In this document: piece by piece, positions 1-64,000 of the stretch
How the letters are laid out: every line of letters starts with the position of its first letter
Numbering within the stretch: the first letter of the stretch is position 1
NCBI GenBank assembly: GCA_040285745.1
Contig: JAUFOR010000004.1
Span: 1,302,001-1,366,000, forward strand
Reading direction: 5' to 3'
Source of the DNA: Barthelona sp. PCE
Taxonomy: Eukaryota
Length of the DNA: 64,000 nt
Made by a program: the position numbers and the translations under genes
The notes under the pieces: model-generated
What the model was told of the DNA's origin: nothing
Databases searched by the model: none
Seen by the model: only the letters and a program-made list of their open reading frames with translations

Positions 1-2637
1 ACGCACATCTATATGCTGCTCGAATACTGCCCCGCAGACCTGGTTGGCTTAATGCAGCACCACAAATCTGGAGCCACACAAATCGCAGATGGATTAATTG
101 GCAGTATCTTTCTTCAACTTGTCAAGGCCCTGGATGCAGTCCACAAGCGTGACTGGGTCCATCGTGATATTAAAGTTGAGAATATTTTGTTTACTGATGT
201 TTCATATAACGAATTAAAGCTATGCGATTTTGGATCGTGCACCGCTGAAGAAATTGTCCCTCAGACGTCAAGCGAGATCTCCCACGTCACAACCATGGTG
301 GAGAAGTACACCACACCGTTGTATAGAGCTCCTGAGATGTACGATCCGTGGCGTAAGCAAATTATCGGGAAACCTTCTGATATTTGGGCACTAGGCGTTG
401 TTCTTTACTACCTGTGCACACTAGAGACACCATTCCCCGAGGAGAACCCTAAGTTGGCTGTGTTGAATAATCATTATGTGTTGCCTGATGGTGTTGCATC
501 TGAGTATCGTACAATTATTAGAGCGTGCCTTATGTCAGACCCGATGCAGCGCCCAACCACAGATGATCTCATCAATCATATGGAAAATGGTACACCGTTA
601 GGTGATACGAGTTTTGTTTTTGAAACTGCCGCCGTTGTTTCAGAAACTATGTTTGATCCATTTGGGTTTGTAACCGGGAATCCTGCTGCTGAGACAGCTG
701 CCACTCCGGCTAAGACAACGCTTTCAGCTACCTTTTTTGAGCAAGTAGCTCCACAGCCCGAGCCCGTCGCTGCCAAAACACAGGTTTTAGATGGTTTCTT
801 TTCGTTTGGCAGCGAGCCTCAGCCGTCAGTTGTGCAACCAGTCACGCAACCAGTCAAGCAACCTGTTCCTCAGGCAAAGTCAGAGTTTGGCGAGAAAGCA
901 GCACGCCTAATGGACATAGCGGTGAAGGAGAACGTGCAGAACAAGGGGTTTTTTGAAACCATGGAAACAGCAAACCATGATCCGCTCTTTTCTTTACTTG
1001 ACGCAGCTCCTGCCGCCACAAAGTCACCCGTGCAATCCCCGAAACAGAAGGAAGAAGAGTTTTTTTGTGTTAAGACTGAGTATAAGAAGCATGAGTATTT
1101 CTCTCCTACAACTGCTGTTAAGGCTGCTACCCCCCAAGACAAACTTGAGGAAGACGAAGAACCGAGCGACGATGAGTCAGATAAGCTTTTGGGTTTAAAA
1201 CGTCAACCATCGTTTACAAAGCAGAAAATTAAGAGGAAAATTGGTAGAAATGGGTATGAATTGCTTGAAAGCCCCGCAGACACAACGAATGAGCCTCCCA
1301 AGCGGCGAACACTGGCCTTTTCAACTGGAAAGGCAATTAAAAAGCTGACGGATTCTATTAAGTTGGTTGGGAAATCAGACATTGAGATAGCAGTAAGAAA
1401 AGCGTGTTCCCGTGAGATAGGTATCCCGAAAATGAAGCACATCAATTCACTTAGCGTTCATCTGCAGGAGTCAACAAGGAATATTCAGCATTTTTATGAT
1501 TTCATCCAAAGCTGTATCACACGGGATGCAGTCGTCCTCACAAAGGCACTGTGTGTGCTTTTGAACCTGTTACACGTTACAGAGTCGATGAACTTCAGGC
1601 TTCACTTTGCACGATTTTGTGATGGTGATGAACGGGATTTACTGAGTCGCATCGAAGCATTTAGCGAGATGATTGATGACAGCAAGCTCGATTACGGCTT
1701 TATGGATTTGTTCTATAACTTTTTAGGACTTTTACGTAAACGCAGTCAGCTTCATCAGACTTTTTCTCATTTGGAAGGTAATCTCTCCATTGATTCGTAC
1801 CTTTACTACACGAGCAGGCTTGTCCAGATGGAATTAAAAGCTCAGGATAAGACGAAGAATGCATTTTCTTCATTTACAAAGTCAGCTGTTACTATTTGTA
1901 TTCGTGAAGAAGAGTTATTAAGGAAGAACTTTGAACATAGCAGTGCGTGGATACAGTCACTCGTTGAGGAATTATCAGTGTATTTTGAAGAAGCTTTACG
2001 TTTTCTATCTTTGTTTTTACCATATTTTAATGGTGCAACAACTGAAATGTTACCTTTAGTTGACGCTTTGTTTTTAAACACCCTCAGGGAACTGTTTTTC
2101 CTCCACGACAGCCTGTTTTTTTTGATTTGGGCCATTGATACCCTTTGTATCAGCCAGGAATTTAGCTACGCTTACGTCAGCCCTTTTATAGCAAACTCTA
2201 TTGGTCTGCAGGAGCTAGTCAATGAGTTTGCAGATAAAAGTGATCTGCTGGAAAGACTCACATTGCCTGTATTTGTAGGAAATGCTTTTGACTTATCGAA
2301 CAGATCGCTTAAGGATTGTCCTGTTCATCCACCGGCATCTCTGTCATCGGTAGTGGAGCGGTCCATCGGCGAGTGGTTCCCTTCGCTGCAGGTTGCCCGT
2401 AATCGAGTTTCAGAGGCTGGTACTGTCAATGAAGAAGAAGTTGTTGAACCTCAACATATAACACCATTGGTGGCAAACACAGAAGCTTCGGCATCAGAGG
2501 CACCGGCAGTTGACTTTTTTGCTTTTGATTCTGTTCAAGAGCGTGAGGAAGAAGATAATAACTCCAAGAACAGTACTGTAGCAGCTCCACAAACACCGAA
2601 GAAGCAACAAAACCTGTTTGAAATGTTTGGCTTATAG
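1..2637 (+). CDS. NAK-family (AAK1/GAK/BMP2K-like) Ser/Thr kinase with downstream ANTH-like domain; 5' truncated by window
   Basis: Frame open from base 1 (THIYMLLEYC); HRDIKVEN, LCDFGS, KYTTPLYRAPEMYD (NAK-type activation segment), DIWALG; later IEIAVRKACSREIGIPKMKH resembles the ANTH N-terminal motif; one DPF motif in the linker. Confidence 0.85.
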   Translation, partial: THIYMLLEYCPADLVGLMQHHKSGATQIADGLIGSIFLQLVKALDAVHKRDWVHRDIKVENILFTDVSYNELKLCDFGSCTAEEIVPQTSSEISHVTTMVEKYTTPLYRAPEMYDPWRKQIIGKPSDIWALGVVLYYLCTLETPFPEENPKLAVLNNHYVLPDGVASEYRTIIRACLMSDPMQRPTTDDLINHMENGTPLGDTSFVFETAAVVSETMFDPFGFVTGNPAAETAATPAKTTLSATFFEQVAPQPEPVAAKTQVLDGFFSFGSEPQPSVVQPVTQPVKQPVPQAKSEFGEKAARLMDIAVKENVQNKGFFETMETANHDPLFSLLDAAPAATKSPVQSPKQKEEEFFCVKTEYKKHEYFSPTTAVKAATPQDKLEEDEEPSDDESDKLLGLKRQPSFTKQKIKRKIGRNGYELLESPADTTNEPPKRRTLAFSTGKAIKKLTDSIKLVGKSDIEIAVRKACSREIGIPKMKHINSLSVHLQESTRNIQHFYDFIQSCITRDAVVLTKALCVLLNLLHVTESMNFRLHFARFCDGDERDLLSRIEAFSEMIDDSKLDYGFMDLFYNFLGLLRKRSQLHQTFSHLEGNLSIDSYLYYTSRLVQMELKAQDKTKNAFSSFTKSAVTICIREEELLRKNFEHSSAWIQSLVEELSVYFEEALRFLSLFLPYFNGATTEMLPLVDALFLNTLRELFFLHDSLFFLIWAIDTLCISQEFSYAYVSPFIANSIGLQELVNEFADKSDLLERLTLPVFVGNAFDLSNRSLKDCPVHPPASLSSVVERSIGEWFPSLQVARNRVSEAGTVNEEEVVEPQHITPLVANTEASASEAPAVDFFAFDSVQEREEEDNNSKNSTVAAPQTPKKQQNLFEMFGL

Positions 2638-2850
2638 CCATGTCTAGAGTAAATAAATGCATAAAGGTTTTAAGTAGGCATCACGAAATGTTGGAAAAAG
2701 GGTCAAAAATCGTAACATTGTGTATTGTGACTCATCATATTTTAGTACAGTTTTCAAGCAATCCAGTAGACAGAAGAAGATACATACTGAATGTTTTCTA
2801 CTTTATTACTTTTATCGAACAATTCTCATTTTTTTATTTGTTAATCTGCA

Positions 2851-3771
2851 ATGAGTAATTCGACTTTTGGGACTTTCAGCGCCCCTATATTCCTTGATTC
2901 GTCTTACAATGACAAGAGACGAGTTCCAAATCGTCTCAAAGGAAAGCAAATTTTGGGAACCAGTTCGAAGAGTGGTTTGCTTAAGGATGGTAACTTTTCT
3001 GCCTTCAGTGTTCTCGGTGGCGAGGCTGTAGAGTTTAGTGAGGTTGAAAAGGCATACAGACGTAAGAAAAGACATAAGCTTAAGGATAAGCCTCCATTTA
3101 GGGCAATTTCATCGCCAAAGGACCCAAAGATGACATACGACCACGATGATTACAAAGGATATATTCCACCAGAGAAAGTATTCTCAAGAAAATCGAAAGG
3201 TTTTGCCAACGCTAATGCTAAACTGATAGAGACCAAAATTGTACACAAAGACGAGGATTTTACACAGACTGAACGATTACGTTTTAAGATGTCACGTACT
3301 TTTCGTGATATAGATTCCCAGCCAGGTTCACCAGTTTGGATACCACCAGGACCCAACACCCCTCCGCATCGAGTCAAATCACCTCATAGAGCAAAAACTA
3401 GCCGCGGAAGAAGAAGAACAGTGGGTAGTCCAACTGCAATAGATTCTTTACATATTAGAAGGCCTAAAACTTCATACCAGGCACGTAGAAATGTCCCAAT
3501 ATGGGAAAAGACAACGAAATCTATGGATATGAAGAAACAGGAGAAGTATACTTCCGATTTTTTATATGGTGTTATGAAACAAGATTTTTCAACCAAAGAA
3601 AAGTTTTCTAGCTATGAATGGGAAGCAGATCCTTACGAATTGTATGAAGAAAAGATTAAAGAATCTGAAAAAATGAAGAAAAAGAGAATTATTCAACCTC
3701 CTATCTTATCTATGTCACCTAAATCGATTTCGGCACCAACAAGGAGTGTATATTGGGCCAATAAGCGATAA
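2851..3771 (+). CDS. CFAP96/C4orf47 (DUF4586)-like cilia-associated protein
   Basis: 306 aa, basic; FGTFSAPIFLDSSY..KGKQIL..KDGNF, ADPY and PKSISAPTRSV recall the DUF4586 family. Confidence 0.55.
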   Translation: MSNSTFGTFSAPIFLDSSYNDKRRVPNRLKGKQILGTSSKSGLLKDGNFSAFSVLGGEAVEFSEVEKAYRRKKRHKLKDKPPFRAISSPKDPKMTYDHDDYKGYIPPEKVFSRKSKGFANANAKLIETKIVHKDEDFTQTERLRFKMSRTFRDIDSQPGSPVWIPPGPNTPPHRVKSPHRAKTSRGRRRTVGSPTAIDSLHIRRPKTSYQARRNVPIWEKTTKSMDMKKQEKYTSDFLYGVMKQDFSTKEKFSSYEWEADPYELYEEKIKESEKMKKKRIIQPPILSMSPKSISAPTRSVYWANKR

Positions 3772-3785
3772 TTTTAGTTGTAAAA

Positions 3786-4034
3786 TTAAGAATTTTGAGA
3801 GTTTTGTCGAGCAAATACTAATATTCCTGCAAATAGCAGAATAAGACCAATATATATTGAGTATAGGGACCAAAGCCCACCCGAAAGCTTCGAAGGCATC
3901 GCGAATATAGTTAGAACACTGAATGAAACGTCAATTAGGGGAATGAGATAAAGGTTGATCAGTAGTGTGACTAAAAACAGCAATGAGCCCACATAGCCTA
4001 CCTTTCCGATCAGTTGAGTTGGCGAGAGTCCCAT
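3786..4034 (-). CDS. Small two-TM protein, DPM2-like (dolichol-phosphate mannose synthase regulatory subunit)
   Basis: 82 aa, two hydrophobic helices, QLIG..SLL..LIPLID pattern and size similar to DPM2. Confidence 0.5.
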   Translation of the reverse strand: MGLSPTQLIGKVGYVGSLLFLVTLLINLYLIPLIDVSFSVLTIFAMPSKLSGGLWSLYSIYIGLILLFAGILVFARQNSQNS

Positions 4035-4224
4035 AAGAAGATGTGTGTGGTGAAAAATGTTTTTACATTTCGTTTTGTAATATTTATTGTTCTTTTTAGC
4101 ATCGTGGTGAGTTATGCACCCAGTTTCAGAGCAATCAATATGATTATTTTGAAGTGAAAGGAAAAAACCTGCTTTCGCAGTTTTTTCCTCTATTTAACCA
4201 TTCACCTAATTTAATCTGACTCAA

Positions 4225-5511
4225 ATGGTATTTATTCCCCAATACACACGCACTACTCATATTTAGGCAACCATTCAACAAGTTAGACCAAAAACTGATC
4301 AGGTAACTCATGCTCAAAGCGCGACATTGGTCAGAAACCTTCTACGCACTGCATTAGGATCAATTTGCTACCATCGAGGACTCTTTCCAGAGCGATACTA
4401 CGAGGATAAGCAGATTGCTGGTACACCACTAAAATCTCTCACAGGAGTAGGTGATGACAAGTCTGCACAGGTTTTGAACTGGTTGGAAAACGGCGTGTTT
4501 CATGCATTCGACAACAACTATCTTGACACTGTAACGTTCGTCATTAAGCTTGAGGAAGATGACAATGAAAGCATAATTGAGAGCTATGTTTTCAAAATTG
4601 AGTACGACGATGATGGCAACGCAGATATGTATTACAAGACCAGCCAAAGTCAAAAATACCTCGATCGAGAAGGAAAAGTTACAAAAATACAAGCACGCAA
4701 AGCCACTATTCAAATGGTGCAATGCCTTTTAAAATCTCTGTCAGACCTTCCACCTCTTCCACACCGCCGCTTCTTCGCCATCCGCCTCACGTACACACCC
4801 AGCACCCCAGCTGACTACGAGCCTCCATTATTCACATCCGTCTATCATGATTATGATTGGTTTGATGAACCAAAGCAGATTGATGTTGGTGGTATCGAGA
4901 CCGGCACGCACATGTTGGAGATGACCATCAATACACTGCTCCACGATGATGCAGTGATGCAGACATTATTCAAAAAAAACAAGTACCTGTCAATGTTGAA
5001 GGTTCCTCAGGACAGAATGTCCAAGTCCGAAATTGATCGTTTGGTGAGCGGTACTGCGCCAACAAATGATGCTTTGGTTAAGGTTGCTGAAGAAATAAGC
5101 TTTGAAGAGGAAGAAGACATTAGTGAGATTGAGGATGCAATTGATGTAGTTAATGTTTCACATCATACAGTGCAAATTAACATCGTGGACCGTGTCAGGG
5201 AGGCGGTCGTTGACCTTTCCTCCATTTCAATGAGGAAGCTGAGTTTAGATATGGGTTTCACTTACGCAGAGGTGAAAGAAGCGTTGGCAACGCTCGAAAT
5301 CGAAGGTATCGTTAAAAAGCGCGGGAATAGGTACTACAAGAATGAGTCTTTAAATCAAGTAACGTTAAAGCAAAAACAGCAAAAACAGACTGATAAAACA
5401 TTGAAGAAAAAGCGTTCAAAGAGCAAAAAACCGGGAAAGAAGCAGAAAGTCAACGAGGAATTCGCTTTTCTTATTAAAAATCGTGCTTCAAAAACTCATA
5501 TCTGGAAGTAA
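4225..5511 (+). CDS. HOP1: Meiotic HORMA-domain protein Hop1/ASY1/HORMAD; exons 4225-4227 and 4267-5511
   Basis: Splicing gives MATIQQVRPKTDQVTHAQSATLVRNLLRTALGSICYHRGLFPE; WLENGVFHAF, IESYVFKIEY, RLTYTPSTPADYEPPLF; C-terminal winged-helix-like segment and basic closure-motif-like tail. Confidence 0.9.
4228..4266 (+). other. 39-nt spliceosomal intron directly after the HOP1 start codon
   Basis: ATG|gtattt...actcatatttag|GCA restores the frame. Confidence 0.85.
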
Positions 5512-5540
5512 AAACAAAATAAACTAAATGAAGTTCAGTT

Positions 5541-6104
5541 TCAGAAATAACTCTCAACCGAAACAACATCGTCATTACTCTGCAAAATGGATGCGTCTAT
5601 TGTGACATTAGGTGCTTGTACTGGTGGTAAAAAGTGGCTGACAGGCTTAGATTCCATGACACTGTTCAATATAGCTCTACTCCTGCTTACAGCATGCTCG
5701 CTTGTGGTTACGTCTCCGATCAAAGGCGATGTAGTCACCAGTTTTAAGACATTGTGCTTATTCGCCATTTGTACAAGTATATCTCTGCTTTCTTCAGCTT
5801 TGCTGGAACGAACAACCTTGTAATCCTTCTTGGGGAGGATTTTACGTGACTCCTCTATAAGGGAATCAATTTTTTGAGATGTTTTCCTCTTTACGGATGA
5901 TAACTGATCCATTTTCTGCTGGGACATGGTTATCTGTCCAAATATGCCCTCAATGTCATCGATTAAAGTATCTGCCGTTTTAAACTTTCTTTTATAAAAT
6001 TTTTTTCTATCCCCGTGAACACTACTCAGATAAATGAGGTTTGTTTCCCCAACATTTGCTTTGTCTAACAGCTCTCTTCTTGATGAAGAACGCTGAAAAG
6101 TCAT
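5541..6104 (-). CDS. Hypothetical protein, 187 aa
   Basis: ATG-started ORF filling the gap between HOP1 and UTP14; no motif recognised. Confidence 0.65.
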   Translation of the reverse strand: MTFQRSSSRRELLDKANVGETNLIYLSSVHGDRKKFYKRKFKTADTLIDDIEGIFGQITMSQQKMDQLSSVKRKTSQKIDSLIEESRKILPKKDYKVVRSSKAEESRDILVQMANKHNVLKLVTTSPLIGDVTTSEHAVSRSRAILNSVMESKPVSHFLPPVQAPNVTIDASILQSNDDVVSVESYF

Positions 6105-6116
6105 GAAAAAAGTGAT

Positions 6117-8165
6117 TTATTTGCTAACATTGTTAAGACGATTCTCGCGTTGCTTTGCCAGTCTACGGTTGGATCCCTTGCGCTCCCTCTTCGACTTACG
6201 GATGGGATCAATGATTTCTCCAACAGCAACATCAACGTCTGGTTGAATTTTCTGCTCAAATGCATTAATTGTGAGTGTCTCACGACCAACAGTTTCCTTA
6301 ATTTCATTTTCGTACTTGCCATGTGACTTGTAGTGGGGGATATCCTTAACAACGGCCTTATAATGATCAGGAACCATACTCTTTGTCGATAGGATAAGAC
6401 GTTCATTATTTTTATCTTTACGCTGCTCCTTGATTTCCTTTCGAATAGCTTTGATTTTGTTGGACTTCTTGCGTAGATGTTTCGGCAACTTCTTTGGTTT
6501 TGTGGTGCCAGGACCACTCCAAAACCCCCATCCAGGAACAAGCTCAACATCATCAGGGAGTGTCTCATCGATAAGATTTTGTTTGTTCTTCGCAAACTCA
6601 TCAGCATTGAGCCCTGCGTTGTCGGCAAAGACGTCTCTTACTAGATCAGCTGTTTCAAGATCTTCTTCCTCCTCGCCCACATCATCCTTATCAATAAAGT
6701 CCACACCAGCCATTTCCTTCAGCGTCTGCTTCTTAACAGGCTGCTGCGTCTTTGTTCTCTTCTTCTCGACTCGTCCAGCACGCAAAAATGGATGCAAATC
6801 ACTCTCTTCAATTTCTACCTCAGCTTCAGATTCTTTTTCCTCTTCTTCGACTTCAGACTTCTCTTCCTCGGATTCATTCTCCGATTCAACGTCCTCAGTG
6901 GCTGCGACAGGCTTCGAAACAGTGAATTGGATAGGTTTGCTAACATTACCAAACAAAGTTACTTCTTCATCGTCAACTGGTACCAGCTCCTCCTCATCAT
7001 CTGAAAAGGTGCCAAAGGCGTCGGCCTCAGCCTCATCCTCATCCTCGCGCATACGGCGTTCTTTGATAGCCTTTTTCATGAAACCTAATGACATAAGACC
7101 CTTATTAGGCAATTCAATATTTTTATCAGCCTCCAATAGTTCAATGATGTCTGCCTTCGTGGAGGCATCGAGCTTCTTCTTCGTGGCCAGATCTGCTATC
7201 TCGCTTCGTAATAAATCATCATTAAATTCATCATCTTCAAAATCAGAGGGTTCGCTACCCTCCATTCTCTCACGGAGCTCTTGGTCCAGAAGCGCCTGTT
7301 GCTTCAGCGTTTCCTTGAACCTGTCGCTGTGCTCCTGTGTCTTGCGCTCCCTCTGTCGACGCATGAACTTTGAGTTACTGGTTTTGTGACGGAGTGTAGC
7401 TCTCTCCAAGATTCTTCTCTTCTCCATTTCCTCCTCTGTAAGCTCCTGCTCAACGCGGCCCTTGCGCAGCTGCTTGCGGTACCGCCTGGATTTGATCTTT
7501 TTCTGATGTTTACGTTTCCTGAAGGCGTGCAAAAGTAAAGCCTTCTCTCGACCCGATTCAGCAGCCTCCATCTGCCTCATCTTCTCAGATTCGTCGTCAT
7601 CAATACCCTCGTTGTCGAAGGTGCCGTCTTCTGGCTTCGATAAACCAGCTCCACTGAGCAAACTGTTGATCTTTTCACTCATATCTGTAGCGACACCTGA
7701 CTTCACGTTGATGTTTGATAGGGACTTAAGGGTGGACTTGGGGGCAAGGGACGGCCTGTAAGGGTACTGCATCTTGCTCTTTCTGTTGCGCTGTATGATG
7801 GGAAGCCAGGTTGAGGTAGATCTGGATTCTTCTTCGTAGCTAACCTGACGGTCCAGGACCTTCTTTTGCAAGCGGGACAGTGGCTTGCCGGCGGGTTGCT
7901 GTACATCATCGAGTTCATTGAGCTGTTTACGAGTCTGTGCTGTAACGCTACCGTTTTGCTGATACCCATCGATTAGATCGGCCAGGCTAACTCCCTGATC
8001 AGGCTTACCCTCTTCTGCTTCATCTTCATGCCCTTCACTACGTTTAAATGCTGGTGTAAAAAGATCCTCGAGTTCGTCGGCATCCTCCAGGTATGACTCA
8101 CTCAGGTAGTCGTTTTCGAGTTCCCCATCGCTAAAATCGCTGAAATCCTCAAATTGGTCAGCCAT
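6117..8165 (-). CDS. UTP14: U3 snoRNP/SSU processome protein Utp14
   Basis: KKIKSRRYRK, RRILERATLRHK, GLMSLGFMKKA, VPGWGFWSGPG, C-terminal VAVGEIIDPI. Confidence 0.92.
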   Translation of the reverse strand: MADQFEDFSDFSDGELENDYLSESYLEDADELEDLFTPAFKRSEGHEDEAEEGKPDQGVSLADLIDGYQQNGSVTAQTRKQLNELDDVQQPAGKPLSRLQKKVLDRQVSYEEESRSTSTWLPIIQRNRKSKMQYPYRPSLAPKSTLKSLSNINVKSGVATDMSEKINSLLSGAGLSKPEDGTFDNEGIDDDESEKMRQMEAAESGREKALLLHAFRKRKHQKKIKSRRYRKQLRKGRVEQELTEEEMEKRRILERATLRHKTSNSKFMRRQRERKTQEHSDRFKETLKQQALLDQELRERMEGSEPSDFEDDEFNDDLLRSEIADLATKKKLDASTKADIIELLEADKNIELPNKGLMSLGFMKKAIKERRMREDEDEAEADAFGTFSDDEEELVPVDDEEVTLFGNVSKPIQFTVSKPVAATEDVESENESEEEKSEVEEEEKESEAEVEIEESDLHPFLRAGRVEKKRTKTQQPVKKQTLKEMAGVDFIDKDDVGEEEEDLETADLVRDVFADNAGLNADEFAKNKQNLIDETLPDDVELVPGWGFWSGPGTTKPKKLPKHLRKKSNKIKAIRKEIKEQRKDKNNERLILSTKSMVPDHYKAVVKDIPHYKSHGKYENEIKETVGRETLTINAFEQKIQPDVDVAVGEIIDPIRKSKRERKGSNRRLAKQRENRLNNVSK

Positions 8166-8585
8166 TCAATGTGAAAGAGAGATGATAATTGGGAAGTAGA
8201 GTTTTTGCTTACTTCTCCTTTTTGTATCGTATGGACATGTTTATTCTAAGTTTAAATGCTTAGATTATAAAATGGTTAATCATTTTTCAAGTTCATGATA
8301 GTGGAAAAGGAAGATTTCCTTAAAAGAAACATTTTTCATGTTTATTATCATCAAAATTGATTGTATATAAGACTTTATAACTGAAACAGACGATTAAGAG
8401 TGTACACATATGAAATGAATAAACTTACAAATTGCAGGTTTCGTTTTTGCAACTTCACAATGATAGCTATAAGTTTTTGTAACAGTGTCTTCCACTGAAA
8501 AGATGCAGAGAATTATGGAATCCACCAAAAGCAGAAGTAAATAGTGTTTTGGCAATATCTCCCCTTTCTTTTATTTTTTAACATT

Positions 8586-9869
8586 ATGCTTTGCTCTCTT
8601 ACTGGAGTAGTGGCAACACACCCTGTTGCAACACCAGATGGGCATATATTTGAGAAAGATGTTATTCTTTCATATTTAAAGACGCACTCCGTGTGTCCTA
8701 TCACAAAAAAGCAACTGAAACCGGATCAAATCATAGATTTGGTCGAACAAGAGCCACTTATGGTTCCCAACACCCCCAACTTAAGCATGTCTTCAATTCT
8801 CAATTTAGTACATCGAAGCTACACATTATTGGTTGAAGAGAACGTAGAGCTGCGGGATAGAGTCTTTACACTCGACAACGAGACCCAGCAGCTTCGGGAT
8901 GAATATGATGCTGCTCTCAGAGTCGTTGATCGCTTGGTACAGTCTGGTAACGATCATGAGATCATCGTAGACGGTGCAGGCACCGACCAGGCATTCAAGG
9001 AGAGCATCATGGCTGTGCGCAAAGCAAAGAGAAGAAAACACAAGGCATTCAAGTGTGAGAGCACTGAGTTTGAGCCAAGAGAAATATCTGATGCTGAACC
9101 CGGGCGCATTGTGGCTCAGGCTGAGACAGAAGTTGCGGTTAAAGTGCTTGATGACTGCACATTTTCTGTTGATGGAAAAACGGTTTCCTCCCATATGCGA
9201 GTAGTTGCTGCACACAACGGAACAGTTATGACAGCCAATGGGCGTTTTTGCCGCTTCTATCAAAAAAATTGGAGCAGAATTGTACAGCTACCATTTGTCA
9301 TTAAACATGCACTTGTTCATCCCTCAGAGGAATTCGCTGTTGTCATAGGCCCGAACACAGTGGCTTGTATCGGCTTAGACGGAGTCACATTTTTTTTAAA
9401 AGGTTATGATAAGACAACTAATCGAGTCTTACTCCATCCTGACGGTGAACTGCTCTTTTGCTTCACTGATGATGAATTGGTTGTTGTGTCCTTGGTCACC
9501 CTCGAGGTGTGTTTGAATCACCGCGTTTCTTCCATGGCGGAAACGTTCACTCCAGATGGAAAACAGCTGGTTATGGTATCTGGGACAGAGATTCGTACTT
9601 TATCTCTCAAAGACTATGGAGAGGCATCTTACAGGCTTCCAACGGAGGTTAATGATGTTTGTGGGCTTGCCACGTCATTTACGACAGGGGAAGTTTATTA
9701 TTTTTGCGATAAAACACTTTATAGTCTGAATTTTGCTAATGAATTTGGTTGCGAATCACAAATTGAGGTGCCATCAGCTATTGTTGATTGTTCTGTGGTT
9801 GAAAACGGTGCTCAACGAGATACAGTGTATGTTAATATGATTGATGGCACTTATGTGCAGGTACAGTGA
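8586..9869 (+). CDS. PRP19: Prp19 (U-box, coiled coil, divergent WD40) splicing factor
   Basis: MLCSLTG..HPVATPDGHIFEK..CPIT U-box; SMSSILNL..EYDAALRVVDRL; HPDG WD motif; ATG at 8586 preferred to GTG at 8544. Confidence 0.88.
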   Translation: MLCSLTGVVATHPVATPDGHIFEKDVILSYLKTHSVCPITKKQLKPDQIIDLVEQEPLMVPNTPNLSMSSILNLVHRSYTLLVEENVELRDRVFTLDNETQQLRDEYDAALRVVDRLVQSGNDHEIIVDGAGTDQAFKESIMAVRKAKRRKHKAFKCESTEFEPREISDAEPGRIVAQAETEVAVKVLDDCTFSVDGKTVSSHMRVVAAHNGTVMTANGRFCRFYQKNWSRIVQLPFVIKHALVHPSEEFAVVIGPNTVACIGLDGVTFFLKGYDKTTNRVLLHPDGELLFCFTDDELVVVSLVTLEVCLNHRVSSMAETFTPDGKQLVMVSGTEIRTLSLKDYGEASYRLPTEVNDVCGLATSFTTGEVYYFCDKTLYSLNFANEFGCESQIEVPSAIVDCSVVENGAQRDTVYVNMIDGTYVQVQ

Positions 9870-10148
9870 TTTCAACATTCAAAAGTAACATTGTCACAAT
9901 AGCATCGTAGATTGAGCAATAAGTGAACCATAAGAAATGTCCGATTATGAGAAAGCAAAATAAGCATTAGAAAGGCAAATATTGAGCTATTTGCACTGAT
10001 ATATCTCCCAAAACACAATAAAACGGCATGTATAAAGAATAAAGCCGGAAGCAAGAGGATTTAAATCCTATTAGTTTTTGTTTCGCACTTTGCATCCTTT
10101 TACACTTATTTTTACCACACGTGTGGACATAATTTCTGACCCACACAC

Positions 10149-12206
10149 ATGTCAAGCGTTTTTCTACCTTTTGAACCGCTTATTCTTACATTTGTGCCGC
10201 ATGTCGATTCTCTCGCTGCTGAGCGCAAGCAGAAATCGTTTGTCGAGTCATACGAGGAGATTGAGATTCTCCAGTACCCAGTAGACAGCCTCAAATGCGA
10301 ATCTCTCCAATCACCATCTCTGTTACTGTTAAACAACATTCCTATCATTTGTTATCAACTTCAATGGTTGGACTACAACGGGTTCACCAGTTGTACAATC
10401 GTCTATACTGACGAGGAGGACGAACTGACGGAAGCCATTCCAAAGATGGTTCGTAGTTGGGTTGAGCACAGAAACCAGGTTAAGCCTCACATGCCGTGGG
10501 ACGAGCCCACCTTCCTTATGGTGCCATCACGTACATCCACAGTTGTTTCATCCACTCCTCTTATGGACGTTAGTTCTAAGCCAGCAATCAGAAAACCGTA
10601 TTTGAGAGAAGTTCTTGACGCCTGGGTAGAATTTGATGGCTTCAAGCAGCATCGTGATATTCTTTTGATTGAGAGCACGTCCATTGCTAACATCTCTTTG
10701 GTAGATTTTGCAAACAAAATTTTGGGCACAGGTGCCACTATTTACAGTGTTATGTCTACTGATTTCCGTCGTGTGGGTTCGGTCAAATCCCGCACCACGT
10801 TCAGGAACGACATGCACTCCCCGCTGGTGAGACTGTGTTTGATCAATGAAGAATCTGATGAAATACTGGACTTCAGGAGCACAAGAGACCTGATGCCTGA
10901 CGAGGACGACCTGCAGACGGACCCTGACTTCTTTGTGGTCCAGAGCGGTCTTCTTCAGAAAAATCCCAGGAGTGTGCTTCGTTATGATCTTAGTTTCGTT
11001 GGTATTCACTACATTAACATCAACACTCTCTACATGCAGCGCCCCACCGAGGCGGCACCGCTGCTATCACCCATTAAGAACCCCAGAGAGAAGAGCGATG
11101 CGGTGAACGCGGCCGCATCCCAGGCGATGATTTGGGAAAGTCTGCATAGCTGCGAGGTTGCGCAGGCGACAAGACCAGGACCTATCTTAACAAAGAATAC
11201 GCCGACTCCGCTGTCCGGCATGGAGGTTTTGATGCGCAATTGCATTGATCTGCACATGTGTCATGGTCTGAAGCAACGATTCCCACCTCGCGGCGAGGAG
11301 AAGAAGGAGGACGGGTACCTCGGCGTGGTTAGAATGCCAACGAGCGGTGTATATGCCTATATTGTAGACCAACCAGACCCGCGTACCCGTAAGAAGTTTA
11401 CACCTTCGATAATGTCAGAAAGCCAAGCACCTAAGAAGAACAAGGCGCCCCCGAAGAAGGCTAAGAAGGCTAAGAAGGGAAAGAAGGGCAAGAAGAAGGG
11501 CGGATCCGGACCGCAGGATTACATGTATGTTACGAAGTTGAATGTCGTACAAGATTACCTTCACGCATGCGAAGACATATATCCTCGCGGATCAGCGCTA
11601 ACCGAGTTCTTAACAAAGACGCGTCTTTCAACCTTTGAATCAACGCCTAAGTTTGATTTTGTTGAACAGGGTATTGAGGTACTCAAGCATAATTACGCAT
11701 CGGAAGATGGAGGAACTAATATCGACGCGGTGCTGGAGTTCTATAAGATTGATGGTGATGAGCTACAAAAGGGTGAGGAAGATGGTCTCCGGAATCGATT
11801 CGTCGCACTTGAGCCGACAACAGTTAAGGGCAGTATTCTATTAGGAGATAACGCAATCTTTGACAGGTACAACAGCACAGACGTGAATATGTTACAGGAA
11901 GTAGTCATTGAGAACTCCACTATTGGTCGAAATTTCAGATGTGGACGAAATGTTTATGTGTATAATAGTATTATTATGGATAACGTTCGTGTCAGAGACG
12001 ACAGTAGCATCATTAACTCGATCATAATGCCCGGTTGCGGTCCCAACATTGGTGAAGAAGCTGTTATTGGTGTCCATTATAAGGAAGCTGGACAGAGAAT
12101 TGATGATTCAACAAAGAACGTCACGTTAGATAGATGTGCTGTTTATTCTTGTACGCAGCGTGGTAACTACAGGAACCTCCGTCGTTTCCTTGACGCTACA
12201 AGCTAA
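10149..12206 (+). CDS. eIF2B gamma/epsilon-like subunit (nucleotidyltransferase-like fold plus left-handed beta helix)
   Basis: PSLLLLNNIPIICYQLQWL; RYDLSFVGIH; hexapeptide repeats IENSTIGRNFRCGRNVYVYNSIIMDNVRVRDDSSIINSII; no W2 tail, so gamma more likely. Confidence 0.7.
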   Translation: MSSVFLPFEPLILTFVPHVDSLAAERKQKSFVESYEEIEILQYPVDSLKCESLQSPSLLLLNNIPIICYQLQWLDYNGFTSCTIVYTDEEDELTEAIPKMVRSWVEHRNQVKPHMPWDEPTFLMVPSRTSTVVSSTPLMDVSSKPAIRKPYLREVLDAWVEFDGFKQHRDILLIESTSIANISLVDFANKILGTGATIYSVMSTDFRRVGSVKSRTTFRNDMHSPLVRLCLINEESDEILDFRSTRDLMPDEDDLQTDPDFFVVQSGLLQKNPRSVLRYDLSFVGIHYININTLYMQRPTEAAPLLSPIKNPREKSDAVNAAASQAMIWESLHSCEVAQATRPGPILTKNTPTPLSGMEVLMRNCIDLHMCHGLKQRFPPRGEEKKEDGYLGVVRMPTSGVYAYIVDQPDPRTRKKFTPSIMSESQAPKKNKAPPKKAKKAKKGKKGKKKGGSGPQDYMYVTKLNVVQDYLHACEDIYPRGSALTEFLTKTRLSTFESTPKFDFVEQGIEVLKHNYASEDGGTNIDAVLEFYKIDGDELQKGEEDGLRNRFVALEPTTVKGSILLGDNAIFDRYNSTDVNMLQEVVIENSTIGRNFRCGRNVYVYNSIIMDNVRVRDDSSIINSIIMPGCGPNIGEEAVIGVHYKEAGQRIDDSTKNVTLDRCAVYSCTQRGNYRNLRRFLDATS

Positions 12207-12228
12207 AATAGATATCGTAAATAAAATA

Positions 12229-13593
12229 TCAAAATTTGTTGAATTCAAAAAAGAGCGTCTGTGCCAATTTTTTGATGTTCTTTGTGACAAGATCAATCTC
12301 CTGCGATATTTCACATATCTTCGTGAACGGATTGAATAGCATCATGATGATGTACCTATTACTTACTATTCTTCCACATACAGCAAAATCCTGACGTCTA
12401 CAGTAATATTCAGTGCTCTGGAATGTCGGGTTTCTCTCTCTATCGAATGTTTTGTTCAAATCAATGTTATTTTCTAACAAATCTTTGTAAGGATCCTGAT
12501 CAAAAGAGTAGGGATGTCCCAAAAAGTATTCATACAACGTGTTGTATATGACGATGCTCTCTCTCTGCTGTTCGAAGCTGTTGTAGTCAAAGGGTGGAAA
12601 ATAAGCTTGATCCAACTTACGATCGATGATACAATAATGCTGACAAAATTTGAGATCCGCGTTTGTTGCATTGATAGGGAGTATGTTGCACCTCTCCTTG
12701 TCATATTGGGACATGCGCATAAACGATTCGAAAAACACATTCGACTCCAGATGATCATTCAATTGCTGGATAGAGCTGACACACGTGTTACCATCGCTGA
12801 GACACATGATGACACAATCGTCGCCTATGCGTTTCGAGGAAACATAGAAGCTACCAGGCGTGGTGTAGGGAAGAGAAATGGGCATGAACGTATACATTTG
12901 ATTTTCGCTGTCATTTAGCGATGGATGGAAATACAAGATGGTGGAGAGCAGGTGCAGCTCCATCGGGGACACGTTCAGCCGCTTCTGCTGAGTGAGGCTG
13001 ACGAGCTTTCCTCTGAAGAATATTCCAGCCATCAACAGGTTAGGGTTCTTTATCAGATCAACGACACGGCTCAGCTCGTTACGCAGCGCGTTGGCGAGCG
13101 GCAGGACATGGTTGGAGACGAAATTGAAACATGGATTGAAACTCATACGGTCAACCAAAGCGTGTAGGGTAGATGTAAAATCGCTTATTTGTTTTGAAAC
13201 ATCAATGTTACGTGACTGCTCTGCCCATTTTTTGTGCTGCCCGAAAAGAGCAAGCCCCACCATTGCGTTGACATGAAGAGATTGTCGCATTAACATACGA
13301 ACGGGTTCTTTTAGGTGTGAAACAATTCCAAAAATGAATGGAAAGTCTCTGAGAAAGACAATATTCGTGTTTTCAGACGATATGTAAAGCGGTACATCGT
13401 TTTCGTCCTTGAGTGCAATGAGAATTACATTAATATATGCAGAAAATGCTGCAATATCAATAGGATCGTCACCCTCGATGTGGCGACAATATACAGGCGT
13501 ACCTGCAAGTGTGTTTACGAAGACATGCTTTTCTTTTGTGCAGAATCCAATAAAACGTGGATCGTTCAGTTCTCTTTCCAATGCATACGTCAT
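12229..13593 (-). CDS. MON1: Mon1/SAND (Rab7 GEF subunit)
   Basis: KHVFVNTLAGTPVYCRH, VLPLANALR, SPMELHLL, FMPISLP. Confidence 0.85.
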   Translation of the reverse strand: MTYALERELNDPRFIGFCTKEKHVFVNTLAGTPVYCRHIEGDDPIDIAAFSAYINVILIALKDENDVPLYISSENTNIVFLRDFPFIFGIVSHLKEPVRMLMRQSLHVNAMVGLALFGQHKKWAEQSRNIDVSKQISDFTSTLHALVDRMSFNPCFNFVSNHVLPLANALRNELSRVVDLIKNPNLLMAGIFFRGKLVSLTQQKRLNVSPMELHLLSTILYFHPSLNDSENQMYTFMPISLPYTTPGSFYVSSKRIGDDCVIMCLSDGNTCVSSIQQLNDHLESNVFFESFMRMSQYDKERCNILPINATNADLKFCQHYCIIDRKLDQAYFPPFDYNSFEQQRESIVIYNTLYEYFLGHPYSFDQDPYKDLLENNIDLNKTFDRERNPTFQSTEYYCRRQDFAVCGRIVSNRYIIMMLFNPFTKICEISQEIDLVTKNIKKLAQTLFFEFNKF

Positions 13594-13676
13594 TTATGTG
13601 TTAATGTGGCTTCAAATACAAGCTCCCCTAAATATGGAGGGCAGAGAAAAGGAAGAAAAGTAAAAAAACGGTTGAT

Positions 13677-14426
13677 TTATTGTGCAATGGTGATGATCGG
13701 TGTTACATCAATACGGAGGGCTTCTAACCTGGTTTTGTGGTCCCTTACGTACTCTACGATCGAGTCTGTGAAGATAATGTGATGAATTGACGTGAAATCA
13801 ATGGCAGTCAAAGCAATCAGTATCTTCAGTGCTTTTTTCACAACTTTATCACTTTTATCCAAGAATTTGTGTAAGAGAGGGGCATAGAGCGTCGCCATGG
13901 CGATCTTAAGCTCATCATTATCAGAAAAAGCGCTTCCAATTAACATGTCTGAAACAACTCGGTTAACGCCAATGTCTGTTTTGTCATTGATTCCAATCCA
14001 TTCCGTGTACTTTATCTGTGATAGGACGGCGTGTGACTTCTGTACAAGCTCAAAGTTACCTGTTAAACATTCATGTAAGAGGCTGAAAATGGAAGATCCA
14101 CATTCGACGTACTGTGCTGGTTTGCTCAAGATCTGTACCAACAAATCAAAGCCGCCAAGCACAAATAGATCGTTGGCATAGTCGATTTTAGTAATAATAT
14201 CTCCAATATCAGTAAGTAAAAGAGAAATTGCCTCACAATCGTAGTTAGAATATTGTTTTAGTATTTCTAGACGCTCTTGCAGCATGGTTCCGGGATCTAT
14301 GCCCATAAGTGATTGAGCAAGATCGTTGTTGAGGTCTGATTTCAGTTCATCAAACGAGGCCCCTTCAGTTTGTGCTTTAACGGACCATTCCAGCAGAGAT
14401 TGCATGTTCTTTTGGGTGGATGTCAT
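13677..14426 (-). CDS. FES1: Hsp70 nucleotide exchange factor Fes1/HspBP1-like
   Basis: MQSLLEWSV N-terminus; IDYANDLFVLGG armadillo motif. Confidence 0.78.
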   Translation of the reverse strand: MTSTQKNMQSLLEWSVKAQTEGASFDELKSDLNNDLAQSLMGIDPGTMLQERLEILKQYSNYDCEAISLLLTDIGDIITKIDYANDLFVLGGFDLLVQILSKPAQYVECGSSIFSLLHECLTGNFELVQKSHAVLSQIKYTEWIGINDKTDIGVNRVVSDMLIGSAFSDNDELKIAMATLYAPLLHKFLDKSDKVVKKALKILIALTAIDFTSIHHIIFTDSIVEYVRDHKTRLEALRIDVTPIITIAQ

Positions 14427-14647
14427 TGTTTGGTGATGTTATATCGAAAAAATAAATGTTAAGGAGAAGAAACGATAATGGGCCCAGGTCCACAAATTTT
14501 TTCAATCGTTATTCCAGGGAAACTGTCTTCCACATGAGAGTAAGGCATTTGCAATTGATGGTTGTAACGAAATGCAAATAGAAAATTTGTATTACTTTAA
14601 CTCACTTCTTTTTGCGATTTATATATTCAACTCTCAACACACAACAC

Positions 14648-15544
14648 ATGAATTTTTTCGAAATGGGGAGAAACGACCCGAGAATGGCGAGAAGGCAAGT
14701 AGCATCACGGGGTTTGTACAAATTACACAGTCTTGCATTTTATGAGCGCGAATACTCTCAAAGCCTTGAGTTCTCAAACAAATTGATTTTACCTGGCAGC
14801 ATGGTTGAGCTCATAAGCGAAGGAATGGATTCAGCATTGCTTTTCAAAGTGAGCCATAACTCAACACATCGATATACGCATTGTGGAGTTGATCAGTTCT
14901 CATCCCCACGCCAGGACACCGTATACGCACCGTATTCCGTGCTCGAAAGTCTCAACAGCGGAGAAGGAGATATTGTTACTTTGGAAAAAGTTACTTTAGT
15001 CAAGGGCTCAAAGATCAGACTTCAAGCACAAAGCACAGACTTTTTGCAAATCGAAAACCCCAAGATGGTATTAGAACAAGCCCTGATTCATAACTATTTT
15101 TGTTTGACTTTGGGAGATACAATGTATTTTCAGCATTTAGGAAAGAAATATGCAATGAATGTATTAGATTTACAACCTGATGAAGCAGTATGTCTTCTTG
15201 ACACCGATTTAACAGTAGATTTTGCAGCTCCTTTAGGTTATGTAGATCCAGAAGATCACCAATCTAACCCATGGGATCAATTCGATGAAGATGAAAAAGC
15301 AAATACAGAAGTATTACAATTGACGTCAAATCCTTTCTCGAACGCTGGTGCCGGGCAAAAGGTGAAGAATGGTTCTTATAATTTGATAATGAATGGAGGT
15401 GGAAAAAGTCCTATTTTGAAACCAAAAGCTGATGATATTACTGAATTTTTCGTTGATTATGACGGTGCACATTATACAATTAAGTTCTTGACCGATCATG
15501 AGGCTCAGTTCTGGGGTAAGAAATATTCAAACAATAAGAAATAA
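14648..15544 (+). CDS. UFD1: Ubiquitin fusion degradation protein Ufd1
   Basis: NKLILPGS, THCGVDQFSS, LQAQSTDFLQIENPKMVLEQAL, DTDLTVDFAAPLGY; first ATG at 14648. Confidence 0.92.
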   Translation: MNFFEMGRNDPRMARRQVASRGLYKLHSLAFYEREYSQSLEFSNKLILPGSMVELISEGMDSALLFKVSHNSTHRYTHCGVDQFSSPRQDTVYAPYSVLESLNSGEGDIVTLEKVTLVKGSKIRLQAQSTDFLQIENPKMVLEQALIHNYFCLTLGDTMYFQHLGKKYAMNVLDLQPDEAVCLLDTDLTVDFAAPLGYVDPEDHQSNPWDQFDEDEKANTEVLQLTSNPFSNAGAGQKVKNGSYNLIMNGGGKSPILKPKADDITEFFVDYDGAHYTIKFLTDHEAQFWGKKYSNNKK

Positions 15545-15596
15545 AAAATCAAAATTTACACTGTTTTTTTTTCAAGATTTTTTTTTTTGCAATGAA

Positions 15597-16004
15597 TTAA
15601 TCTTCGTCAGAGTCCTCCTCTTCAACATCAATAACTGTTAAACACAATGGGGTACCTGGAGAATAACTAATGTAACCAAAATCTTCTAGATCAATGATTG
15701 TAAGAGGATCAGGAAGAGTTTTATCGTTGTACATGATTTTAATCTGTGCGGAATCCACCTGAAACTTCCTCTCAAGCTCATAACGAACGAACTCAACAGT
15801 TTGACCTACAGCAATTTCTATGGTTTTGACGGTCTGATCGGGCAGCGTTAGCTCGATTGTGACCTGATCACCCCTAATTTCAGCATCTTCTTTTTCAAAC
15901 ATCTCTGCACCAGCCTCTTTGGCTTCAGCAAATGCTCCAATACCTTGAACAGCTGGATCAATAGGTGTATCGGAGAAATATTCACAGTCGCTGTCGGAAT
16001 CCAT
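15597..16004 (-). CDS. Small acidic protein with ubiquitin-like domain
   Basis: VTIELTLPDQTVKTIEIAVGQTVEFVR..IMYNDKTLPDPLTIIDL fits a beta-grasp pattern. Confidence 0.7.
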   Translation of the reverse strand: MDSDSDCEYFSDTPIDPAVQGIGAFAEAKEAGAEMFEKEDAEIRGDQVTIELTLPDQTVKTIEIAVGQTVEFVRYELERKFQVDSAQIKIMYNDKTLPDPLTIIDLEDFGYISYSPGTPLCLTVIDVEEEDSDED

Positions 16005-16063
16005 CTTTAAATAGTATGAAAAAAGCGAAAAAAAAATTTAACGTTTATTGCAAGTTGATCAAA

Positions 16064-18520
16064 CTACCAACCCCATTGTTTGTTGCTCTTTGGGGCACTT
16101 TTCTCAGGTATAGGCTTCACAACATTGGGTATTGGTTCCATTTTTGAGTGAGACATGTTAAAATTAGGATTAATTGGACCTAACATCAACCCATATTGTT
16201 TCTGGAACTCCACGAGCTCGGCAAAACTCGGATGCACCTCAACAACGAAAGTAGAATTATAAATAGAATTTGTTAAAAGAAATAATTTCATAATCAATGG
16301 ATCGTGACTTAAGTTACAACGTTCACCATGATTACAATTATTGAATACAAAGTGGAGCCGACATGGAGCAATATCATACGAATGCGAATACTGACATTTA
16401 GATTTGCGTTGACATTTCTTGACAAAATAGAATGGACAAAACACAAAATCCCTAATGTAAGTAGTAGATAAATTCAACCTAGAAAGCAATTCACTGAGAG
16501 CAGGTGGAAAAACACGACTCTCATCAACCATACGCTTCTTGTGTCGATCGTCCACATCAATCATCGTGCTCCGTACCCCCATGTTCTCTGCCTCGTACAT
16601 GCGCCTGATCCCTTCGTGGGCTGGTTCAGTGAACTCCACGAGTAGTACTTCAAGAGGAGGTAGCTTATGGTGCTTTCTTCTGTAAAGATGAATGAACTTA
16701 ACAGCAACGCCAACCATCGCTTCAGGGTTGATGCGCAGCTTACTGGGGTCGTGCACATATGTGCAATCGAGCCCCTTCTGGCAGTTACCATCGGCATAAA
16801 ACATGCAGTCATCAGTCTTTGAAAGGGGGTGCGCCCCAAGTCGCAGCGATGAACCGTCGTTAGAAACACGATGCGACATGCTCACACGTGATTCGTTTAG
16901 CGTGCTCTTTGGAAAGTTAACAGTTGTAATATCCCACTCTGGTGTTCTGAGCAAAAATTTCGCTACACGGTTAGCATTTTTTTTGATTTGATCCCCAACA
17001 ATTTCTTGGTGTGTTTTGTACTTGTGAACTCGTTCAAAATCAGCTAATGCGGTGGCTGAAGTCGTGGAAGTTGACCCGCTGAAGAGTGAGGCACTTCGGG
17101 GCTCAAACACTCGGGTGTGTAGCACTGAATGGTGGGGTATGTAAGTGTCAGCTTCGTTGTCGCTGTCACACAACACCATCACGCGCTCCTTACTGACAAC
17201 GCGCTCCTCCTTCAGCCGCAGAGTGCTTATATGACAATGTGCTAGATTAAAATCAAAAAAAAGAGGTTTAGAAGATGGGTGGTTGGTCTTAACGTCAGCG
17301 CATTCTTTGAGCACTGTTTTGTGCTTCTTAGACAAGAGCCGGCAGTAGCCCATCAGGAAAAGACTGCACAAATCGTTGTTAACATTCGAAAGATGGAATG
17401 TTGGTATTGTGGAATCTGTTAATGGTCGTTCACCTTGGATAACACGTGTTGTCATCTGCGATAGATATTCCCCAAGGACGCGGTCGTACAGCTCCCCGCC
17501 ACTCACCAGCGCATAGTTTGTGAGTGCATATAGAGAACATTCAACAATGGAGTGATCTGAGTGATTTAGGTTGGCAAACAAAAGCGCAACGATAGATTGC
17601 TTCCTCACATCGTCCTCTATGAAGCCGCAGAGCTTTCCTAAATTGACTAAAACACAACCTTTAACAATCATTGGTGCTTCAGAATCCCGAAGAACCATTA
17701 AAAATACTGACATAATTTGGGAGTAATATCTCTTCACGTCTGCTCGTATGATCAGACCCAGCGCATTCATACATGCATATTGGACCATGACTTCGTTATC
17801 GTTTGTCTTTGGATCACACTCTTCGAATTTTGCTAGTACGAGCTCGATGGAGTGTTTGATCAGGCCATGGTCAACTGAACAGTCACCAGTGCTGCAGCAC
17901 ATATGCCCTATAGCCTTGATACCAGCCCATCGAATGCGAAAATGATCGTGATGACAAGCAGCAAGGATTTCTGGTAGAATATCCCTTCTGAACGCTGCGT
18001 TTGTTTGGGCAATGCGCCCACAAGCAATTACGATTGCCCAGAGCAGAGATGGGTGTATTGCTGTTGTTCGAGAAACAAATTGGGATGTGATGAACTCTAT
18101 TATCGTTGCCTGGAGATTTGGGTTCTTTCTGGCAATGCGGCTGAGCGCGCAGTAACCAGCACGGCGCACAAAAACACTTTCTCCCTTATTGTTGCATAGG
18201 TCAAACATAAAACGCATTGCTCCTTCAACTTTTTGTTCATTTGATGCAAGGAGCTTGCCATAGCATCGGACAGCATGTCTTCTCGGGTTTGAACGATATA
18301 TATCAGGGTTGTTGATAACCTTTTCAATTAGTTGAATGCATTTCTCCTTGCTTTTTCCGCTTGATGCCAGGTGTACAAGCCCCTTGATGCTCGATTTCAC
18401 CAGACGGAAGTGATCTGGTGGTGAATCAATGACTGATGTCGCAAAAGAGATAGCGTCGTCCACAAGCATTTCGTAATGACCCTTAATCGTTGGTTTTCGT
18501 TCCTTCTGTGAGGTTTTCAT
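16064..18520 (-). CDS. HEAT/ARM-repeat protein with three C-terminal CCCH zinc fingers
   Basis: HEAT-like VRRAGYCALSRIA, IRWAGIKAIGHM; CMFYADGNCQKGLDCTYVH, CPFYFVKKCQRKSKCQYSH, CRLHFVFNNCNHGERCNLSH. Confidence 0.8.
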   Translation of the reverse strand: MKTSQKERKPTIKGHYEMLVDDAISFATSVIDSPPDHFRLVKSSIKGLVHLASSGKSKEKCIQLIEKVINNPDIYRSNPRRHAVRCYGKLLASNEQKVEGAMRFMFDLCNNKGESVFVRRAGYCALSRIARKNPNLQATIIEFITSQFVSRTTAIHPSLLWAIVIACGRIAQTNAAFRRDILPEILAACHHDHFRIRWAGIKAIGHMCCSTGDCSVDHGLIKHSIELVLAKFEECDPKTNDNEVMVQYACMNALGLIIRADVKRYYSQIMSVFLMVLRDSEAPMIVKGCVLVNLGKLCGFIEDDVRKQSIVALLFANLNHSDHSIVECSLYALTNYALVSGGELYDRVLGEYLSQMTTRVIQGERPLTDSTIPTFHLSNVNNDLCSLFLMGYCRLLSKKHKTVLKECADVKTNHPSSKPLFFDFNLAHCHISTLRLKEERVVSKERVMVLCDSDNEADTYIPHHSVLHTRVFEPRSASLFSGSTSTTSATALADFERVHKYKTHQEIVGDQIKKNANRVAKFLLRTPEWDITTVNFPKSTLNESRVSMSHRVSNDGSSLRLGAHPLSKTDDCMFYADGNCQKGLDCTYVHDPSKLRINPEAMVGVAVKFIHLYRRKHHKLPPLEVLLVEFTEPAHEGIRRMYEAENMGVRSTMIDVDDRHKKRMVDESRVFPPALSELLSRLNLSTTYIRDFVFCPFYFVKKCQRKSKCQYSHSYDIAPCRLHFVFNNCNHGERCNLSHDPLIMKLFLLTNSIYNSTFVVEVHPSFAELVEFQKQYGLMLGPINPNFNMSHSKMEPIPNVVKPIPEKSAPKSNKQWGW

Positions 18521-19060
18521 ATCATGAAATGATGTGTATTATGGGTGAAAAGGGTGGTTTTTGAGGAACAATCTAGTTTTAAGTTTTTTTTTCTCAACGT
18601 ATATGGGTCGTATACACGAATTTTTAGATTCAAGTAATATAAATAATGACTGAATAATGAAAACGGGCAATAAACGTTGTTTAGTTCGTAATGACGCATT
18701 GTAGAATAGAAATTAAGGATTTTTCTTCTTTTATCATTCAGTTTACTAAGTATAATTAGGACCATGACCACAAAAAACGATCTTGGCTAAAGATCCAAAT
18801 AGTTTTTGTGCTACTGAAAAACAGTACATTTATGCATCAATTTCACTCTTAAAATGCGTTTAATAGACAAAGATATGCAAAAAAAGGGAAAATCAAGAGT
18901 TTCCCATAAACACTTTTGGGCTTTTGTGGTGTTATCTCGTTAGAGTAAACTTATGAAGATAAAGTGGAGCGCAATAAGAGCAGTGCCCATTTGCATGGGC
19001 AACATAAGCTAACTAGTGCAATATCACTCATTTTTACTTTTGTTTCCCTTTTCTAACACA

Positions 19061-19795
19061 ATGGAGTCTACCGTATTCTTTTCCCAATTACCATTCAGAG
19101 TCACTGACGATGTATTCATGGGTGATATCCTTAAGGACTTTAAGCAAACTGTGTATGTTTTCTTGTTGTATGACTCAATTAAGGACGTTTTATTCCGTAA
19201 AATCAACCACATACTGTATGTGTGTGGAGTTTTTACTGTAATAATGATTGTATTCCTGTAGAGGGAGTATAATTACGCTTTTTTTCAGTCTACACATTTT
19301 TCAATTTATCTAATTTTTAGTGTTGACGTTCACATTTTCTCCTCAGTTTTCCCCAAAACATGGGCTGTTGTTCTTTTCTCCAGCGCAGAAGTTGCCCAAG
19401 AAGTTATTGACCACTTTGCTGATAGAGTTGAGTATACTTTCATCAACGATCGTGGAGATGAGATTACCTGTAACATCCTTGCCGTCCAGGCCACTAGAAC
19501 TATCGAAGAAGTTAGAGATTCCAAGCCCCAACGTAAGCCTTATCAAGCTCGTCCTAACAAGTCTCGTCGCCCTCGCAAGAGAGCTACCAAGACTGGTTTT
19601 GGTATCCGTGTTGTCGTTGACCCCAACATTGTGGGTAACGATATCGTTTCTTATCTTGATCAGAGCGGTGTTAACTATACCGATACTACTCGTGAGCTTT
19701 CTTACCTTTTCACTCTTGAGGATCGTGAGTCAGTTGAGACCTTGAAGCAGATTGAGATCGAGGGTTACAAGGTTATTGATGTTTCTGATGAGTAA
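19061..19795 (+). CDS. RRM-containing RNA-binding protein; exons 19061-19152 and 19321-19795
   Basis: Spliced: MESTVFFSQLPFRVTDD (RNP2-like)...KTWAVVLFSSAEVAQEVI (RNP1-like), basic linker, possible second degenerate RRM; not shown correctly in the ORF track. Confidence 0.75.
19153..19320 (+). other. 168-nt intron with internal hairpins
   Basis: gtatgt...tctaatttttag; removal restores the frame. Confidence 0.8.
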
Positions 19796-19834
19796 TTAGT
19801 AAAAACTTGGTGTTTTCACATTCCTATCTTTTAT

Positions 19835-22800
19835 ATGGACGATTCAGCGATTCCAAACAATGGAGAGGTTGAAAAACTCGCTAAAATAGGGCATTCGGGC
19901 ACAGTTTTAGCTGAACATCCTTTAGGAACCGATGAAAGTACAGTAACACCACTTAATATTCCTTCTTTTCTTTCTTTAGGGCTTCAGAGCCACGCCTTAT
20001 CGGATGTGTGCTCCCCATTCAATATAGTTCAGAAGAATAACGATCTTTTTGATCATTTAAAGGAAAAGTCGACTTTTTTAGTTAATTTGCAGAGGAGACG
20101 CAAGATTTCGAGTAGAAACCACCGCAAAAAGATCGTTCCAATGCCTGCAGAGTACAGGGGTAACGCAAAGGTGAAGAGTGATGAGTTATCTTCGTTTACT
20201 TTTAACGAAATAACTGATTACGGATCAGAGGTTCGCAAACCAGTACAACACGCTTTATCCGTGCAAGGCCACGAATACCTTGACGTCTTGGCGTCAAACA
20301 CAGCAGGAGGATTTAGAGATTTTATTAGTGCAAGTTACTCATCAAATGATTTAATGGAATTGAGAGTTAACCATCTCAGAGTCATTAATACAAAGGAGCC
20401 ACGTGTACCTTTTCCGCGCACAGAGTTAGCCCCACTACAGTTTGATATTGCAACGGAAAGGACGGCGGTTATACACAGTTCTCAAAGTGTTAATAGTGAC
20501 ACAGCAAAGGTTATTATTGACGAACACATACCAACGCGGGAGGAGCTGCTGAGGGTGGAGCGCTGCAGCAAGGGACTATGGAACTTTGTTCTTGATTTAT
20601 GGCAGAGGAAGGCAGTCTTTAGGATTGATCAAGGCCATAGCGTTTTTGTTACAGCTCATACAAGTGCTGGAAAAACTGTTGTGGCAGAGTTTGCAATCAA
20701 GAAGGCGCTCACATACAAGCGTAGTGTAGTTTATACGGGCCCGGTAAAGGCACTCGTTAATCAGAAATATTTTGACTTCTGTAATAAGTTTGGGAAAGAC
20801 AACGTTGGTATATTGACCGGTGATACTGTAAGGAACCCGCAAGCGAACTGCATAGTGATGACAACCGAGGTGTTACAGTCGATGCTTTACAACAGGTCCA
20901 AATTTATTCTGGAGATCGAGACTGTCATATTCGATGAGTTTCACAACATTAAGGACAGGGACAGAGGCAAGGTATACGAAGACATCATCGCCATGATCCC
21001 CAGGAACGTTAATTTTGTTCTTCTGACTGCAACAATTAGCACCCAAGATCGTAACCGTATTGCCAACTGGATAGCCATGATCAAGAACAAGCTGGTGTAT
21101 ATTGAGGGCAGCACCACAAGACCAGTGCCGCTGTATCATAAGTTGATAATACCTGTGCCCGAGAAACGTTTAAAACCAATTTTCCGTAATAATGTTACAT
21201 CATTGTGTATGAAAAACTACAGCGCAGTGTCACTTCGACACGATGGATTCGGAAAGCATGCGTTTAACTCGGTTGTATTCCAGCAGCTTGGCGGTGCCAT
21301 GGCTCCCATCGAGAGACAGCCTCCATGTATTGTTAGTGCAATTCTTGCTGTTGAGAAGTCGTATCCACTCATATGTTTCATCTTTTCGAAGAGGAAGTGT
21401 AATGATGTAGCGGAGCAGTTGTCACGGAGGTTCAGTGGCGGATCTGTGAGTCCGCGGTTCTTCAGCCTGTGGAAGCACATGTTTGCCCAGTTATCGCCTG
21501 AGGATCAACAGCTGGAGAATATTCGAAGAATGTATGCTTATCTTGTTCAGGGAATCGGCGTGCACCACAGCGGTTTGCACCCAGTCATGAAGGAGTTTGT
21601 TGAATTCATGATGAAGGAGAATATGCTCAAGGTTGTTATTGCAACATCTACGTTGGGTCAGGGCATCAACATGCCAGCTCGGTCAGTAATGATTACATCA
21701 ATGCGGATGGGTATTAGAACGCTCGCAACAGACGAGTATCTTCAGTTTGCAGGACGTGCAGGACGTCGCGGTTTTGATAAAGAAGGTATTGTTTATATGT
21801 TAAAGGGGGGTGCGCGTACTGTTGATGACTTTTTATCAGGATACCGCACTTTATTGAGTGGATTCCAGACCCCAGTGCGATCTTCTTATTCAGTAACATA
21901 CCGTTTACTACTGAACTGTATTCTACGTAATAATCAAGTTTTGGATATTTTAAAGATGACATTGGGAGAGTTCGACTCGTTTGTGGAACACTCTGAAGTG
22001 AATGAGGCGCTGATCGCACTCATAGAAACAGAGAAGCACCTTCCATTCCTGGACGAATGTTCATGCGGTGTTCGTTCGAATGAGAGTTTTAAAATTTTGG
22101 TTGAAAGTAATTTCCACTTACTTTGTTGTTTTGAAGTGTTTTATTCAGGTCTAATTAGTGACTCCTCGAGGCTCTACAATGATCTGGTATCTAACCCAAC
22201 AGTCATTCAGCTTCCAACACGAAGGAAACCAAAACTAAAGGCAAAATACGCGGTGTGCTCGTGCTGGGTTCCATCAAAGCCAACAGCTGAGCAGATGGCA
22301 GAGGACATGGACATCAGCTATGACGTGGCATACAGTGGGTCCACCGGTTTCGGAATGAATCACATGTGTTTTATTGACGAATCATCAGGGACTGCAGTTT
22401 TGTGCATTCCAAAGCCTGACTACGAGTTATTTGTGCGCAAGCGTGTGGATATTTTGCTGAAGGAGTTCTTGCTTAAGGGCACCGGTGTTCTCACCGACCT
22501 CAAACTTCCCGATTCGCCTTTTGCGGCAATCCCGTGCGCTCCATGCGTTTCTGACATGTTCAACAGGCCAAATGGCGATGTTGACTGGACAGATCCATTC
22601 TACCAATGTGTCTTGGTCAGCTTCGACCCCGAAAATGATTATGACTTGCCGTATCTGCCAATTACGTGTGTTAACCGACAGCTAGTGATGGAGGACGGGA
22701 GAAATGCATATATCGAGCCTTTTCCGTCCACTTTTGATCATGAACCGATCTTTCCCACCCTTTTTGATGATGGAATCCCAGATCTTGGACTTTTCTTAAG

Positions 22801-23767
22801 ATCATTTTCTGAAGGCGTACAGTTCCTACCAAAAGAGCTTCCAGTGCTGATCAGGAGTGCTGAGATCCACCTTTGTGCGATGAAACAGGTTGAAGCTGCT
22901 GATTTGAGACCATTGGCTGATCATCTTGTGTTGCATATGAGTGAATCTTTGAGACACAGAGAGTACAAAGCCAATTTCGACCACTTCCAGTCGCGCCTCA
23001 GCGATGATACGTTGGCGCATTACAATGAATTACAAAACAGAATGACGTTTTTGAAAGAAATGGGGTTTGTCACGCCTGAGAATCTGTTAACTAGGTTGGG
23101 TCGAGTAGCGCTCCCGATTACGTACATAGACGGAATATTGCTGAGTTCATGTCTTGTTAATGGTGTGTTCGATGATGTTTTGCACCCATTTGAGCTTATA
23201 GTACTCATTTCAGGCGTTATTAAGAGTAGAGTTATTTGTGATAAGTGTTACAAGTACAGCTTCCACTGTGTACCAGTCAATGATGAAGAGTTTCCCCTTC
23301 GGTTAGATGATGATCAGAAGACTGCAATGGCATCAGTGTATGAAGAACCATATCTTGAATCAATTAGAAGTAGTGTATCTCAAATATATCAGTGTGTGCA
23401 AAAGAAAGTTCAGATGGAAAAGAAGTATGGTATTGATGAGGAGAATTGCAGAGCTGATAAAATGATAGAAAAAATGGCATTGTTTTTTGAGGTTTTTTGC
23501 CCTAAACCCACCGAGGATGCACTTATTTTTGACAACGCATACGAGCCTGCCTACCCCATTTCATCAATTGTCAATGCATATAACCTGCATGTGGGTGATG
23601 TGTATAACGCAATTAAGCAGATTGGCGCTAGTATGACTAACCTGCAGGAAGTAGCACTTCGCTGTCTGCAAAGCACTAAGTTGCACGATATGTTTGACGA
23701 CGCCAACATCATATTACAGGGTTTCTTATCACAGGCAAAGAGCCTTTTTATCAATTCAGCTGATTAG
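19835..23767 (+). CDS. Ski2/Mtr4-family DExH RNA helicase (Ski2-like)
   Basis: AHTSAGKTVVAE, PVKALVNQKY, MTTEVLQSMLY, IFDEFH, GIGVHHSGL, GINMPARSV, QFAGRAGRRGFD. Confidence 0.9.
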   Translation: MDDSAIPNNGEVEKLAKIGHSGTVLAEHPLGTDESTVTPLNIPSFLSLGLQSHALSDVCSPFNIVQKNNDLFDHLKEKSTFLVNLQRRRKISSRNHRKKIVPMPAEYRGNAKVKSDELSSFTFNEITDYGSEVRKPVQHALSVQGHEYLDVLASNTAGGFRDFISASYSSNDLMELRVNHLRVINTKEPRVPFPRTELAPLQFDIATERTAVIHSSQSVNSDTAKVIIDEHIPTREELLRVERCSKGLWNFVLDLWQRKAVFRIDQGHSVFVTAHTSAGKTVVAEFAIKKALTYKRSVVYTGPVKALVNQKYFDFCNKFGKDNVGILTGDTVRNPQANCIVMTTEVLQSMLYNRSKFILEIETVIFDEFHNIKDRDRGKVYEDIIAMIPRNVNFVLLTATISTQDRNRIANWIAMIKNKLVYIEGSTTRPVPLYHKLIIPVPEKRLKPIFRNNVTSLCMKNYSAVSLRHDGFGKHAFNSVVFQQLGGAMAPIERQPPCIVSAILAVEKSYPLICFIFSKRKCNDVAEQLSRRFSGGSVSPRFFSLWKHMFAQLSPEDQQLENIRRMYAYLVQGIGVHHSGLHPVMKEFVEFMMKENMLKVVIATSTLGQGINMPARSVMITSMRMGIRTLATDEYLQFAGRAGRRGFDKEGIVYMLKGGARTVDDFLSGYRTLLSGFQTPVRSSYSVTYRLLLNCILRNNQVLDILKMTLGEFDSFVEHSEVNEALIALIETEKHLPFLDECSCGVRSNESFKILVESNFHLLCCFEVFYSGLISDSSRLYNDLVSNPTVIQLPTRRKPKLKAKYAVCSCWVPSKPTAEQMAEDMDISYDVAYSGSTGFGMNHMCFIDESSGTAVLCIPKPDYELFVRKRVDILLKEFLLKGTGVLTDLKLPDSPFAAIPCAPCVSDMFNRPNGDVDWTDPFYQCVLVSFDPENDYDLPYLPITCVNRQLVMEDGRNAYIEPFPSTFDHEPIFPTLFDDGIPDLGLFLRSFSEGVQFLPKELPVLIRSAEIHLCAMKQVEAADLRPLADHLVLHMSESLRHREYKANFDHFQSRLSDDTLAHYNELQNRMTFLKEMGFVTPENLLTRLGRVALPITYIDGILLSSCLVNGVFDDVLHPFELIVLISGVIKSRVICDKCYKYSFHCVPVNDEEFPLRLDDDQKTAMASVYEEPYLESIRSSVSQIYQCVQKKVQMEKKYGIDEENCRADKMIEKMALFFEVFCPKPTEDALIFDNAYEPAYPISSIVNAYNLHVGDVYNAIKQIGASMTNLQEVALRCLQSTKLHDMFDDANIILQGFLSQAKSLFINSAD

Positions 23768-23770
23768 TAA

Positions 23771-24631
23771 ATGTTTTCATTTTACATCCTTTTTCTGTAT
23801 ATGACAACGCTTACACTGGGGCGGGTGCTTCGCAAGGCTAGGAAGGAGCCAGGGCAAGAGATAGGAATTAGTTGCGTCAATTTTGACAATCGCGGTTTTA
23901 CAGAGGTTGCGCCAGACCTTCAATCACTCACAAATCTTACACATCTATCGCTGTTCGACAACGACTTTGTCGAAATTCCTGATTTAACATGGAAGAAACT
24001 CATAAAAATTCGTTTAGAGAATAATAACATTCAACGCTTAGATCATCATGATTTACAGGGTTGTACCGCAGTGGAAGAGCTTTATCTCGACCGCAATTCA
24101 GTGGAAGCTATTGGTAACATTGGTCATCTTTTATGTCTTCGAGTTTTGAGCATTAGTTATCAAAGAATTCCACAAGATCTTGTGTTTTCTGCAGAATTCA
24201 AAAGCCTTATTGCACCCCAACTTGAGTATTTTGATATATCTGGCAATCTTATTGCTGATCGTGAAATTTTGCACCTGTTAACGAGCATAGAAACACTAAA
24301 TGTACGAGATTGTGGGCTGGCAGATCAAGAAGCATTTCTTACAATGGTTAGCAACGCAACATCTATGCGAGAGTTGGACTTCAGAGATAACCCAATAGCT
24401 AAAAATCGTAAATTAAAGTATATTTGTGTGGCACTAAGACCATCTATGCAAAAAATTAATGGTGAAGAATTATCAGAAAATGATAGAATCCAAGCAAATG
24501 GCATGCGTACGGTGCTCAGCAGACGGCGTCAAGTAACAAGACCGGTAAGACATGGGGGTGTTCAACCTCTAACAGTACAAAGTTCGACTCCGCCATACAC
24601 GATTGAACGTCGAGGCAGAATCCTTCACTGA
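23771..24631 (+). CDS. Leucine-rich repeat protein (SDS22-like/PPP1R42-like); start may be 23801
   Basis: LTHLSLFDND, IRLENNNI, ELYLDRNSV, LDFRDNPI and an LRRcap-like end. Confidence 0.8.
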   Translation: MFSFYILFLYMTTLTLGRVLRKARKEPGQEIGISCVNFDNRGFTEVAPDLQSLTNLTHLSLFDNDFVEIPDLTWKKLIKIRLENNNIQRLDHHDLQGCTAVEELYLDRNSVEAIGNIGHLLCLRVLSISYQRIPQDLVFSAEFKSLIAPQLEYFDISGNLIADREILHLLTSIETLNVRDCGLADQEAFLTMVSNATSMRELDFRDNPIAKNRKLKYICVALRPSMQKINGEELSENDRIQANGMRTVLSRRRQVTRPVRHGGVQPLTVQSSTPPYTIERRGRILH

Positions 24632-24665
24632 CGCTGGATTTTATCTGCTGGCAATAGTAAATATG

Positions 24666-26153
24666 TTACATGTCTTGGATAGCTAGTTGACTGCGCGGAA
24701 CATATTGGTTTTGAAAATTCTTATGGTTTCTTTTGACCTTTTCTGTTTTTGAAGGCTCAACTGTGAGGATGACTCTTGATGGGGCGAAAAAGGTTGCGTT
24801 TGTGTGATGTAAGTCACATGAAGAAAATGAAGGTTCCAAAACTTGAATATTGACTTCCTGTTTTTCCTTTCTTTTCTTCTTTTTCTTCTTTGTTCGAATG
24901 AGAATGCTCTCCGGCGGTACCGGGATCTTTGACCGCAAGAAATTAGGTTTCTGTCGTTCAAAACTGTTAAGAAAAACATTTGTTGGCTTCTTTGTAATGG
25001 GTTTTCTCTCATAACTAACTTCTGTTTTAGATACTTTGAATCTACTCTTCTGGTACCGACCTCTGCGCTTCTTTTTGTTAGTAGGCATCCCCTTGACGTC
25101 GTGGACAACCCGAAGTAGGGCTCTGAACCAGTTCTTTAGAAGCTGAAGCGGGGCATGTAAACAGCATCCTATAAAATAAGCAATTGCATACTGTTTGAGA
25201 GCGCTTGTGCATGCGAACAGTGCGTCTACCACCTCCTGACAATGATTGTATTGAACTGTTGCACTCAATAATCTATTTTCAGCGTCCAGAAGGTATTTCT
25301 TCCCAATATCACCTTCAAAGAATAAAATCAACGATGGGTCGATCTTTATGGGTTTCATGTTTAGCTGGGGGCTCCCCTTCATGATGGGAACATGTCCTAA
25401 CGCTTGGATACAGAAACTAATTGTGTCGCTTAGTATGTACTCATAATAAGGCATTGTACCGTTTTTAAATACACGAAGGATCTTGAAGAAGGAGAATACA
25501 GGTAGGGATCTGGGTGTATGCACGAGAAAAGCACCTTCATTAGTGGTTTTGAAGATTACATTGACCAATTCTGTTAAAGTCTCATAAAAAGGTGTTTCAT
25601 TAAGCCATATAAGCACAAATAGTGTGAATTCGCTCAATAGAAGAGTGGTTGGTATATGTTTTGATACCATTGATGATGTTGCAATAAGTTGAAAGTCTAA
25701 TTCGCAGGCTACGTTAAACTCAGTTACAGATGGTCTGAAGTTGACACAGTGGGCTAGGGCGAGTGCCATGCGTCTGTAGTATGAGTATGGAGCACTGTCA
25801 CCCAGCCTTGAACAGAAAGTATTGTTAACCTTGGTCAACAAACGCTGTACTCCAGTATCACGTACTAAAAGCAGATCTATCCTCTCGTTTAGGTCTTCTA
25901 GCGTAAGGGTTGTATCGTCCGAAAGTCCAGAACCGCCAAAAATCTTAATGAAATTTTGTATGTTGAATAAAGAGTTTTTTGATCTTTGGATAATAAATGT
26001 ACTTCGTAAATTTGCCAATAATATGTCAAAAAATGGAGGTAAATAAGCTGGAGTTTCAATGCTTGGTGATACTGTTTCCAAATCGACATCTAACTTCGTA
26101 TTGCCCATATCCACATGGCCGTCCAGGGGAGATAGGACTCTGTTCAGCTCCAT
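24666..26153 (-). CDS. Hypothetical protein with basic C-terminal tail
   Basis: Long ORF; first ATG at 26153 (MELNRV). Confidence 0.7.
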   Translation of the reverse strand: MELNRVLSPLDGHVDMGNTKLDVDLETVSPSIETPAYLPPFFDILLANLRSTFIIQRSKNSLFNIQNFIKIFGGSGLSDDTTLTLEDLNERIDLLLVRDTGVQRLLTKVNNTFCSRLGDSAPYSYYRRMALALAHCVNFRPSVTEFNVACELDFQLIATSSMVSKHIPTTLLLSEFTLFVLIWLNETPFYETLTELVNVIFKTTNEGAFLVHTPRSLPVFSFFKILRVFKNGTMPYYEYILSDTISFCIQALGHVPIMKGSPQLNMKPIKIDPSLILFFEGDIGKKYLLDAENRLLSATVQYNHCQEVVDALFACTSALKQYAIAYFIGCCLHAPLQLLKNWFRALLRVVHDVKGMPTNKKKRRGRYQKSRFKVSKTEVSYERKPITKKPTNVFLNSFERQKPNFLRSKIPVPPESILIRTKKKKKKRKEKQEVNIQVLEPSFSSCDLHHTNATFFAPSRVILTVEPSKTEKVKRNHKNFQNQYVPRSQLAIQDM

Positions 26154-26281
26154 ATGGTTTGTGAAATGGAGGAAGGTAGTTTTAACGTTGATTTGTGTTG
26201 TATTGTTCAAAATTTATCTGTTTAGTTCTCTGAACATGTGCAGTTGCAGATATTGTGCCTAATCAAAGTCAATTATTGCTC

Positions 26282-26614
26282 TTAGAGAATAATTTAGGAG
26301 CACCGGCGTTTTCAACTCTCTTTTTGGCATTTGATAATTTAGTTTGAACTGCTTAGCTAGCTATTATTCAAGTGAATGATTCACCATAGTTCCTTCCCTT
26401 ATATGCAGCGGTGGTAAAGCCTGAAACTTTGATGATTTACAGATCTAAGTTTGGGTATGGTGCCACGAAGGGGTCACCGAGGTCGGTGTGCGGAAGTCCA
26501 CAAATCCGACTCTCGATATTAAAAAATAGGTAAAAAATAAACAAAAAAAAAATAGGTAACCTTGATATAAGTGAACTAAGCAAATTCAACCCTGCTTCGT
26601 GTTCCATTCTCTAA
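26282..26614 (+). ncRNA. Candidate ~330-nt structured non-coding RNA, family unassigned
   Basis: ORF-free gap with six or more nested helices, one containing a G-U pair favouring the + strand (see findings). Confidence 0.5.
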
Positions 26615-26738
26615 TTGTTCATCAATCTGGGATCTTGAGGATCGGTTGCAATATGAAATTTGACATTCTTCAGAAAAGAACTTCTTTTCAACTAATGGAA
26701 TTCAAGAATAATTTCCATGCCTCTATTGGCCATGGGAA

Positions 26739-28841
26739 CTATACATGTTCATGATAATCTGGCATGTAATACTCAACGATGGACGCCTCGGCCAGGAACG
26801 ATGGAAGGTGGAACGTTTCCACTGTGGGATTGATCGATTCCGGATCTTCCTCAACGTTATATGTTTTCAACACCATTGTCTTGGTCTCTTCTTCGTATGA
26901 CATGTCTTGAATAACGTTGTTAGGTAGATTTGGATCGTGGCTTATCTTCATACTAGGAGAATATGGGAAATTGTCGTTTGTGTAAAAATGCGTTTCAATT
27001 GCACCATCTTCAACGTATACTTTAATGATGCCTCCCACTACGTGTATGTATGAATCTCCCAGGAAATTAAGGAACTTATTGCCTTCCTCCGCTTCATCAT
27101 AATAAAATCCCTTCCAAAGGAGAACAGGCTCTAAGAAGCTTCCTGTTGACCAATCAAGACAATGTAAATATTGCGTTGCTGCTTCTTCACTGCGTGTATA
27201 TACAACAAACAGCTGATGATCAGGTGTTTCAGCCAATGGACGAGGGTTGAAGTAAACATCTACTACAAGTCTATGTTCAAAAAAAACAATGTGCTTTTGA
27301 ACCTCCACGTCATACCCGTTGACATTGAACCGAAAAAAATGGATTGCTTCATCACAAAAAATGCATGCTGAATTATCAAAATGTGAACCATGAACACTTG
27401 TAACTTGCACATTCGGGGGAAATTCCAAAATCATCTTTTCTCCCAAATATACCAGACCACGGTCAACATTTAATGGCAACCCTTGAATGAAACCACGGTT
27501 TTCAGGACCGCAATGAGGCAAAATGGTTGTGATTGGCTTGGATTCTGAGCCTGTCCAGCATAATTTGACATATGTAGTTACTACTTCACTACGTACCTTT
27601 GCCATTACAAAAAATTCATCTCCTTCATTTGGATGAACTGATCGGATCTCGCAGCTCGTATGTGAAAACGGTTTCCTACACCCACGCAGCACAATAAGCT
27701 TCCTTTCTTTAAAAAAAAAGTAACATCTTATCGAAGAGTAATAATCATCGTACACTTCAGCTATTCCATCAAAAAAAATGCGGTTTGGTTGAAGACTGTT
27801 CAACCAAAACACCTCATTATCAACTGTTCTGAATTTGATTAGGCCACAACGTCCTGTTATTTTATCAACACTATAAAAAACACAATCTTCATCATGAAAG
27901 TAATTATCGTTCAAGTCTATATGCTTCCAGCCATCGCAAATTACGTTCTTAAAATTCAGTTTACCCTCTGACATCTTCAATTCACCATTTTCGATATGAA
28001 CTACCACACATCTTGAATAAATGAATATCATTGACAATACATTCTGAGTGAGCGTTAATAATGAAAAACTCGAGTATCTGATAATATTCAATCCTTTAAG
28101 CTGTGGAAACCTTTCTGTTAAATTAACGCGGTTCCTCTGACAGTCAAATATTATTAGTTCATCAATTTCTTGATCGCAAAAGCTAACTAGGCAAATGCAA
28201 TCCGAGTTCAAACACCACATGATGTATCCTGAATAGATTCCATGTAACTGCTCAATATCAGGTTCATGTGCCTCGTCCATGTCATCAACAGAAAAATTGT
28301 AATGCCATAGGGAATCATCTTGGCAATTCCTCAACAAAATGTAGTTTGAATTTTTTGTTGATTGAGAGTCATACTCTCCAAGACATCGATATTCATCGGT
28401 TAGCACATTTAATATGTAGCACAGAATCACTTGCCTATCGAAATGATTAATGGTGAATAGTAGGTGGTTTTCATCCATCGGAAATATTCTGCTAATTTGA
28501 AACCTTCTTATGTTGTCAAAAGGGAATGGTATTCTCCTTCTTGTATGTTCATCACTCATGATATGATCAAATAATAAGATATCAAGATGGGTTACAATAT
28601 TATAGTCAAGCTGTTCGATGATCATATAAGATTCTCCAGCTCTCAGCTTAGATGTGTACTTGAGAGGCTCACGCGTATCCTCCACATACCCAACAAAGCC
28701 CTTGCCTTCAATGGCGCTTTCAATGAGGCTGATGTTTTCCCTTGACTTAAGCAATACTACGCCCTGGCCCTCAAATATCATCTGCCCCTCAGGATAATCC
28801 TGCATGACAAGGTCTTCCTCGAATTTACGAACCCTAGGCAT
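26739..28841 (-). CDS. Unknown 700-aa beta-rich protein, copy A of a variable paralog pair
   Basis: First ATG at 28841 (MPRVRKF); paralog of 43295-45430; no signal peptide or TM segment seen. Confidence 0.85.
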   Translation of the reverse strand: MPRVRKFEEDLVMQDYPEGQMIFEGQGVVLLKSRENISLIESAIEGKGFVGYVEDTREPLKYTSKLRAGESYMIIEQLDYNIVTHLDILLFDHIMSDEHTRRRIPFPFDNIRRFQISRIFPMDENHLLFTINHFDRQVILCYILNVLTDEYRCLGEYDSQSTKNSNYILLRNCQDDSLWHYNFSVDDMDEAHEPDIEQLHGIYSGYIMWCLNSDCICLVSFCDQEIDELIIFDCQRNRVNLTERFPQLKGLNIIRYSSFSLLTLTQNVLSMIFIYSRCVVVHIENGELKMSEGKLNFKNVICDGWKHIDLNDNYFHDEDCVFYSVDKITGRCGLIKFRTVDNEVFWLNSLQPNRIFFDGIAEVYDDYYSSIRCYFFFKERKLIVLRGCRKPFSHTSCEIRSVHPNEGDEFFVMAKVRSEVVTTYVKLCWTGSESKPITTILPHCGPENRGFIQGLPLNVDRGLVYLGEKMILEFPPNVQVTSVHGSHFDNSACIFCDEAIHFFRFNVNGYDVEVQKHIVFFEHRLVVDVYFNPRPLAETPDHQLFVVYTRSEEAATQYLHCLDWSTGSFLEPVLLWKGFYYDEAEEGNKFLNFLGDSYIHVVGGIIKVYVEDGAIETHFYTNDNFPYSPSMKISHDPNLPNNVIQDMSYEEETKTMVLKTYNVEEDPESINPTVETFHLPSFLAEASIVEYYMPDYHEHV

Positions 28842-29033
28842 GTGAATGTGGTGAGAATACTGAAAACAATGACTATTGCATGTTTTCCACACAATTGTGT
28901 AATTGTGTGTGGGTTATATTTGATCCTCTGTCACAATATGCAAAAGTACTTGGTATGTACAGAAATTGCCAACATTTTTTGCACACTTTTTGTATCCATA
29001 TTAATCACAAATTGTTTATTAATGAAGCTAGGC

Positions 29034-30284
29034 CTAGAGGCACATGGAGAGGGCGGTCTCCATCTCGGCACGGGTGGGGTGCTCGACGTCGGTTCCGAAG
29101 TTGCCAGGGAAGTAATCGTAGTACTTGTCGAGGACGGTCTTGATGTAGTTCTCGGGTGTCTCACCGTCGAAGTACTCGCTGATGCGGGTCTTCATGGGTG
29201 TGGTCTTAACCTTGGCGTAGAAAGCCTCGAGGAACTCGTCGACGGTTTTGATGTAATCTCCGAAAAGGAGCTTGCCCCACTCGACAAAGCCCTCGTCGCC
29301 GTAGATGTTCCTGAACAGGTGCACGGCGGCGCGGAAGACAATGATGAGGGACTGGGCGTGCGTCATGAAGCCGCGCTCCTCGTTGTGGATACCGGACATA
29401 CAGTGACCGATCATGTGGACGATCCAGGACTGGACAGCGCCGTCACCGGGGTAGACGGAGAAGTTGAGAGCCTGTGTGGCGGCCCAACCGAGAGAAGCGT
29501 AGGTGCTGAGAACCTCCTCCTCAGAGAGACCCTCGGGGTTGACGAGGCGATCAAGGGAGTCGAAGAGGGACTTCTGCAGGCTGGTCAGGTAGAAGCGGCC
29601 GGCACGTGGGATGGCCTTGTCCTTGTTCTGCATCTGGAGAAGCAGATACTCGGAAATATGTGTGAAACCGTCGAAAGCAATGGAGGCAACGTGGTAGGGT
29701 GACAAGGTGGTCATGTACTTGGGGTTGATGGCGAGAGCCTTGGGGTAGAGGGAGGCGTTACCGAGGAAGCACTTCTTCTCATCAGAGGAACCCTCGATCT
29801 TGCGCTGCAGGACGGAGTTAGTGTTCATGCCGGAACCGGTTGCGGTCATGTAGTCGCATGCGTAGATGGGCATGGTGTGCTCGGAGGCACCAGGGACGGG
29901 GAGCTCACCGAGGTAGCAATCCCAGACATCCTTGCCCTCGACACCCTCGCGGCTAAGCTGGACGTCGACGACGATGGCCTTGGCGGTATCGAGGACGGAG
30001 CCTCCACCGACTGCGAGAATGGCTTCAGCACCACTCTCGAGGACGATCTCGGTCGCCTCCTTGACGAATGAGTAAATGGGGTTGGCACGAACGTTGCCCT
30101 TCTGGACGATCTCGATACCACGCTCCTCAGCGAGGGCATGGACGTCCTCCCAGGCACCGTTACGACGGATGGATCCACCGCCGAAAAGAAGAAGGACCTT
30201 CTTCTCCTCAATGGTATCGAAGAGCTTGGTCATCGACTCGAGGCCGACGTACAGTTTGGTAGGGTTTTCCCAGGCGTATTCCAT
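29034..30284 (-). CDS. Iron-containing alcohol dehydrogenase (butanol dehydrogenase BdhA/YqhD-like), copy A
   Basis: GGGSIRRNG, ANP, LAVGGGSVLDTAKA, TATGSGMN, FDGFTHISEY, WIVHMIGH, THAQSL (Asp plus three His metal ligands). Confidence 0.92.
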   Translation of the reverse strand: MEYAWENPTKLYVGLESMTKLFDTIEEKKVLLLFGGGSIRRNGAWEDVHALAEERGIEIVQKGNVRANPIYSFVKEATEIVLESGAEAILAVGGGSVLDTAKAIVVDVQLSREGVEGKDVWDCYLGELPVPGASEHTMPIYACDYMTATGSGMNTNSVLQRKIEGSSDEKKCFLGNASLYPKALAINPKYMTTLSPYHVASIAFDGFTHISEYLLLQMQNKDKAIPRAGRFYLTSLQKSLFDSLDRLVNPEGLSEEEVLSTYASLGWAATQALNFSVYPGDGAVQSWIVHMIGHCMSGIHNEERGFMTHAQSLIIVFRAAVHLFRNIYGDEGFVEWGKLLFGDYIKTVDEFLEAFYAKVKTTPMKTRISEYFDGETPENYIKTVLDKYYDYFPGNFGTDVEHPTRAEMETALSMCL

Positions 30285-30940
30285 TGTAATGCTGTTTTAA
30301 ATGAGGGTTGAAAAGCGTTAAGTGAGCTTCGGTGTCTGAGTGTCTGCTCAACGTCGCCGCCGAGGCATCTCTCGGCACGCCTGGGGCTGCATAGTGCATT
30401 TTCTGTGCGATACACCGGTAGAAAGATTTAATCAGGCAGGTGCCACCATTAATTGTGTGAGGCGGCCATGCTCAATGGGTGCCATTCGCAGCGGCGGCCA
30501 AGGGGTGCGAGCGGATCGCCTGGATCTGCGCGTATGCTGGATTTTGGGCGGCGGCACTTTCTTGCAAGCACCTGGGGCGCGATGGCGTTGACGGCGGCCG
30601 GCAACGCGCACCTGGCTGTGCACGCGACGTGGGAGATAGGATCGTCGCTTCTGTCACTTTCGAAATGTTTGGTTTTCAAGCAAGACAACGAATGTACATA
30701 TGTCAAGAACTGATTGTATTATGTGTATGGGCTTAAGGAATGTATTATACTAACTCCTTTCAGGGAAAAAGAATGGTTTCACTAAACTGTAGTGTTTAAG
30801 CATATCTAACCTTTTCTCCTGTTTTTAAAACAGTACTTGACTCGTTTAAACTCGTTTAACTTACTACATTTAACAAAAACAGAAACATTCAACATTTTTA
30901 TTTTTTATTTCCTTACTATCAATTATTTTAAACTTATAAG

Positions 30941-31540
30941 ATGACAAATGAGCAAAATAACAAGCCGCTGTCTTCCTTTGCAAGCGAATTAGATAAAAGG
31001 ATACGATTCAAAGCTGATGCATATTTAGATCAGCTTTTGCCTGGAGTGAGAGTAATTCCAAGTGAACATCACCACTGGGTATGTACTCATTGGCTCAGAG
31101 ACATGTGTCACAAGGGTGACGAGTGTGAATACCTTCATACTCTTGATAAAGATCGTATGCCACCTTGTAGATTCTACCATACACCTCAGGGATGTTCAAA
31201 TCCAGAGTGTTTGTATGGCCATTATGAGGCTGCTGCTAGATGCCCTTCATATGCACTAGGATTCTGTCCTTCAGGTCCATCATGTGTTTACAATCACGTT
31301 CACCAGCAACCGTGTGAGCACTACTTAGCAGGGTTCTGTCCCAGAGGTCCCGACTGCCCGTTTGGCCATCCTAAATATATTCAGCCTCCTAAAGCAGCCA
31401 ACGTTTGTCCATTTTGTGGTTCTCAAGAACATATTGGTCGTGATTGTTTACATAATCCTAACAGAAAGAACATCAAACAGCACGTTGATGGTATGATGCT
31501 TGGTAGTAGAAGAAGGAGAACAACTAAGGTGTTAATGTAA
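30941..31540 (+). CDS. CPSF4: CPSF30/Yth1 cleavage and polyadenylation factor
   Basis: VCTHWLRDMCHKGDECEYLH..DRMPPCRFY..CPSYALGFCPSGP..CEHYLAGFCPRGPDCPFGHPK and a CCHC knuckle. Confidence 0.9.
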   Translation: MTNEQNNKPLSSFASELDKRIRFKADAYLDQLLPGVRVIPSEHHHWVCTHWLRDMCHKGDECEYLHTLDKDRMPPCRFYHTPQGCSNPECLYGHYEAAARCPSYALGFCPSGPSCVYNHVHQQPCEHYLAGFCPRGPDCPFGHPKYIQPPKAANVCPFCGSQEHIGRDCLHNPNRKNIKQHVDGMMLGSRRRRTTKVLM

Positions 31541-31798
31541 GGTTTTTAGTGTCTGAAAGTCTATGACTTGACAGCTGGGGAACAGAGAGCGGTAGCGGAC
31601 GAGAATAGTATGATTTGTATTTGCGTTGCGTTCTATCCCAGAATTTTTTTTTTTAATCCAATTCGTTTTTTGTTATAAGAATCCTTTTAAAACCGACTTT
31701 GTTCCACAATGATAGTATCCACAGTAAACTTAAATCATTTGCAACGTAATTTTTTATCCTTTTTGTAGTACAACACATCATCTCTTTGAATTCTTTAA

Positions 31799-32839
31799 AT
31801 GGAAGTTGAGCGGGCAAAACTTGATCAGGACCTGCGCAATGTTACCAAAAGGTTCGAAAAGATCGAAAAAAGTGTTTTGCGTATGTTAAGAATCAATAGC
31901 AACGATGCAAGAAAGCGTTTGAACCATCAGGTATCGCAAGAGCTCAATTCCCTCGCAAACCTTAACGCATCATTATTGGCAATCCCTAAATCAGTAAGAA
32001 AATTTAAGAATCACAAATCTCAACACAAATTGTGGCTCAACATAAGAGAAACTCTGTATCTGTTAACGGATTCCCTGTGTTGTGCCTTTAGAACAAATGT
32101 TCCACATTGGGTTAACAAAAGAATCTTGGGTAGAGTGAAAGATGAAGTTACTCTCAAAACTGTGTCAAAGAAAAGTAGAGTCATCGATAAAAGGCCCAAA
32201 AACACACCAAAAACAGCGCAAAGAATGGATCTAAGAGATGAAAATTTATTGAATACACAACGTGTTCTTGATATGGATCTCATTCCACATGTTTCAACAC
32301 CCTCAACAATGTCCATCTCGCCCATAAAGCAATCAAGCGCATCGGCCAATGAGCGTATGATGCGTGTTATTATCAAGCAAGAACAGTTGTTAGATGTGCT
32401 TCAATCTCATATGGACGAATTGTATCATTTCAGGGAGCTTTTGAAAATGGATGAAGCGGCATCCTCTGAGGCACAGGCCGTGTACGAGATGAAAGCAAAG
32501 ACATTAGATATATATGGCTACGATTTGGAATTTCCAATCAAGCCTCACGTGTACAAACAGATTGATATGGATATAAATCAGCTCATTTTTGAGGTTGAAT
32601 CAGTGCAAAACATGCTTTTTCAGATGCATGCACCCCAAACTCCTCCTAAACTCCATGTTTCACATCGCTTAAGTTATGTTCAGCCTGATGTTGATGAACA
32701 TGTTGTCTTAAGTCCTCATATCGAAGAAACATGCGAAGAACCGCTGGAACTGGGGTTCTTGCCGTCTGCTGAGCCTTCACAAATATCAGCGTTAAGCAAT
32801 GCCTCTCATTCTGATTCTGATGCTTATGTGGAATTCTGA
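31799..32839 (+). CDS. Hypothetical coiled-coil protein
   Basis: 346-aa ATG ORF; no motif recognised. Confidence 0.7.
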   Translation: MEVERAKLDQDLRNVTKRFEKIEKSVLRMLRINSNDARKRLNHQVSQELNSLANLNASLLAIPKSVRKFKNHKSQHKLWLNIRETLYLLTDSLCCAFRTNVPHWVNKRILGRVKDEVTLKTVSKKSRVIDKRPKNTPKTAQRMDLRDENLLNTQRVLDMDLIPHVSTPSTMSISPIKQSSASANERMMRVIIKQEQLLDVLQSHMDELYHFRELLKMDEAASSEAQAVYEMKAKTLDIYGYDLEFPIKPHVYKQIDMDINQLIFEVESVQNMLFQMHAPQTPPKLHVSHRLSYVQPDVDEHVVLSPHIEETCEEPLELGFLPSAEPSQISALSNASHSDSDAYVEF

Positions 32840-32850
32840 TTGTTTAACAT

Positions 32851-34701
32851 TTATTTAGAGTGGGTGAATGCAATACCCTGTTGCTTTGATACGTCAGGGA
32901 TACCAAAACGTCTTGTATTGATTGGTAGAAGATCGTTAACGTCCATATCAAGCATTTGAGTGAAAAAATAGCTGTCACTACTCAATTGTGCAACAATCGC
33001 TTCGCTATCCTCACGGAAAAGATCCTCCTTTGGCTTGCTGAGGCTGTTAGTAAGCTCTCGCATGCGATTATCATCAAGTAAATCATAGGGTTCAATATCA
33101 ACCAGATGCGTTTCAGAAAATCGCTCAATTAGAGCATCAAAACGTTGATTTGAAACACCACCATCAATATAAGTGTCTTTAGAGTTCATTGCATTGTATA
33201 ATTCCTCTTCTTCTTCATCTAAATGGTCATCAAAGTACATGTCTTCATCGTGTGGGTCCTCCTGCATTGGTATATCGACGGGAGATGGAGGATTAACTGG
33301 AATCTTAACTTTTTCTTTCCTTTTCTTTGATTTCTCCTTTCTAGGTGGTGTTTGTGCTTTGACAGGACTATCTTTCTTCTTGTGAGCTTTCCTATCCAGA
33401 ATCTCAGCATATTCAGATTGCTCTAACTTGTGTTGATATGAATCCTTATCGTCACGAGCATTTTTCAACCTTTCTTCATGCATTCTCTTTTCCTTTTCCT
33501 TCCTTAACTTTCGCTTTTCGCGCTCCTCACGCACCTTACGTCTCTTTTCTTCCAACTCATGATCAACAACTGGTTCAGCAACTGGTTGCACTTTAGGTTG
33601 ATGACTTATAAGGCTATCAACGTCCATTCCCAATGCTCTAGCCTGTTCTATCTTTGAATCCAATTGTGCACGCATAAAATCCAACTCACCTGCAGTATCT
33701 TCAGCAAGTATTTGACTAACCTGAACAATTTCCTCTCTTAATAATTCTATTTTTGCGTCATCAACATCTAGTAAATTCTGCTTCATTGGTGGTAGGTCGA
33801 GGATAGATTCATCCTCTTCATCTTGTTCAAAGGTAGGTTCGGGCAACAATACAGACTTTTCTACAAAACTTTCTTCCTCCTCTGACTCAACAACTGGATC
33901 ACTCATCCTACTGTACGTCTCTCTGTCAACATTTGCTGCCCTTTCAACAATAGGTGAAACGCGAGGTATCTCTGACGCCATTGAATCCGCTCTCTTCCGT
34001 GGTTTTGGAATGTTGAGCTTCTTTTCCGATACAGATTTAACCGGAGTCACCTCGGGGGTTGGCTGTTTCAAAGGAACAACGACTCTTGATTTGGGAATTG
34101 CTCGCTGTGATAATTCTGTAAATTTTGGTGTTAAACGGCGTGACGCACTCCTCAGCTCCTCCTTAAGCTTGTTTTCAGCGTTAATATTATTCTGAAATAC
34201 ACGATTTTTAACGAGTTCTACCCTTGTTTCATCAAATCGATATTTGCGGTTTTCTTTACGACCAAATAGTGGTCTAAAACGTACCTTCTCACTTGATAAT
34301 GGTTTGTATTCAGAGCATGTTACAGGTGGAATAACTTTTTTCTTTTCCAGTTGCTGCCATAAAGGATCCTTGAACCTATTCAATTTCGTAAAGACAGCAG
34401 TCTTCTGACTGAGCAGTTGCAACATTGGCATATGCATTGGTTTCTGTAGAGTTAAGCTCAGACTCAGGTCATCAACTCCTACCTCATGGTAATCATTAAA
34501 AAGAGGTGTTTTGATGGAATACATTTCTTCCTTGTTTTCAAACGTGATTTGTTCGCGCGTTGGGAAGTTGTGTCTGTCAGGTGTGTGGAATTGGTCTGAT
34601 TCTTTTAAAACAGAAACTTCGCCCTTCAAAGCGAGAATTTTCTCCCGCTTAGCCCTTGCGCTTGCCCTTATTTCCTTACTCAACGGTGAATTTGTGGACA
34701 T
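32851..34701 (-). CDS. Hypothetical charged/coiled-coil protein
   Basis: 616-aa ATG ORF with E/K/R-rich segments. Confidence 0.75.
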   Translation of the reverse strand: MSTNSPLSKEIRASARAKREKILALKGEVSVLKESDQFHTPDRHNFPTREQITFENKEEMYSIKTPLFNDYHEVGVDDLSLSLTLQKPMHMPMLQLLSQKTAVFTKLNRFKDPLWQQLEKKKVIPPVTCSEYKPLSSEKVRFRPLFGRKENRKYRFDETRVELVKNRVFQNNINAENKLKEELRSASRRLTPKFTELSQRAIPKSRVVVPLKQPTPEVTPVKSVSEKKLNIPKPRKRADSMASEIPRVSPIVERAANVDRETYSRMSDPVVESEEEESFVEKSVLLPEPTFEQDEEDESILDLPPMKQNLLDVDDAKIELLREEIVQVSQILAEDTAGELDFMRAQLDSKIEQARALGMDVDSLISHQPKVQPVAEPVVDHELEEKRRKVREEREKRKLRKEKEKRMHEERLKNARDDKDSYQHKLEQSEYAEILDRKAHKKKDSPVKAQTPPRKEKSKKRKEKVKIPVNPPSPVDIPMQEDPHDEDMYFDDHLDEEEEELYNAMNSKDTYIDGGVSNQRFDALIERFSETHLVDIEPYDLLDDNRMRELTNSLSKPKEDLFREDSEAIVAQLSSDSYFFTQMLDMDVNDLLPINTRRFGIPDVSKQQGIAFTHSK

Positions 34702-35141
34702 CCTGTGTAAATTTGCGATTAAAACCTAGCAAAAACTCAGAAAGAAGTAGAAAGAAGTAAAACAAAATGGAAAGTTTCCCAGAATATCATACATCTCTTA
34801 TACATATCCAACAATTTACCTAGCATAAGGAAATTAAACTTGGATGAATCCACAAAAAGAGAAGAAAAATTTATGTTCTGCTTAAGATATTTTATGTGCA
34901 GAATGTTAGTGTATTGTGGAAAGTCGCATTTTTCCAATTCAGTAATTCATAATTAATCATAATAGATCAGGGTAATTCTATCTCTAAATTGTAAAAAATG
35001 TGAAAGTTCAATGCAAAGCAAATTTTTAAAGGATAACTATGACACAACTACATTTTTGGATGTACATGAACTCAGAAATATGTTTTCGGGTTTATCCAGT
35101 CTTTCTACATTTCACTTGTTCTCTTACGGCTTCGAATATCG

Positions 35142-36500
35142 ATGTCCAACCGAGATCCGATCAAGTGGCCAACAGCACGCCAGAAGCTACTTGAATATTT
35201 GAGCAAACAACCGAATTTGAGCGTTTTAAAGGAAAAAGATAATTTCCTTGTTTCTATTGACAAACCACAACGCATCATCGGTGTCGCAACATCGCCCCCG
35301 GGGAGTTTAACTCTCAGTAAGGATACTACAAAAGGTATACTGCTTAAAGACAATTCAAAGCAAACACCTTGCACTCCACGACGTAAGAAGAAGAAATCAG
35401 TGCGCCTGACTATCAGGCCGCGTATTTGGGTTGAAAAACGTATTGAATCATTTTACAATCATCGCTTCCAAAGTTTATCTCAACAATTAAAGACTGGAAA
35501 TATAGAAGAAGATTGTAAGGAAGCGCTGAAGCAATTTTTCAACGACACATTGGGTGTTGAGAACCTTGTACGCAAATCATATCTCACATTAGTTCAAAGT
35601 GCTCAAGCATGTGATAATAGCGTATTTGTATCGTTATTTTTAGATTTCTTTGAAGGTAAACGATCATTTACTGAATTCTTATGGTTCTTAGTTATGAGAG
35701 ATAAGGTGAAACAGTACAGTGTATTACAAAAAGGTAGATTGATAATTGAGAGAAAAAATTATACTCGTTGTCGTGCTGTTTTATTAGGAGTAGCTCTTGA
35801 AGCAGCCAGTTCTCTAGATAGCTTTGTATCATTTAATAAGAAAGGGCAACTTGATTATCTTCAATTGTTAACAGAAATTTTTGAATGTTTCATTTTGTTT
35901 TATAAACAAGAAAAATTGCAGGAAGATACAGATGAAGAATACTCAGAGCATGAGATGTTGGAAGAAATATATTCAACTCCATCAACTCCACACAAACCAG
36001 TTGATGTACAACATCCAAAACTGTTGAGCTCAGAGGAAGAAGAGGTAGTAGAAGAAGAAGCATACAGTTTGAATGATTACAATGAGTCTACTGATGATGA
36101 ACTGGATGATGATGATTATGATGATGGAGGCTTAATTACTCCTGAAGTTCTTCACAATTTAAAACAATCATTAATGGATCATCAAAATCAAAATCTTTCG
36201 CAAATTCAACAACCGTTGGATCTAATGAAATTAGCAGAGATGCCTCTGACCACTTCACCTTCTCCGTTAAAACAAACAACAATAATGCGTGAACAAACAC
36301 AAAGTCCATCACAAGTCGTAGTAACTTCGTTTGATAATATTTTAGAAGATGTAATGAAGGAAGATGAGGATGAAGTTGAGGATGAATCAAGTAGTGAGGA
36401 TGAAATTTATAATTATGAAGGAACAAATGAAGAATTGCTTTTAATGTCTCAAAAAACTGCAATGTTAAAAAAACTAATGCAGGATGAACAGTCTGTGTAA
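35142..36500 (+). CDS. Hypothetical protein with acidic C-terminal half
   Basis: 452-aa ATG ORF. Confidence 0.72.
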   Translation: MSNRDPIKWPTARQKLLEYLSKQPNLSVLKEKDNFLVSIDKPQRIIGVATSPPGSLTLSKDTTKGILLKDNSKQTPCTPRRKKKKSVRLTIRPRIWVEKRIESFYNHRFQSLSQQLKTGNIEEDCKEALKQFFNDTLGVENLVRKSYLTLVQSAQACDNSVFVSLFLDFFEGKRSFTEFLWFLVMRDKVKQYSVLQKGRLIIERKNYTRCRAVLLGVALEAASSLDSFVSFNKKGQLDYLQLLTEIFECFILFYKQEKLQEDTDEEYSEHEMLEEIYSTPSTPHKPVDVQHPKLLSSEEEEVVEEEAYSLNDYNESTDDELDDDDYDDGGLITPEVLHNLKQSLMDHQNQNLSQIQQPLDLMKLAEMPLTTSPSPLKQTTIMREQTQSPSQVVVTSFDNILEDVMKEDEDEVEDESSSEDEIYNYEGTNEELLLMSQKTAMLKKLMQDEQSV

Positions 36501-36550
36501 AACACCTCGTTCTTTTACAGAAATGTGGTTGAATTTGGTAATCCAGTAAA

Positions 36551-37001
36551 TTACTCATTGGAAGGCTTAATGACGGAAACCTCAAGAATGATGGAGGGAT
36601 CGAGAGGTACGTTGGTGATGCTACGGGCCTCGTCGGTACCAGCAAGAATATCTACAACACGCTTGTGGATACCCATGTCAAAACGGTGCCATGTCTTACG
36701 ACCCTCACCACAAGGAGTCTTCAAAGTGGAGATGGACATCTTCTTGGTGGGCATACGGATAGGTCCGCGGGTGCTGACTTGACGCTTCTTGGCGTTCTCG
36801 ACAACTAAACATAAGTTGATATTTGGCTAAATACAGCTTAGCAATGGCTTCGACTAAGTGCGTACAGATGCTACAGTACTCGAAAAACATTGTAAAAGTA
36901 TTCTAATACATACTACCTTGGCAAGCCTTCTCAAGAGGACGAACGGAAGACGAAGCAAGCTTAACACGGATGAAAGTGTTGGATTGGGCAATCTTGGACA
37001 T
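36551..37001 (-). CDS. RPS20: 40S ribosomal protein S20 (uS10); exons 37001-36914 and 36804-36551
   Basis: Spliced: MSKIAQSNTFIRVKLASSSVRPLEKACQGIVENAKKRQVSTRGPIRMPTKK..TPCGEGRKTWHRFDMGIHKRVVD. Confidence 0.95.
36805..36913 (-). other. 109-nt hairpin-containing intron of RPS20
   Basis: gtatgt...acttatgtttag; removal gives the conserved uS10 spacing. Confidence 0.88.
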
Positions 37002-37103
37002 TATAAATAACGTAAGGCCGAAGTAAAAAGGGTATTTAAGCTTAAAGGAAGTTGCTTTGTTTATTTCACTGCTTTTCATAGTGTATGTATACTTGATTAT
37101 AAC

Positions 37104-38093
37104 TTACTGCACACCTGCTGCAGAAGAAGTCTCTAAAGTTACAATTTGTTTTTCTCCAAAATTTTCTTGCATAAAATCAAGTACAAGAGGTAATCCTGTA
37201 GTGAGAGACTCGATAGCTTCCCATTTTAGAACTGTTTTTGCCACTTCAACACATGAACAACTGTGTTTAATATCACCTTCTCTTTCTGGGCCATATTCTA
37301 TTTCTGAGGCACTCTTACACACTGTGACGCATGTATCAGCGAGCTCTGTAATGGTTGACGTCTTTCCTGTTCCAAGATTCATTACTAGATGACCTGGATG
37401 ATTTTCAAACAAGTAGGTTGTGATAGCACGACATAAATCATGAACAAAAATAAAGTCTCTACTCTGTTCACCGTCACCAAAGATGATGAGTTTCTTATTT
37501 GCAAGTGCACGATCCATGAAAATGGAAATAACACCTGTATAAGGAGATTTCGGATCTTGCCTGGGTCCAAAGACATTGAAAAAGCGAAATGCGCATGTAT
37601 CAATTTCAAGTTCACCCATTATCTTCTCCATTAAATACTTGGATTCAGCATATGGGGATAAAAAGGAGTCACCTTCACAGTAATACTCTTTAATGGGTAG
37701 GCGTAGCTCATTGCCGTAGACAGCTGCACTAGAGGCACCACAAATCTTGACCAAATTTGGACAGGTAGTAATGAGATGATTAAACAGCTTTCTACTTCCC
37801 TCAACGTTAATTCTGTGGTACTTTTCAGGGTCTTTTACGGATTCTGCGACAGAAATAGCTGCTGCTAAATGGACACAATGAGTTATGTCAGTTGGTAACT
37901 TTTCTAAATCTTGCTGTATGGATATGTCCCCCTCATAATAGTCTACTTTGTCATGCTCCAGCACACAAAAGTTCTTCCCTGTCGATTGATCATCCATAAT
38001 GACAATATCAACATTTAATGGAAAGCACGCGCGTATATGATCAATTAAATTCGATCCAATGAATCCCAGACCGCCAGTTATGAGTACTTTCAT
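37104..38093 (-). CDS. NAD-dependent epimerase/dehydratase (UDP-glucose/UDP-GlcNAc 4-epimerase-like extended SDR)
   Basis: MKVLITGGLGFIGS, HLAAAISVAESV, ASSAAVYG, SPYAESK (YxxxK), RFFNVFGPRQDPKSPYTGVI, REGDIKHS. Confidence 0.9.
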   Translation of the reverse strand: MKVLITGGLGFIGSNLIDHIRACFPLNVDIVIMDDQSTGKNFCVLEHDKVDYYEGDISIQQDLEKLPTDITHCVHLAAAISVAESVKDPEKYHRINVEGSRKLFNHLITTCPNLVKICGASSAAVYGNELRLPIKEYYCEGDSFLSPYAESKYLMEKIMGELEIDTCAFRFFNVFGPRQDPKSPYTGVISIFMDRALANKKLIIFGDGEQSRDFIFVHDLCRAITTYLFENHPGHLVMNLGTGKTSTITELADTCVTVCKSASEIEYGPEREGDIKHSCSCVEVAKTVLKWEAIESLTTGLPLVLDFMQENFGEKQIVTLETSSAAGVQ

Positions 38094-38205
38094 CAAAAGA
38101 ATAGAAATAAAAGGAGAAAATGGATTGCACCTGAGTAGTTCGAAAAAAATATTTTCAACCAATGAAAAGTTTCCTTTATTGACAAAAATAGCATCAAATT
38201 AGTTC

Positions 38206-38977
38206 TTAACAGACACATGTACCACCGATATCATCATCAGGGGTTAAATCAGGCATCAAAATGTGATCATCCTCAACTTCAGGCTGATTCAACTCAAATT
38301 TCTCTTTCAACCTTGTAGCAATGTTGGCGAAAGCAGCATCAATGTTGATATTATCCTTAGCACTGGTCTCAATTGGTTGAGGTAGACCATAAGTTCGAGC
38401 AAATTCCTCAGCCATTTCAAAAGAGACTTGACGATCAGCTTCAAGATCACACTTGTTACCCACCAATAAAAGCTCAACATCAGGGTCAGCATCATTGCGA
38501 ATTGATTCAATAAGCTTCTTACAATCAGCAAATGAGTCGTGGCTAGTAATATCATACACTAAAAGGATACCAGAAGCGCCGTGTACGAAAGCAGACGTTA
38601 AAGAATGGAATCGTTCCTGTCCAGCAGTGTCCCACTAAATGTAAGGATACTCTAAATTATGAATCCCTTGAAATCCCAAAAGCAATTTTGCAGGTCCCTG
38701 TTCCCGTTCTACAGCCTGGGGCTTTTTAAAAAAGCGATTTAAAGAAAAAAAAACATACAATCTGTAATTTCACAAGTTTGTCGTCGATTGTTGTGTTGTG
38801 GACCTTGAAATCTACACCTAGGGTAGAAATGTGCTTGTGTGTCCACGTTCCATCGACAAAACGGGAAAGAATGGATGACTAAATATTAGAATAACTCCCC
38901 CTGGTGCACAATCATACCTTTCCTGCTGCGCTGCTTCCGATAATAAGTAGCTTGAAGAGATAGTCGAACTCTGACAT
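38206..38977 (-). CDS. Rab1-like small GTPase; exons 38977-38918, 38878-38759, 38634-38206
   Basis: Spliced: MSEFDYLFKLLIIGSSAAGK|SSILSRF..STLGVDFK..KLQI|WDTAGQERF..GNKCDL..ETSAK..CVC prenylation end. Confidence 0.92.
38635..38758 (-). other. 124-nt hairpin-containing intron 2 of the Rab gene
   Basis: gtatgt...ccttacatttag between LQI and WDT. Confidence 0.9.
38879..38917 (-). other. 39-nt intron 1 of the Rab gene
   Basis: gtatga...tctaatatttag. Confidence 0.9.
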
Positions 38978-39490
38978 ATTAAGAGAAGGTCAAAAACACG
39001 ATAACAAATTTCTTCTCGTTTTCATTTTATTGTTCTATATCATATGGATTTTCCTTTGTTTACTGGGGCTTGTTTTTAACACATGGGATTTATAAGGATA
39101 TAATTTGAATTTCCTTAACTTTTCATTTTCACTACCTATTTAAATATGCTTTGCTTCTGAATTTATCATCAAAATATCACTCGCTTTGCTATCTCACATC
39201 CATTATTGAACATGCAAGTCCATGAGGATGGGTTATTGTAATTGTGGTGCAAATAAATAGCAATGGTTTTCAATGTATATCAACCATTCAAAGCAATTAA
39301 TGCGCAACGACACACCATTAAATGTGGAAAAAAAGCAGAGGAACCAAAGTATGTGGGAAAAAAAATACTTCTTCTTTGTGACACTGTGCATCGGTATAAA
39401 GCCTCTCACCGTGCACCATTAGGTACCGCACTAGTCACCAGGGAAATAAATTATCTAGAAATCTACTTTCTCAAAAAAAAACCGTTTCCA

Positions 39491-40630
39491 ATGAGTACTA
39501 AGGCTGTTTTGGGCAAATTTTCATCAAGACTGAAGATGGGCATTGTGGGATTGCCTAATGTTGGTAAATCTTCAACATTTAACCTCTTCTCCACAAGCAA
39601 ACAAAGTGATGCTCAGAATTACCCTTTCTGTACCATCGATCCCACACAAGCAATTGTACAGCTTGAGGATCCACGCTTTGATCGCCTGTGCGAAATCTTC
39701 CAACCCCGTTCTCGCGTCCCCGCTTCATACGAGATTATTGATATTGCAGGACTGATTTCTGGTGCACATAGGAACGAAGGTCTTGGTTTCAAGTTCCTTG
39801 ATAACATTGCAAATTGTAATGGTATCTTTAACCTTGTTCGTCTTTTCCCTGATGATGATGTCAGTCACGTTGAAGGTACTGTTGACCCTGTCCGTGATCT
39901 GGAGATCATTGCTGACGAGCTCAGATTACGTGATCTTGCTGTTGTTATTGGTATGCTCCCTCAGTTCGAGAAAGATGCTCACCATGATGTCGAAGCTCGT
40001 AAGGCTCTTGCTATTGTCGAGCGTGTTAGAGATGCACTCGAGAATGGTCAACACGTTCGGTTTGTTGATTGGCACGAGAATGATGTTGAAACCGTCAATT
40101 CTCTCCATCTTCTAACCGCTAAACCATCTATTTATCTTCTCAATATGTCTGAGCATGACTTTTTGCGCAAGAAGAACAAGCATTTGAAGAGAGTATTCCA
40201 ATGGGTGCAAGCAAACGGTGGTGAGCAAATTGTTCCCTTTTCATGTTCTATGGAGCAGGAGATCATCAGAGATCCTGAGTACGAGCATAAGGATGAATCT
40301 CAACTTGATAAAATCCTTAGTGCAGGTTTCAAGTGCATTAATTTGATTTCTTTCTTTACTTGTGGTGCTGATGAGGTCCGTGCTTGGAACCTTCGAAGTG
40401 GTAATGGTTTCAATACCGCTGTTAACGCCGCTGGTGTTATTCACAATGATCTGAAGAACTCTTTCCGTTCAGCTGAAATTTACAAATACAGTGATATTGA
40501 TGAACTGGGTAGAGAGAGTGAAGTGCGTGCCAAGGGTCTGTTAAAGACTGTAGGACGTACATATCTTGTTGAAGACGGTGATTGTTGCTATTTCAAGGCT
40601 ACTTTAGCTAGAAGTGGCAAGCGTAAGTAA
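39491..40630 (+). CDS. OLA1: Obg-like ATPase OLA1/YchF (5' end uncertain)
   Basis: GIVGLPNVGKS, NYPFCTIDP, DIAGL, TAKP, FFTCGADEVRAW, AAGVIH, YLVEDGD. Confidence 0.95.
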   Translation: MSTKAVLGKFSSRLKMGIVGLPNVGKSSTFNLFSTSKQSDAQNYPFCTIDPTQAIVQLEDPRFDRLCEIFQPRSRVPASYEIIDIAGLISGAHRNEGLGFKFLDNIANCNGIFNLVRLFPDDDVSHVEGTVDPVRDLEIIADELRLRDLAVVIGMLPQFEKDAHHDVEARKALAIVERVRDALENGQHVRFVDWHENDVETVNSLHLLTAKPSIYLLNMSEHDFLRKKNKHLKRVFQWVQANGGEQIVPFSCSMEQEIIRDPEYEHKDESQLDKILSAGFKCINLISFFTCGADEVRAWNLRSGNGFNTAVNAAGVIHNDLKNSFRSAEIYKYSDIDELGRESEVRAKGLLKTVGRTYLVEDGDCCYFKATLARSGKRK

Positions 40631-40991
40631 AGTCTTTTCCTATCCCTATCTGTAAACAACCGTAATACTGATGTTCATACACGCTTAAAATTTATATTAG
40701 GAGAATAGAATCACGTAATTATGTTTTCGCCAAATGTTCGTTGTAGAAGTAATTTATATCTTTAAAGAGATGCCACCTTATATTTATATGCGGATATGCC
40801 TATAAATACAATACAAAAAAGCAAGAGGATCCATAAAAGCTGCTTAACTTTTTTTCCTTTATTCGATCCTCAAGTGGTATGTTGAAACTAGGGTTTTTAG
40901 CCAGGGTTGTCGATAGTGTTGCATCTAAATCATCTAGATATTCGTTGACATAACCCTTTTTTACTTTAGTCTATTCTAACATTCAGTAACT

Positions 40992-41384
40992 ATGGCTGAT
41001 TGGTACAATCAAATTTGTAGAGATTCTCTGTGTGCTAACCCCTTCATTGATGGCGCTATCATCATTGGTCCTGATGGTACCACATGGGGTAGCCACAACT
41101 TCGTCGTTGCTGGTCCCGATGCTACTAAGCTTGCTACTGCTTGCGATCAAACTCTTGGAACTATGATTAAAGTCAACGAATCCAATATGATGCTGGTTGT
41201 TCAGGAAGAAGCCAGTGATGATGCCTCAGAAATGGTTATCATGAAGGGTGGTGGTGCTTCCCTGGTCGGTTTCAAGTGTCTTAGGTGCATGCTTTTCGTT
41301 CTCTTCGCCAACGATGATAACCGTCCTTTGGCTACTGAGAAGGCTATTGAAATGAGTCAATACCTTATTTCACTTTCTTACTAA
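40992..41384 (+). CDS. Profilin
   Basis: 130 aa; MADWYNQI..GAIIIGPDGTTWG..C-terminal SQYLISLSY. Confidence 0.82.
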   Translation: MADWYNQICRDSLCANPFIDGAIIIGPDGTTWGSHNFVVAGPDATKLATACDQTLGTMIKVNESNMMLVVQEEASDDASEMVIMKGGGASLVGFKCLRCMLFVLFANDDNRPLATEKAIEMSQYLISLSY

Positions 41385-41465
41385 GACAAAGAAGGTGCTT
41401 TTGTGTAAAAGATTTGGACTTTTCGGATGATTGGTGGTTAAAAAATGAAGTAAAACTACAAAACA

Positions 41466-41851
41466 AAACATTTCGAAAGTGACAGAAGCGACGATCCTAT
41501 CTCCCACGTCGCGTGCACAGCCAGGTGCGCGTTGCCGGCCGCCGTCAACGCCATCGCGCCCCAGGTGCTTGCAAGAAAGTGCCGCCGCCCAAAATCCAGC
41601 ATACGCGCAGATCCAGGCGATCCGCTCGCACCCCTTGGCCGCCGCTGCGAATGGCACCCATTGAGCATGGCCGCCTCACACAATTAATGGTGGCACCTGC
41701 CTGATTAAATCTTTCTACCGGTGTATCGCACAGAAAATGCACTATGCAGCCCCAGGCGTGCCGAGAGATGCCTCGGCGGCGACGTTGAGCAGACACTCAG
41801 ACACCGAAGCTCACTTAACGCTTTTCAACCCTCATTTAAAACAGCATTACA
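41466..41851 (+). promoter_or_regulatory. GC-rich upstream region of the Fe-ADH with repeated CCAGGYG and GGCCGCC motifs
   Basis: CCAGGYG at 41521, 41561, 41613, 41752; GGCCGCC at 41537, 41637, 41669; mirrored at 30285-30670. Confidence 0.4.
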
Positions 41852-43102
41852 ATGGAATACGCCTGGGAAAACCCTACCAAACTGTACGTCGGCCTCGAGT
41901 CGATGACCAAGCTCTTCGATACCATTGAGGAGAAGAAGGTCCTTCTTCTTTTCGGCGGTGGATCCATCCGTCGTAACGGTGCCTGGGAGGACGTCCATGC
42001 CCTCGCTGAGGAGCGTGGTATCGAGATCGTCCAGAAGGGCAACGTTCGTGCCAACCCCATTTACTCATTCGTCAAGGAGGCGACCGAGATCGTCCTCGAG
42101 AGTGGTGCTGAAGCCATTCTCGCAGTCGGTGGAGGCTCCGTCCTCGATACCGCCAAGGCCATCGTCGTCGACGTCCAGCTTAGCCGCGAGGGTGTCGAGG
42201 GCAAGGATGTCTGGGATTGCTACCTCGGTGAGCTCCCCGTCCCTGGTGCCTCCGAGCACACCATGCCCATCTACGCATGCGACTACATGACCGCAACCGG
42301 TTCCGGCATGAACACTAACTCCGTCCTGCAGCGCAAGATCGAGGGTTCCTCTGATGAGAAGAAGTGCTTCCTCGGTAACGCCTCCCTCTACCCCAAGGCT
42401 CTCGCCATCAACCCCAAGTACATGACCACCTTGTCACCCTACCACGTTGCCTCCATTGCTTTCGACGGTTTCACACATATTTCCGAGTATCTGCTTCTCC
42501 AGATGCAGAACAAGGACAAGGCCATCCCACGTGCCGGCCGCTTCTACCTGACCAGCCTGCAGAAGTCCCTCTTCGACTCCCTTGATCGCCTCGTCAACCC
42601 CGAGGGTCTCTCTGAGGAGGAGGTTCTCAGCACCTACGCTTCTCTCGGTTGGGCCGCCACACAGGCTCTCAACTTCTCCGTCTACCCCGGTGACGGCGCT
42701 GTCCAGTCCTGGATCGTCCACATGATCGGTCACTGTATGTCCGGTATCCACAACGAGGAGCGCGGCTTCATGACGCACGCCCAGTCCCTCATCATTGTCT
42801 TCCGCGCCGCCGTGCACCTGTTCAGGAACATCTACGGCGACGAGGGCTTTGTCGAGTGGGGCAAGCTCCTTTTCGGAGATTACATCAAAACCGTCGACGA
42901 GTTCCTCGAGGCTTTCTACGCCAAGGTCAAGACCACACCCATGAAGACCCGCATCAGCGAGTACTTCGACGGTGAGACACCCGAGAACTACATCAAGACC
43001 GTCCTCGACAAGTACTACGATTACTTCCCTGGCAACTTCGGAACCGACGTCGAGCACCCCACCCGTGCCGAGATGGAGACCGCCCTCTCCATGTGCCTCT
43101 AG
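41852..43102 (+). CDS. Iron-containing alcohol dehydrogenase (BdhA/YqhD-like), copy B
   Basis: Protein identical to 29034-30284; one synonymous difference noticed (GTC vs GTT Val near 42928). Confidence 0.92.
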   Translation: MEYAWENPTKLYVGLESMTKLFDTIEEKKVLLLFGGGSIRRNGAWEDVHALAEERGIEIVQKGNVRANPIYSFVKEATEIVLESGAEAILAVGGGSVLDTAKAIVVDVQLSREGVEGKDVWDCYLGELPVPGASEHTMPIYACDYMTATGSGMNTNSVLQRKIEGSSDEKKCFLGNASLYPKALAINPKYMTTLSPYHVASIAFDGFTHISEYLLLQMQNKDKAIPRAGRFYLTSLQKSLFDSLDRLVNPEGLSEEEVLSTYASLGWAATQALNFSVYPGDGAVQSWIVHMIGHCMSGIHNEERGFMTHAQSLIIVFRAAVHLFRNIYGDEGFVEWGKLLFGDYIKTVDEFLEAFYAKVKTTPMKTRISEYFDGETPENYIKTVLDKYYDYFPGNFGTDVEHPTRAEMETALSMCL

Positions 43103-43294
43103 GCCTAGCTTCATTAATAAACAATTTGTGATTAATATGGATACAAAAAGTGTGCAAAAAATGTTGGCAATTTCTGTACATACCAAGTACTTTTGCATAT
43201 TGTGACAGAGGATCAAATATAACCCACACACAATTACACAATTGTGTGGAAAACATGCAATAGTCATTGTTTTCAGTATTCTCACCACATTCAC

Positions 43295-45430
43295 ATGCCT
43301 AGGGTTCGTAAATTCGAGGAAGACCTTGTCATGCAGGATTATCCTGAGGGGCAGATGATATTTGAGGGAGAGGGCGTAAGATTGCTTTCATCAAGAGAAA
43401 ACAAAGATATCAGCCTTATTGAAAGCGCCATTGAAGGCAAGGGCTTTGTTGGGTATGTGGAGGATACGCGTAAGCCTCTTCAACACACATCTAAGCTGAG
43501 AGCTGGAGAATCTTATATGATCATCGAACAGCTTTTTGATGATAATAACTTTTTAGCTCATTTTGATATCTTATTATTTAGTGAAATCATGAGTGCTGAA
43601 CATACAAGAAGGAGAATGCCCTTCCCATTAGAGATGAACAACTTTAGGAGGCTATGCAGGAAAGTATTTCCGATGGATGAAAACCACTTACTATTCACCA
43701 TTAGTGATATAGATATCTTTAATAACAGGCAAGTGAGGCAGTGCTACATATTAAATGTGCTAACCGAGGAATATAGATGTCTTGGAGATTATGACTCTCA
43801 ATCAACAAAAAATTCAAACTACATTTTGTTGAGGAAATACCAAGATAATTTCATATGGCATTACAATTTTTCTGTTGATGACATGGACGAGGCACATGAA
43901 CCTGATATTGAGCAGTTACATGGTGGTGTTCATTTAGAATACATCAGGTGGTGTTTGAACTCAGATTGCATTTGCTCAGTCAGGTTTCGTGATAAAGAAA
44001 TTGATGAACTAATAATATTTGACAGCCAAAGGAACCAAGTTAACTTAACAGAAAGGTTTCCGCAGCTTAAAGGATTGAATATTCCAAACAGCCCAGATAT
44101 GGGATTATTTGAGTTCACTCAAGATATTTTGTCAATGGTATTCATTGGTTCAAGATTCACAATGGTTCATGTCGAAAACGGTGAATTGAAGATGTTAGAG
44201 GGTAAACTGAATTTTAAGAATGTACACTGCAATGACTTGAAGCATATAGATTTGAATGATAATTCCTTTTGTGATGAAGATTGTGTTTTTTATGGGGTTG
44301 ATGAAATAACAGAACGTTATGGCCCAATCAAATTCAGAGCAGTTGATAATGAGGTTGTGAGTTTGAAAAGTCTTCACCCAAAGAAAATATTTTTTGATGG
44401 AAAAGCGGAAGTGTATGATGACTCTTTGATAAGATATTACTTTTTTTTCAAAGAAAGGAAGCTTATTGTGCTACATGGGCCATGGAAACCGCATTCACTT
44501 AGCAAAGAGGGGATCATATCAGTTCATCCAAATGAAGGAGGTGATTTTTTTGTAATGGCAGAGGACCGTGGTGAAACAAATACATATGTCAAATTATGCT
44601 GGAACGGCTCAGAATTTAAGCCAATCACAACCATTTTGCCTCATTGTGGTTCAGAAAACTATGGTTTTATTCAAGGGTTGCCCTTAAATGTTGACCGTCG
44701 TGCGGGTCGTGCAGGCTTGGTGTATTTAGGAAGTAAGCTGATTTTGGAGCTTCCACCGAATATTCATGTTCAAAGAGTTCATGGTTCACATTTTGATAAT
44801 TCAGCATGCATTTTTTGTGATAAAGCAATCCATTTTTTTCAGCTCAGTGTCAACGGGTATGATGTGGAGGTTCAAAAGCACATTGTTTTTGAACATAGAT
44901 CTGTGGAGGATGTTTTCTTCAACCCTCGTCCATTGGCTGCAACAGCTGATTATCAACTGTTTGTTGTGCAAGAAAATGTTCTAGTTATTGAAGAGGGATA
45001 TTTACATTGTCTTGATTGGTCAACAGGAAGCTTCTTAGAGCCTGTTCTCCTTTGGAAGGGATTTTATTATGATGAAGCGGAGGAAGGCCACAGTTTCCGT
45101 TATTTTGTGGGTGATTCATATATACACGTTAGGGGTGGTATCATTAAAGTATACGTTGAAGATGGTGCAATTGAAACGCATTTTTTCACAAACGATAATT
45201 TACCATATTCTCCTGATATGAAGATAAGCAACAATCATAATCTGCCCAATAACACTGTTCAAGACATGTGGTACGAAGAAGAGACCAAGACAATGGTGTT
45301 GAAAACATACAACGTTGAGGAAGACCCAGAATCGATGAATCCCACAGTTGAAACGTTCCATCTTCCATCGTTCCTGGCCGAGGCGTCCATCGTTGAGTAT
45401 TACATGCCAGATTATCATGAACATGTATAG
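43295..45430 (+). CDS. Unknown 711-aa beta-rich protein, copy B of a variable paralog pair
   Basis: First ATG at 43295; paralog of 26739-28841. Confidence 0.85.
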   Translation: MPRVRKFEEDLVMQDYPEGQMIFEGEGVRLLSSRENKDISLIESAIEGKGFVGYVEDTRKPLQHTSKLRAGESYMIIEQLFDDNNFLAHFDILLFSEIMSAEHTRRRMPFPLEMNNFRRLCRKVFPMDENHLLFTISDIDIFNNRQVRQCYILNVLTEEYRCLGDYDSQSTKNSNYILLRKYQDNFIWHYNFSVDDMDEAHEPDIEQLHGGVHLEYIRWCLNSDCICSVRFRDKEIDELIIFDSQRNQVNLTERFPQLKGLNIPNSPDMGLFEFTQDILSMVFIGSRFTMVHVENGELKMLEGKLNFKNVHCNDLKHIDLNDNSFCDEDCVFYGVDEITERYGPIKFRAVDNEVVSLKSLHPKKIFFDGKAEVYDDSLIRYYFFFKERKLIVLHGPWKPHSLSKEGIISVHPNEGGDFFVMAEDRGETNTYVKLCWNGSEFKPITTILPHCGSENYGFIQGLPLNVDRRAGRAGLVYLGSKLILELPPNIHVQRVHGSHFDNSACIFCDKAIHFFQLSVNGYDVEVQKHIVFEHRSVEDVFFNPRPLAATADYQLFVVQENVLVIEEGYLHCLDWSTGSFLEPVLLWKGFYYDEAEEGHSFRYFVGDSYIHVRGGIIKVYVEDGAIETHFFTNDNLPYSPDMKISNNHNLPNNTVQDMWYEEETKTMVLKTYNVEEDPESMNPTVETFHLPSFLAEASIVEYYMPDYHEHV

Positions 45431-46082
45431 TTCCCATGGCCAATAGAGGCATGGAAATTATTCTTGAATTCCATTAGTTGAAAAGAAGTTCTTTTCTGAA
45501 GAATGTCAAATTTCATATTTACACGGTTGGAATGTAGGTGAAACTGTCCAACTCACTAACCTGATTTGGTTCATCACATTCATTTTGAGCTGAATGTTCC
45601 AAATCCACCTTCACAACAGAGGTATGTTTACTTTCGGTCCTTAATCAATAAATAAATGCTCAAAAATTTCCTTTATCAGAGCTCCAAAGCACAGGGCAGC
45701 AATCGTGATGTACAAATTTTCATAACCTCATTCAGGGATGGCGAACACGAATTTACATGCAATATTTATGCGGACGCGCCACAAATAAACAGGACAACTG
45801 CCAACGAAGAAAAGAGAAAACCTGCACTTGAACTTTCTTCCTGTATGTGAGCATTTTGTCATATACGTGCCACCAACAGCAGATACCTCAAATAGGCGTC
45901 AAACACCGTGATTACTGTTACTACTTATTGTGGATTGCCTGTTTCACATTGTTAAATGTTTGACAGTATTGTGTACTCACACCCCACTTCTATCCATTTG
46001 TTTGACTTTTTAATGTTACCGTAATTTGTGTTTTTTATTGAAGAAAGTGTTTTGAATTTTTCTGCCTTTTCACTGAATAGCA

Positions 46083-49000
46083 ATGTCAAAATCGATATCT
46101 ATGGGAGGAAATTCTGCCCTGAAATCGGATTATGGTAGGCAAAGTGAAGCAAAACGAACATCAAACTACAGAAAGAACTTCAGTCGAATTAAAACAATGG
46201 GCAATTGGAACGATAAGCAGGGAGAATCACGTTCGTCGTTCATTTCAGAATCAGAATACACAGCTCACGAGCAATTGTGGCACGTTCAGACAGTTTCTGA
46301 CTCAATTCCAGGTTTTTTGTTCAATCTAAGACCTTGTATCATTCGAGAGAAAGATAAACCGATGACTTCTGCAGTCAAATTATATTTTATGGGTGATGAA
46401 GGTAACGTTTTTAGTGTTACTCATATGTTTCGACCGTACTTTCTTCTTCGTGTGGATTTTGAGGAAAAAGCCGTGCAAGTTCCCCAGAAGCTACACGATT
46501 CACATATTCTTGAAGTTAAATCACTTCTTACTACACTATTTGGTGAGGATATTTATGAATTCGATGAAGTTATGCTGTTAGATACTAGTTTATACGATCA
46601 CCTCCCCAAAGATGGCTGCAGTGAACCTCTTGTTCCCTTTTTAAAGGTTATATGTAATTCATCATCTGCGTTAAAAAGAGTTAGTAGAACATTGGTAAAT
46701 CACAAGGTTGATTCTCGACCGAGTATATTCTGGCAGGACATTAACCATCCTCTCCCAACCTTGTCTCAAATGATGATCCATACCGGGTCTTCTAACCTCA
46801 TCACACTATGTAATTTAATTAGTGATGTTCGAGAGTTTGACATTGACTACACAATCCAGTATCAAACAGCTAATGATGTACATATTGGTAACTGGTACCA
46901 GGTTGAGGATGGTGACACTTACGATCCTTTATTAGTGAAAATGACGACTCCTGATCGGTTAGTGAAGCCGGAGTTGGAAATTTTTGCGTATGATATTGAA
47001 TGTATGCATCAGCCATATAAATTCCCAAACATGGATGTGGATGAGATCATGTGTATATCTATTATGATGAATCATTATGGTTATCTCATAACAAATTTAG
47101 AAACTTTTTCTAGTCCGGTCAATGATTTTAATTATATGAATACGGACTTTAAGCTCATCAATTGCGCGACAGAGAAGGAGTGTATACAGGTATTTTTCGA
47201 TTTGCTCGTTAAGCATAAACCTCAGATTATTATTACGTACAATGGAGACGGATTCGATTTTCCGTATATATACAGGCGCTGTGAGGTTCTAGGCATCTCA
47301 TACCGTGATTATGGCTTCCGCAAGAAGCAAATGAGAATTGATGATGACGATTTCGAGTGTCTGCACACGGTTGCTATCCATGTTGACTGTTTCTATTGGG
47401 TAAAGCGTGACTCATATCTTCCAGCTGGATCCCACGGTCTCAAGGCAGTGACAAGAAAGAAGCTGGGATACGAGCCATTCGAGTTGAATGCCAACCAGAT
47501 GGTTGAATTTGGACAAACTAACCCTCAGAGATTGGCAGAGTATGCTGTATCAGATGCTTATGCGACAGAAAAATTGTTCGAAAAATACATTTTGAACTTT
47601 ATTTTTGCCCTAGGACTTATTCTACCAATTGGTCCGGATGATATTCTAAGAAAGGGATCTGGTGTGTTGTGTGAATGTCTTCTGTTAAAGAACGCAACAA
47701 AGAGAAATCTTGCCGTGCCAAATAGTAACGATGTTATCTTTAGAAATCGAGTTCTTCCTCTGTATAAGAATGGTTTCGTGAAGGATCTGAGTTTCGAAGG
47801 TGGTACTGTTCGTTCTCTGAATGCTGGTATCTATCGCTCTGATTTTCCAATTGAGTTTGAGGCTTCTCCTGAGGCTTATCGTGAATTGTCAGATCTTGTA
47901 GAGGACGAGATTGAATATTATCTAACGCATGAGGTATCGAAGCCTGACAATAAGGTGACTAAGGACGATTTTGCAAACTATCAGGAGGTTGTCCACGAGA
48001 TTAGGAAGGCGCTTTTAGATTTTGCTGATGAACTCGAATCTGGTAAAGCAGTTGGTCTCACACAGACAGCAAATATGACGCTGCTTACGCCTAGCAGTGA
48101 TAATCAAGAAATGACTTACTATAAAGTGAAGAGAAAACCACTAATATATCATCTTGATGTTGGTGCTATGTACCCAAACATTATCTTGACAAACCGTCTT
48201 CAACCCAATGCGGTGTTTGCATATCGTGGTTCGTCTCAGCCGAAAGAATGTGTCAACTGCTCCTTCTTCCCAGTGAGGGATGATATCAAATGTCAGCGTG
48301 TATTGGAATGGAATAGAAAGATAACAATGTTCAATTTGGACAGTCACAGCGTCAGGTCATCATACCGCGAAGTGTTGGACGTAAGATCACAGCCAAAGAC
48401 CTCGGAACAGCGAGTGGAATTCATTGAGGAGCTCGAGGACATTGTTAAGAAGCGCGCAATCAAGTCTAATAGGGTCCAGAGCCGACTGATCAGCGATAAA
48501 GTACCAGCTGTTGTCTGTCAACGTGAACACTCCTTCTATATTGATACAGTAGAAGATTTCCGTGATCGCCGTTACGTATTCAAAGGGAAGGCAAAGGTGT
48601 ACGGTCGTAAAGTGCAGGACTTAATGGATCAGTTGCGTAATACTGATGGATTAAGTGAGTTCCAAGTTATGGATATTCGTGAGGACCTTGAACAGAACTC
48701 GACGTTAGCAAACTACTATGACTCGCTTCAGTTGGCGCACAAATGTATCTTGAATTCTTTCTATGGATACGTTGCAAAGAAAGGTGCAAAATGGGGAAAT
48801 AAGGTTATGGGTGGTATTGTTACTAATATTGGTGGAAGTATTATCTCTGAAGCACAGGATCTATTGGAAAAGCTCGGCAACAACCTTGAGCTTGACACAG
48901 ATGGTATCTGGAGTTGTCTACCGGATTGTTTTCCTGAAAACTACAATTTTATTTTCAAGGAAACAGGCAAGAAGCTTTTCTTCAGTTATCCTTGTGCTAT

Positions 49001-52000
49001 CCTTAACAGAAGGACGCACACATTCTGCAATAACGCACAGTTTACACGTTTTAATTATGACACTAACCAGTATTCCACCGAAGATCGGCAAGAGATTTTC
49101 TTTGAGGTGGATGGACCATATAAAGCAATGGTTCTCCCTGCGTCTACCGAAGAGGGTAAGCTATTGAAGAAAAGATATGTTGTTTTCAATTTCGACGGTT
49201 CACTCGCTGAACTGAAGGGTTTTGAACTCAAAAGACGTGGCGAGTTGGAGCTTATTAAGGAGTACCAACAGAAGCTCTTTGACTACTACCTCAGAGGTAG
49301 TACGTTAGAGACTGCATACGAGGAGGTGGCGAATACATCCCGTTACTTCTTAGATTTGATTCATTTCAGAGGTGAAGCTTTGTCTGATGAAGAGGTTCTG
49401 CATCTATTCAGTGAGCGAAAGACTCTCAGTAGAAATCTAAGCGAGTACCCAAATAAGAATTCCCTATTGGTGGCATGTGGCCGTAAGATGGTGCATTTTC
49501 TGGGGCTTTCTGATGATCAGAGTGCCAATGTTACCATTGAGTTTGTTATCCTCAAGTACCCCCGTGCTGCTGAACTCAATGATCGTGCGTTTCCTGTTAA
49601 CATTTTACGTTTGCAGAACGTTGCACAAAGAAAGCAGTACCTAAAGCGTATGTTAGGAAGTGATGCTGCTGAGCTGGATCTCCGTGATCTTCTTGATTGG
49701 GATTACTACCTTAAGAGGTTCAGCCAGCAGCTGTTAAAGTTGGTTATCATACCAGCTGTATTACAGAATATACCAAATCCAATGCCGGAGGTTGAGTTGC
49801 CGCGTTGGGTAGAGAGCAAGATTAAAAACGCAAATACTACTCAGTTGACACTTGATAGTTTCTTTGAGCGTGCATCAAAGAAAAGGAACCAAATGGCAGC
49901 AGTACCACAGTTTGACGAGATGCAGATTGAGGCAGTTGAAGATGATACTATGCCCCCAATTATAGGTGTCCCTTCCATGATGCCATCATCAGTTGATTTT
50001 GTACCTGTTGAAACCGAAGATGCTCCAGGTTTCCGTAGTCCCAAGTCTCCAGTTTTCTCACCTGAGGATCATGGGCCAGCAGATGAAGAGGTGGTTATAA
50101 GGAAAAAAACTTCTGAGATAGTTGAGTTTGAAACAGTCAAAAAACGAAAGTCGACAAGGAAGAAAAGGACATCTGTCCAACTGCGGTTGACCGATATATT
50201 CGACTCAAAGAAGCACACACTTAAGGATTTCGAGAACATGTACGGTATTTCAGTACCCCCTCTGAAAAGTGCAGCTACCTCCCGCACTGTTCTTCATGAT
50301 TTCTTTAGAAGTATTGCTGCTCGCCGTATGAAGCGGTCGCAGGAGCTTAAGCGATTTTCGGAGGGTGGTGTTACATTGAAAACTTCACGTGCGGAGGGGC
50401 TCAAGTTGTATCAATCGGTACTGAGACATACATCATCGAAAGCAAAACCCAAAACAGTTACTGCGCTAAACCACATTGATCATCATATCAGCACACAGAA
50501 GGGTAGGAAACGTATGACGCGTAAGCTGACGAAGAGTGAAATATTGCACAGTCAGATGGTCATAGTTGGAATTAAGCGTGCTAGTGGTGGTCAGTTTAAT
50601 GCACAGGTATTGTATGATCCCGAACATACAAGACTCTCTCGCAATTCAGACACATTGGCACTTTCTTCTTTCATGTTTGTGATGGATCATGTGTTTTATG
50701 TTTCTACTATTGATTCTTCTGCTTTAATTTCTCAGTTGAAGGAGCAAGAATTGGTGACAGAGGAGTGGAAGTACCGTGTTCTCTCAAAACATGAAGCAGT
50801 ATCATTCCTCGCGCCAATTACTACACTACCACATGATGTTGTTGAAGTTTCATGTCCATATCACTCAAACATATTGGTGAATTCCCACTATATCAAGCGT
50901 GAAATAGAGAGACTATCTGTTGCCAAGGGAGTTTACGAGATTTCTATTCCTCCCAAGTTCAGATGCCTGTCACAGCTCCCCGCCTTATTGGTAGAGAGTC
51001 GTGAGTTCAAGGAACCAGTCGCTCTCTCTCAGATACAAACCCCATTAACTGCTAAGGGTAACCCAGCAGACTTTTATGAGGCTGCTTTTGTGAATGGTAA
51101 GTACGGAATACCAATGCGTTTTGGTGCATTAATTGAAGCAGGAGATAACGTTAATTGTGCGATTGTTGTAGATCCTGGAAATGATTTGATTGAGTTCATC
51201 GTCCCACACACAATGTTCCTTCTTGATGATTTCCTCAACACTGGACTCGAGGCTTTCTTCTCAAGCAAGCTCAAATCTTGGCCGTTTAACGGAAAGAGTC
51301 TCAGCAACTTCAATGTGACACGTGTCAAGGGTAACGATCAGGTTGTCGGTACGTTTGAACGTATTTGCTCCTCGCTCCATCGCCACGACAGCATATTTTA
51401 CGTCTTCGCGGATGGGTTTAAGAAAAAGAGATTCGCCAAAACTGGTATTTTCTTCCATTTCCCATCTTTATTATTTGAGGGAACGCTTCGTACCGATCTA
51501 AATTCGTGTTTTAATATGATTGTACACAAGTTCAGTGGCCTCAAACAGCAGATGCATCTTCGATTCGCTATTGCTTCAGAGTTTATCATTCCCATTAATA
51601 ATTTCTCTGACAACCAAGAAGTTCTTTTATGTGACTTGTTGATGGCACGTGCAATCCGCAAGGCAAAGCAGGTAATGTGGTTCTCACAGACAAAGAACAC
51701 AGCTATTCCGCTAATGGCTGAAGTTGAAACTGTTGTTTGTACGCCTGATGTTCATACTAATGTTATTGCGGAGGTCAAAATGCCCACTCTCTTCTTCAGG
51801 GCGCTTGTCGAAGGATTTGCACGTAAATCAAGTGCTATCATTAGATCTAAATTTGCTTCATACTTTGAGCTGATATCGATGGTGCTCAACGCTGGCAGAT
51901 CATCAACAGGATCAACTATGGTCTCAATTTTTGCAAGCAGTGTTGACCACTGGATAAATACCCCTGAGAGTTACTTCCATGACACTGTGTTTGCTCATTC

Positions 52001-53384
52001 ACTCAATATTGTCAAGGCTGACTTTTTAAAATCAATCGTATCAAAATTTTCGGAAGTGGGGCTTGTACCTGTCCACATCAACGAAAACCGATTGCTACTA
52101 GCCACTAAACAACAAACATTTAAGCAGGCAAGGTTCACAATTGATGCTGCAATCCAGCAAATCAACGAGTCAATAGATGTTGAGTTTGTTGTCAGTAATT
52201 ACTACAGCTCATGTGTTGTAATCGACAAGACCAACTTCATTGTGTTCCAGCCGCTGTTATCCGCAGACTTGTTAAGGCATCTGCTCAACACTAATGAAAT
52301 GACACCTTACGAAATGCTGACAGGTATACCGCGTGCAGGTGTCTTGAAAGATGATACAGTCGATGATTTATCGTTTGAGGAGTTTGATTACAGTACTATT
52401 AAACCTAACAAGTACAAAGCTGCACAATCATTGATCGAGAAATCCATTGATGACTCGGTTGTTGAGAAATTGAAAAATTTTGAACGGATGACGGGATTAT
52501 TGTATGGGTTTTTACCTCAAATGACACCTTTTATGATGGAACTTGAAAAATATCATGGGCTTGAACGCGAAGTGCTTCAGAGTATTGTTTATGTGTATTA
52601 TTTTGGTCTTTATCTACGTATCCGCGAGTTCTTCCATCAAGAACAATTCTTTGATCTTGAAGAGCAATCGTTGAAGACGAGCTATGAACATTGTGAGTTT
52701 TCTGATTTGAGACCGGTTGCTTATAATTCTGAGGTTGATGAGTTCAACGCACATTTCTCTCAGTGGGTGAATGGCGCTTTCTTACAGTTCACAATCAACC
52801 AAATGTCACGTGTGCAGACCGGTGAAATGCAGGCCGACATAAGCACTGACACTTTGCCACGTTTGTACGATGTACTGTACAAGATGCTTATTGTACCTTA
52901 CGATTCTGAGATTTTAAGTGCAGCGCTGTCAAATGTGATGCGTAAGGTTGGCGTCTATCATGAGGTTGCCCGTGCACAAGATCAGGACGAGTCAAATCAC
53001 ATACCGGTCAAGCTAAAGGCCATATCATGTTCAGATTGTGGTCGTTCTTATTCGTTCCAGCTCATTGAAGCGCAGCGCAAGGTTCTTGATGATACACTTG
53101 TCTGTTCAAAATGTCGAGTTGGTCTTGATCGACTCAGCTTTGAGGAGTCGTTGATGTATGCCCTCAATTCCCTGGTTTATGGGTTTGCTACGCAGGAGTA
53201 TTCCTGTCCACGGTGTAAGATGGTTGCATACGATGGACTTGATGACAACAGATGTACCTGTGGTTGTCTGCCACAGCGTGAGTTCACTGAAGCTGTGTAT
53301 AAGGATGCACTGTCTTTATTTAAGGATATAGCCGAAAAGCTAAAGTTATATGCGGTGCTCAGCATCATTGACGTGTACACCTAA
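46083..53384 (+). CDS. POLE: DNA polymerase epsilon catalytic subunit
   Basis: AYDIE, TYNGDGFDFP, WVKRDSYLPAGSHGLKAVT, HLDVGAMYPNIILTNRLQP, QLAHKCILNSFYGY, LELDTDGIW, ELKGFELKRRGEL; two C-terminal Cys4 clusters. Confidence 0.97.
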   Translation: MSKSISMGGNSALKSDYGRQSEAKRTSNYRKNFSRIKTMGNWNDKQGESRSSFISESEYTAHEQLWHVQTVSDSIPGFLFNLRPCIIREKDKPMTSAVKLYFMGDEGNVFSVTHMFRPYFLLRVDFEEKAVQVPQKLHDSHILEVKSLLTTLFGEDIYEFDEVMLLDTSLYDHLPKDGCSEPLVPFLKVICNSSSALKRVSRTLVNHKVDSRPSIFWQDINHPLPTLSQMMIHTGSSNLITLCNLISDVREFDIDYTIQYQTANDVHIGNWYQVEDGDTYDPLLVKMTTPDRLVKPELEIFAYDIECMHQPYKFPNMDVDEIMCISIMMNHYGYLITNLETFSSPVNDFNYMNTDFKLINCATEKECIQVFFDLLVKHKPQIIITYNGDGFDFPYIYRRCEVLGISYRDYGFRKKQMRIDDDDFECLHTVAIHVDCFYWVKRDSYLPAGSHGLKAVTRKKLGYEPFELNANQMVEFGQTNPQRLAEYAVSDAYATEKLFEKYILNFIFALGLILPIGPDDILRKGSGVLCECLLLKNATKRNLAVPNSNDVIFRNRVLPLYKNGFVKDLSFEGGTVRSLNAGIYRSDFPIEFEASPEAYRELSDLVEDEIEYYLTHEVSKPDNKVTKDDFANYQEVVHEIRKALLDFADELESGKAVGLTQTANMTLLTPSSDNQEMTYYKVKRKPLIYHLDVGAMYPNIILTNRLQPNAVFAYRGSSQPKECVNCSFFPVRDDIKCQRVLEWNRKITMFNLDSHSVRSSYREVLDVRSQPKTSEQRVEFIEELEDIVKKRAIKSNRVQSRLISDKVPAVVCQREHSFYIDTVEDFRDRRYVFKGKAKVYGRKVQDLMDQLRNTDGLSEFQVMDIREDLEQNSTLANYYDSLQLAHKCILNSFYGYVAKKGAKWGNKVMGGIVTNIGGSIISEAQDLLEKLGNNLELDTDGIWSCLPDCFPENYNFIFKETGKKLFFSYPCAILNRRTHTFCNNAQFTRFNYDTNQYSTEDRQEIFFEVDGPYKAMVLPASTEEGKLLKKRYVVFNFDGSLAELKGFELKRRGELELIKEYQQKLFDYYLRGSTLETAYEEVANTSRYFLDLIHFRGEALSDEEVLHLFSERKTLSRNLSEYPNKNSLLVACGRKMVHFLGLSDDQSANVTIEFVILKYPRAAELNDRAFPVNILRLQNVAQRKQYLKRMLGSDAAELDLRDLLDWDYYLKRFSQQLLKLVIIPAVLQNIPNPMPEVELPRWVESKIKNANTTQLTLDSFFERASKKRNQMAAVPQFDEMQIEAVEDDTMPPIIGVPSMMPSSVDFVPVETEDAPGFRSPKSPVFSPEDHGPADEEVVIRKKTSEIVEFETVKKRKSTRKKRTSVQLRLTDIFDSKKHTLKDFENMYGISVPPLKSAATSRTVLHDFFRSIAARRMKRSQELKRFSEGGVTLKTSRAEGLKLYQSVLRHTSSKAKPKTVTALNHIDHHISTQKGRKRMTRKLTKSEILHSQMVIVGIKRASGGQFNAQVLYDPEHTRLSRNSDTLALSSFMFVMDHVFYVSTIDSSALISQLKEQELVTEEWKYRVLSKHEAVSFLAPITTLPHDVVEVSCPYHSNILVNSHYIKREIERLSVAKGVYEISIPPKFRCLSQLPALLVESREFKEPVALSQIQTPLTAKGNPADFYEAAFVNGKYGIPMRFGALIEAGDNVNCAIVVDPGNDLIEFIVPHTMFLLDDFLNTGLEAFFSSKLKSWPFNGKSLSNFNVTRVKGNDQVVGTFERICSSLHRHDSIFYVFADGFKKKRFAKTGIFFHFPSLLFEGTLRTDLNSCFNMIVHKFSGLKQQMHLRFAIASEFIIPINNFSDNQEVLLCDLLMARAIRKAKQVMWFSQTKNTAIPLMAEVETVVCTPDVHTNVIAEVKMPTLFFRALVEGFARKSSAIIRSKFASYFELISMVLNAGRSSTGSTMVSIFASSVDHWINTPESYFHDTVFAHSLNIVKADFLKSIVSKFSEVGLVPVHINENRLLLATKQQTFKQARFTIDAAIQQINESIDVEFVVSNYYSSCVVIDKTNFIVFQPLLSADLLRHLLNTNEMTPYEMLTGIPRAGVLKDDTVDDLSFEEFDYSTIKPNKYKAAQSLIEKSIDDSVVEKLKNFERMTGLLYGFLPQMTPFMMELEKYHGLEREVLQSIVYVYYFGLYLRIREFFHQEQFFDLEEQSLKTSYEHCEFSDLRPVAYNSEVDEFNAHFSQWVNGAFLQFTINQMSRVQTGEMQADISTDTLPRLYDVLYKMLIVPYDSEILSAALSNVMRKVGVYHEVARAQDQDESNHIPVKLKAISCSDCGRSYSFQLIEAQRKVLDDTLVCSKCRVGLDRLSFEESLMYALNSLVYGFATQEYSCPRCKMVAYDGLDDNRCTCGCLPQREFTEAVYKDALSLFKDIAEKLKLYAVLSIIDVYT

Positions 53385-53555
53385 TCAGTTTGAGAGGGGA
53401 TGCCTGCAAAAGTTCAGTTCATTATTCATAAAGAAACACAATCACAGTTGGCCCTTCGTGGACCATAAATGTGATTTTGATTGGATTTTGATTCCTTTCT
53501 TAGTAAAACAAACTGTAAATATTTTCTCACTCCTTTTTTCTTGTATTGGGTTTAA

Positions 53556-54548
53556 ATGTCAGAGTCAGCAAAGGCAGAAAGCAGCCAGTTCCTTCAGGAT
53601 ATCGTTGGGTTCAGCAAACATAAGCTGAAAAGCGTTAAAAATTCAGGAAAGTGTTATGATGCATCCAAACCGAGAGTACCGGGCAGAGCACGACCCCAGC
53701 CTCCACAAAAGGCTTCCCAGCCAGCGGTTCAGAAGCCAACATCATCAGGTGGTCATCATGATTTTCTTGCTGAATTAAAGGCACGGCAGCATAAAAAAGC
53801 AGCTATGAGGCAAAGTTCATCTGCACCAAAGCCAGAGCCACCAGCAAGTGCCCCTCATAGCAAGCCAGAACCAAAAGCTCCGGTTAAGAAGCGTGTTGTC
53901 AAAGTACCGGTAGGAGTTCCTCAAGGCCCACCACCGACCGTGGCCCCAGCACCCCCATCCAAAAAACCGTCTCAAGCACCTGTTCAAGCATCACCTGTGG
54001 AACAGGCACCAAAAGTTCCAACACGAAGAGTTGCACCAGCACCTCCTATTAAACAAGCATCTCCACGTAGGCAGCCTCCAAAGATCCCTGTACCATCATC
54101 ATCACCTAGACAGTCCAATATTCCAGTTGAGCCAACACCGATAGCACAGAGCATCAGTGAACCAACACCAATGAAGCAGACGGTAACAATGGAACGTCCA
54201 AAACGATCTGTGCGTGCACCTGGACGTAGTGCCCCCGCTCCCAAACCTACACTACCTTCTGTTAGACGACCAAAGACACGATGGACATTCGCTTCTGTTG
54301 AAGACTTGCCTGCACCTCCAGCATTCACAAACGCTTTGCAAGTATATCGGTTGCCGAAGAGAAAGAAGCAGAACCTAACCGAAACGGAAGAGACAATATT
54401 GAAGAACAGAAAGAAGGCAATCCAGAAAAAGATTGAAATGCAAATTAGGCGTTTACAAAGTTTAACACACAAGGTTCGAAAGAGTTCTATGGAGACAATT
54501 GATATCGTGGAACAGGAGGTAATGGAATTGATAAAAACAGAAGAATAA
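53556..54548 (+). CDS. WIP/verprolin-like actin regulator (WH2, proline-rich, WASP-binding motif)
   Basis: FLQDIVGFSKHKLKSV (WH2-like); Pro-rich centre; RWTFASVEDLPAPPAF resembles the WIP WASP-binding segment. Confidence 0.7.
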   Translation: MSESAKAESSQFLQDIVGFSKHKLKSVKNSGKCYDASKPRVPGRARPQPPQKASQPAVQKPTSSGGHHDFLAELKARQHKKAAMRQSSSAPKPEPPASAPHSKPEPKAPVKKRVVKVPVGVPQGPPPTVAPAPPSKKPSQAPVQASPVEQAPKVPTRRVAPAPPIKQASPRRQPPKIPVPSSSPRQSNIPVEPTPIAQSISEPTPMKQTVTMERPKRSVRAPGRSAPAPKPTLPSVRRPKTRWTFASVEDLPAPPAFTNALQVYRLPKRKKQNLTETEETILKNRKKAIQKKIEMQIRRLQSLTHKVRKSSMETIDIVEQEVMELIKTEE

Positions 54549-54553
54549 AAGCA

Positions 54554-55330
54554 TTAGACTGGCATTTCAGGAAAAGCTTCATCAACATTGGGTACGTTAA
54601 GATTTCTACTTTTATGATGATAAAACTCTCTTCTTGCACGTTCAATGTTCTGTAGAAAGTCAGATATGAGCTTTTCATTATGTAATCTACGCTTACTTTT
54701 TTCGAATAGCTCCTGATGATGATTTTCAAAAATTTCGATTCGTTCCATTTTCTTTCTCGCCAACTCAGCTCTCTCTCTCTCAAATTGTTCAGCGTTTTCA
54801 ACTGGGTGAACCGGTTTGTTTTGTGGTAAGACAATTGTTGAACGTATAGAGCGCGGAATATCACAATTCTCAAATGTTTCTTCCCTATATTTGTAGTGGA
54901 ACCTTTGCTTAGGCTTTGTCTTTTCCCACTCAAATGCTGCGACTCCGAAATCCTTTGCTCTCTTGCGATTATGGATGTGTGTAGCTTTTTTTTGCTCTTT
55001 TTTGAATTGATCCATTAGCGATGTTTCTAAAGCTTTTGTATACCTATCCAGTGTCTTTTCGTTGTCAGTTTCAGTGTTTTCAATTGTAGTTGTTAACTGT
55101 ACAGTTTGCCTTTCCTCAAAAGCTTTGGCTTCAACTACTGGATCCGAGCATACACTTGATTCTTGTATTACTGATGATACATGTGGCTCTTCACAAGGTT
55201 CTCCTCTCTTTTTCTTACGTTTCTTTCTGAAACGACGTGCATTAGTTCGCGCACAAATTCTTTCTTGTTTTCTAACAAGAAGCATTCTTTCAATACGCTC
55301 GTTGCGTTCTGTCCCATGGCTCAATACCAT
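54554..55330 (-). CDS. Hypothetical basic/coiled-coil protein
   Basis: First ATG at 55330 (MVLSHG). Confidence 0.65.
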   Translation of the reverse strand: MVLSHGTERNERIERMLLVRKQERICARTNARRFRKKRKKKRGEPCEEPHVSSVIQESSVCSDPVVEAKAFEERQTVQLTTTIENTETDNEKTLDRYTKALETSLMDQFKKEQKKATHIHNRKRAKDFGVAAFEWEKTKPKQRFHYKYREETFENCDIPRSIRSTIVLPQNKPVHPVENAEQFERERAELARKKMERIEIFENHHQELFEKSKRRLHNEKLISDFLQNIERARREFYHHKSRNLNVPNVDEAFPEMPV

Positions 55331-55389
55331 TAAAATCAAAAATATTTGCAAAAAAAAAGAAATGGGCGAAAAATGATTTTACATTCAAA

Positions 55390-58266
55390 CTAGTAACCCT
55401 TGGAGCTCTTGAGGCGTGCCCGTGCTGTGCTCGGTGGAATTACTGACTTAACAGCCTGAAGAGTTAATCCACGTAAACCTGTAAACTCGTCCTTATCAAT
55501 GTGATCTCTGGAGTCCTTCAGAACCCTAATAGCCCGCTCAGCTGTCACTTCTACACTGCGGGTGAGCCTTTCGGTCTGAGCAGGCGCCAAATGAAAGATG
55601 GGTTCCGCAGGTATTTCTCTAGGCGTACTTATCCTCTCTCTTGCTGACTGTAGGATACGGTCGATCTTCGACTGCTTGTTGTTTGCTAATAGAGATAGAT
55701 CCAGATTTGGAATTTTTGACGTCGCAGATTTATGTCTCCTTCCACTCGCGGAAGTCCTCTTAAATGAAGGTTTTCTCAGCGTATTGACGGGTTCACGTGC
55801 TATGATGGCACTGGGTAACTCATCAGCTGGTATTATATCTTCCTTATTCAAAAGCGACCAGTTATGTTCACCGTACCGGCCTATGAAAGATCCGTCCATG
55901 AGATGCAGGAAGCACCCTTGCCTAACACTGATGGAGAGTACGTCCTGTCCCATGATGCTGTGATAGTTAATGCTGAGAATGGAACGCTTTCCGTTTTCAA
56001 TTTTGAAGTGGTGAATCTGAGTAAATATCATGCCTCTCAGGTCAAGTTTCCACACTCTGACAGTACCAATAGCAGTTCCTACGAACATATATATACTTTC
56101 CTTCTTTACCCTGATGTTAAAAACTGTGGGGCTAACGCCAACACTTACCAGTCGTTTCATTGCCACAAAGTCCATGTCACTAGTGCTCAAGATGTGTACA
56201 ACACCATCACAATCAAACAAAGCTGCATAGTAACGCTTACCATCAACAAAGCTCCGTGCTGATATGAAAATACTCTCGAAATCCAACTCTTTAAGACCAT
56301 ACAGATTCGGGTGCTGTACCTCCGTGTATACCTCAACGCCGCTTGTCGCGTTAACACAGAATACACAACCGTTTGTGGTGACGCACAAAAACCTATTAGC
56401 CCCACAACAGCAGATTCCACTTACCTTCTTTTTCGTCGAGAAGCGCCTGAACGGCGTGGATATCGGGTCTCTCCACACAACAAACTCGTCCTCGGTAAAC
56501 GCAACTATGAAATTGGTCTCTGCTCGGAGAAATTCATCTGGTGTAACCTTGTAAGTATGGTTCAGCGGGTCCACACCGACCATTGTCAAGTGGATGAGCG
56601 GTTTGTCGTAGCCCTTGAGGGTTGCTAAGGTGGCACCATTGTGGAAATTGTAAACCCCAATATTTCCATCAGACCTTGCCAAAAATAAGCGCCGTTGGGC
56701 GAAATCAAGCACTCCCCCAGTGATGTCCACCAATTTGAGGTCGCTACAAGGTCTAAATCGAATTGATAGTAAACCAGTATCACCCTTAAAAACAAAAGCT
56801 ATATTCTCAATCGAAACCACAATAGATATTCCAAAAGTGTTACAAAAGAGAGAAAATGATACATTAATATCTGTGGTAGCAGCTACATGTGTATTTTCTA
56901 AAGAAAAAGTTTGGATATACGGACATGAAGCAATAAACACATTTGTATTGGGCTCATACCCCACTTTATATCCTTGGCCATCAAGTAAGAATGTAGAATG
57001 TGGTGCAAATGAGTGTAAATCAAATAACCTTAACGAATTCTCAAAAGTCAATGTAAGTATTAAGTCGTCACTAACTGTGATGGATCGAATACCACTATCA
57101 TGGCCACCGACCTTCGTGTGGATTTCACCATGATATGCATCAACCACATAGAGGTCTCGTGAAACACCTGACACCAACAGGAATTTATGTAGATGATCGA
57201 TAGCTATATCATGCAGTGTTGAACTCATGATTTTCTTGCTCATTCTGATAGAGAGCGTCAGACAGTCTACAATACACAATGTACCATCATCAAGTCCTAA
57301 GGCGATGGAGCTCAACAGAAAAGGTACTGGTGTGATAACATTAATGGATATGTCACGTTTAAACAGCTTCGTCTTCTCGCACTGGCGCATGACCGGGGTC
57401 GTATTTGTCTTTGAGAAATCTATGGGTAAAGATAAAAGGTTACAAAAGGAGTCTCCGATGAACAAATGATTGGACACCCAGCACATTGCAGTTGGTGTGT
57501 ATTTGAACGGACCCAGGGTGTGCTTGAGCTCCCCGTTCATGTCAAAGACTAGAATAAATCTTCCCAATGTAGCTGTGAATACATATTGTGGAGAAATACA
57601 GCCACATGTAAACATAGTATCATATTTTGATCGCGCTTCATGCTTGTACTCGGATATAAGCTGTGCGTTGCTGTTACACACGATAAATCGACCACTGTCA
57701 AAAATACTATATATACGATTACTATTGGTGAACAAACCGATGCAATTTTCGTGTAAAAAGTACTTGAACGGTCTGTTCTTGATCGGTTTGAGGATTATTT
57801 GACTTTCTTCACTGGCTAAACTTAAAGCTTCTTGTAAACTAAGCAAATAAGAAACGAATTCATCGCTTGTGACTGTACCATCACAGTTCGCATCGATCTT
57901 CTTGAACGTTTCAATGAGTTGATCACGTGAAAAACCCCGTTCCAAAGCACTACTGATACCTTCAACAAATTCGTCTTGTGTCATACCTTGAGAACCGTTT
58001 CTCTGGAGCTTGTCAAACTGTTTTAGGATGTGTTGCATATCTTCAACACTTTTAATATAGCTCAGATGATCCTGAAAAAGAAGCTCTTCAATTTCTTCAT
58101 CCTTCTCCTCAGCTTTATCGGGAGCTGAAGGTATATCGACCGACATGCTTTCAAATGTGCTGTTCTTTGAGTCAAATCTGTGTTTCTGAAAGTTCTGAAT
58201 CGCTGACTGTGCTAAGTCGATAAAAACAGGTACACTCTCGATGTTTGAGATTCTTGATGATTTCAT
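55390..58266 (-). CDS. EF-hand plus WD40 protein (WDR49/EFCAB8-like, probably ciliary)
   Basis: FKKIDANCDGTVTSDEFVSYLL EF hand; WD repeats (GGHDSGIRSI, LRLFD, IGVYNFHNGATL); first ATG at 58266. Confidence 0.8.
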   Translation of the reverse strand: MKSSRISNIESVPVFIDLAQSAIQNFQKHRFDSKNSTFESMSVDIPSAPDKAEEKDEEIEELLFQDHLSYIKSVEDMQHILKQFDKLQRNGSQGMTQDEFVEGISSALERGFSRDQLIETFKKIDANCDGTVTSDEFVSYLLSLQEALSLASEESQIILKPIKNRPFKYFLHENCIGLFTNSNRIYSIFDSGRFIVCNSNAQLISEYKHEARSKYDTMFTCGCISPQYVFTATLGRFILVFDMNGELKHTLGPFKYTPTAMCWVSNHLFIGDSFCNLLSLPIDFSKTNTTPVMRQCEKTKLFKRDISINVITPVPFLLSSIALGLDDGTLCIVDCLTLSIRMSKKIMSSTLHDIAIDHLHKFLLVSGVSRDLYVVDAYHGEIHTKVGGHDSGIRSITVSDDLILTLTFENSLRLFDLHSFAPHSTFLLDGQGYKVGYEPNTNVFIASCPYIQTFSLENTHVAATTDINVSFSLFCNTFGISIVVSIENIAFVFKGDTGLLSIRFRPCSDLKLVDITGGVLDFAQRRLFLARSDGNIGVYNFHNGATLATLKGYDKPLIHLTMVGVDPLNHTYKVTPDEFLRAETNFIVAFTEDEFVVWRDPISTPFRRFSTKKKVSGICCCGANRFLCVTTNGCVFCVNATSGVEVYTEVQHPNLYGLKELDFESIFISARSFVDGKRYYAALFDCDGVVHILSTSDMDFVAMKRLVSVGVSPTVFNIRVKKESIYMFVGTAIGTVRVWKLDLRGMIFTQIHHFKIENGKRSILSINYHSIMGQDVLSISVRQGCFLHLMDGSFIGRYGEHNWSLLNKEDIIPADELPSAIIAREPVNTLRKPSFKRTSASGRRHKSATSKIPNLDLSLLANNKQSKIDRILQSARERISTPREIPAEPIFHLAPAQTERLTRSVEVTAERAIRVLKDSRDHIDKDEFTGLRGLTLQAVKSVIPPSTARARLKSSKGY

Positions 58267-58596
58267 TTGTGTGTCATGATGAAAAACAAGTATGAAAAGG
58301 GTGAGATGGTTAAGAACAATAGATATAAGTGTGAATAATATTATCCTAAGTTTCGCTGTCAAATTGGTGTTTAATCATTTGCATTCTTGTTATCAAACAT
58401 GACTGAAATGAGGAGCGAAACAGTCAATCTCACTTTGAATGCAGGCATTATTCAACACAGATTTATTGTTTTTTAACCGTAAATGTGGGTGAAAAAGTGA
58501 ACATTAATCGCAAGCATTTGTTGCAAAAAGGGTTAAAAAATAGTTTTATCTGCTAAAACCATTTCTACTTTATCTTTTAACTTGTTAGCGATCGGG

Positions 58597-60603
58597 ATGT
58601 CAACAGCACCAAATACACCCGGTACGCCAACACAGGTTATGTTTGATTTACCTAACAGACCTAACACAACGTTTGTAGCACGAAACAGAGCAAAGAGTGA
58701 GTCAAGAATGATTCACTCAACAAACAGATCAAGGAAAGCACGGTCACGGGCAAAAAGTGAAAAGTTACCAACCCCTAGGTCGAATCAGGTGGGTTCTGTT
58801 AGTTTAAAAGATGCACGAAAAAAACTAAGGCAATCACACACAGTATCGCCTGTTAAGAAGAGGCGTGTGTATAAGAAAGTACTCGAAGATCGAAAATTAG
58901 AAATGTACCGAGAAAGTTTAGTTGAATGGGTCTATGGAAAGAAGAAGAAGAAGAAGGCCAAAAAAATCACCTCCCGGGACAAGGCAGCCATAGTAATCCA
59001 GCGGGTTTTCAGAGGATACATTGCTAGAAAAACATTTAGGCGTTGGTTCAAAAAAATTCACACAAGAGGAATGGCAATATTAGAACTGAAGGACAGTGAG
59101 GAACGTTACCTGGGTGATCTGAATAAGATTAATGATTTGTATAATGATAAGGGAGCAACAGGTTTTTCGTCAGCTGAAACTACATTGCTATTTGGTAGTG
59201 TTGAACCTTTAATTCAATTTTCTCAACAAATTTTTAACAGTTTAACACAATACATCAATGATTGGATTAATGAACACGATGTATTGGCAGGATGCACTAT
59301 TGGAGCTTGGGCTTTGGAAAATTTAACACCAGCTTCACTAGCAATATTTAATTCCTATGTAAGTCAATTCGACAATGTTCTTAAGACGCTCAATGAAAAG
59401 AAAAAACCATCTTCAACTATTGTGAAATTTTTACAAAGATATAACATGACAATTCACACATTACCATCTCTTTTAGTACATCCAGTTCAAAGAGCTCCTC
59501 GTTATCCCCTTGTTCTCAAAGAAATTGCCAAAAATACACCTGTATGGCATCCAGATTACAATAGTATTAATGATGCTGTTGCACAGACAGAGAATGCTGT
59601 ATCCTCAATTAACGAAACCAAGCGTTTTACAGAACAACTAATGAAGAAGAGTATGGAGCTGAAGAGGTTTGGCAACATTAATCCTTATGTATGGTCTTTG
59701 GAAGTCAATGAAGCAACGGATTTTAACATTGCGAAATTTGAACCTGTACTTAAACAGCACCGTATGGTTATATTAAGCGATCGTATATTAGTAGGTTCCC
59801 CAAAGTTCATTGGTAGTGGTCTTAATTGTGTTCATGCATTAGCTTTAGATGGGCTAGTCCATGAAGAATTGCCAAAGTATATTGCTAGAGGTTTGCATAT
59901 TCGTGCTCGTGATATACCCGTCGACTGCGGTGAGATGGACCGGGAAGATATTGAAAAGCACGACTTTACAGATTTGGTTTTTAAGTTTTCAACAAAGAAA
60001 GAGATGATTCGTTGGAAGAGTATCATCACAGGCGCTGTTGTGGCGTACAAGGAAAGCCAGGACACTAACCTTGAAGATTTGTTGGGTGTTGCACCGATTG
60101 ACACAGTATCAGGGAATGATGTTGTCGCTTCAATGCCTCCCAAGAGCTCTTCAAGAACCAGTACGAGTCCATTGAGACAGAGTGTTTCATCAGTTGATAT
60201 AGATCGAAGAATGTCGTCTTTTTCAAGTGGAGTGACCAATACAGATAGTTTGAGTCCAACGAAATCTCCAAAAGGAAAGAGTTCAGCTATTTCAATGTTG
60301 AACGCTGCAGGTTCAACGCAGTCAGTTGACGCCAGTGTGTTTAAGCAACTGGTCAATTCAAGTTCAGAAGACATTACGAAACTTGGTGGTGGTGGTGTCA
60401 GGCATAGTGCACAGATTCGTCCAAGAACAATGTCATTCAGCACAGTTAATAATAATAAGGTTGCTCAATCTGCGCCAGTAACACCGATTTCTACTTTGAA
60501 GACGCCTGATCTTGATACTTTAGATTCACCCAAACACTCAAGTAATACATCAAGCACCTCTGCAAGCACACCAACACTTCAACAAAAGCCTCCTATCTAT
60601 TAG
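58597..60603 (+). CDS. RhoGEF (IQ, DH, PH domains)
   Basis: AAIVIQRVFRGYIARK (IQ); ILELKDSEERYLGDL and SLLVHPVQRAPRYPLVLKEIAKNTPVWHPDY (DH); FSTKKEMIRWKSII (PH end). Confidence 0.9.
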   Translation: MSTAPNTPGTPTQVMFDLPNRPNTTFVARNRAKSESRMIHSTNRSRKARSRAKSEKLPTPRSNQVGSVSLKDARKKLRQSHTVSPVKKRRVYKKVLEDRKLEMYRESLVEWVYGKKKKKKAKKITSRDKAAIVIQRVFRGYIARKTFRRWFKKIHTRGMAILELKDSEERYLGDLNKINDLYNDKGATGFSSAETTLLFGSVEPLIQFSQQIFNSLTQYINDWINEHDVLAGCTIGAWALENLTPASLAIFNSYVSQFDNVLKTLNEKKKPSSTIVKFLQRYNMTIHTLPSLLVHPVQRAPRYPLVLKEIAKNTPVWHPDYNSINDAVAQTENAVSSINETKRFTEQLMKKSMELKRFGNINPYVWSLEVNEATDFNIAKFEPVLKQHRMVILSDRILVGSPKFIGSGLNCVHALALDGLVHEELPKYIARGLHIRARDIPVDCGEMDREDIEKHDFTDLVFKFSTKKEMIRWKSIITGAVVAYKESQDTNLEDLLGVAPIDTVSGNDVVASMPPKSSSRTSTSPLRQSVSSVDIDRRMSSFSSGVTNTDSLSPTKSPKGKSSAISMLNAAGSTQSVDASVFKQLVNSSSEDITKLGGGGVRHSAQIRPRTMSFSTVNNNKVAQSAPVTPISTLKTPDLDTLDSPKHSSNTSSTSASTPTLQQKPPIY

Positions 60604-60697
60604 AAAATGTAAAATAGACTGTTTTTTTTTCTTAAAACCTTATTCCCCATCATAGAAGTTTGTTTTTCAGGATAGGTCCTCTTTTTATAGCATAAGC

Positions 60698-63600
60698 ATG
60701 TCGGCACACAGTTCAGAGTTGTTTGCGACGTTTTCAAAAATTTTTGAGGGAGACATTCATTACTTCTGTCAGACTTTGTCGAAGAAGGAGGGTATATTCG
60801 GTCTTCACGACCTGAGCAGATTCCGCTCATTCTATTTAAGCAATTCATATCGTGATGATAACTATAGCATTGCATTTATTCTTGATTTACACTCTAGTTT
60901 TGTTAAATTTTTTATTCAAAAGTCACCAATATCAATCTTTAGGTCCTTTAATGTGCACCACTATGATATAGAACCTTCCAGAGTGCATGATTTCAGCAAA
61001 ATTCAAATTATTTTGGAAACTATGACATCTATTCAGTTATTGGATTTTGAACTTAATTTAGATTATTTTTGTGTTGTTTTTCTAACTAATCTTTTGAAAA
61101 AGAAGAACTTTCCTGATATATTGGCAGATCAACTTTTTAAGTTCATTAGTTACTTAATTGTCAAGAATCAGCTACTCAGTCTTATCATTTTTGAAGAGCC
61201 TAATCTGACAATTATTGAAAAAAAGCGCTTTTCTTTCAATCTTCGCATTCTGAAGGACTCTTTAAATGAGTTCCTTGTTAAAGTTACTGCTATGGATTCG
61301 ATAGTTATGAGTAGTTTTGCAATTTACTTACGAAACATCTTTCCTTCACAGTTGATTGTTGCAAATGAAGGAAGCAGCGATTCTGTTTCCCACATTAACA
61401 ATATATTTTGGCCTGCAATGGTTCTTTGTCTTACATCTCTTCAGTTTACTGCCAATGATATTCAACATGTTTTTTCTATTTTGGAGTTAATCACCATGAT
61501 TATCGGTGACGTTAATAACCTTGTGAGGAGCTTAGAGTTAGATAACGCTCGTTTATATCTAAAACATACAATATTTGAAGGAATATTTCAGTTTTTTAAT
61601 ACAAATTTTGATATTCTCATTCCGATGCTTAGAGACAATCACCCTCGATTAGAGCAGATGTGGAGCCTCATAGGGACATTGGAAGTGTTTATATCAAGGA
61701 ATTTAAGGAAGAAAAAATACAGCCTTCTTTGCTACAAAACTCATAGTTTGTTAATGTGTCTTAAGACGAAATTGGGTAATATCTCTGCACGTAAGTACTT
61801 TGATACAATCATTCAGATCGATTATCCTGAGCATATTGTTGGTGTTAATCTTTTTTTCGAACATAATCCAAAATTTATGTTATCTGAAGTAGTCATTGAG
61901 ACAATTAAGGTATTTACTGATCGCTTGAATGAGATGTGTGCGGAGGACCCTGAGAACTACGTTCTTCAAAGGCAGCTTGTCACTCTTTACAAATCGCTGT
62001 TTAGATGGCAGAGCGATTTCTTCTCACTTCATTACATCATTCCACTGTCCGATGATATGGGTAAATTCCACCCACTGATCACATATGCGGTGCTCGTTGC
62101 CATCAGTGACCTTGAATCGTTTCATGTCAAGTCGTACGCAGATGATCTGACGAGTGTAATTCAGTACATGATTGAACATATGTATAATCATGCAATGGTC
62201 GATATGCTTCCTGTATTCCTACACGATGAGAAACTTATGCAACGCGGTCGTATCAACTATAAATTCCCAGTTAGTGCATTTTCTGCATTAATGAAGTTGG
62301 TTCTTGTTTGTATCGATCAATTATCTATGAAACACATTGAGCTATTGAGCGATTTCTGCTTCATAGAGAACTCTATTTTGGTTAAGAGTATGTATGACTT
62401 TTTAATCGGAACAAACATGAAGACATTTTGTCTGTTCTTGCCTCATCTACTAACTCGAATGATGCTTGTACCACATGAGCACAACGGGCTTCTTGTACAG
62501 CTGTGGGACCTGATCGTTTATCGCGTTACAAAAACTGATGAGCTGGATGCGTTTGTTACACGAACGTTGGTGGAGTGCTATATTTTATCGTTCATTAAAC
62601 TTTCCCAACTGGGTGATTTGAACAATGTTTCGTTCTTGATGCGATATCCCAACGAAAGAGGACAGGTGAACGGGCAAGCTTTGTTACTTGTTTGGTTCTC
62701 AGAATTAAAAAAATTGTTTTTTCCAAAAATGTACATTCTCGAGAGTGATCTCTTAAAGGTTAAGGCTCATCCATGTGAAATGCAACACGTTTCTTTTATC
62801 GTTCACGCTCTTTCGTTGTACTCAAGTGAATACGGTTCCAAGTCAGCTAGATTTGTAAGTATTATGCGATACTACTTTAAACACAAGAGCATTGAGAGAA
62901 AGTCAGACGTCTGGTTTGTGCTTCCGCTCTCTCATCTCGACGCAACTCTATCAAAAAGCGTCTTGTTATTTAAGGCTGTTCCGTATGAAGATATACAAGA
63001 TAAGTTAACAGCAACATTTTGTGAACTGATGAAGAGAATGACAGATACTCGTAATAGTCACGTTAGAAGTATTATTCTCGAAGACAAGCTCACCTTTGAC
63101 CGTATTTTTGCGTTTATGCATGATAGATTTATTATTGATGAAATTTTGTTGAAACCTGAATTTTCCAATAATCATTTACTTTTACTTTCCTTACCTCACT
63201 CGATCCATTCGGATAAGACAATTGATGTGACACATCAAAAACCCAGTGATCTAGGGTTCATAACCCGAGTATTAGTGAATTCAGGAGAATTGCAGCATTT
63301 GCCAGTTTTATTTTCTCGTTTTGATGATTTAGACACTGAAACAATATTCATACTGTTTAATAATGTCAAATTCGATATCAAACTGTTCAGACACCTCATT
63401 TCATTCATGTTAAAAGAAGAAAAACCAGCTTATCACTACAAACTTTTTGTTCCTTATGTTCAAGACTTTTTGAATGCTTTCTTTAAGCACCACACGTCTA
63501 AAACACTGTTTACGCATCTGATCAACATTCTTAGATCTTCACCTGATGCGTACACTCTTCTGAATAGTGCAGAACTGTTTATTACCATCCTACTTGGTTT

Positions 63601-64000
63601 CCATTTAAAAGATAACGTCGATGACATCATCATGTATTATTCCACAGTATACGGGATTGCATTTGATGCGGTTAGTTCACTGCTCATTGGTGACCGATCA
63701 TTTCAGATTTCAGTACTCATAAAATTATTTTTGCCAACGAATCTTTGCGATTATCGCGAGCTCATCATGCTGAGTCTAAGTCTTTTGAAGAAGCGTGCGT
63801 TTGACAATGAGAAGAGGTACATTTTACACGAGATTGTCAGTCAAACATTTTCATACCTTGAGCTTAAAGATGATAATGGATTTTTCCAGTTATTTTTTGA
63901 TGTTTATTCCGTATATGACTTTGATTTACTCGATTTCAACAATATCATGTCGTTTTTCCTTAATGTATCAGATAGCTGTAATTACAGTTGTGCATATAGA
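60698..64000 (+). CDS. Large Leu/Phe-rich hypothetical protein (>1100 aa, probably alpha-solenoid); 3' truncated by window
   Basis: ATG at 60698 (MSAHSSELFATF); frame open at the start, at spot checks and at the window end; absent from the ORF track because there is no stop. Confidence 0.75.
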   Translation, partial: MSAHSSELFATFSKIFEGDIHYFCQTLSKKEGIFGLHDLSRFRSFYLSNSYRDDNYSIAFILDLHSSFVKFFIQKSPISIFRSFNVHHYDIEPSRVHDFSKIQIILETMTSIQLLDFELNLDYFCVVFLTNLLKKKNFPDILADQLFKFISYLIVKNQLLSLIIFEEPNLTIIEKKRFSFNLRILKDSLNEFLVKVTAMDSIVMSSFAIYLRNIFPSQLIVANEGSSDSVSHINNIFWPAMVLCLTSLQFTANDIQHVFSILELITMIIGDVNNLVRSLELDNARLYLKHTIFEGIFQFFNTNFDILIPMLRDNHPRLEQMWSLIGTLEVFISRNLRKKKYSLLCYKTHSLLMCLKTKLGNISARKYFDTIIQIDYPEHIVGVNLFFEHNPKFMLSEVVIETIKVFTDRLNEMCAEDPENYVLQRQLVTLYKSLFRWQSDFFSLHYIIPLSDDMGKFHPLITYAVLVAISDLESFHVKSYADDLTSVIQYMIEHMYNHAMVDMLPVFLHDEKLMQRGRINYKFPVSAFSALMKLVLVCIDQLSMKHIELLSDFCFIENSILVKSMYDFLIGTNMKTFCLFLPHLLTRMMLVPHEHNGLLVQLWDLIVYRVTKTDELDAFVTRTLVECYILSFIKLSQLGDLNNVSFLMRYPNERGQVNGQALLLVWFSELKKLFFPKMYILESDLLKVKAHPCEMQHVSFIVHALSLYSSEYGSKSARFVSIMRYYFKHKSIERKSDVWFVLPLSHLDATLSKSVLLFKAVPYEDIQDKLTATFCELMKRMTDTRNSHVRSIILEDKLTFDRIFAFMHDRFIIDEILLKPEFSNNHLLLLSLPHSIHSDKTIDVTHQKPSDLGFITRVLVNSGELQHLPVLFSRFDDLDTETIFILFNNVKFDIKLFRHLISFMLKEEKPAYHYKLFVPYVQDFLNAFFKHHTSKTLFTHLINILRSSPDAYTLLNSAELFITILLGFHLKDNVDDIIMYYSTVYGIAFDAVSSLLIGDRSFQISVLIKLFLPTNLCDYRELIMLSLSLLKKRAFDNEKRYILHEIVSQTFSYLELKDDNGFFQLFFDVYSVYDFDLLDFNNIMSFFLNVSDSCNYSCAYR

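Follow-up and report, generated by a model that had tools for sequence, protein, structure and literature searches.

An inverted duplication in Barthelona sp. PCE encloses a mosaic-divergent gene of an orphan family, probably shaped by short-tract ectopic conversion

Several families of variant proteins in parasites - Plasmodium var, trypanosome VSG mosaics, Babesia ves1 and Giardia VSP - are diversified by segmental gene conversion; their products are secreted or sit at the cell surface, and many of these families keep their genes in clusters or subtelomeric regions and express them singly. The paralogs described here from Barthelona sp. PCE, two of which (A and B) lie in the 64-kb window (the whole stretch of DNA that was analysed), likewise form a large lineage-specific family with conserved ends, mosaic interiors (read at protein level for members besides A and B, for which DNA was compared), a shared segment pool and, probably, ectopic recombination. 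Unlike var, VSG or VSP products, however, the proteins appear from hydropathy to lack a signal peptide or membrane anchor and, unlike in many of the parasite families, the genes have housekeeping neighbours (in the window), are scattered over 7 contigs and belong to a free-living host.

A second point of reference are the HNWD genes (het-d, het-e, het-r) of Podospora anserina, reported to encode NLR-like proteins of fungal non-self recognition whose WD40 propellers are hypervariable (PMC1805685, PMC2873952). With these the Barthelona family would share the traits of an intracellular beta-propeller paralog family whose members exchange sequence and whose variability falls at particular propeller positions on a conserved scaffold. 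It departs from them in that Pfam recognizes neither a NACHT/STAND NTPase (or NB-ARC) and HET effector, as in HNWD/NLR-like proteins, nor a WD40 signature, and in that exchange seems to join corresponding positions of whole-gene paralogs rather than the near-identical internal WD repeats of HNWD. Moreover, its dN/dS is 0.53 overall with an interval for the most variable quartile that includes 1, and its host is a free-living metamonad. The resemblance (one-face hypervariability, paralog exchange) is one in the way of working, not one of membership.

According to the accessible part of its genome paper, Barthelona sp. PCE has the smallest genome reported for any free-living eukaryote, 10.2 Mb with 5,064 predicted proteins (PMC11316075). 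In it we count about 58 gene models or fragments of the family (39 relatives including copy A, 15 more, 3 fragments and copy B), which are scattered on 7 of the 8 contigs that the same source gives (PMC11316075); several models are short (144-481 aa), and the alignment of 34 full-length members has 75 invariant columns. All 20 profile matches among 1.84 billion representatives came from Barthelona sp. PCE and, to judge by sequence, the family is an orphan confined to it. The family profile gave 0 matches to PDB sequences at E up to 10, no Pfam family was matched by whole proteins at E up to 1, and four pieces searched at E up to 10 yielded chance-level rows only (MBB1 0.2; CBM_X2 0.066). WD40 repeats (PF00400 clan) found no match at either of these thresholds, and transposase, integrase or reverse-transcriptase domains were not seen in the family proteins by Pfam. 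The top ESM Atlas score (0.82) was no better than shuffled sequences can reach. The accessible portion of the genome paper (PMC11316075) makes no mention of the orphan family, and our literature search found nothing that links Barthelona with gene conversion and, among the matches listed, nothing relevant on a mosaic family of beta-propellers already known from protists.

Self-BLAST of the window returned one repeat, inverted and 91.55% identical over 4,085 columns (Table 1). The duplicated unit of 4.06 kb is made up of an Fe-alcohol dehydrogenase (ADH) gene together with the ORF of about 700 aa, not of the ORF alone: arm B takes in, besides the ADH gene and family ORF B, a region upstream and about 90 nt of flank on the 3' side, and similarity drops sharply at both duplication boundaries. 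By Pfam, the genes of the spacer are ordinary (a CCCH zinc-finger protein, an NAD epimerase, a YchF-type GTPase and others) and those neighbouring ORFs A and B in the window are housekeeping genes; tblastn found no family fragments in the window besides A and B. Both reading frames (700 and 711 codons) are uninterrupted with all indels in-frame, and NCBI gene model PCE1_002179 corresponds to the first 219 residues of ORF B only.

Table 1. Features of the inverted duplication and of family ORF B (positions in the window)
Feature	Positions	Strand	Detail or basis
Arm B of inverted duplication	41460..45519	+	self-BLAST, per-60-nt identity, exact runs
Arm A, mirror image of arm B	26650..30676	-	pairs with 45519-41460; self-BLAST, identity profile, exact runs
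Unique spacer between arms, 10.8 kb	30677..41459	.	no self-match; Pfam scan of ORFs
Fe-alcohol dehydrogenase copy B, 416 aa	41852..43102	+	Pfam PF00465
Fe-alcohol dehydrogenase copy A, 416 aa	29034..30284	-	one synonymous base off copy B
Family ORF B, 711 aa	43295..45430	+	
Family ORF A, 700 aa (protein P0006)	26739..28841	-	
Divergent mosaic core, ORF B vs A	43369..45361	+	347/2,048 columns differ (16.9%), in-frame indels
Longest exact tract in divergent core, 91 nt	44998..45088	+	encodes peptide variant WKGFYYDEAEEG
Conserved N-terminal module, aa 1-66 (homology to about aa 77)	43295..43492	+	family entropy
Predicted N-terminal beta-propeller, aa 67 to about 350	43493..44344	+	AF2 strands, tandem-propeller matches
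Predicted C-terminal seven-bladed beta-propeller, aa 355-690	44357..45364	+	AF2, VIA-align

Divergence between the two arms is uneven. The inner segment 41466-43368 (1,903 nt) contains a single A/B mismatch (base 42928, within the ADH gene) versus 347 differing columns among the 2,048 of the ORF core, which is a contrast of more than 300-fold inside one duplication, and over the 158 nt at the outer end (45362-45519) identity between the arms resumes without any mismatch. The initial annotation was therefore right that both ends of the ORF pair are identical or nearly so and that the neighbouring ADH proteins are the same in both arms; its figure of about 70% overall protein identity gives way to a measured value of 76-78%. 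Exact tracts of 38-91 nt interrupt the divergent core, which is 83% identical, and within the longest of them 44999-45088 is the reverse complement of 27081-27170 with no mismatch and codes for the peptide given by the initial annotation, next to codons for QENVLVIEEG versus YTRSEEAATQ, exactly as had been claimed. Clustering of the A/B differences exceeds chance: the longest identical run is 91 nt, whereas in 2,000 random placements of the same differences it averaged 34 nt and never exceeded 80, and counts of differences per 30 nt have a variance/mean of 3.62, simulations giving 0.83 (maximum 1.36). Hence the earlier description of patchy differences with in-frame indels holds, as does its view that neutral decay is inadequate for this pattern.

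As for the ADH gene, its product matched profile PF00465 with 84.6 bits (cut-off 31.3, E 7.8e-24), and next-best matches are about 27-33% identical, those with names being bacterial. Since the only other Barthelona ADH entry is a truncated model of this same gene, the ADH is without an ectopic donor and, having no other paralog to copy from, can be used as an internal clock for the duplication. The option that an ADH gene travels with the family was considered and ruled out, because the collection contains only the ADH of this locus.

Along the family alignment the best-matching paralog shifts with every 40-column window. For ORF B the nearest relative passes from P0013 through P0010 and P0016 to P0022, and for ORF A from P0012/P0014 to P0035, which is 100% identical locally, 50% overall and a clean recombinant between subfamilies. 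Where A and B differ in residue, both states are present in other paralogs at 142 of 158 positions and both are private at none; exact 9-mers common with other paralogs cover 667 of the 711 residues of B and 677 of the 700 of A, and the longest exact protein tract (104 aa) joins A with P0012. When 480 polymorphic columns were permuted 300 times, 84 of 561 pairs exceeded every permutation; for the A-B pair itself the protein-level run test was not significant (p=0.07). Linkage decays within about 20-40 codons (60-120 nt), r2 being 0.136 at 1-5 aa and 0.045 at 21-40 aa, and none of 500 permutations is as negative. Column pairs with all four combinations make up 90-99%, part of which could reflect recurrent substitution where few residues are allowed, and each hypervariable patch exists in 30-36 distinct variants among 40 sequences. 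Trees from different gene segments conflict: among six clades picked for AU tests after the trees had been viewed, A+B (p=0.0002) and B+P0013 (p=0.017) are rejected in aa 212-354 and B+P0010 (p=0.015) in aa 77-211, the segment where A+P0012 (p=0.8) and A+B (p=0.35) stand. Taken together, shifting nearest relatives, pooled residues, linkage decay and conflicting trees argue that segmental non-allelic gene conversion generates the pattern, and the suggestion of such conversion from a larger family gains support from the roughly 58 models and their protein-level mosaics. Three peptides (aa 15, about 170 and about 590) are found in A and B only and absent from 56 other members, residues D15 and F590 being private to the pair, and at least two of the three coincide with nucleotide-identical tracts. 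As the WKGFYYDEAEEG variant is exclusive to A and B, it is best seen as a relic of the duplication or of A/B exchange.

Pairwise dS between A and B is 0.24-0.26 overall and ranges from 0 to 0.40 along the gene. When codons are divided by family variability, omega rises over the four quartiles from 0.05 through 0.42 and 0.44 to 1.28, with a bootstrap CI of 0.86-2.10 for the last, and local 30-codon windows reach 1.25-1.77. The scaffold is under strong purifying selection (omega 0.05 with dS 0.31 at conserved codons). Diversifying (positive) selection, which the initial annotation had offered as an explanation, does not follow from these values, given that the gene-wide ratio is 0.53 and that the interval for the variable quartile includes 1.

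The AlphaFold (AF2) model is all-beta with two tandem beta-propellers, in keeping with the beta-rich, propeller-like protein anticipated from the sequence; its confidence is moderate (mean pLDDT 64, pTM 0.45) and the propeller assignment is therefore a prediction. Residues 364-703 are modelled as 28 strands, equal to 7 blades, and residues 355-690 align with seven-bladed propellers over 250-296 residues (VIA-align Z 10-12.8, rmsd 4-5.7 Å). Over residues 64-690 the model matches tandem-propeller structures of IFT-A, the SSU processome and coatomer beta' (Foldseek E 1e-10 to 1e-8; VIA-align Z 9.5-12 over 350-470 residues). IFT-A subunits, coatomer beta', Utp proteins of the SSU processome and DDB1 all have two consecutive propellers, as predicted here, yet share no sequence similarity with the Barthelona family (0 PDB sequence matches) and are single-copy and conserved where this family is expanded and variable; global TM-scores against such proteins are low (0.15-0.27) because domain orientation differs or is poorly predicted. 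In the C-propeller, loop entropy differs by loop parity (1.70 versus 0.73, p=0.0006), and the fixed-parity test for the N-propeller is not significant as it stands (p=0.54). The variable patches thus appear in the model to occupy alternate loops, i.e. one propeller face - a face deduced from strand order, not coordinates - which agrees with the previous placement of variable sites on loops, and family variation is only slightly greater in coil (1.36 bits) than in strand (1.14). With a maximum 19-residue Kyte-Doolittle mean of 1.13, no hydrophobic segment and a charged N-terminus (MPRVRKFEED...), the proteins probably have neither signal peptide nor membrane segment, as already proposed.

Conservation of the N-terminal module is confirmed, its proposed ubiquitin-like nature is not: the module has no Pfam match, Foldseek returns nothing at E up to 0.001, and the model is of low confidence (pLDDT below 50 in the full model, and 52-60 for residues 1-64 when the first 110 residues are folded alone). 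That separate fold of residues 1-64 has the order strand-strand-helix-strand, and the VIA-align rows obtained for the first-110 model (Z up to 4.2) cover residues 65-110 only. The same module also heads an unrelated kinase of 958 aa, P0043, which aligns with the family over columns 1-77 only at 79% identity (BLASTP, hhalign). The window's own 958-aa ORF (55390-58266) was ruled out as being this kinase chimera, as the two have no similarity.

Our preferred explanation, which we regard as probable, is a recent inverted duplication followed by short-tract ectopic conversion from dispersed paralogs that overwrote most of the ORF in A, B or both. The duplication of 4.06 kb would have copied the ORF together with the neighbouring ADH gene; many short non-allelic conversion tracts with donors elsewhere in the genome would then have overwritten most of the ORF, leaving identical the ADH and the flanks, which have no homologous donor elsewhere, and the remaining nucleotide-identical tracts in the ORF would be remnants of the original identity. 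In this way a pool of alternative residues and short cassettes may be reshuffled among paralogs into combinatorial variation and, with short segments swapped among family members, a recent duplicate pair can already be 17% divergent in bases. The order of events (duplication before conversion) and their timing are those we infer. Conversion between arms is known to act on inverted repeats, and the duplication might instead be old, its ADH half homogenized between the arms while the ORFs diverged slowly with some ectopic exchange, a history that the core dS of 0.26, typical of old paralogs, and the return of identity for 158 nt at the outer end would fit. We nevertheless think it unlikely, since conversion would have to halt both ways just within the ORF, despite its 83% identity and its exact tracts of 38-91 nt, and since the peptides exclusive to A and B (aa 15, roughly 170 and roughly 590) suggest an ORF that was once common to both arms over its whole length. 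Even then, as the A/B differences are drawn from the family pool, ectopic conversion would be needed. Positive selection on new point mutations in surface loops as the main source, with conversion in a minor role, could draw on the omega of 1.28 in the most variable quartile and the windows of 1.25-1.77, on variable patches that seem to lie on alternate loops of one face and on the 30-36 variants per patch. It is made very unlikely by the 142 of 158 differences with both residues in other paralogs and none with both private, by omega values of 0.53 for the whole gene and of 0.86-2.10 for the variable-quartile interval, by a dS swing of 0-0.40, which is unlike point mutation since a single duplication, and by the adjoining ADH side with its 1 change in 1,903 nt.

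The mosaics might also stem from the assembly, an early Nanopore one (Albacore, ABruijn, Nanopolish) with Illumina short-read correction through Unicycler, as the accessible part of the genome paper states (PMC11316075). Paralog reads mis-assigned in polishing could give a chimeric consensus, or an arm could be mis-joined; short-read correction of a multicopy family could create or erase short mosaics, linkage decays over 60-120 nt, which is about read length, and NCBI gene models at the locus are truncated. Two frames that stay open for 700 and 711 codons, their indels all in frame, the biological signature of omega 0.05 with dS 0.31 at conserved codons and exact protein tracts of up to 104 aa (A vs P0012) make us consider an artefact highly improbable. 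In addition, paralogs are 15-25% apart, which ought to let short reads be placed correctly, and Merqury completeness is 98.4% according to the same part of the source (PMC11316075). Still further from our expectations, to the extent that we hardly entertain it, is a decaying or selfish repeat, such as a mobile-element ORF without cellular function whose mosaics are by-products of repeat recombination. Many dispersed copies with several truncated models (144-481 aa), restriction to one lineage and the grafting of the family 5' module onto a kinase gene would be compatible with it; against it speak the absence by Pfam of transposase, integrase or reverse-transcriptase domains, a duplicated unit of ADH plus ORF, the window's freedom from other family fragments, the 75 invariant columns across 34 full-length members, the omega of 0.05 at conserved sites and the housekeeping genes as neighbours.

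With short-tract ectopic conversion as the probable source of the mosaics, the locus offers a rare internal control (1 in 1,903 versus 347 in 2,048): because the duplication took in one single-copy gene along with one family gene, the ratio of their divergence gauges the rate of ectopic conversion against that of point mutation. At about 58 models, roughly 1% of Barthelona genes belong to one orphan family. It is conceivable, if somewhat less than evenly likely in our view, that shuffling is retained because it diversifies one binding face per propeller and so maintains a repertoire of binding proteins with common N- and C-terminal handles. If the variable face binds ligands, the family would be to a protist what the WD40 recognition repertoires are to fungi, and it would give a manageable system in which to ask why a streamlined genome retains a costly, diverse family. 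A role in protist defence, given as an example in the initial annotation, draws no support from these results. More speculative than the binding repertoire, and in our view unlikely, is a dedicated intracellular repertoire of variable-specificity receptors or adaptors in which each propeller has one variable ligand face, the conserved ends tie all members to one common partner, the N-terminal module on the kinase hints at signalling, and an unusually active short-tract conversion sustains diversity. Were this true, an innate-immunity-like or non-self/prey-recognition system would take up about 1% of the genes in the smallest known free-living eukaryotic genome.

The window is eukaryotic in character (long intronless ORFs, GC ~41%), and database protein names assign it to the metamonad Barthelona sp. 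PCE, which is free-living and anaerobic. Self-comparison reveals a single repeat, a 4.06-kb inverted duplication (26650-30676 versus 45519-41460), whose arms share 91.55% identity over 4,085 columns and flank a unique 10.8-kb spacer with ordinary genes; the neighbouring genes in the window have housekeeping roles (DNA polymerase epsilon, Utp14, UFD1, DEAD helicase). Each arm carries a gene for an Fe-alcohol dehydrogenase (ADH) and, ~190 nt downstream, one ORF of the family studied here (A or B). Antisense to each ADH copy runs a 286-aa open frame (42434-43294, minus strand; 28842-29702, plus strand), probably a by-product of the GC-rich ADH coding strand.

Genes carried by the two arms of the inverted duplication
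Feature	Position	Strand	Product
Fe-ADH copy B	41852-43102	+	416 aa, PF00465
Fe-ADH copy A	29034-30284	-	416 aa, PF00465
Family ORF B	43295-45430	+	711 aa
Family ORF A	26739-28841	-	700 aa

Our alignment confirms and sharpens the profile described in the initial annotation, showing a near-identical ADH part, a divergent core and an identical outer end. Over 41466-43368 (1,903 nt) a single base differs between the arms, at 42928, and this change is synonymous because the 416-aa ADH proteins are, as had been stated, identical. From 43369 to 45361, 347 of 2,048 alignment columns differ (16.9%), all indels being in-frame, and from 45362 to 45519 the arms are identical once more before similarity ends abruptly. 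The 90-nt identical block noticed earlier is exact and part of a 91-nt tract (44998-45088) whose ten adjoining codons are indeed unrelated between A and B; protein identity, previously put at ~70%, measures 76-78%. Differences between A and B are clustered beyond chance: when the differences were placed at random 2,000 times, the longest exact run averaged 34 nt and never exceeded 80 nt, against 91 nt observed, and simulation gave a dispersion index of 0.83 per 30 nt where the arms show 3.62.

Both ORFs belong to a family of ~58 gene models or fragments (B counted in) spread over seven contigs: 39 relatives at 45-76% identity, copy A included and all from Barthelona sp. PCE, 15 further ones (some of them highly divergent) that a profile search recovered among 1.84 billion representatives, and three further N-terminal fragments. 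All of the 20 profile hits carry the name Barthelona sp. PCE, for which a genome of 10.2 Mb in 8 contigs, with 5,064 proteins, is reported (PMC11316075). We found no Pfam family for the ORFs and, by family profile, no relatives among PDB sequences; the term 'gene famil' does not occur in the genome paper (PMC11316075), and our literature search returned no paper pairing Barthelona with 'gene conversion'. Two members on one contig, P0007 (PCE1_002816) and P0009 (PCE1_002815; P-numbers denote Barthelona proteins), have consecutive locus tags, so other neighbouring pairs like the window's may exist. Public models can be shorter than the open frames: PCE1_002179 (226 aa) matches the 711-aa ORF B over 219 residues and then diverges, and PCE1_002437 has 289 aa versus 416 aa for the ADH ORF, truncations that probably reflect spurious intron calls.

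Within the core, A and B resemble paralogs on other contigs at least as closely as they resemble each other (for every paralog but these two, the evidence comes from protein sequences); P0004 equals copy A in identity to B (76%). The best-matching paralog of B shifts from P0013 (aa 77-174) to P0010 (212-354), P0016 and P0022 (393-420), and that of A from P0012/P0014 (aa 202-447) to P0035, which is 100% identical over aa 607-631 and only 50% overall. Among 158 aligned residues differing between A and B, both states occur in other paralogs at 142, one is private at 16 and two at none. In B, 667 of 711 residues fall within exact 9-mers that also occur in other paralogs, and in A 677 of 700 do; the longest exact tract shared spans 104 aa (A with P0012). 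By GENECONV-style permutation of 480 gap-free polymorphic columns from 34 full-length members (six shorter rows excluded), 84 of 561 pairs exceeded all 300 permutations; the A-B pair did not reach significance (p=0.07). In support of segmental conversion from a larger family, one option of the initial annotation, r2 between informative columns of 31 main-clade sequences falls from 0.136 (1-5 aa) to 0.045 (21-40 aa) and 0.035 beyond, a decay equalled in none of 500 permutations, 90-99% of column pairs show all four residue combinations, and nearest neighbours differ among trees of five segments. With clades picked after the trees were seen, AU tests rejected A+B (p=0.0002), B+P0013 (p=0.017) and A+P0015 (p=0.041) for aa 212-354 and B+P0010 (p=0.015) for aa 77-211, where A+P0012 (p=0.8) and A+B (p=0.35) were not rejected. 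P0035 (PCE1_002516, on the window's own contig) resembles a divergent subfamily over aa 1-540 (0.8-0.98 identity to P0037) and the main clade from ~aa 580 (0.8-0.9 identity), switching between aa 541 and 608; it is a clear recombinant of the two. The assembly was corrected with short reads (PMC11316075), a step that could alter short tracts where a family has many copies.

How the arms came to differ so unevenly may be read from the ADH gene. After its own truncated model, its next matches have ~27-33% identity, the named ones being bacterial or metagenomic, and no second ADH paralog was found among the organism's proteins. Lacking another copy, ADH offers no partner for ectopic conversion and thus serves as a clock (one change in 1,903 nt); the ORF, with dozens of potential donors, has changed at 17% of columns. 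The simplest reading is that a recent duplication would have copied the whole 4.06 kb, ADH and ORF together, and that the ORF would then have been overwritten in many short stretches by conversion, with other paralogs as donors. Residues D15 and F590, and three peptides that 56 other members lack, are still exclusive to A and B within the family; two or more of these peptides fall on nucleotide-identical tracts. Alternatively, the duplication could be older and its ADH half homogenised arm-to-arm, a scenario that still requires ectopic conversion, given the 142 A/B differences with both states in paralogs. GC of the ADH region is 0.47-0.49 versus 0.38-0.40 nearby; the gene may be a lateral acquisition.

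Most conserved are the first ~77 and the last ~50 residues. The N-terminal module also heads an otherwise unrelated 958-aa protein kinase on another contig (P0043, PCE1_002956), with homology limited to columns 1-77 (79% identity); therefore, either the module is separable or 5' ends spread by the same recombination, and P0043 would be a chimera produced by recombination or, alternatively, a sign that the module works on its own. An ORF of the window (55390-58266, minus strand) with EF-hands and weak WD40/propeller matches is also 958 aa long; despite equal length, the two are unrelated and we rejected it as this kinase. A ubiquitin-like N-terminus, as earlier suggested, finds no backing: folded alone, the first 110 residues match no ubiquitin-like structure, at low confidence (pLDDT 52-60 for residues 1-64). 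We detected no hydrophobic segment, in line with the proposed absence of transmembrane and signal sequences.

Diversifying selection, the other option initially put forward, is not demonstrated by our data. Between A and B (Nei-Gojobori), dN is 0.130, dS 0.244 and omega 0.53; dS per 30 codons swings from 0 to 0.40 along the gene, as would be expected from segments of different ages. When codons were sorted into quartiles by family variability (A and B excluded from the computation), omega rose from 0.05 (dS 0.31) in the most conserved through 0.42 (dS 0.14) and 0.44 (dS 0.28) to 1.28 in the most variable (bootstrap 0.86-2.10; dS 0.33). The scaffold is therefore strongly constrained and the genes functional, and the most variable quarter evolves at an approximately neutral rate or slightly faster. 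Selection may be argued for indirectly, as frequent conversion should homogenise and yet every hypervariable patch keeps 30-36 variants among 40 sequences.

An AlphaFold2 model built with 34 family sequences is all-beta (mean pLDDT 64, pTM 0.45; ~80-90 for residues 445-635, <50 for residues 1-66) and agrees with the propeller-like fold first suspected. Its best Foldseek matches are proteins with at least two consecutive beta-propellers (IFT-A, Trm734, DDB1, SSU-processome subunits; E 1e-10 to 1e-8, global TM low), and VIA-align gives Z 10-12.8 for residues 355-690 against seven-bladed propellers (rmsd 4-5.7 Å, 250-296 residues) and Z 9.5-12 for residues 64-690 against tandem-propeller proteins. 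Successive loops of a propeller alternate between two faces. In the predicted C-terminal propeller, whose 28 strands are joined by 27 loops, loops of one parity have an entropy of 1.70 bits and those of the other 0.73 (p=0.0006); alternation is equally plain in the N-terminal one, where the fixed-parity test fails (p=0.54) because the phase slips near aa 192-215. Parity-free turning points number 15/16 (p=0.007) in the N- and 21/25 (p=0.027) in the C-terminal propeller, and coil is modestly more variable than strand (1.36 versus 1.14 bits). Such alternating variability indicates that each predicted propeller carries its variable patches on a single face, a placement read from loop order rather than from coordinates.

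What the family may do is suggested by its predicted fold and variability pattern. Its mode of evolution is like that of variant multigene families diversified by segmental conversion, and the nearest structural analogue may be the WD40 recognition proteins of the Podospora HNWD family (PMC1805685, PMC2873952). Since we found no NACHT or HET domain, WD40 profile match, signal peptide or anchor in the Barthelona family, membership in any of these groups fails on defining features, and it is best filed as lineage-restricted and new, related in kind to known conversion-built systems.
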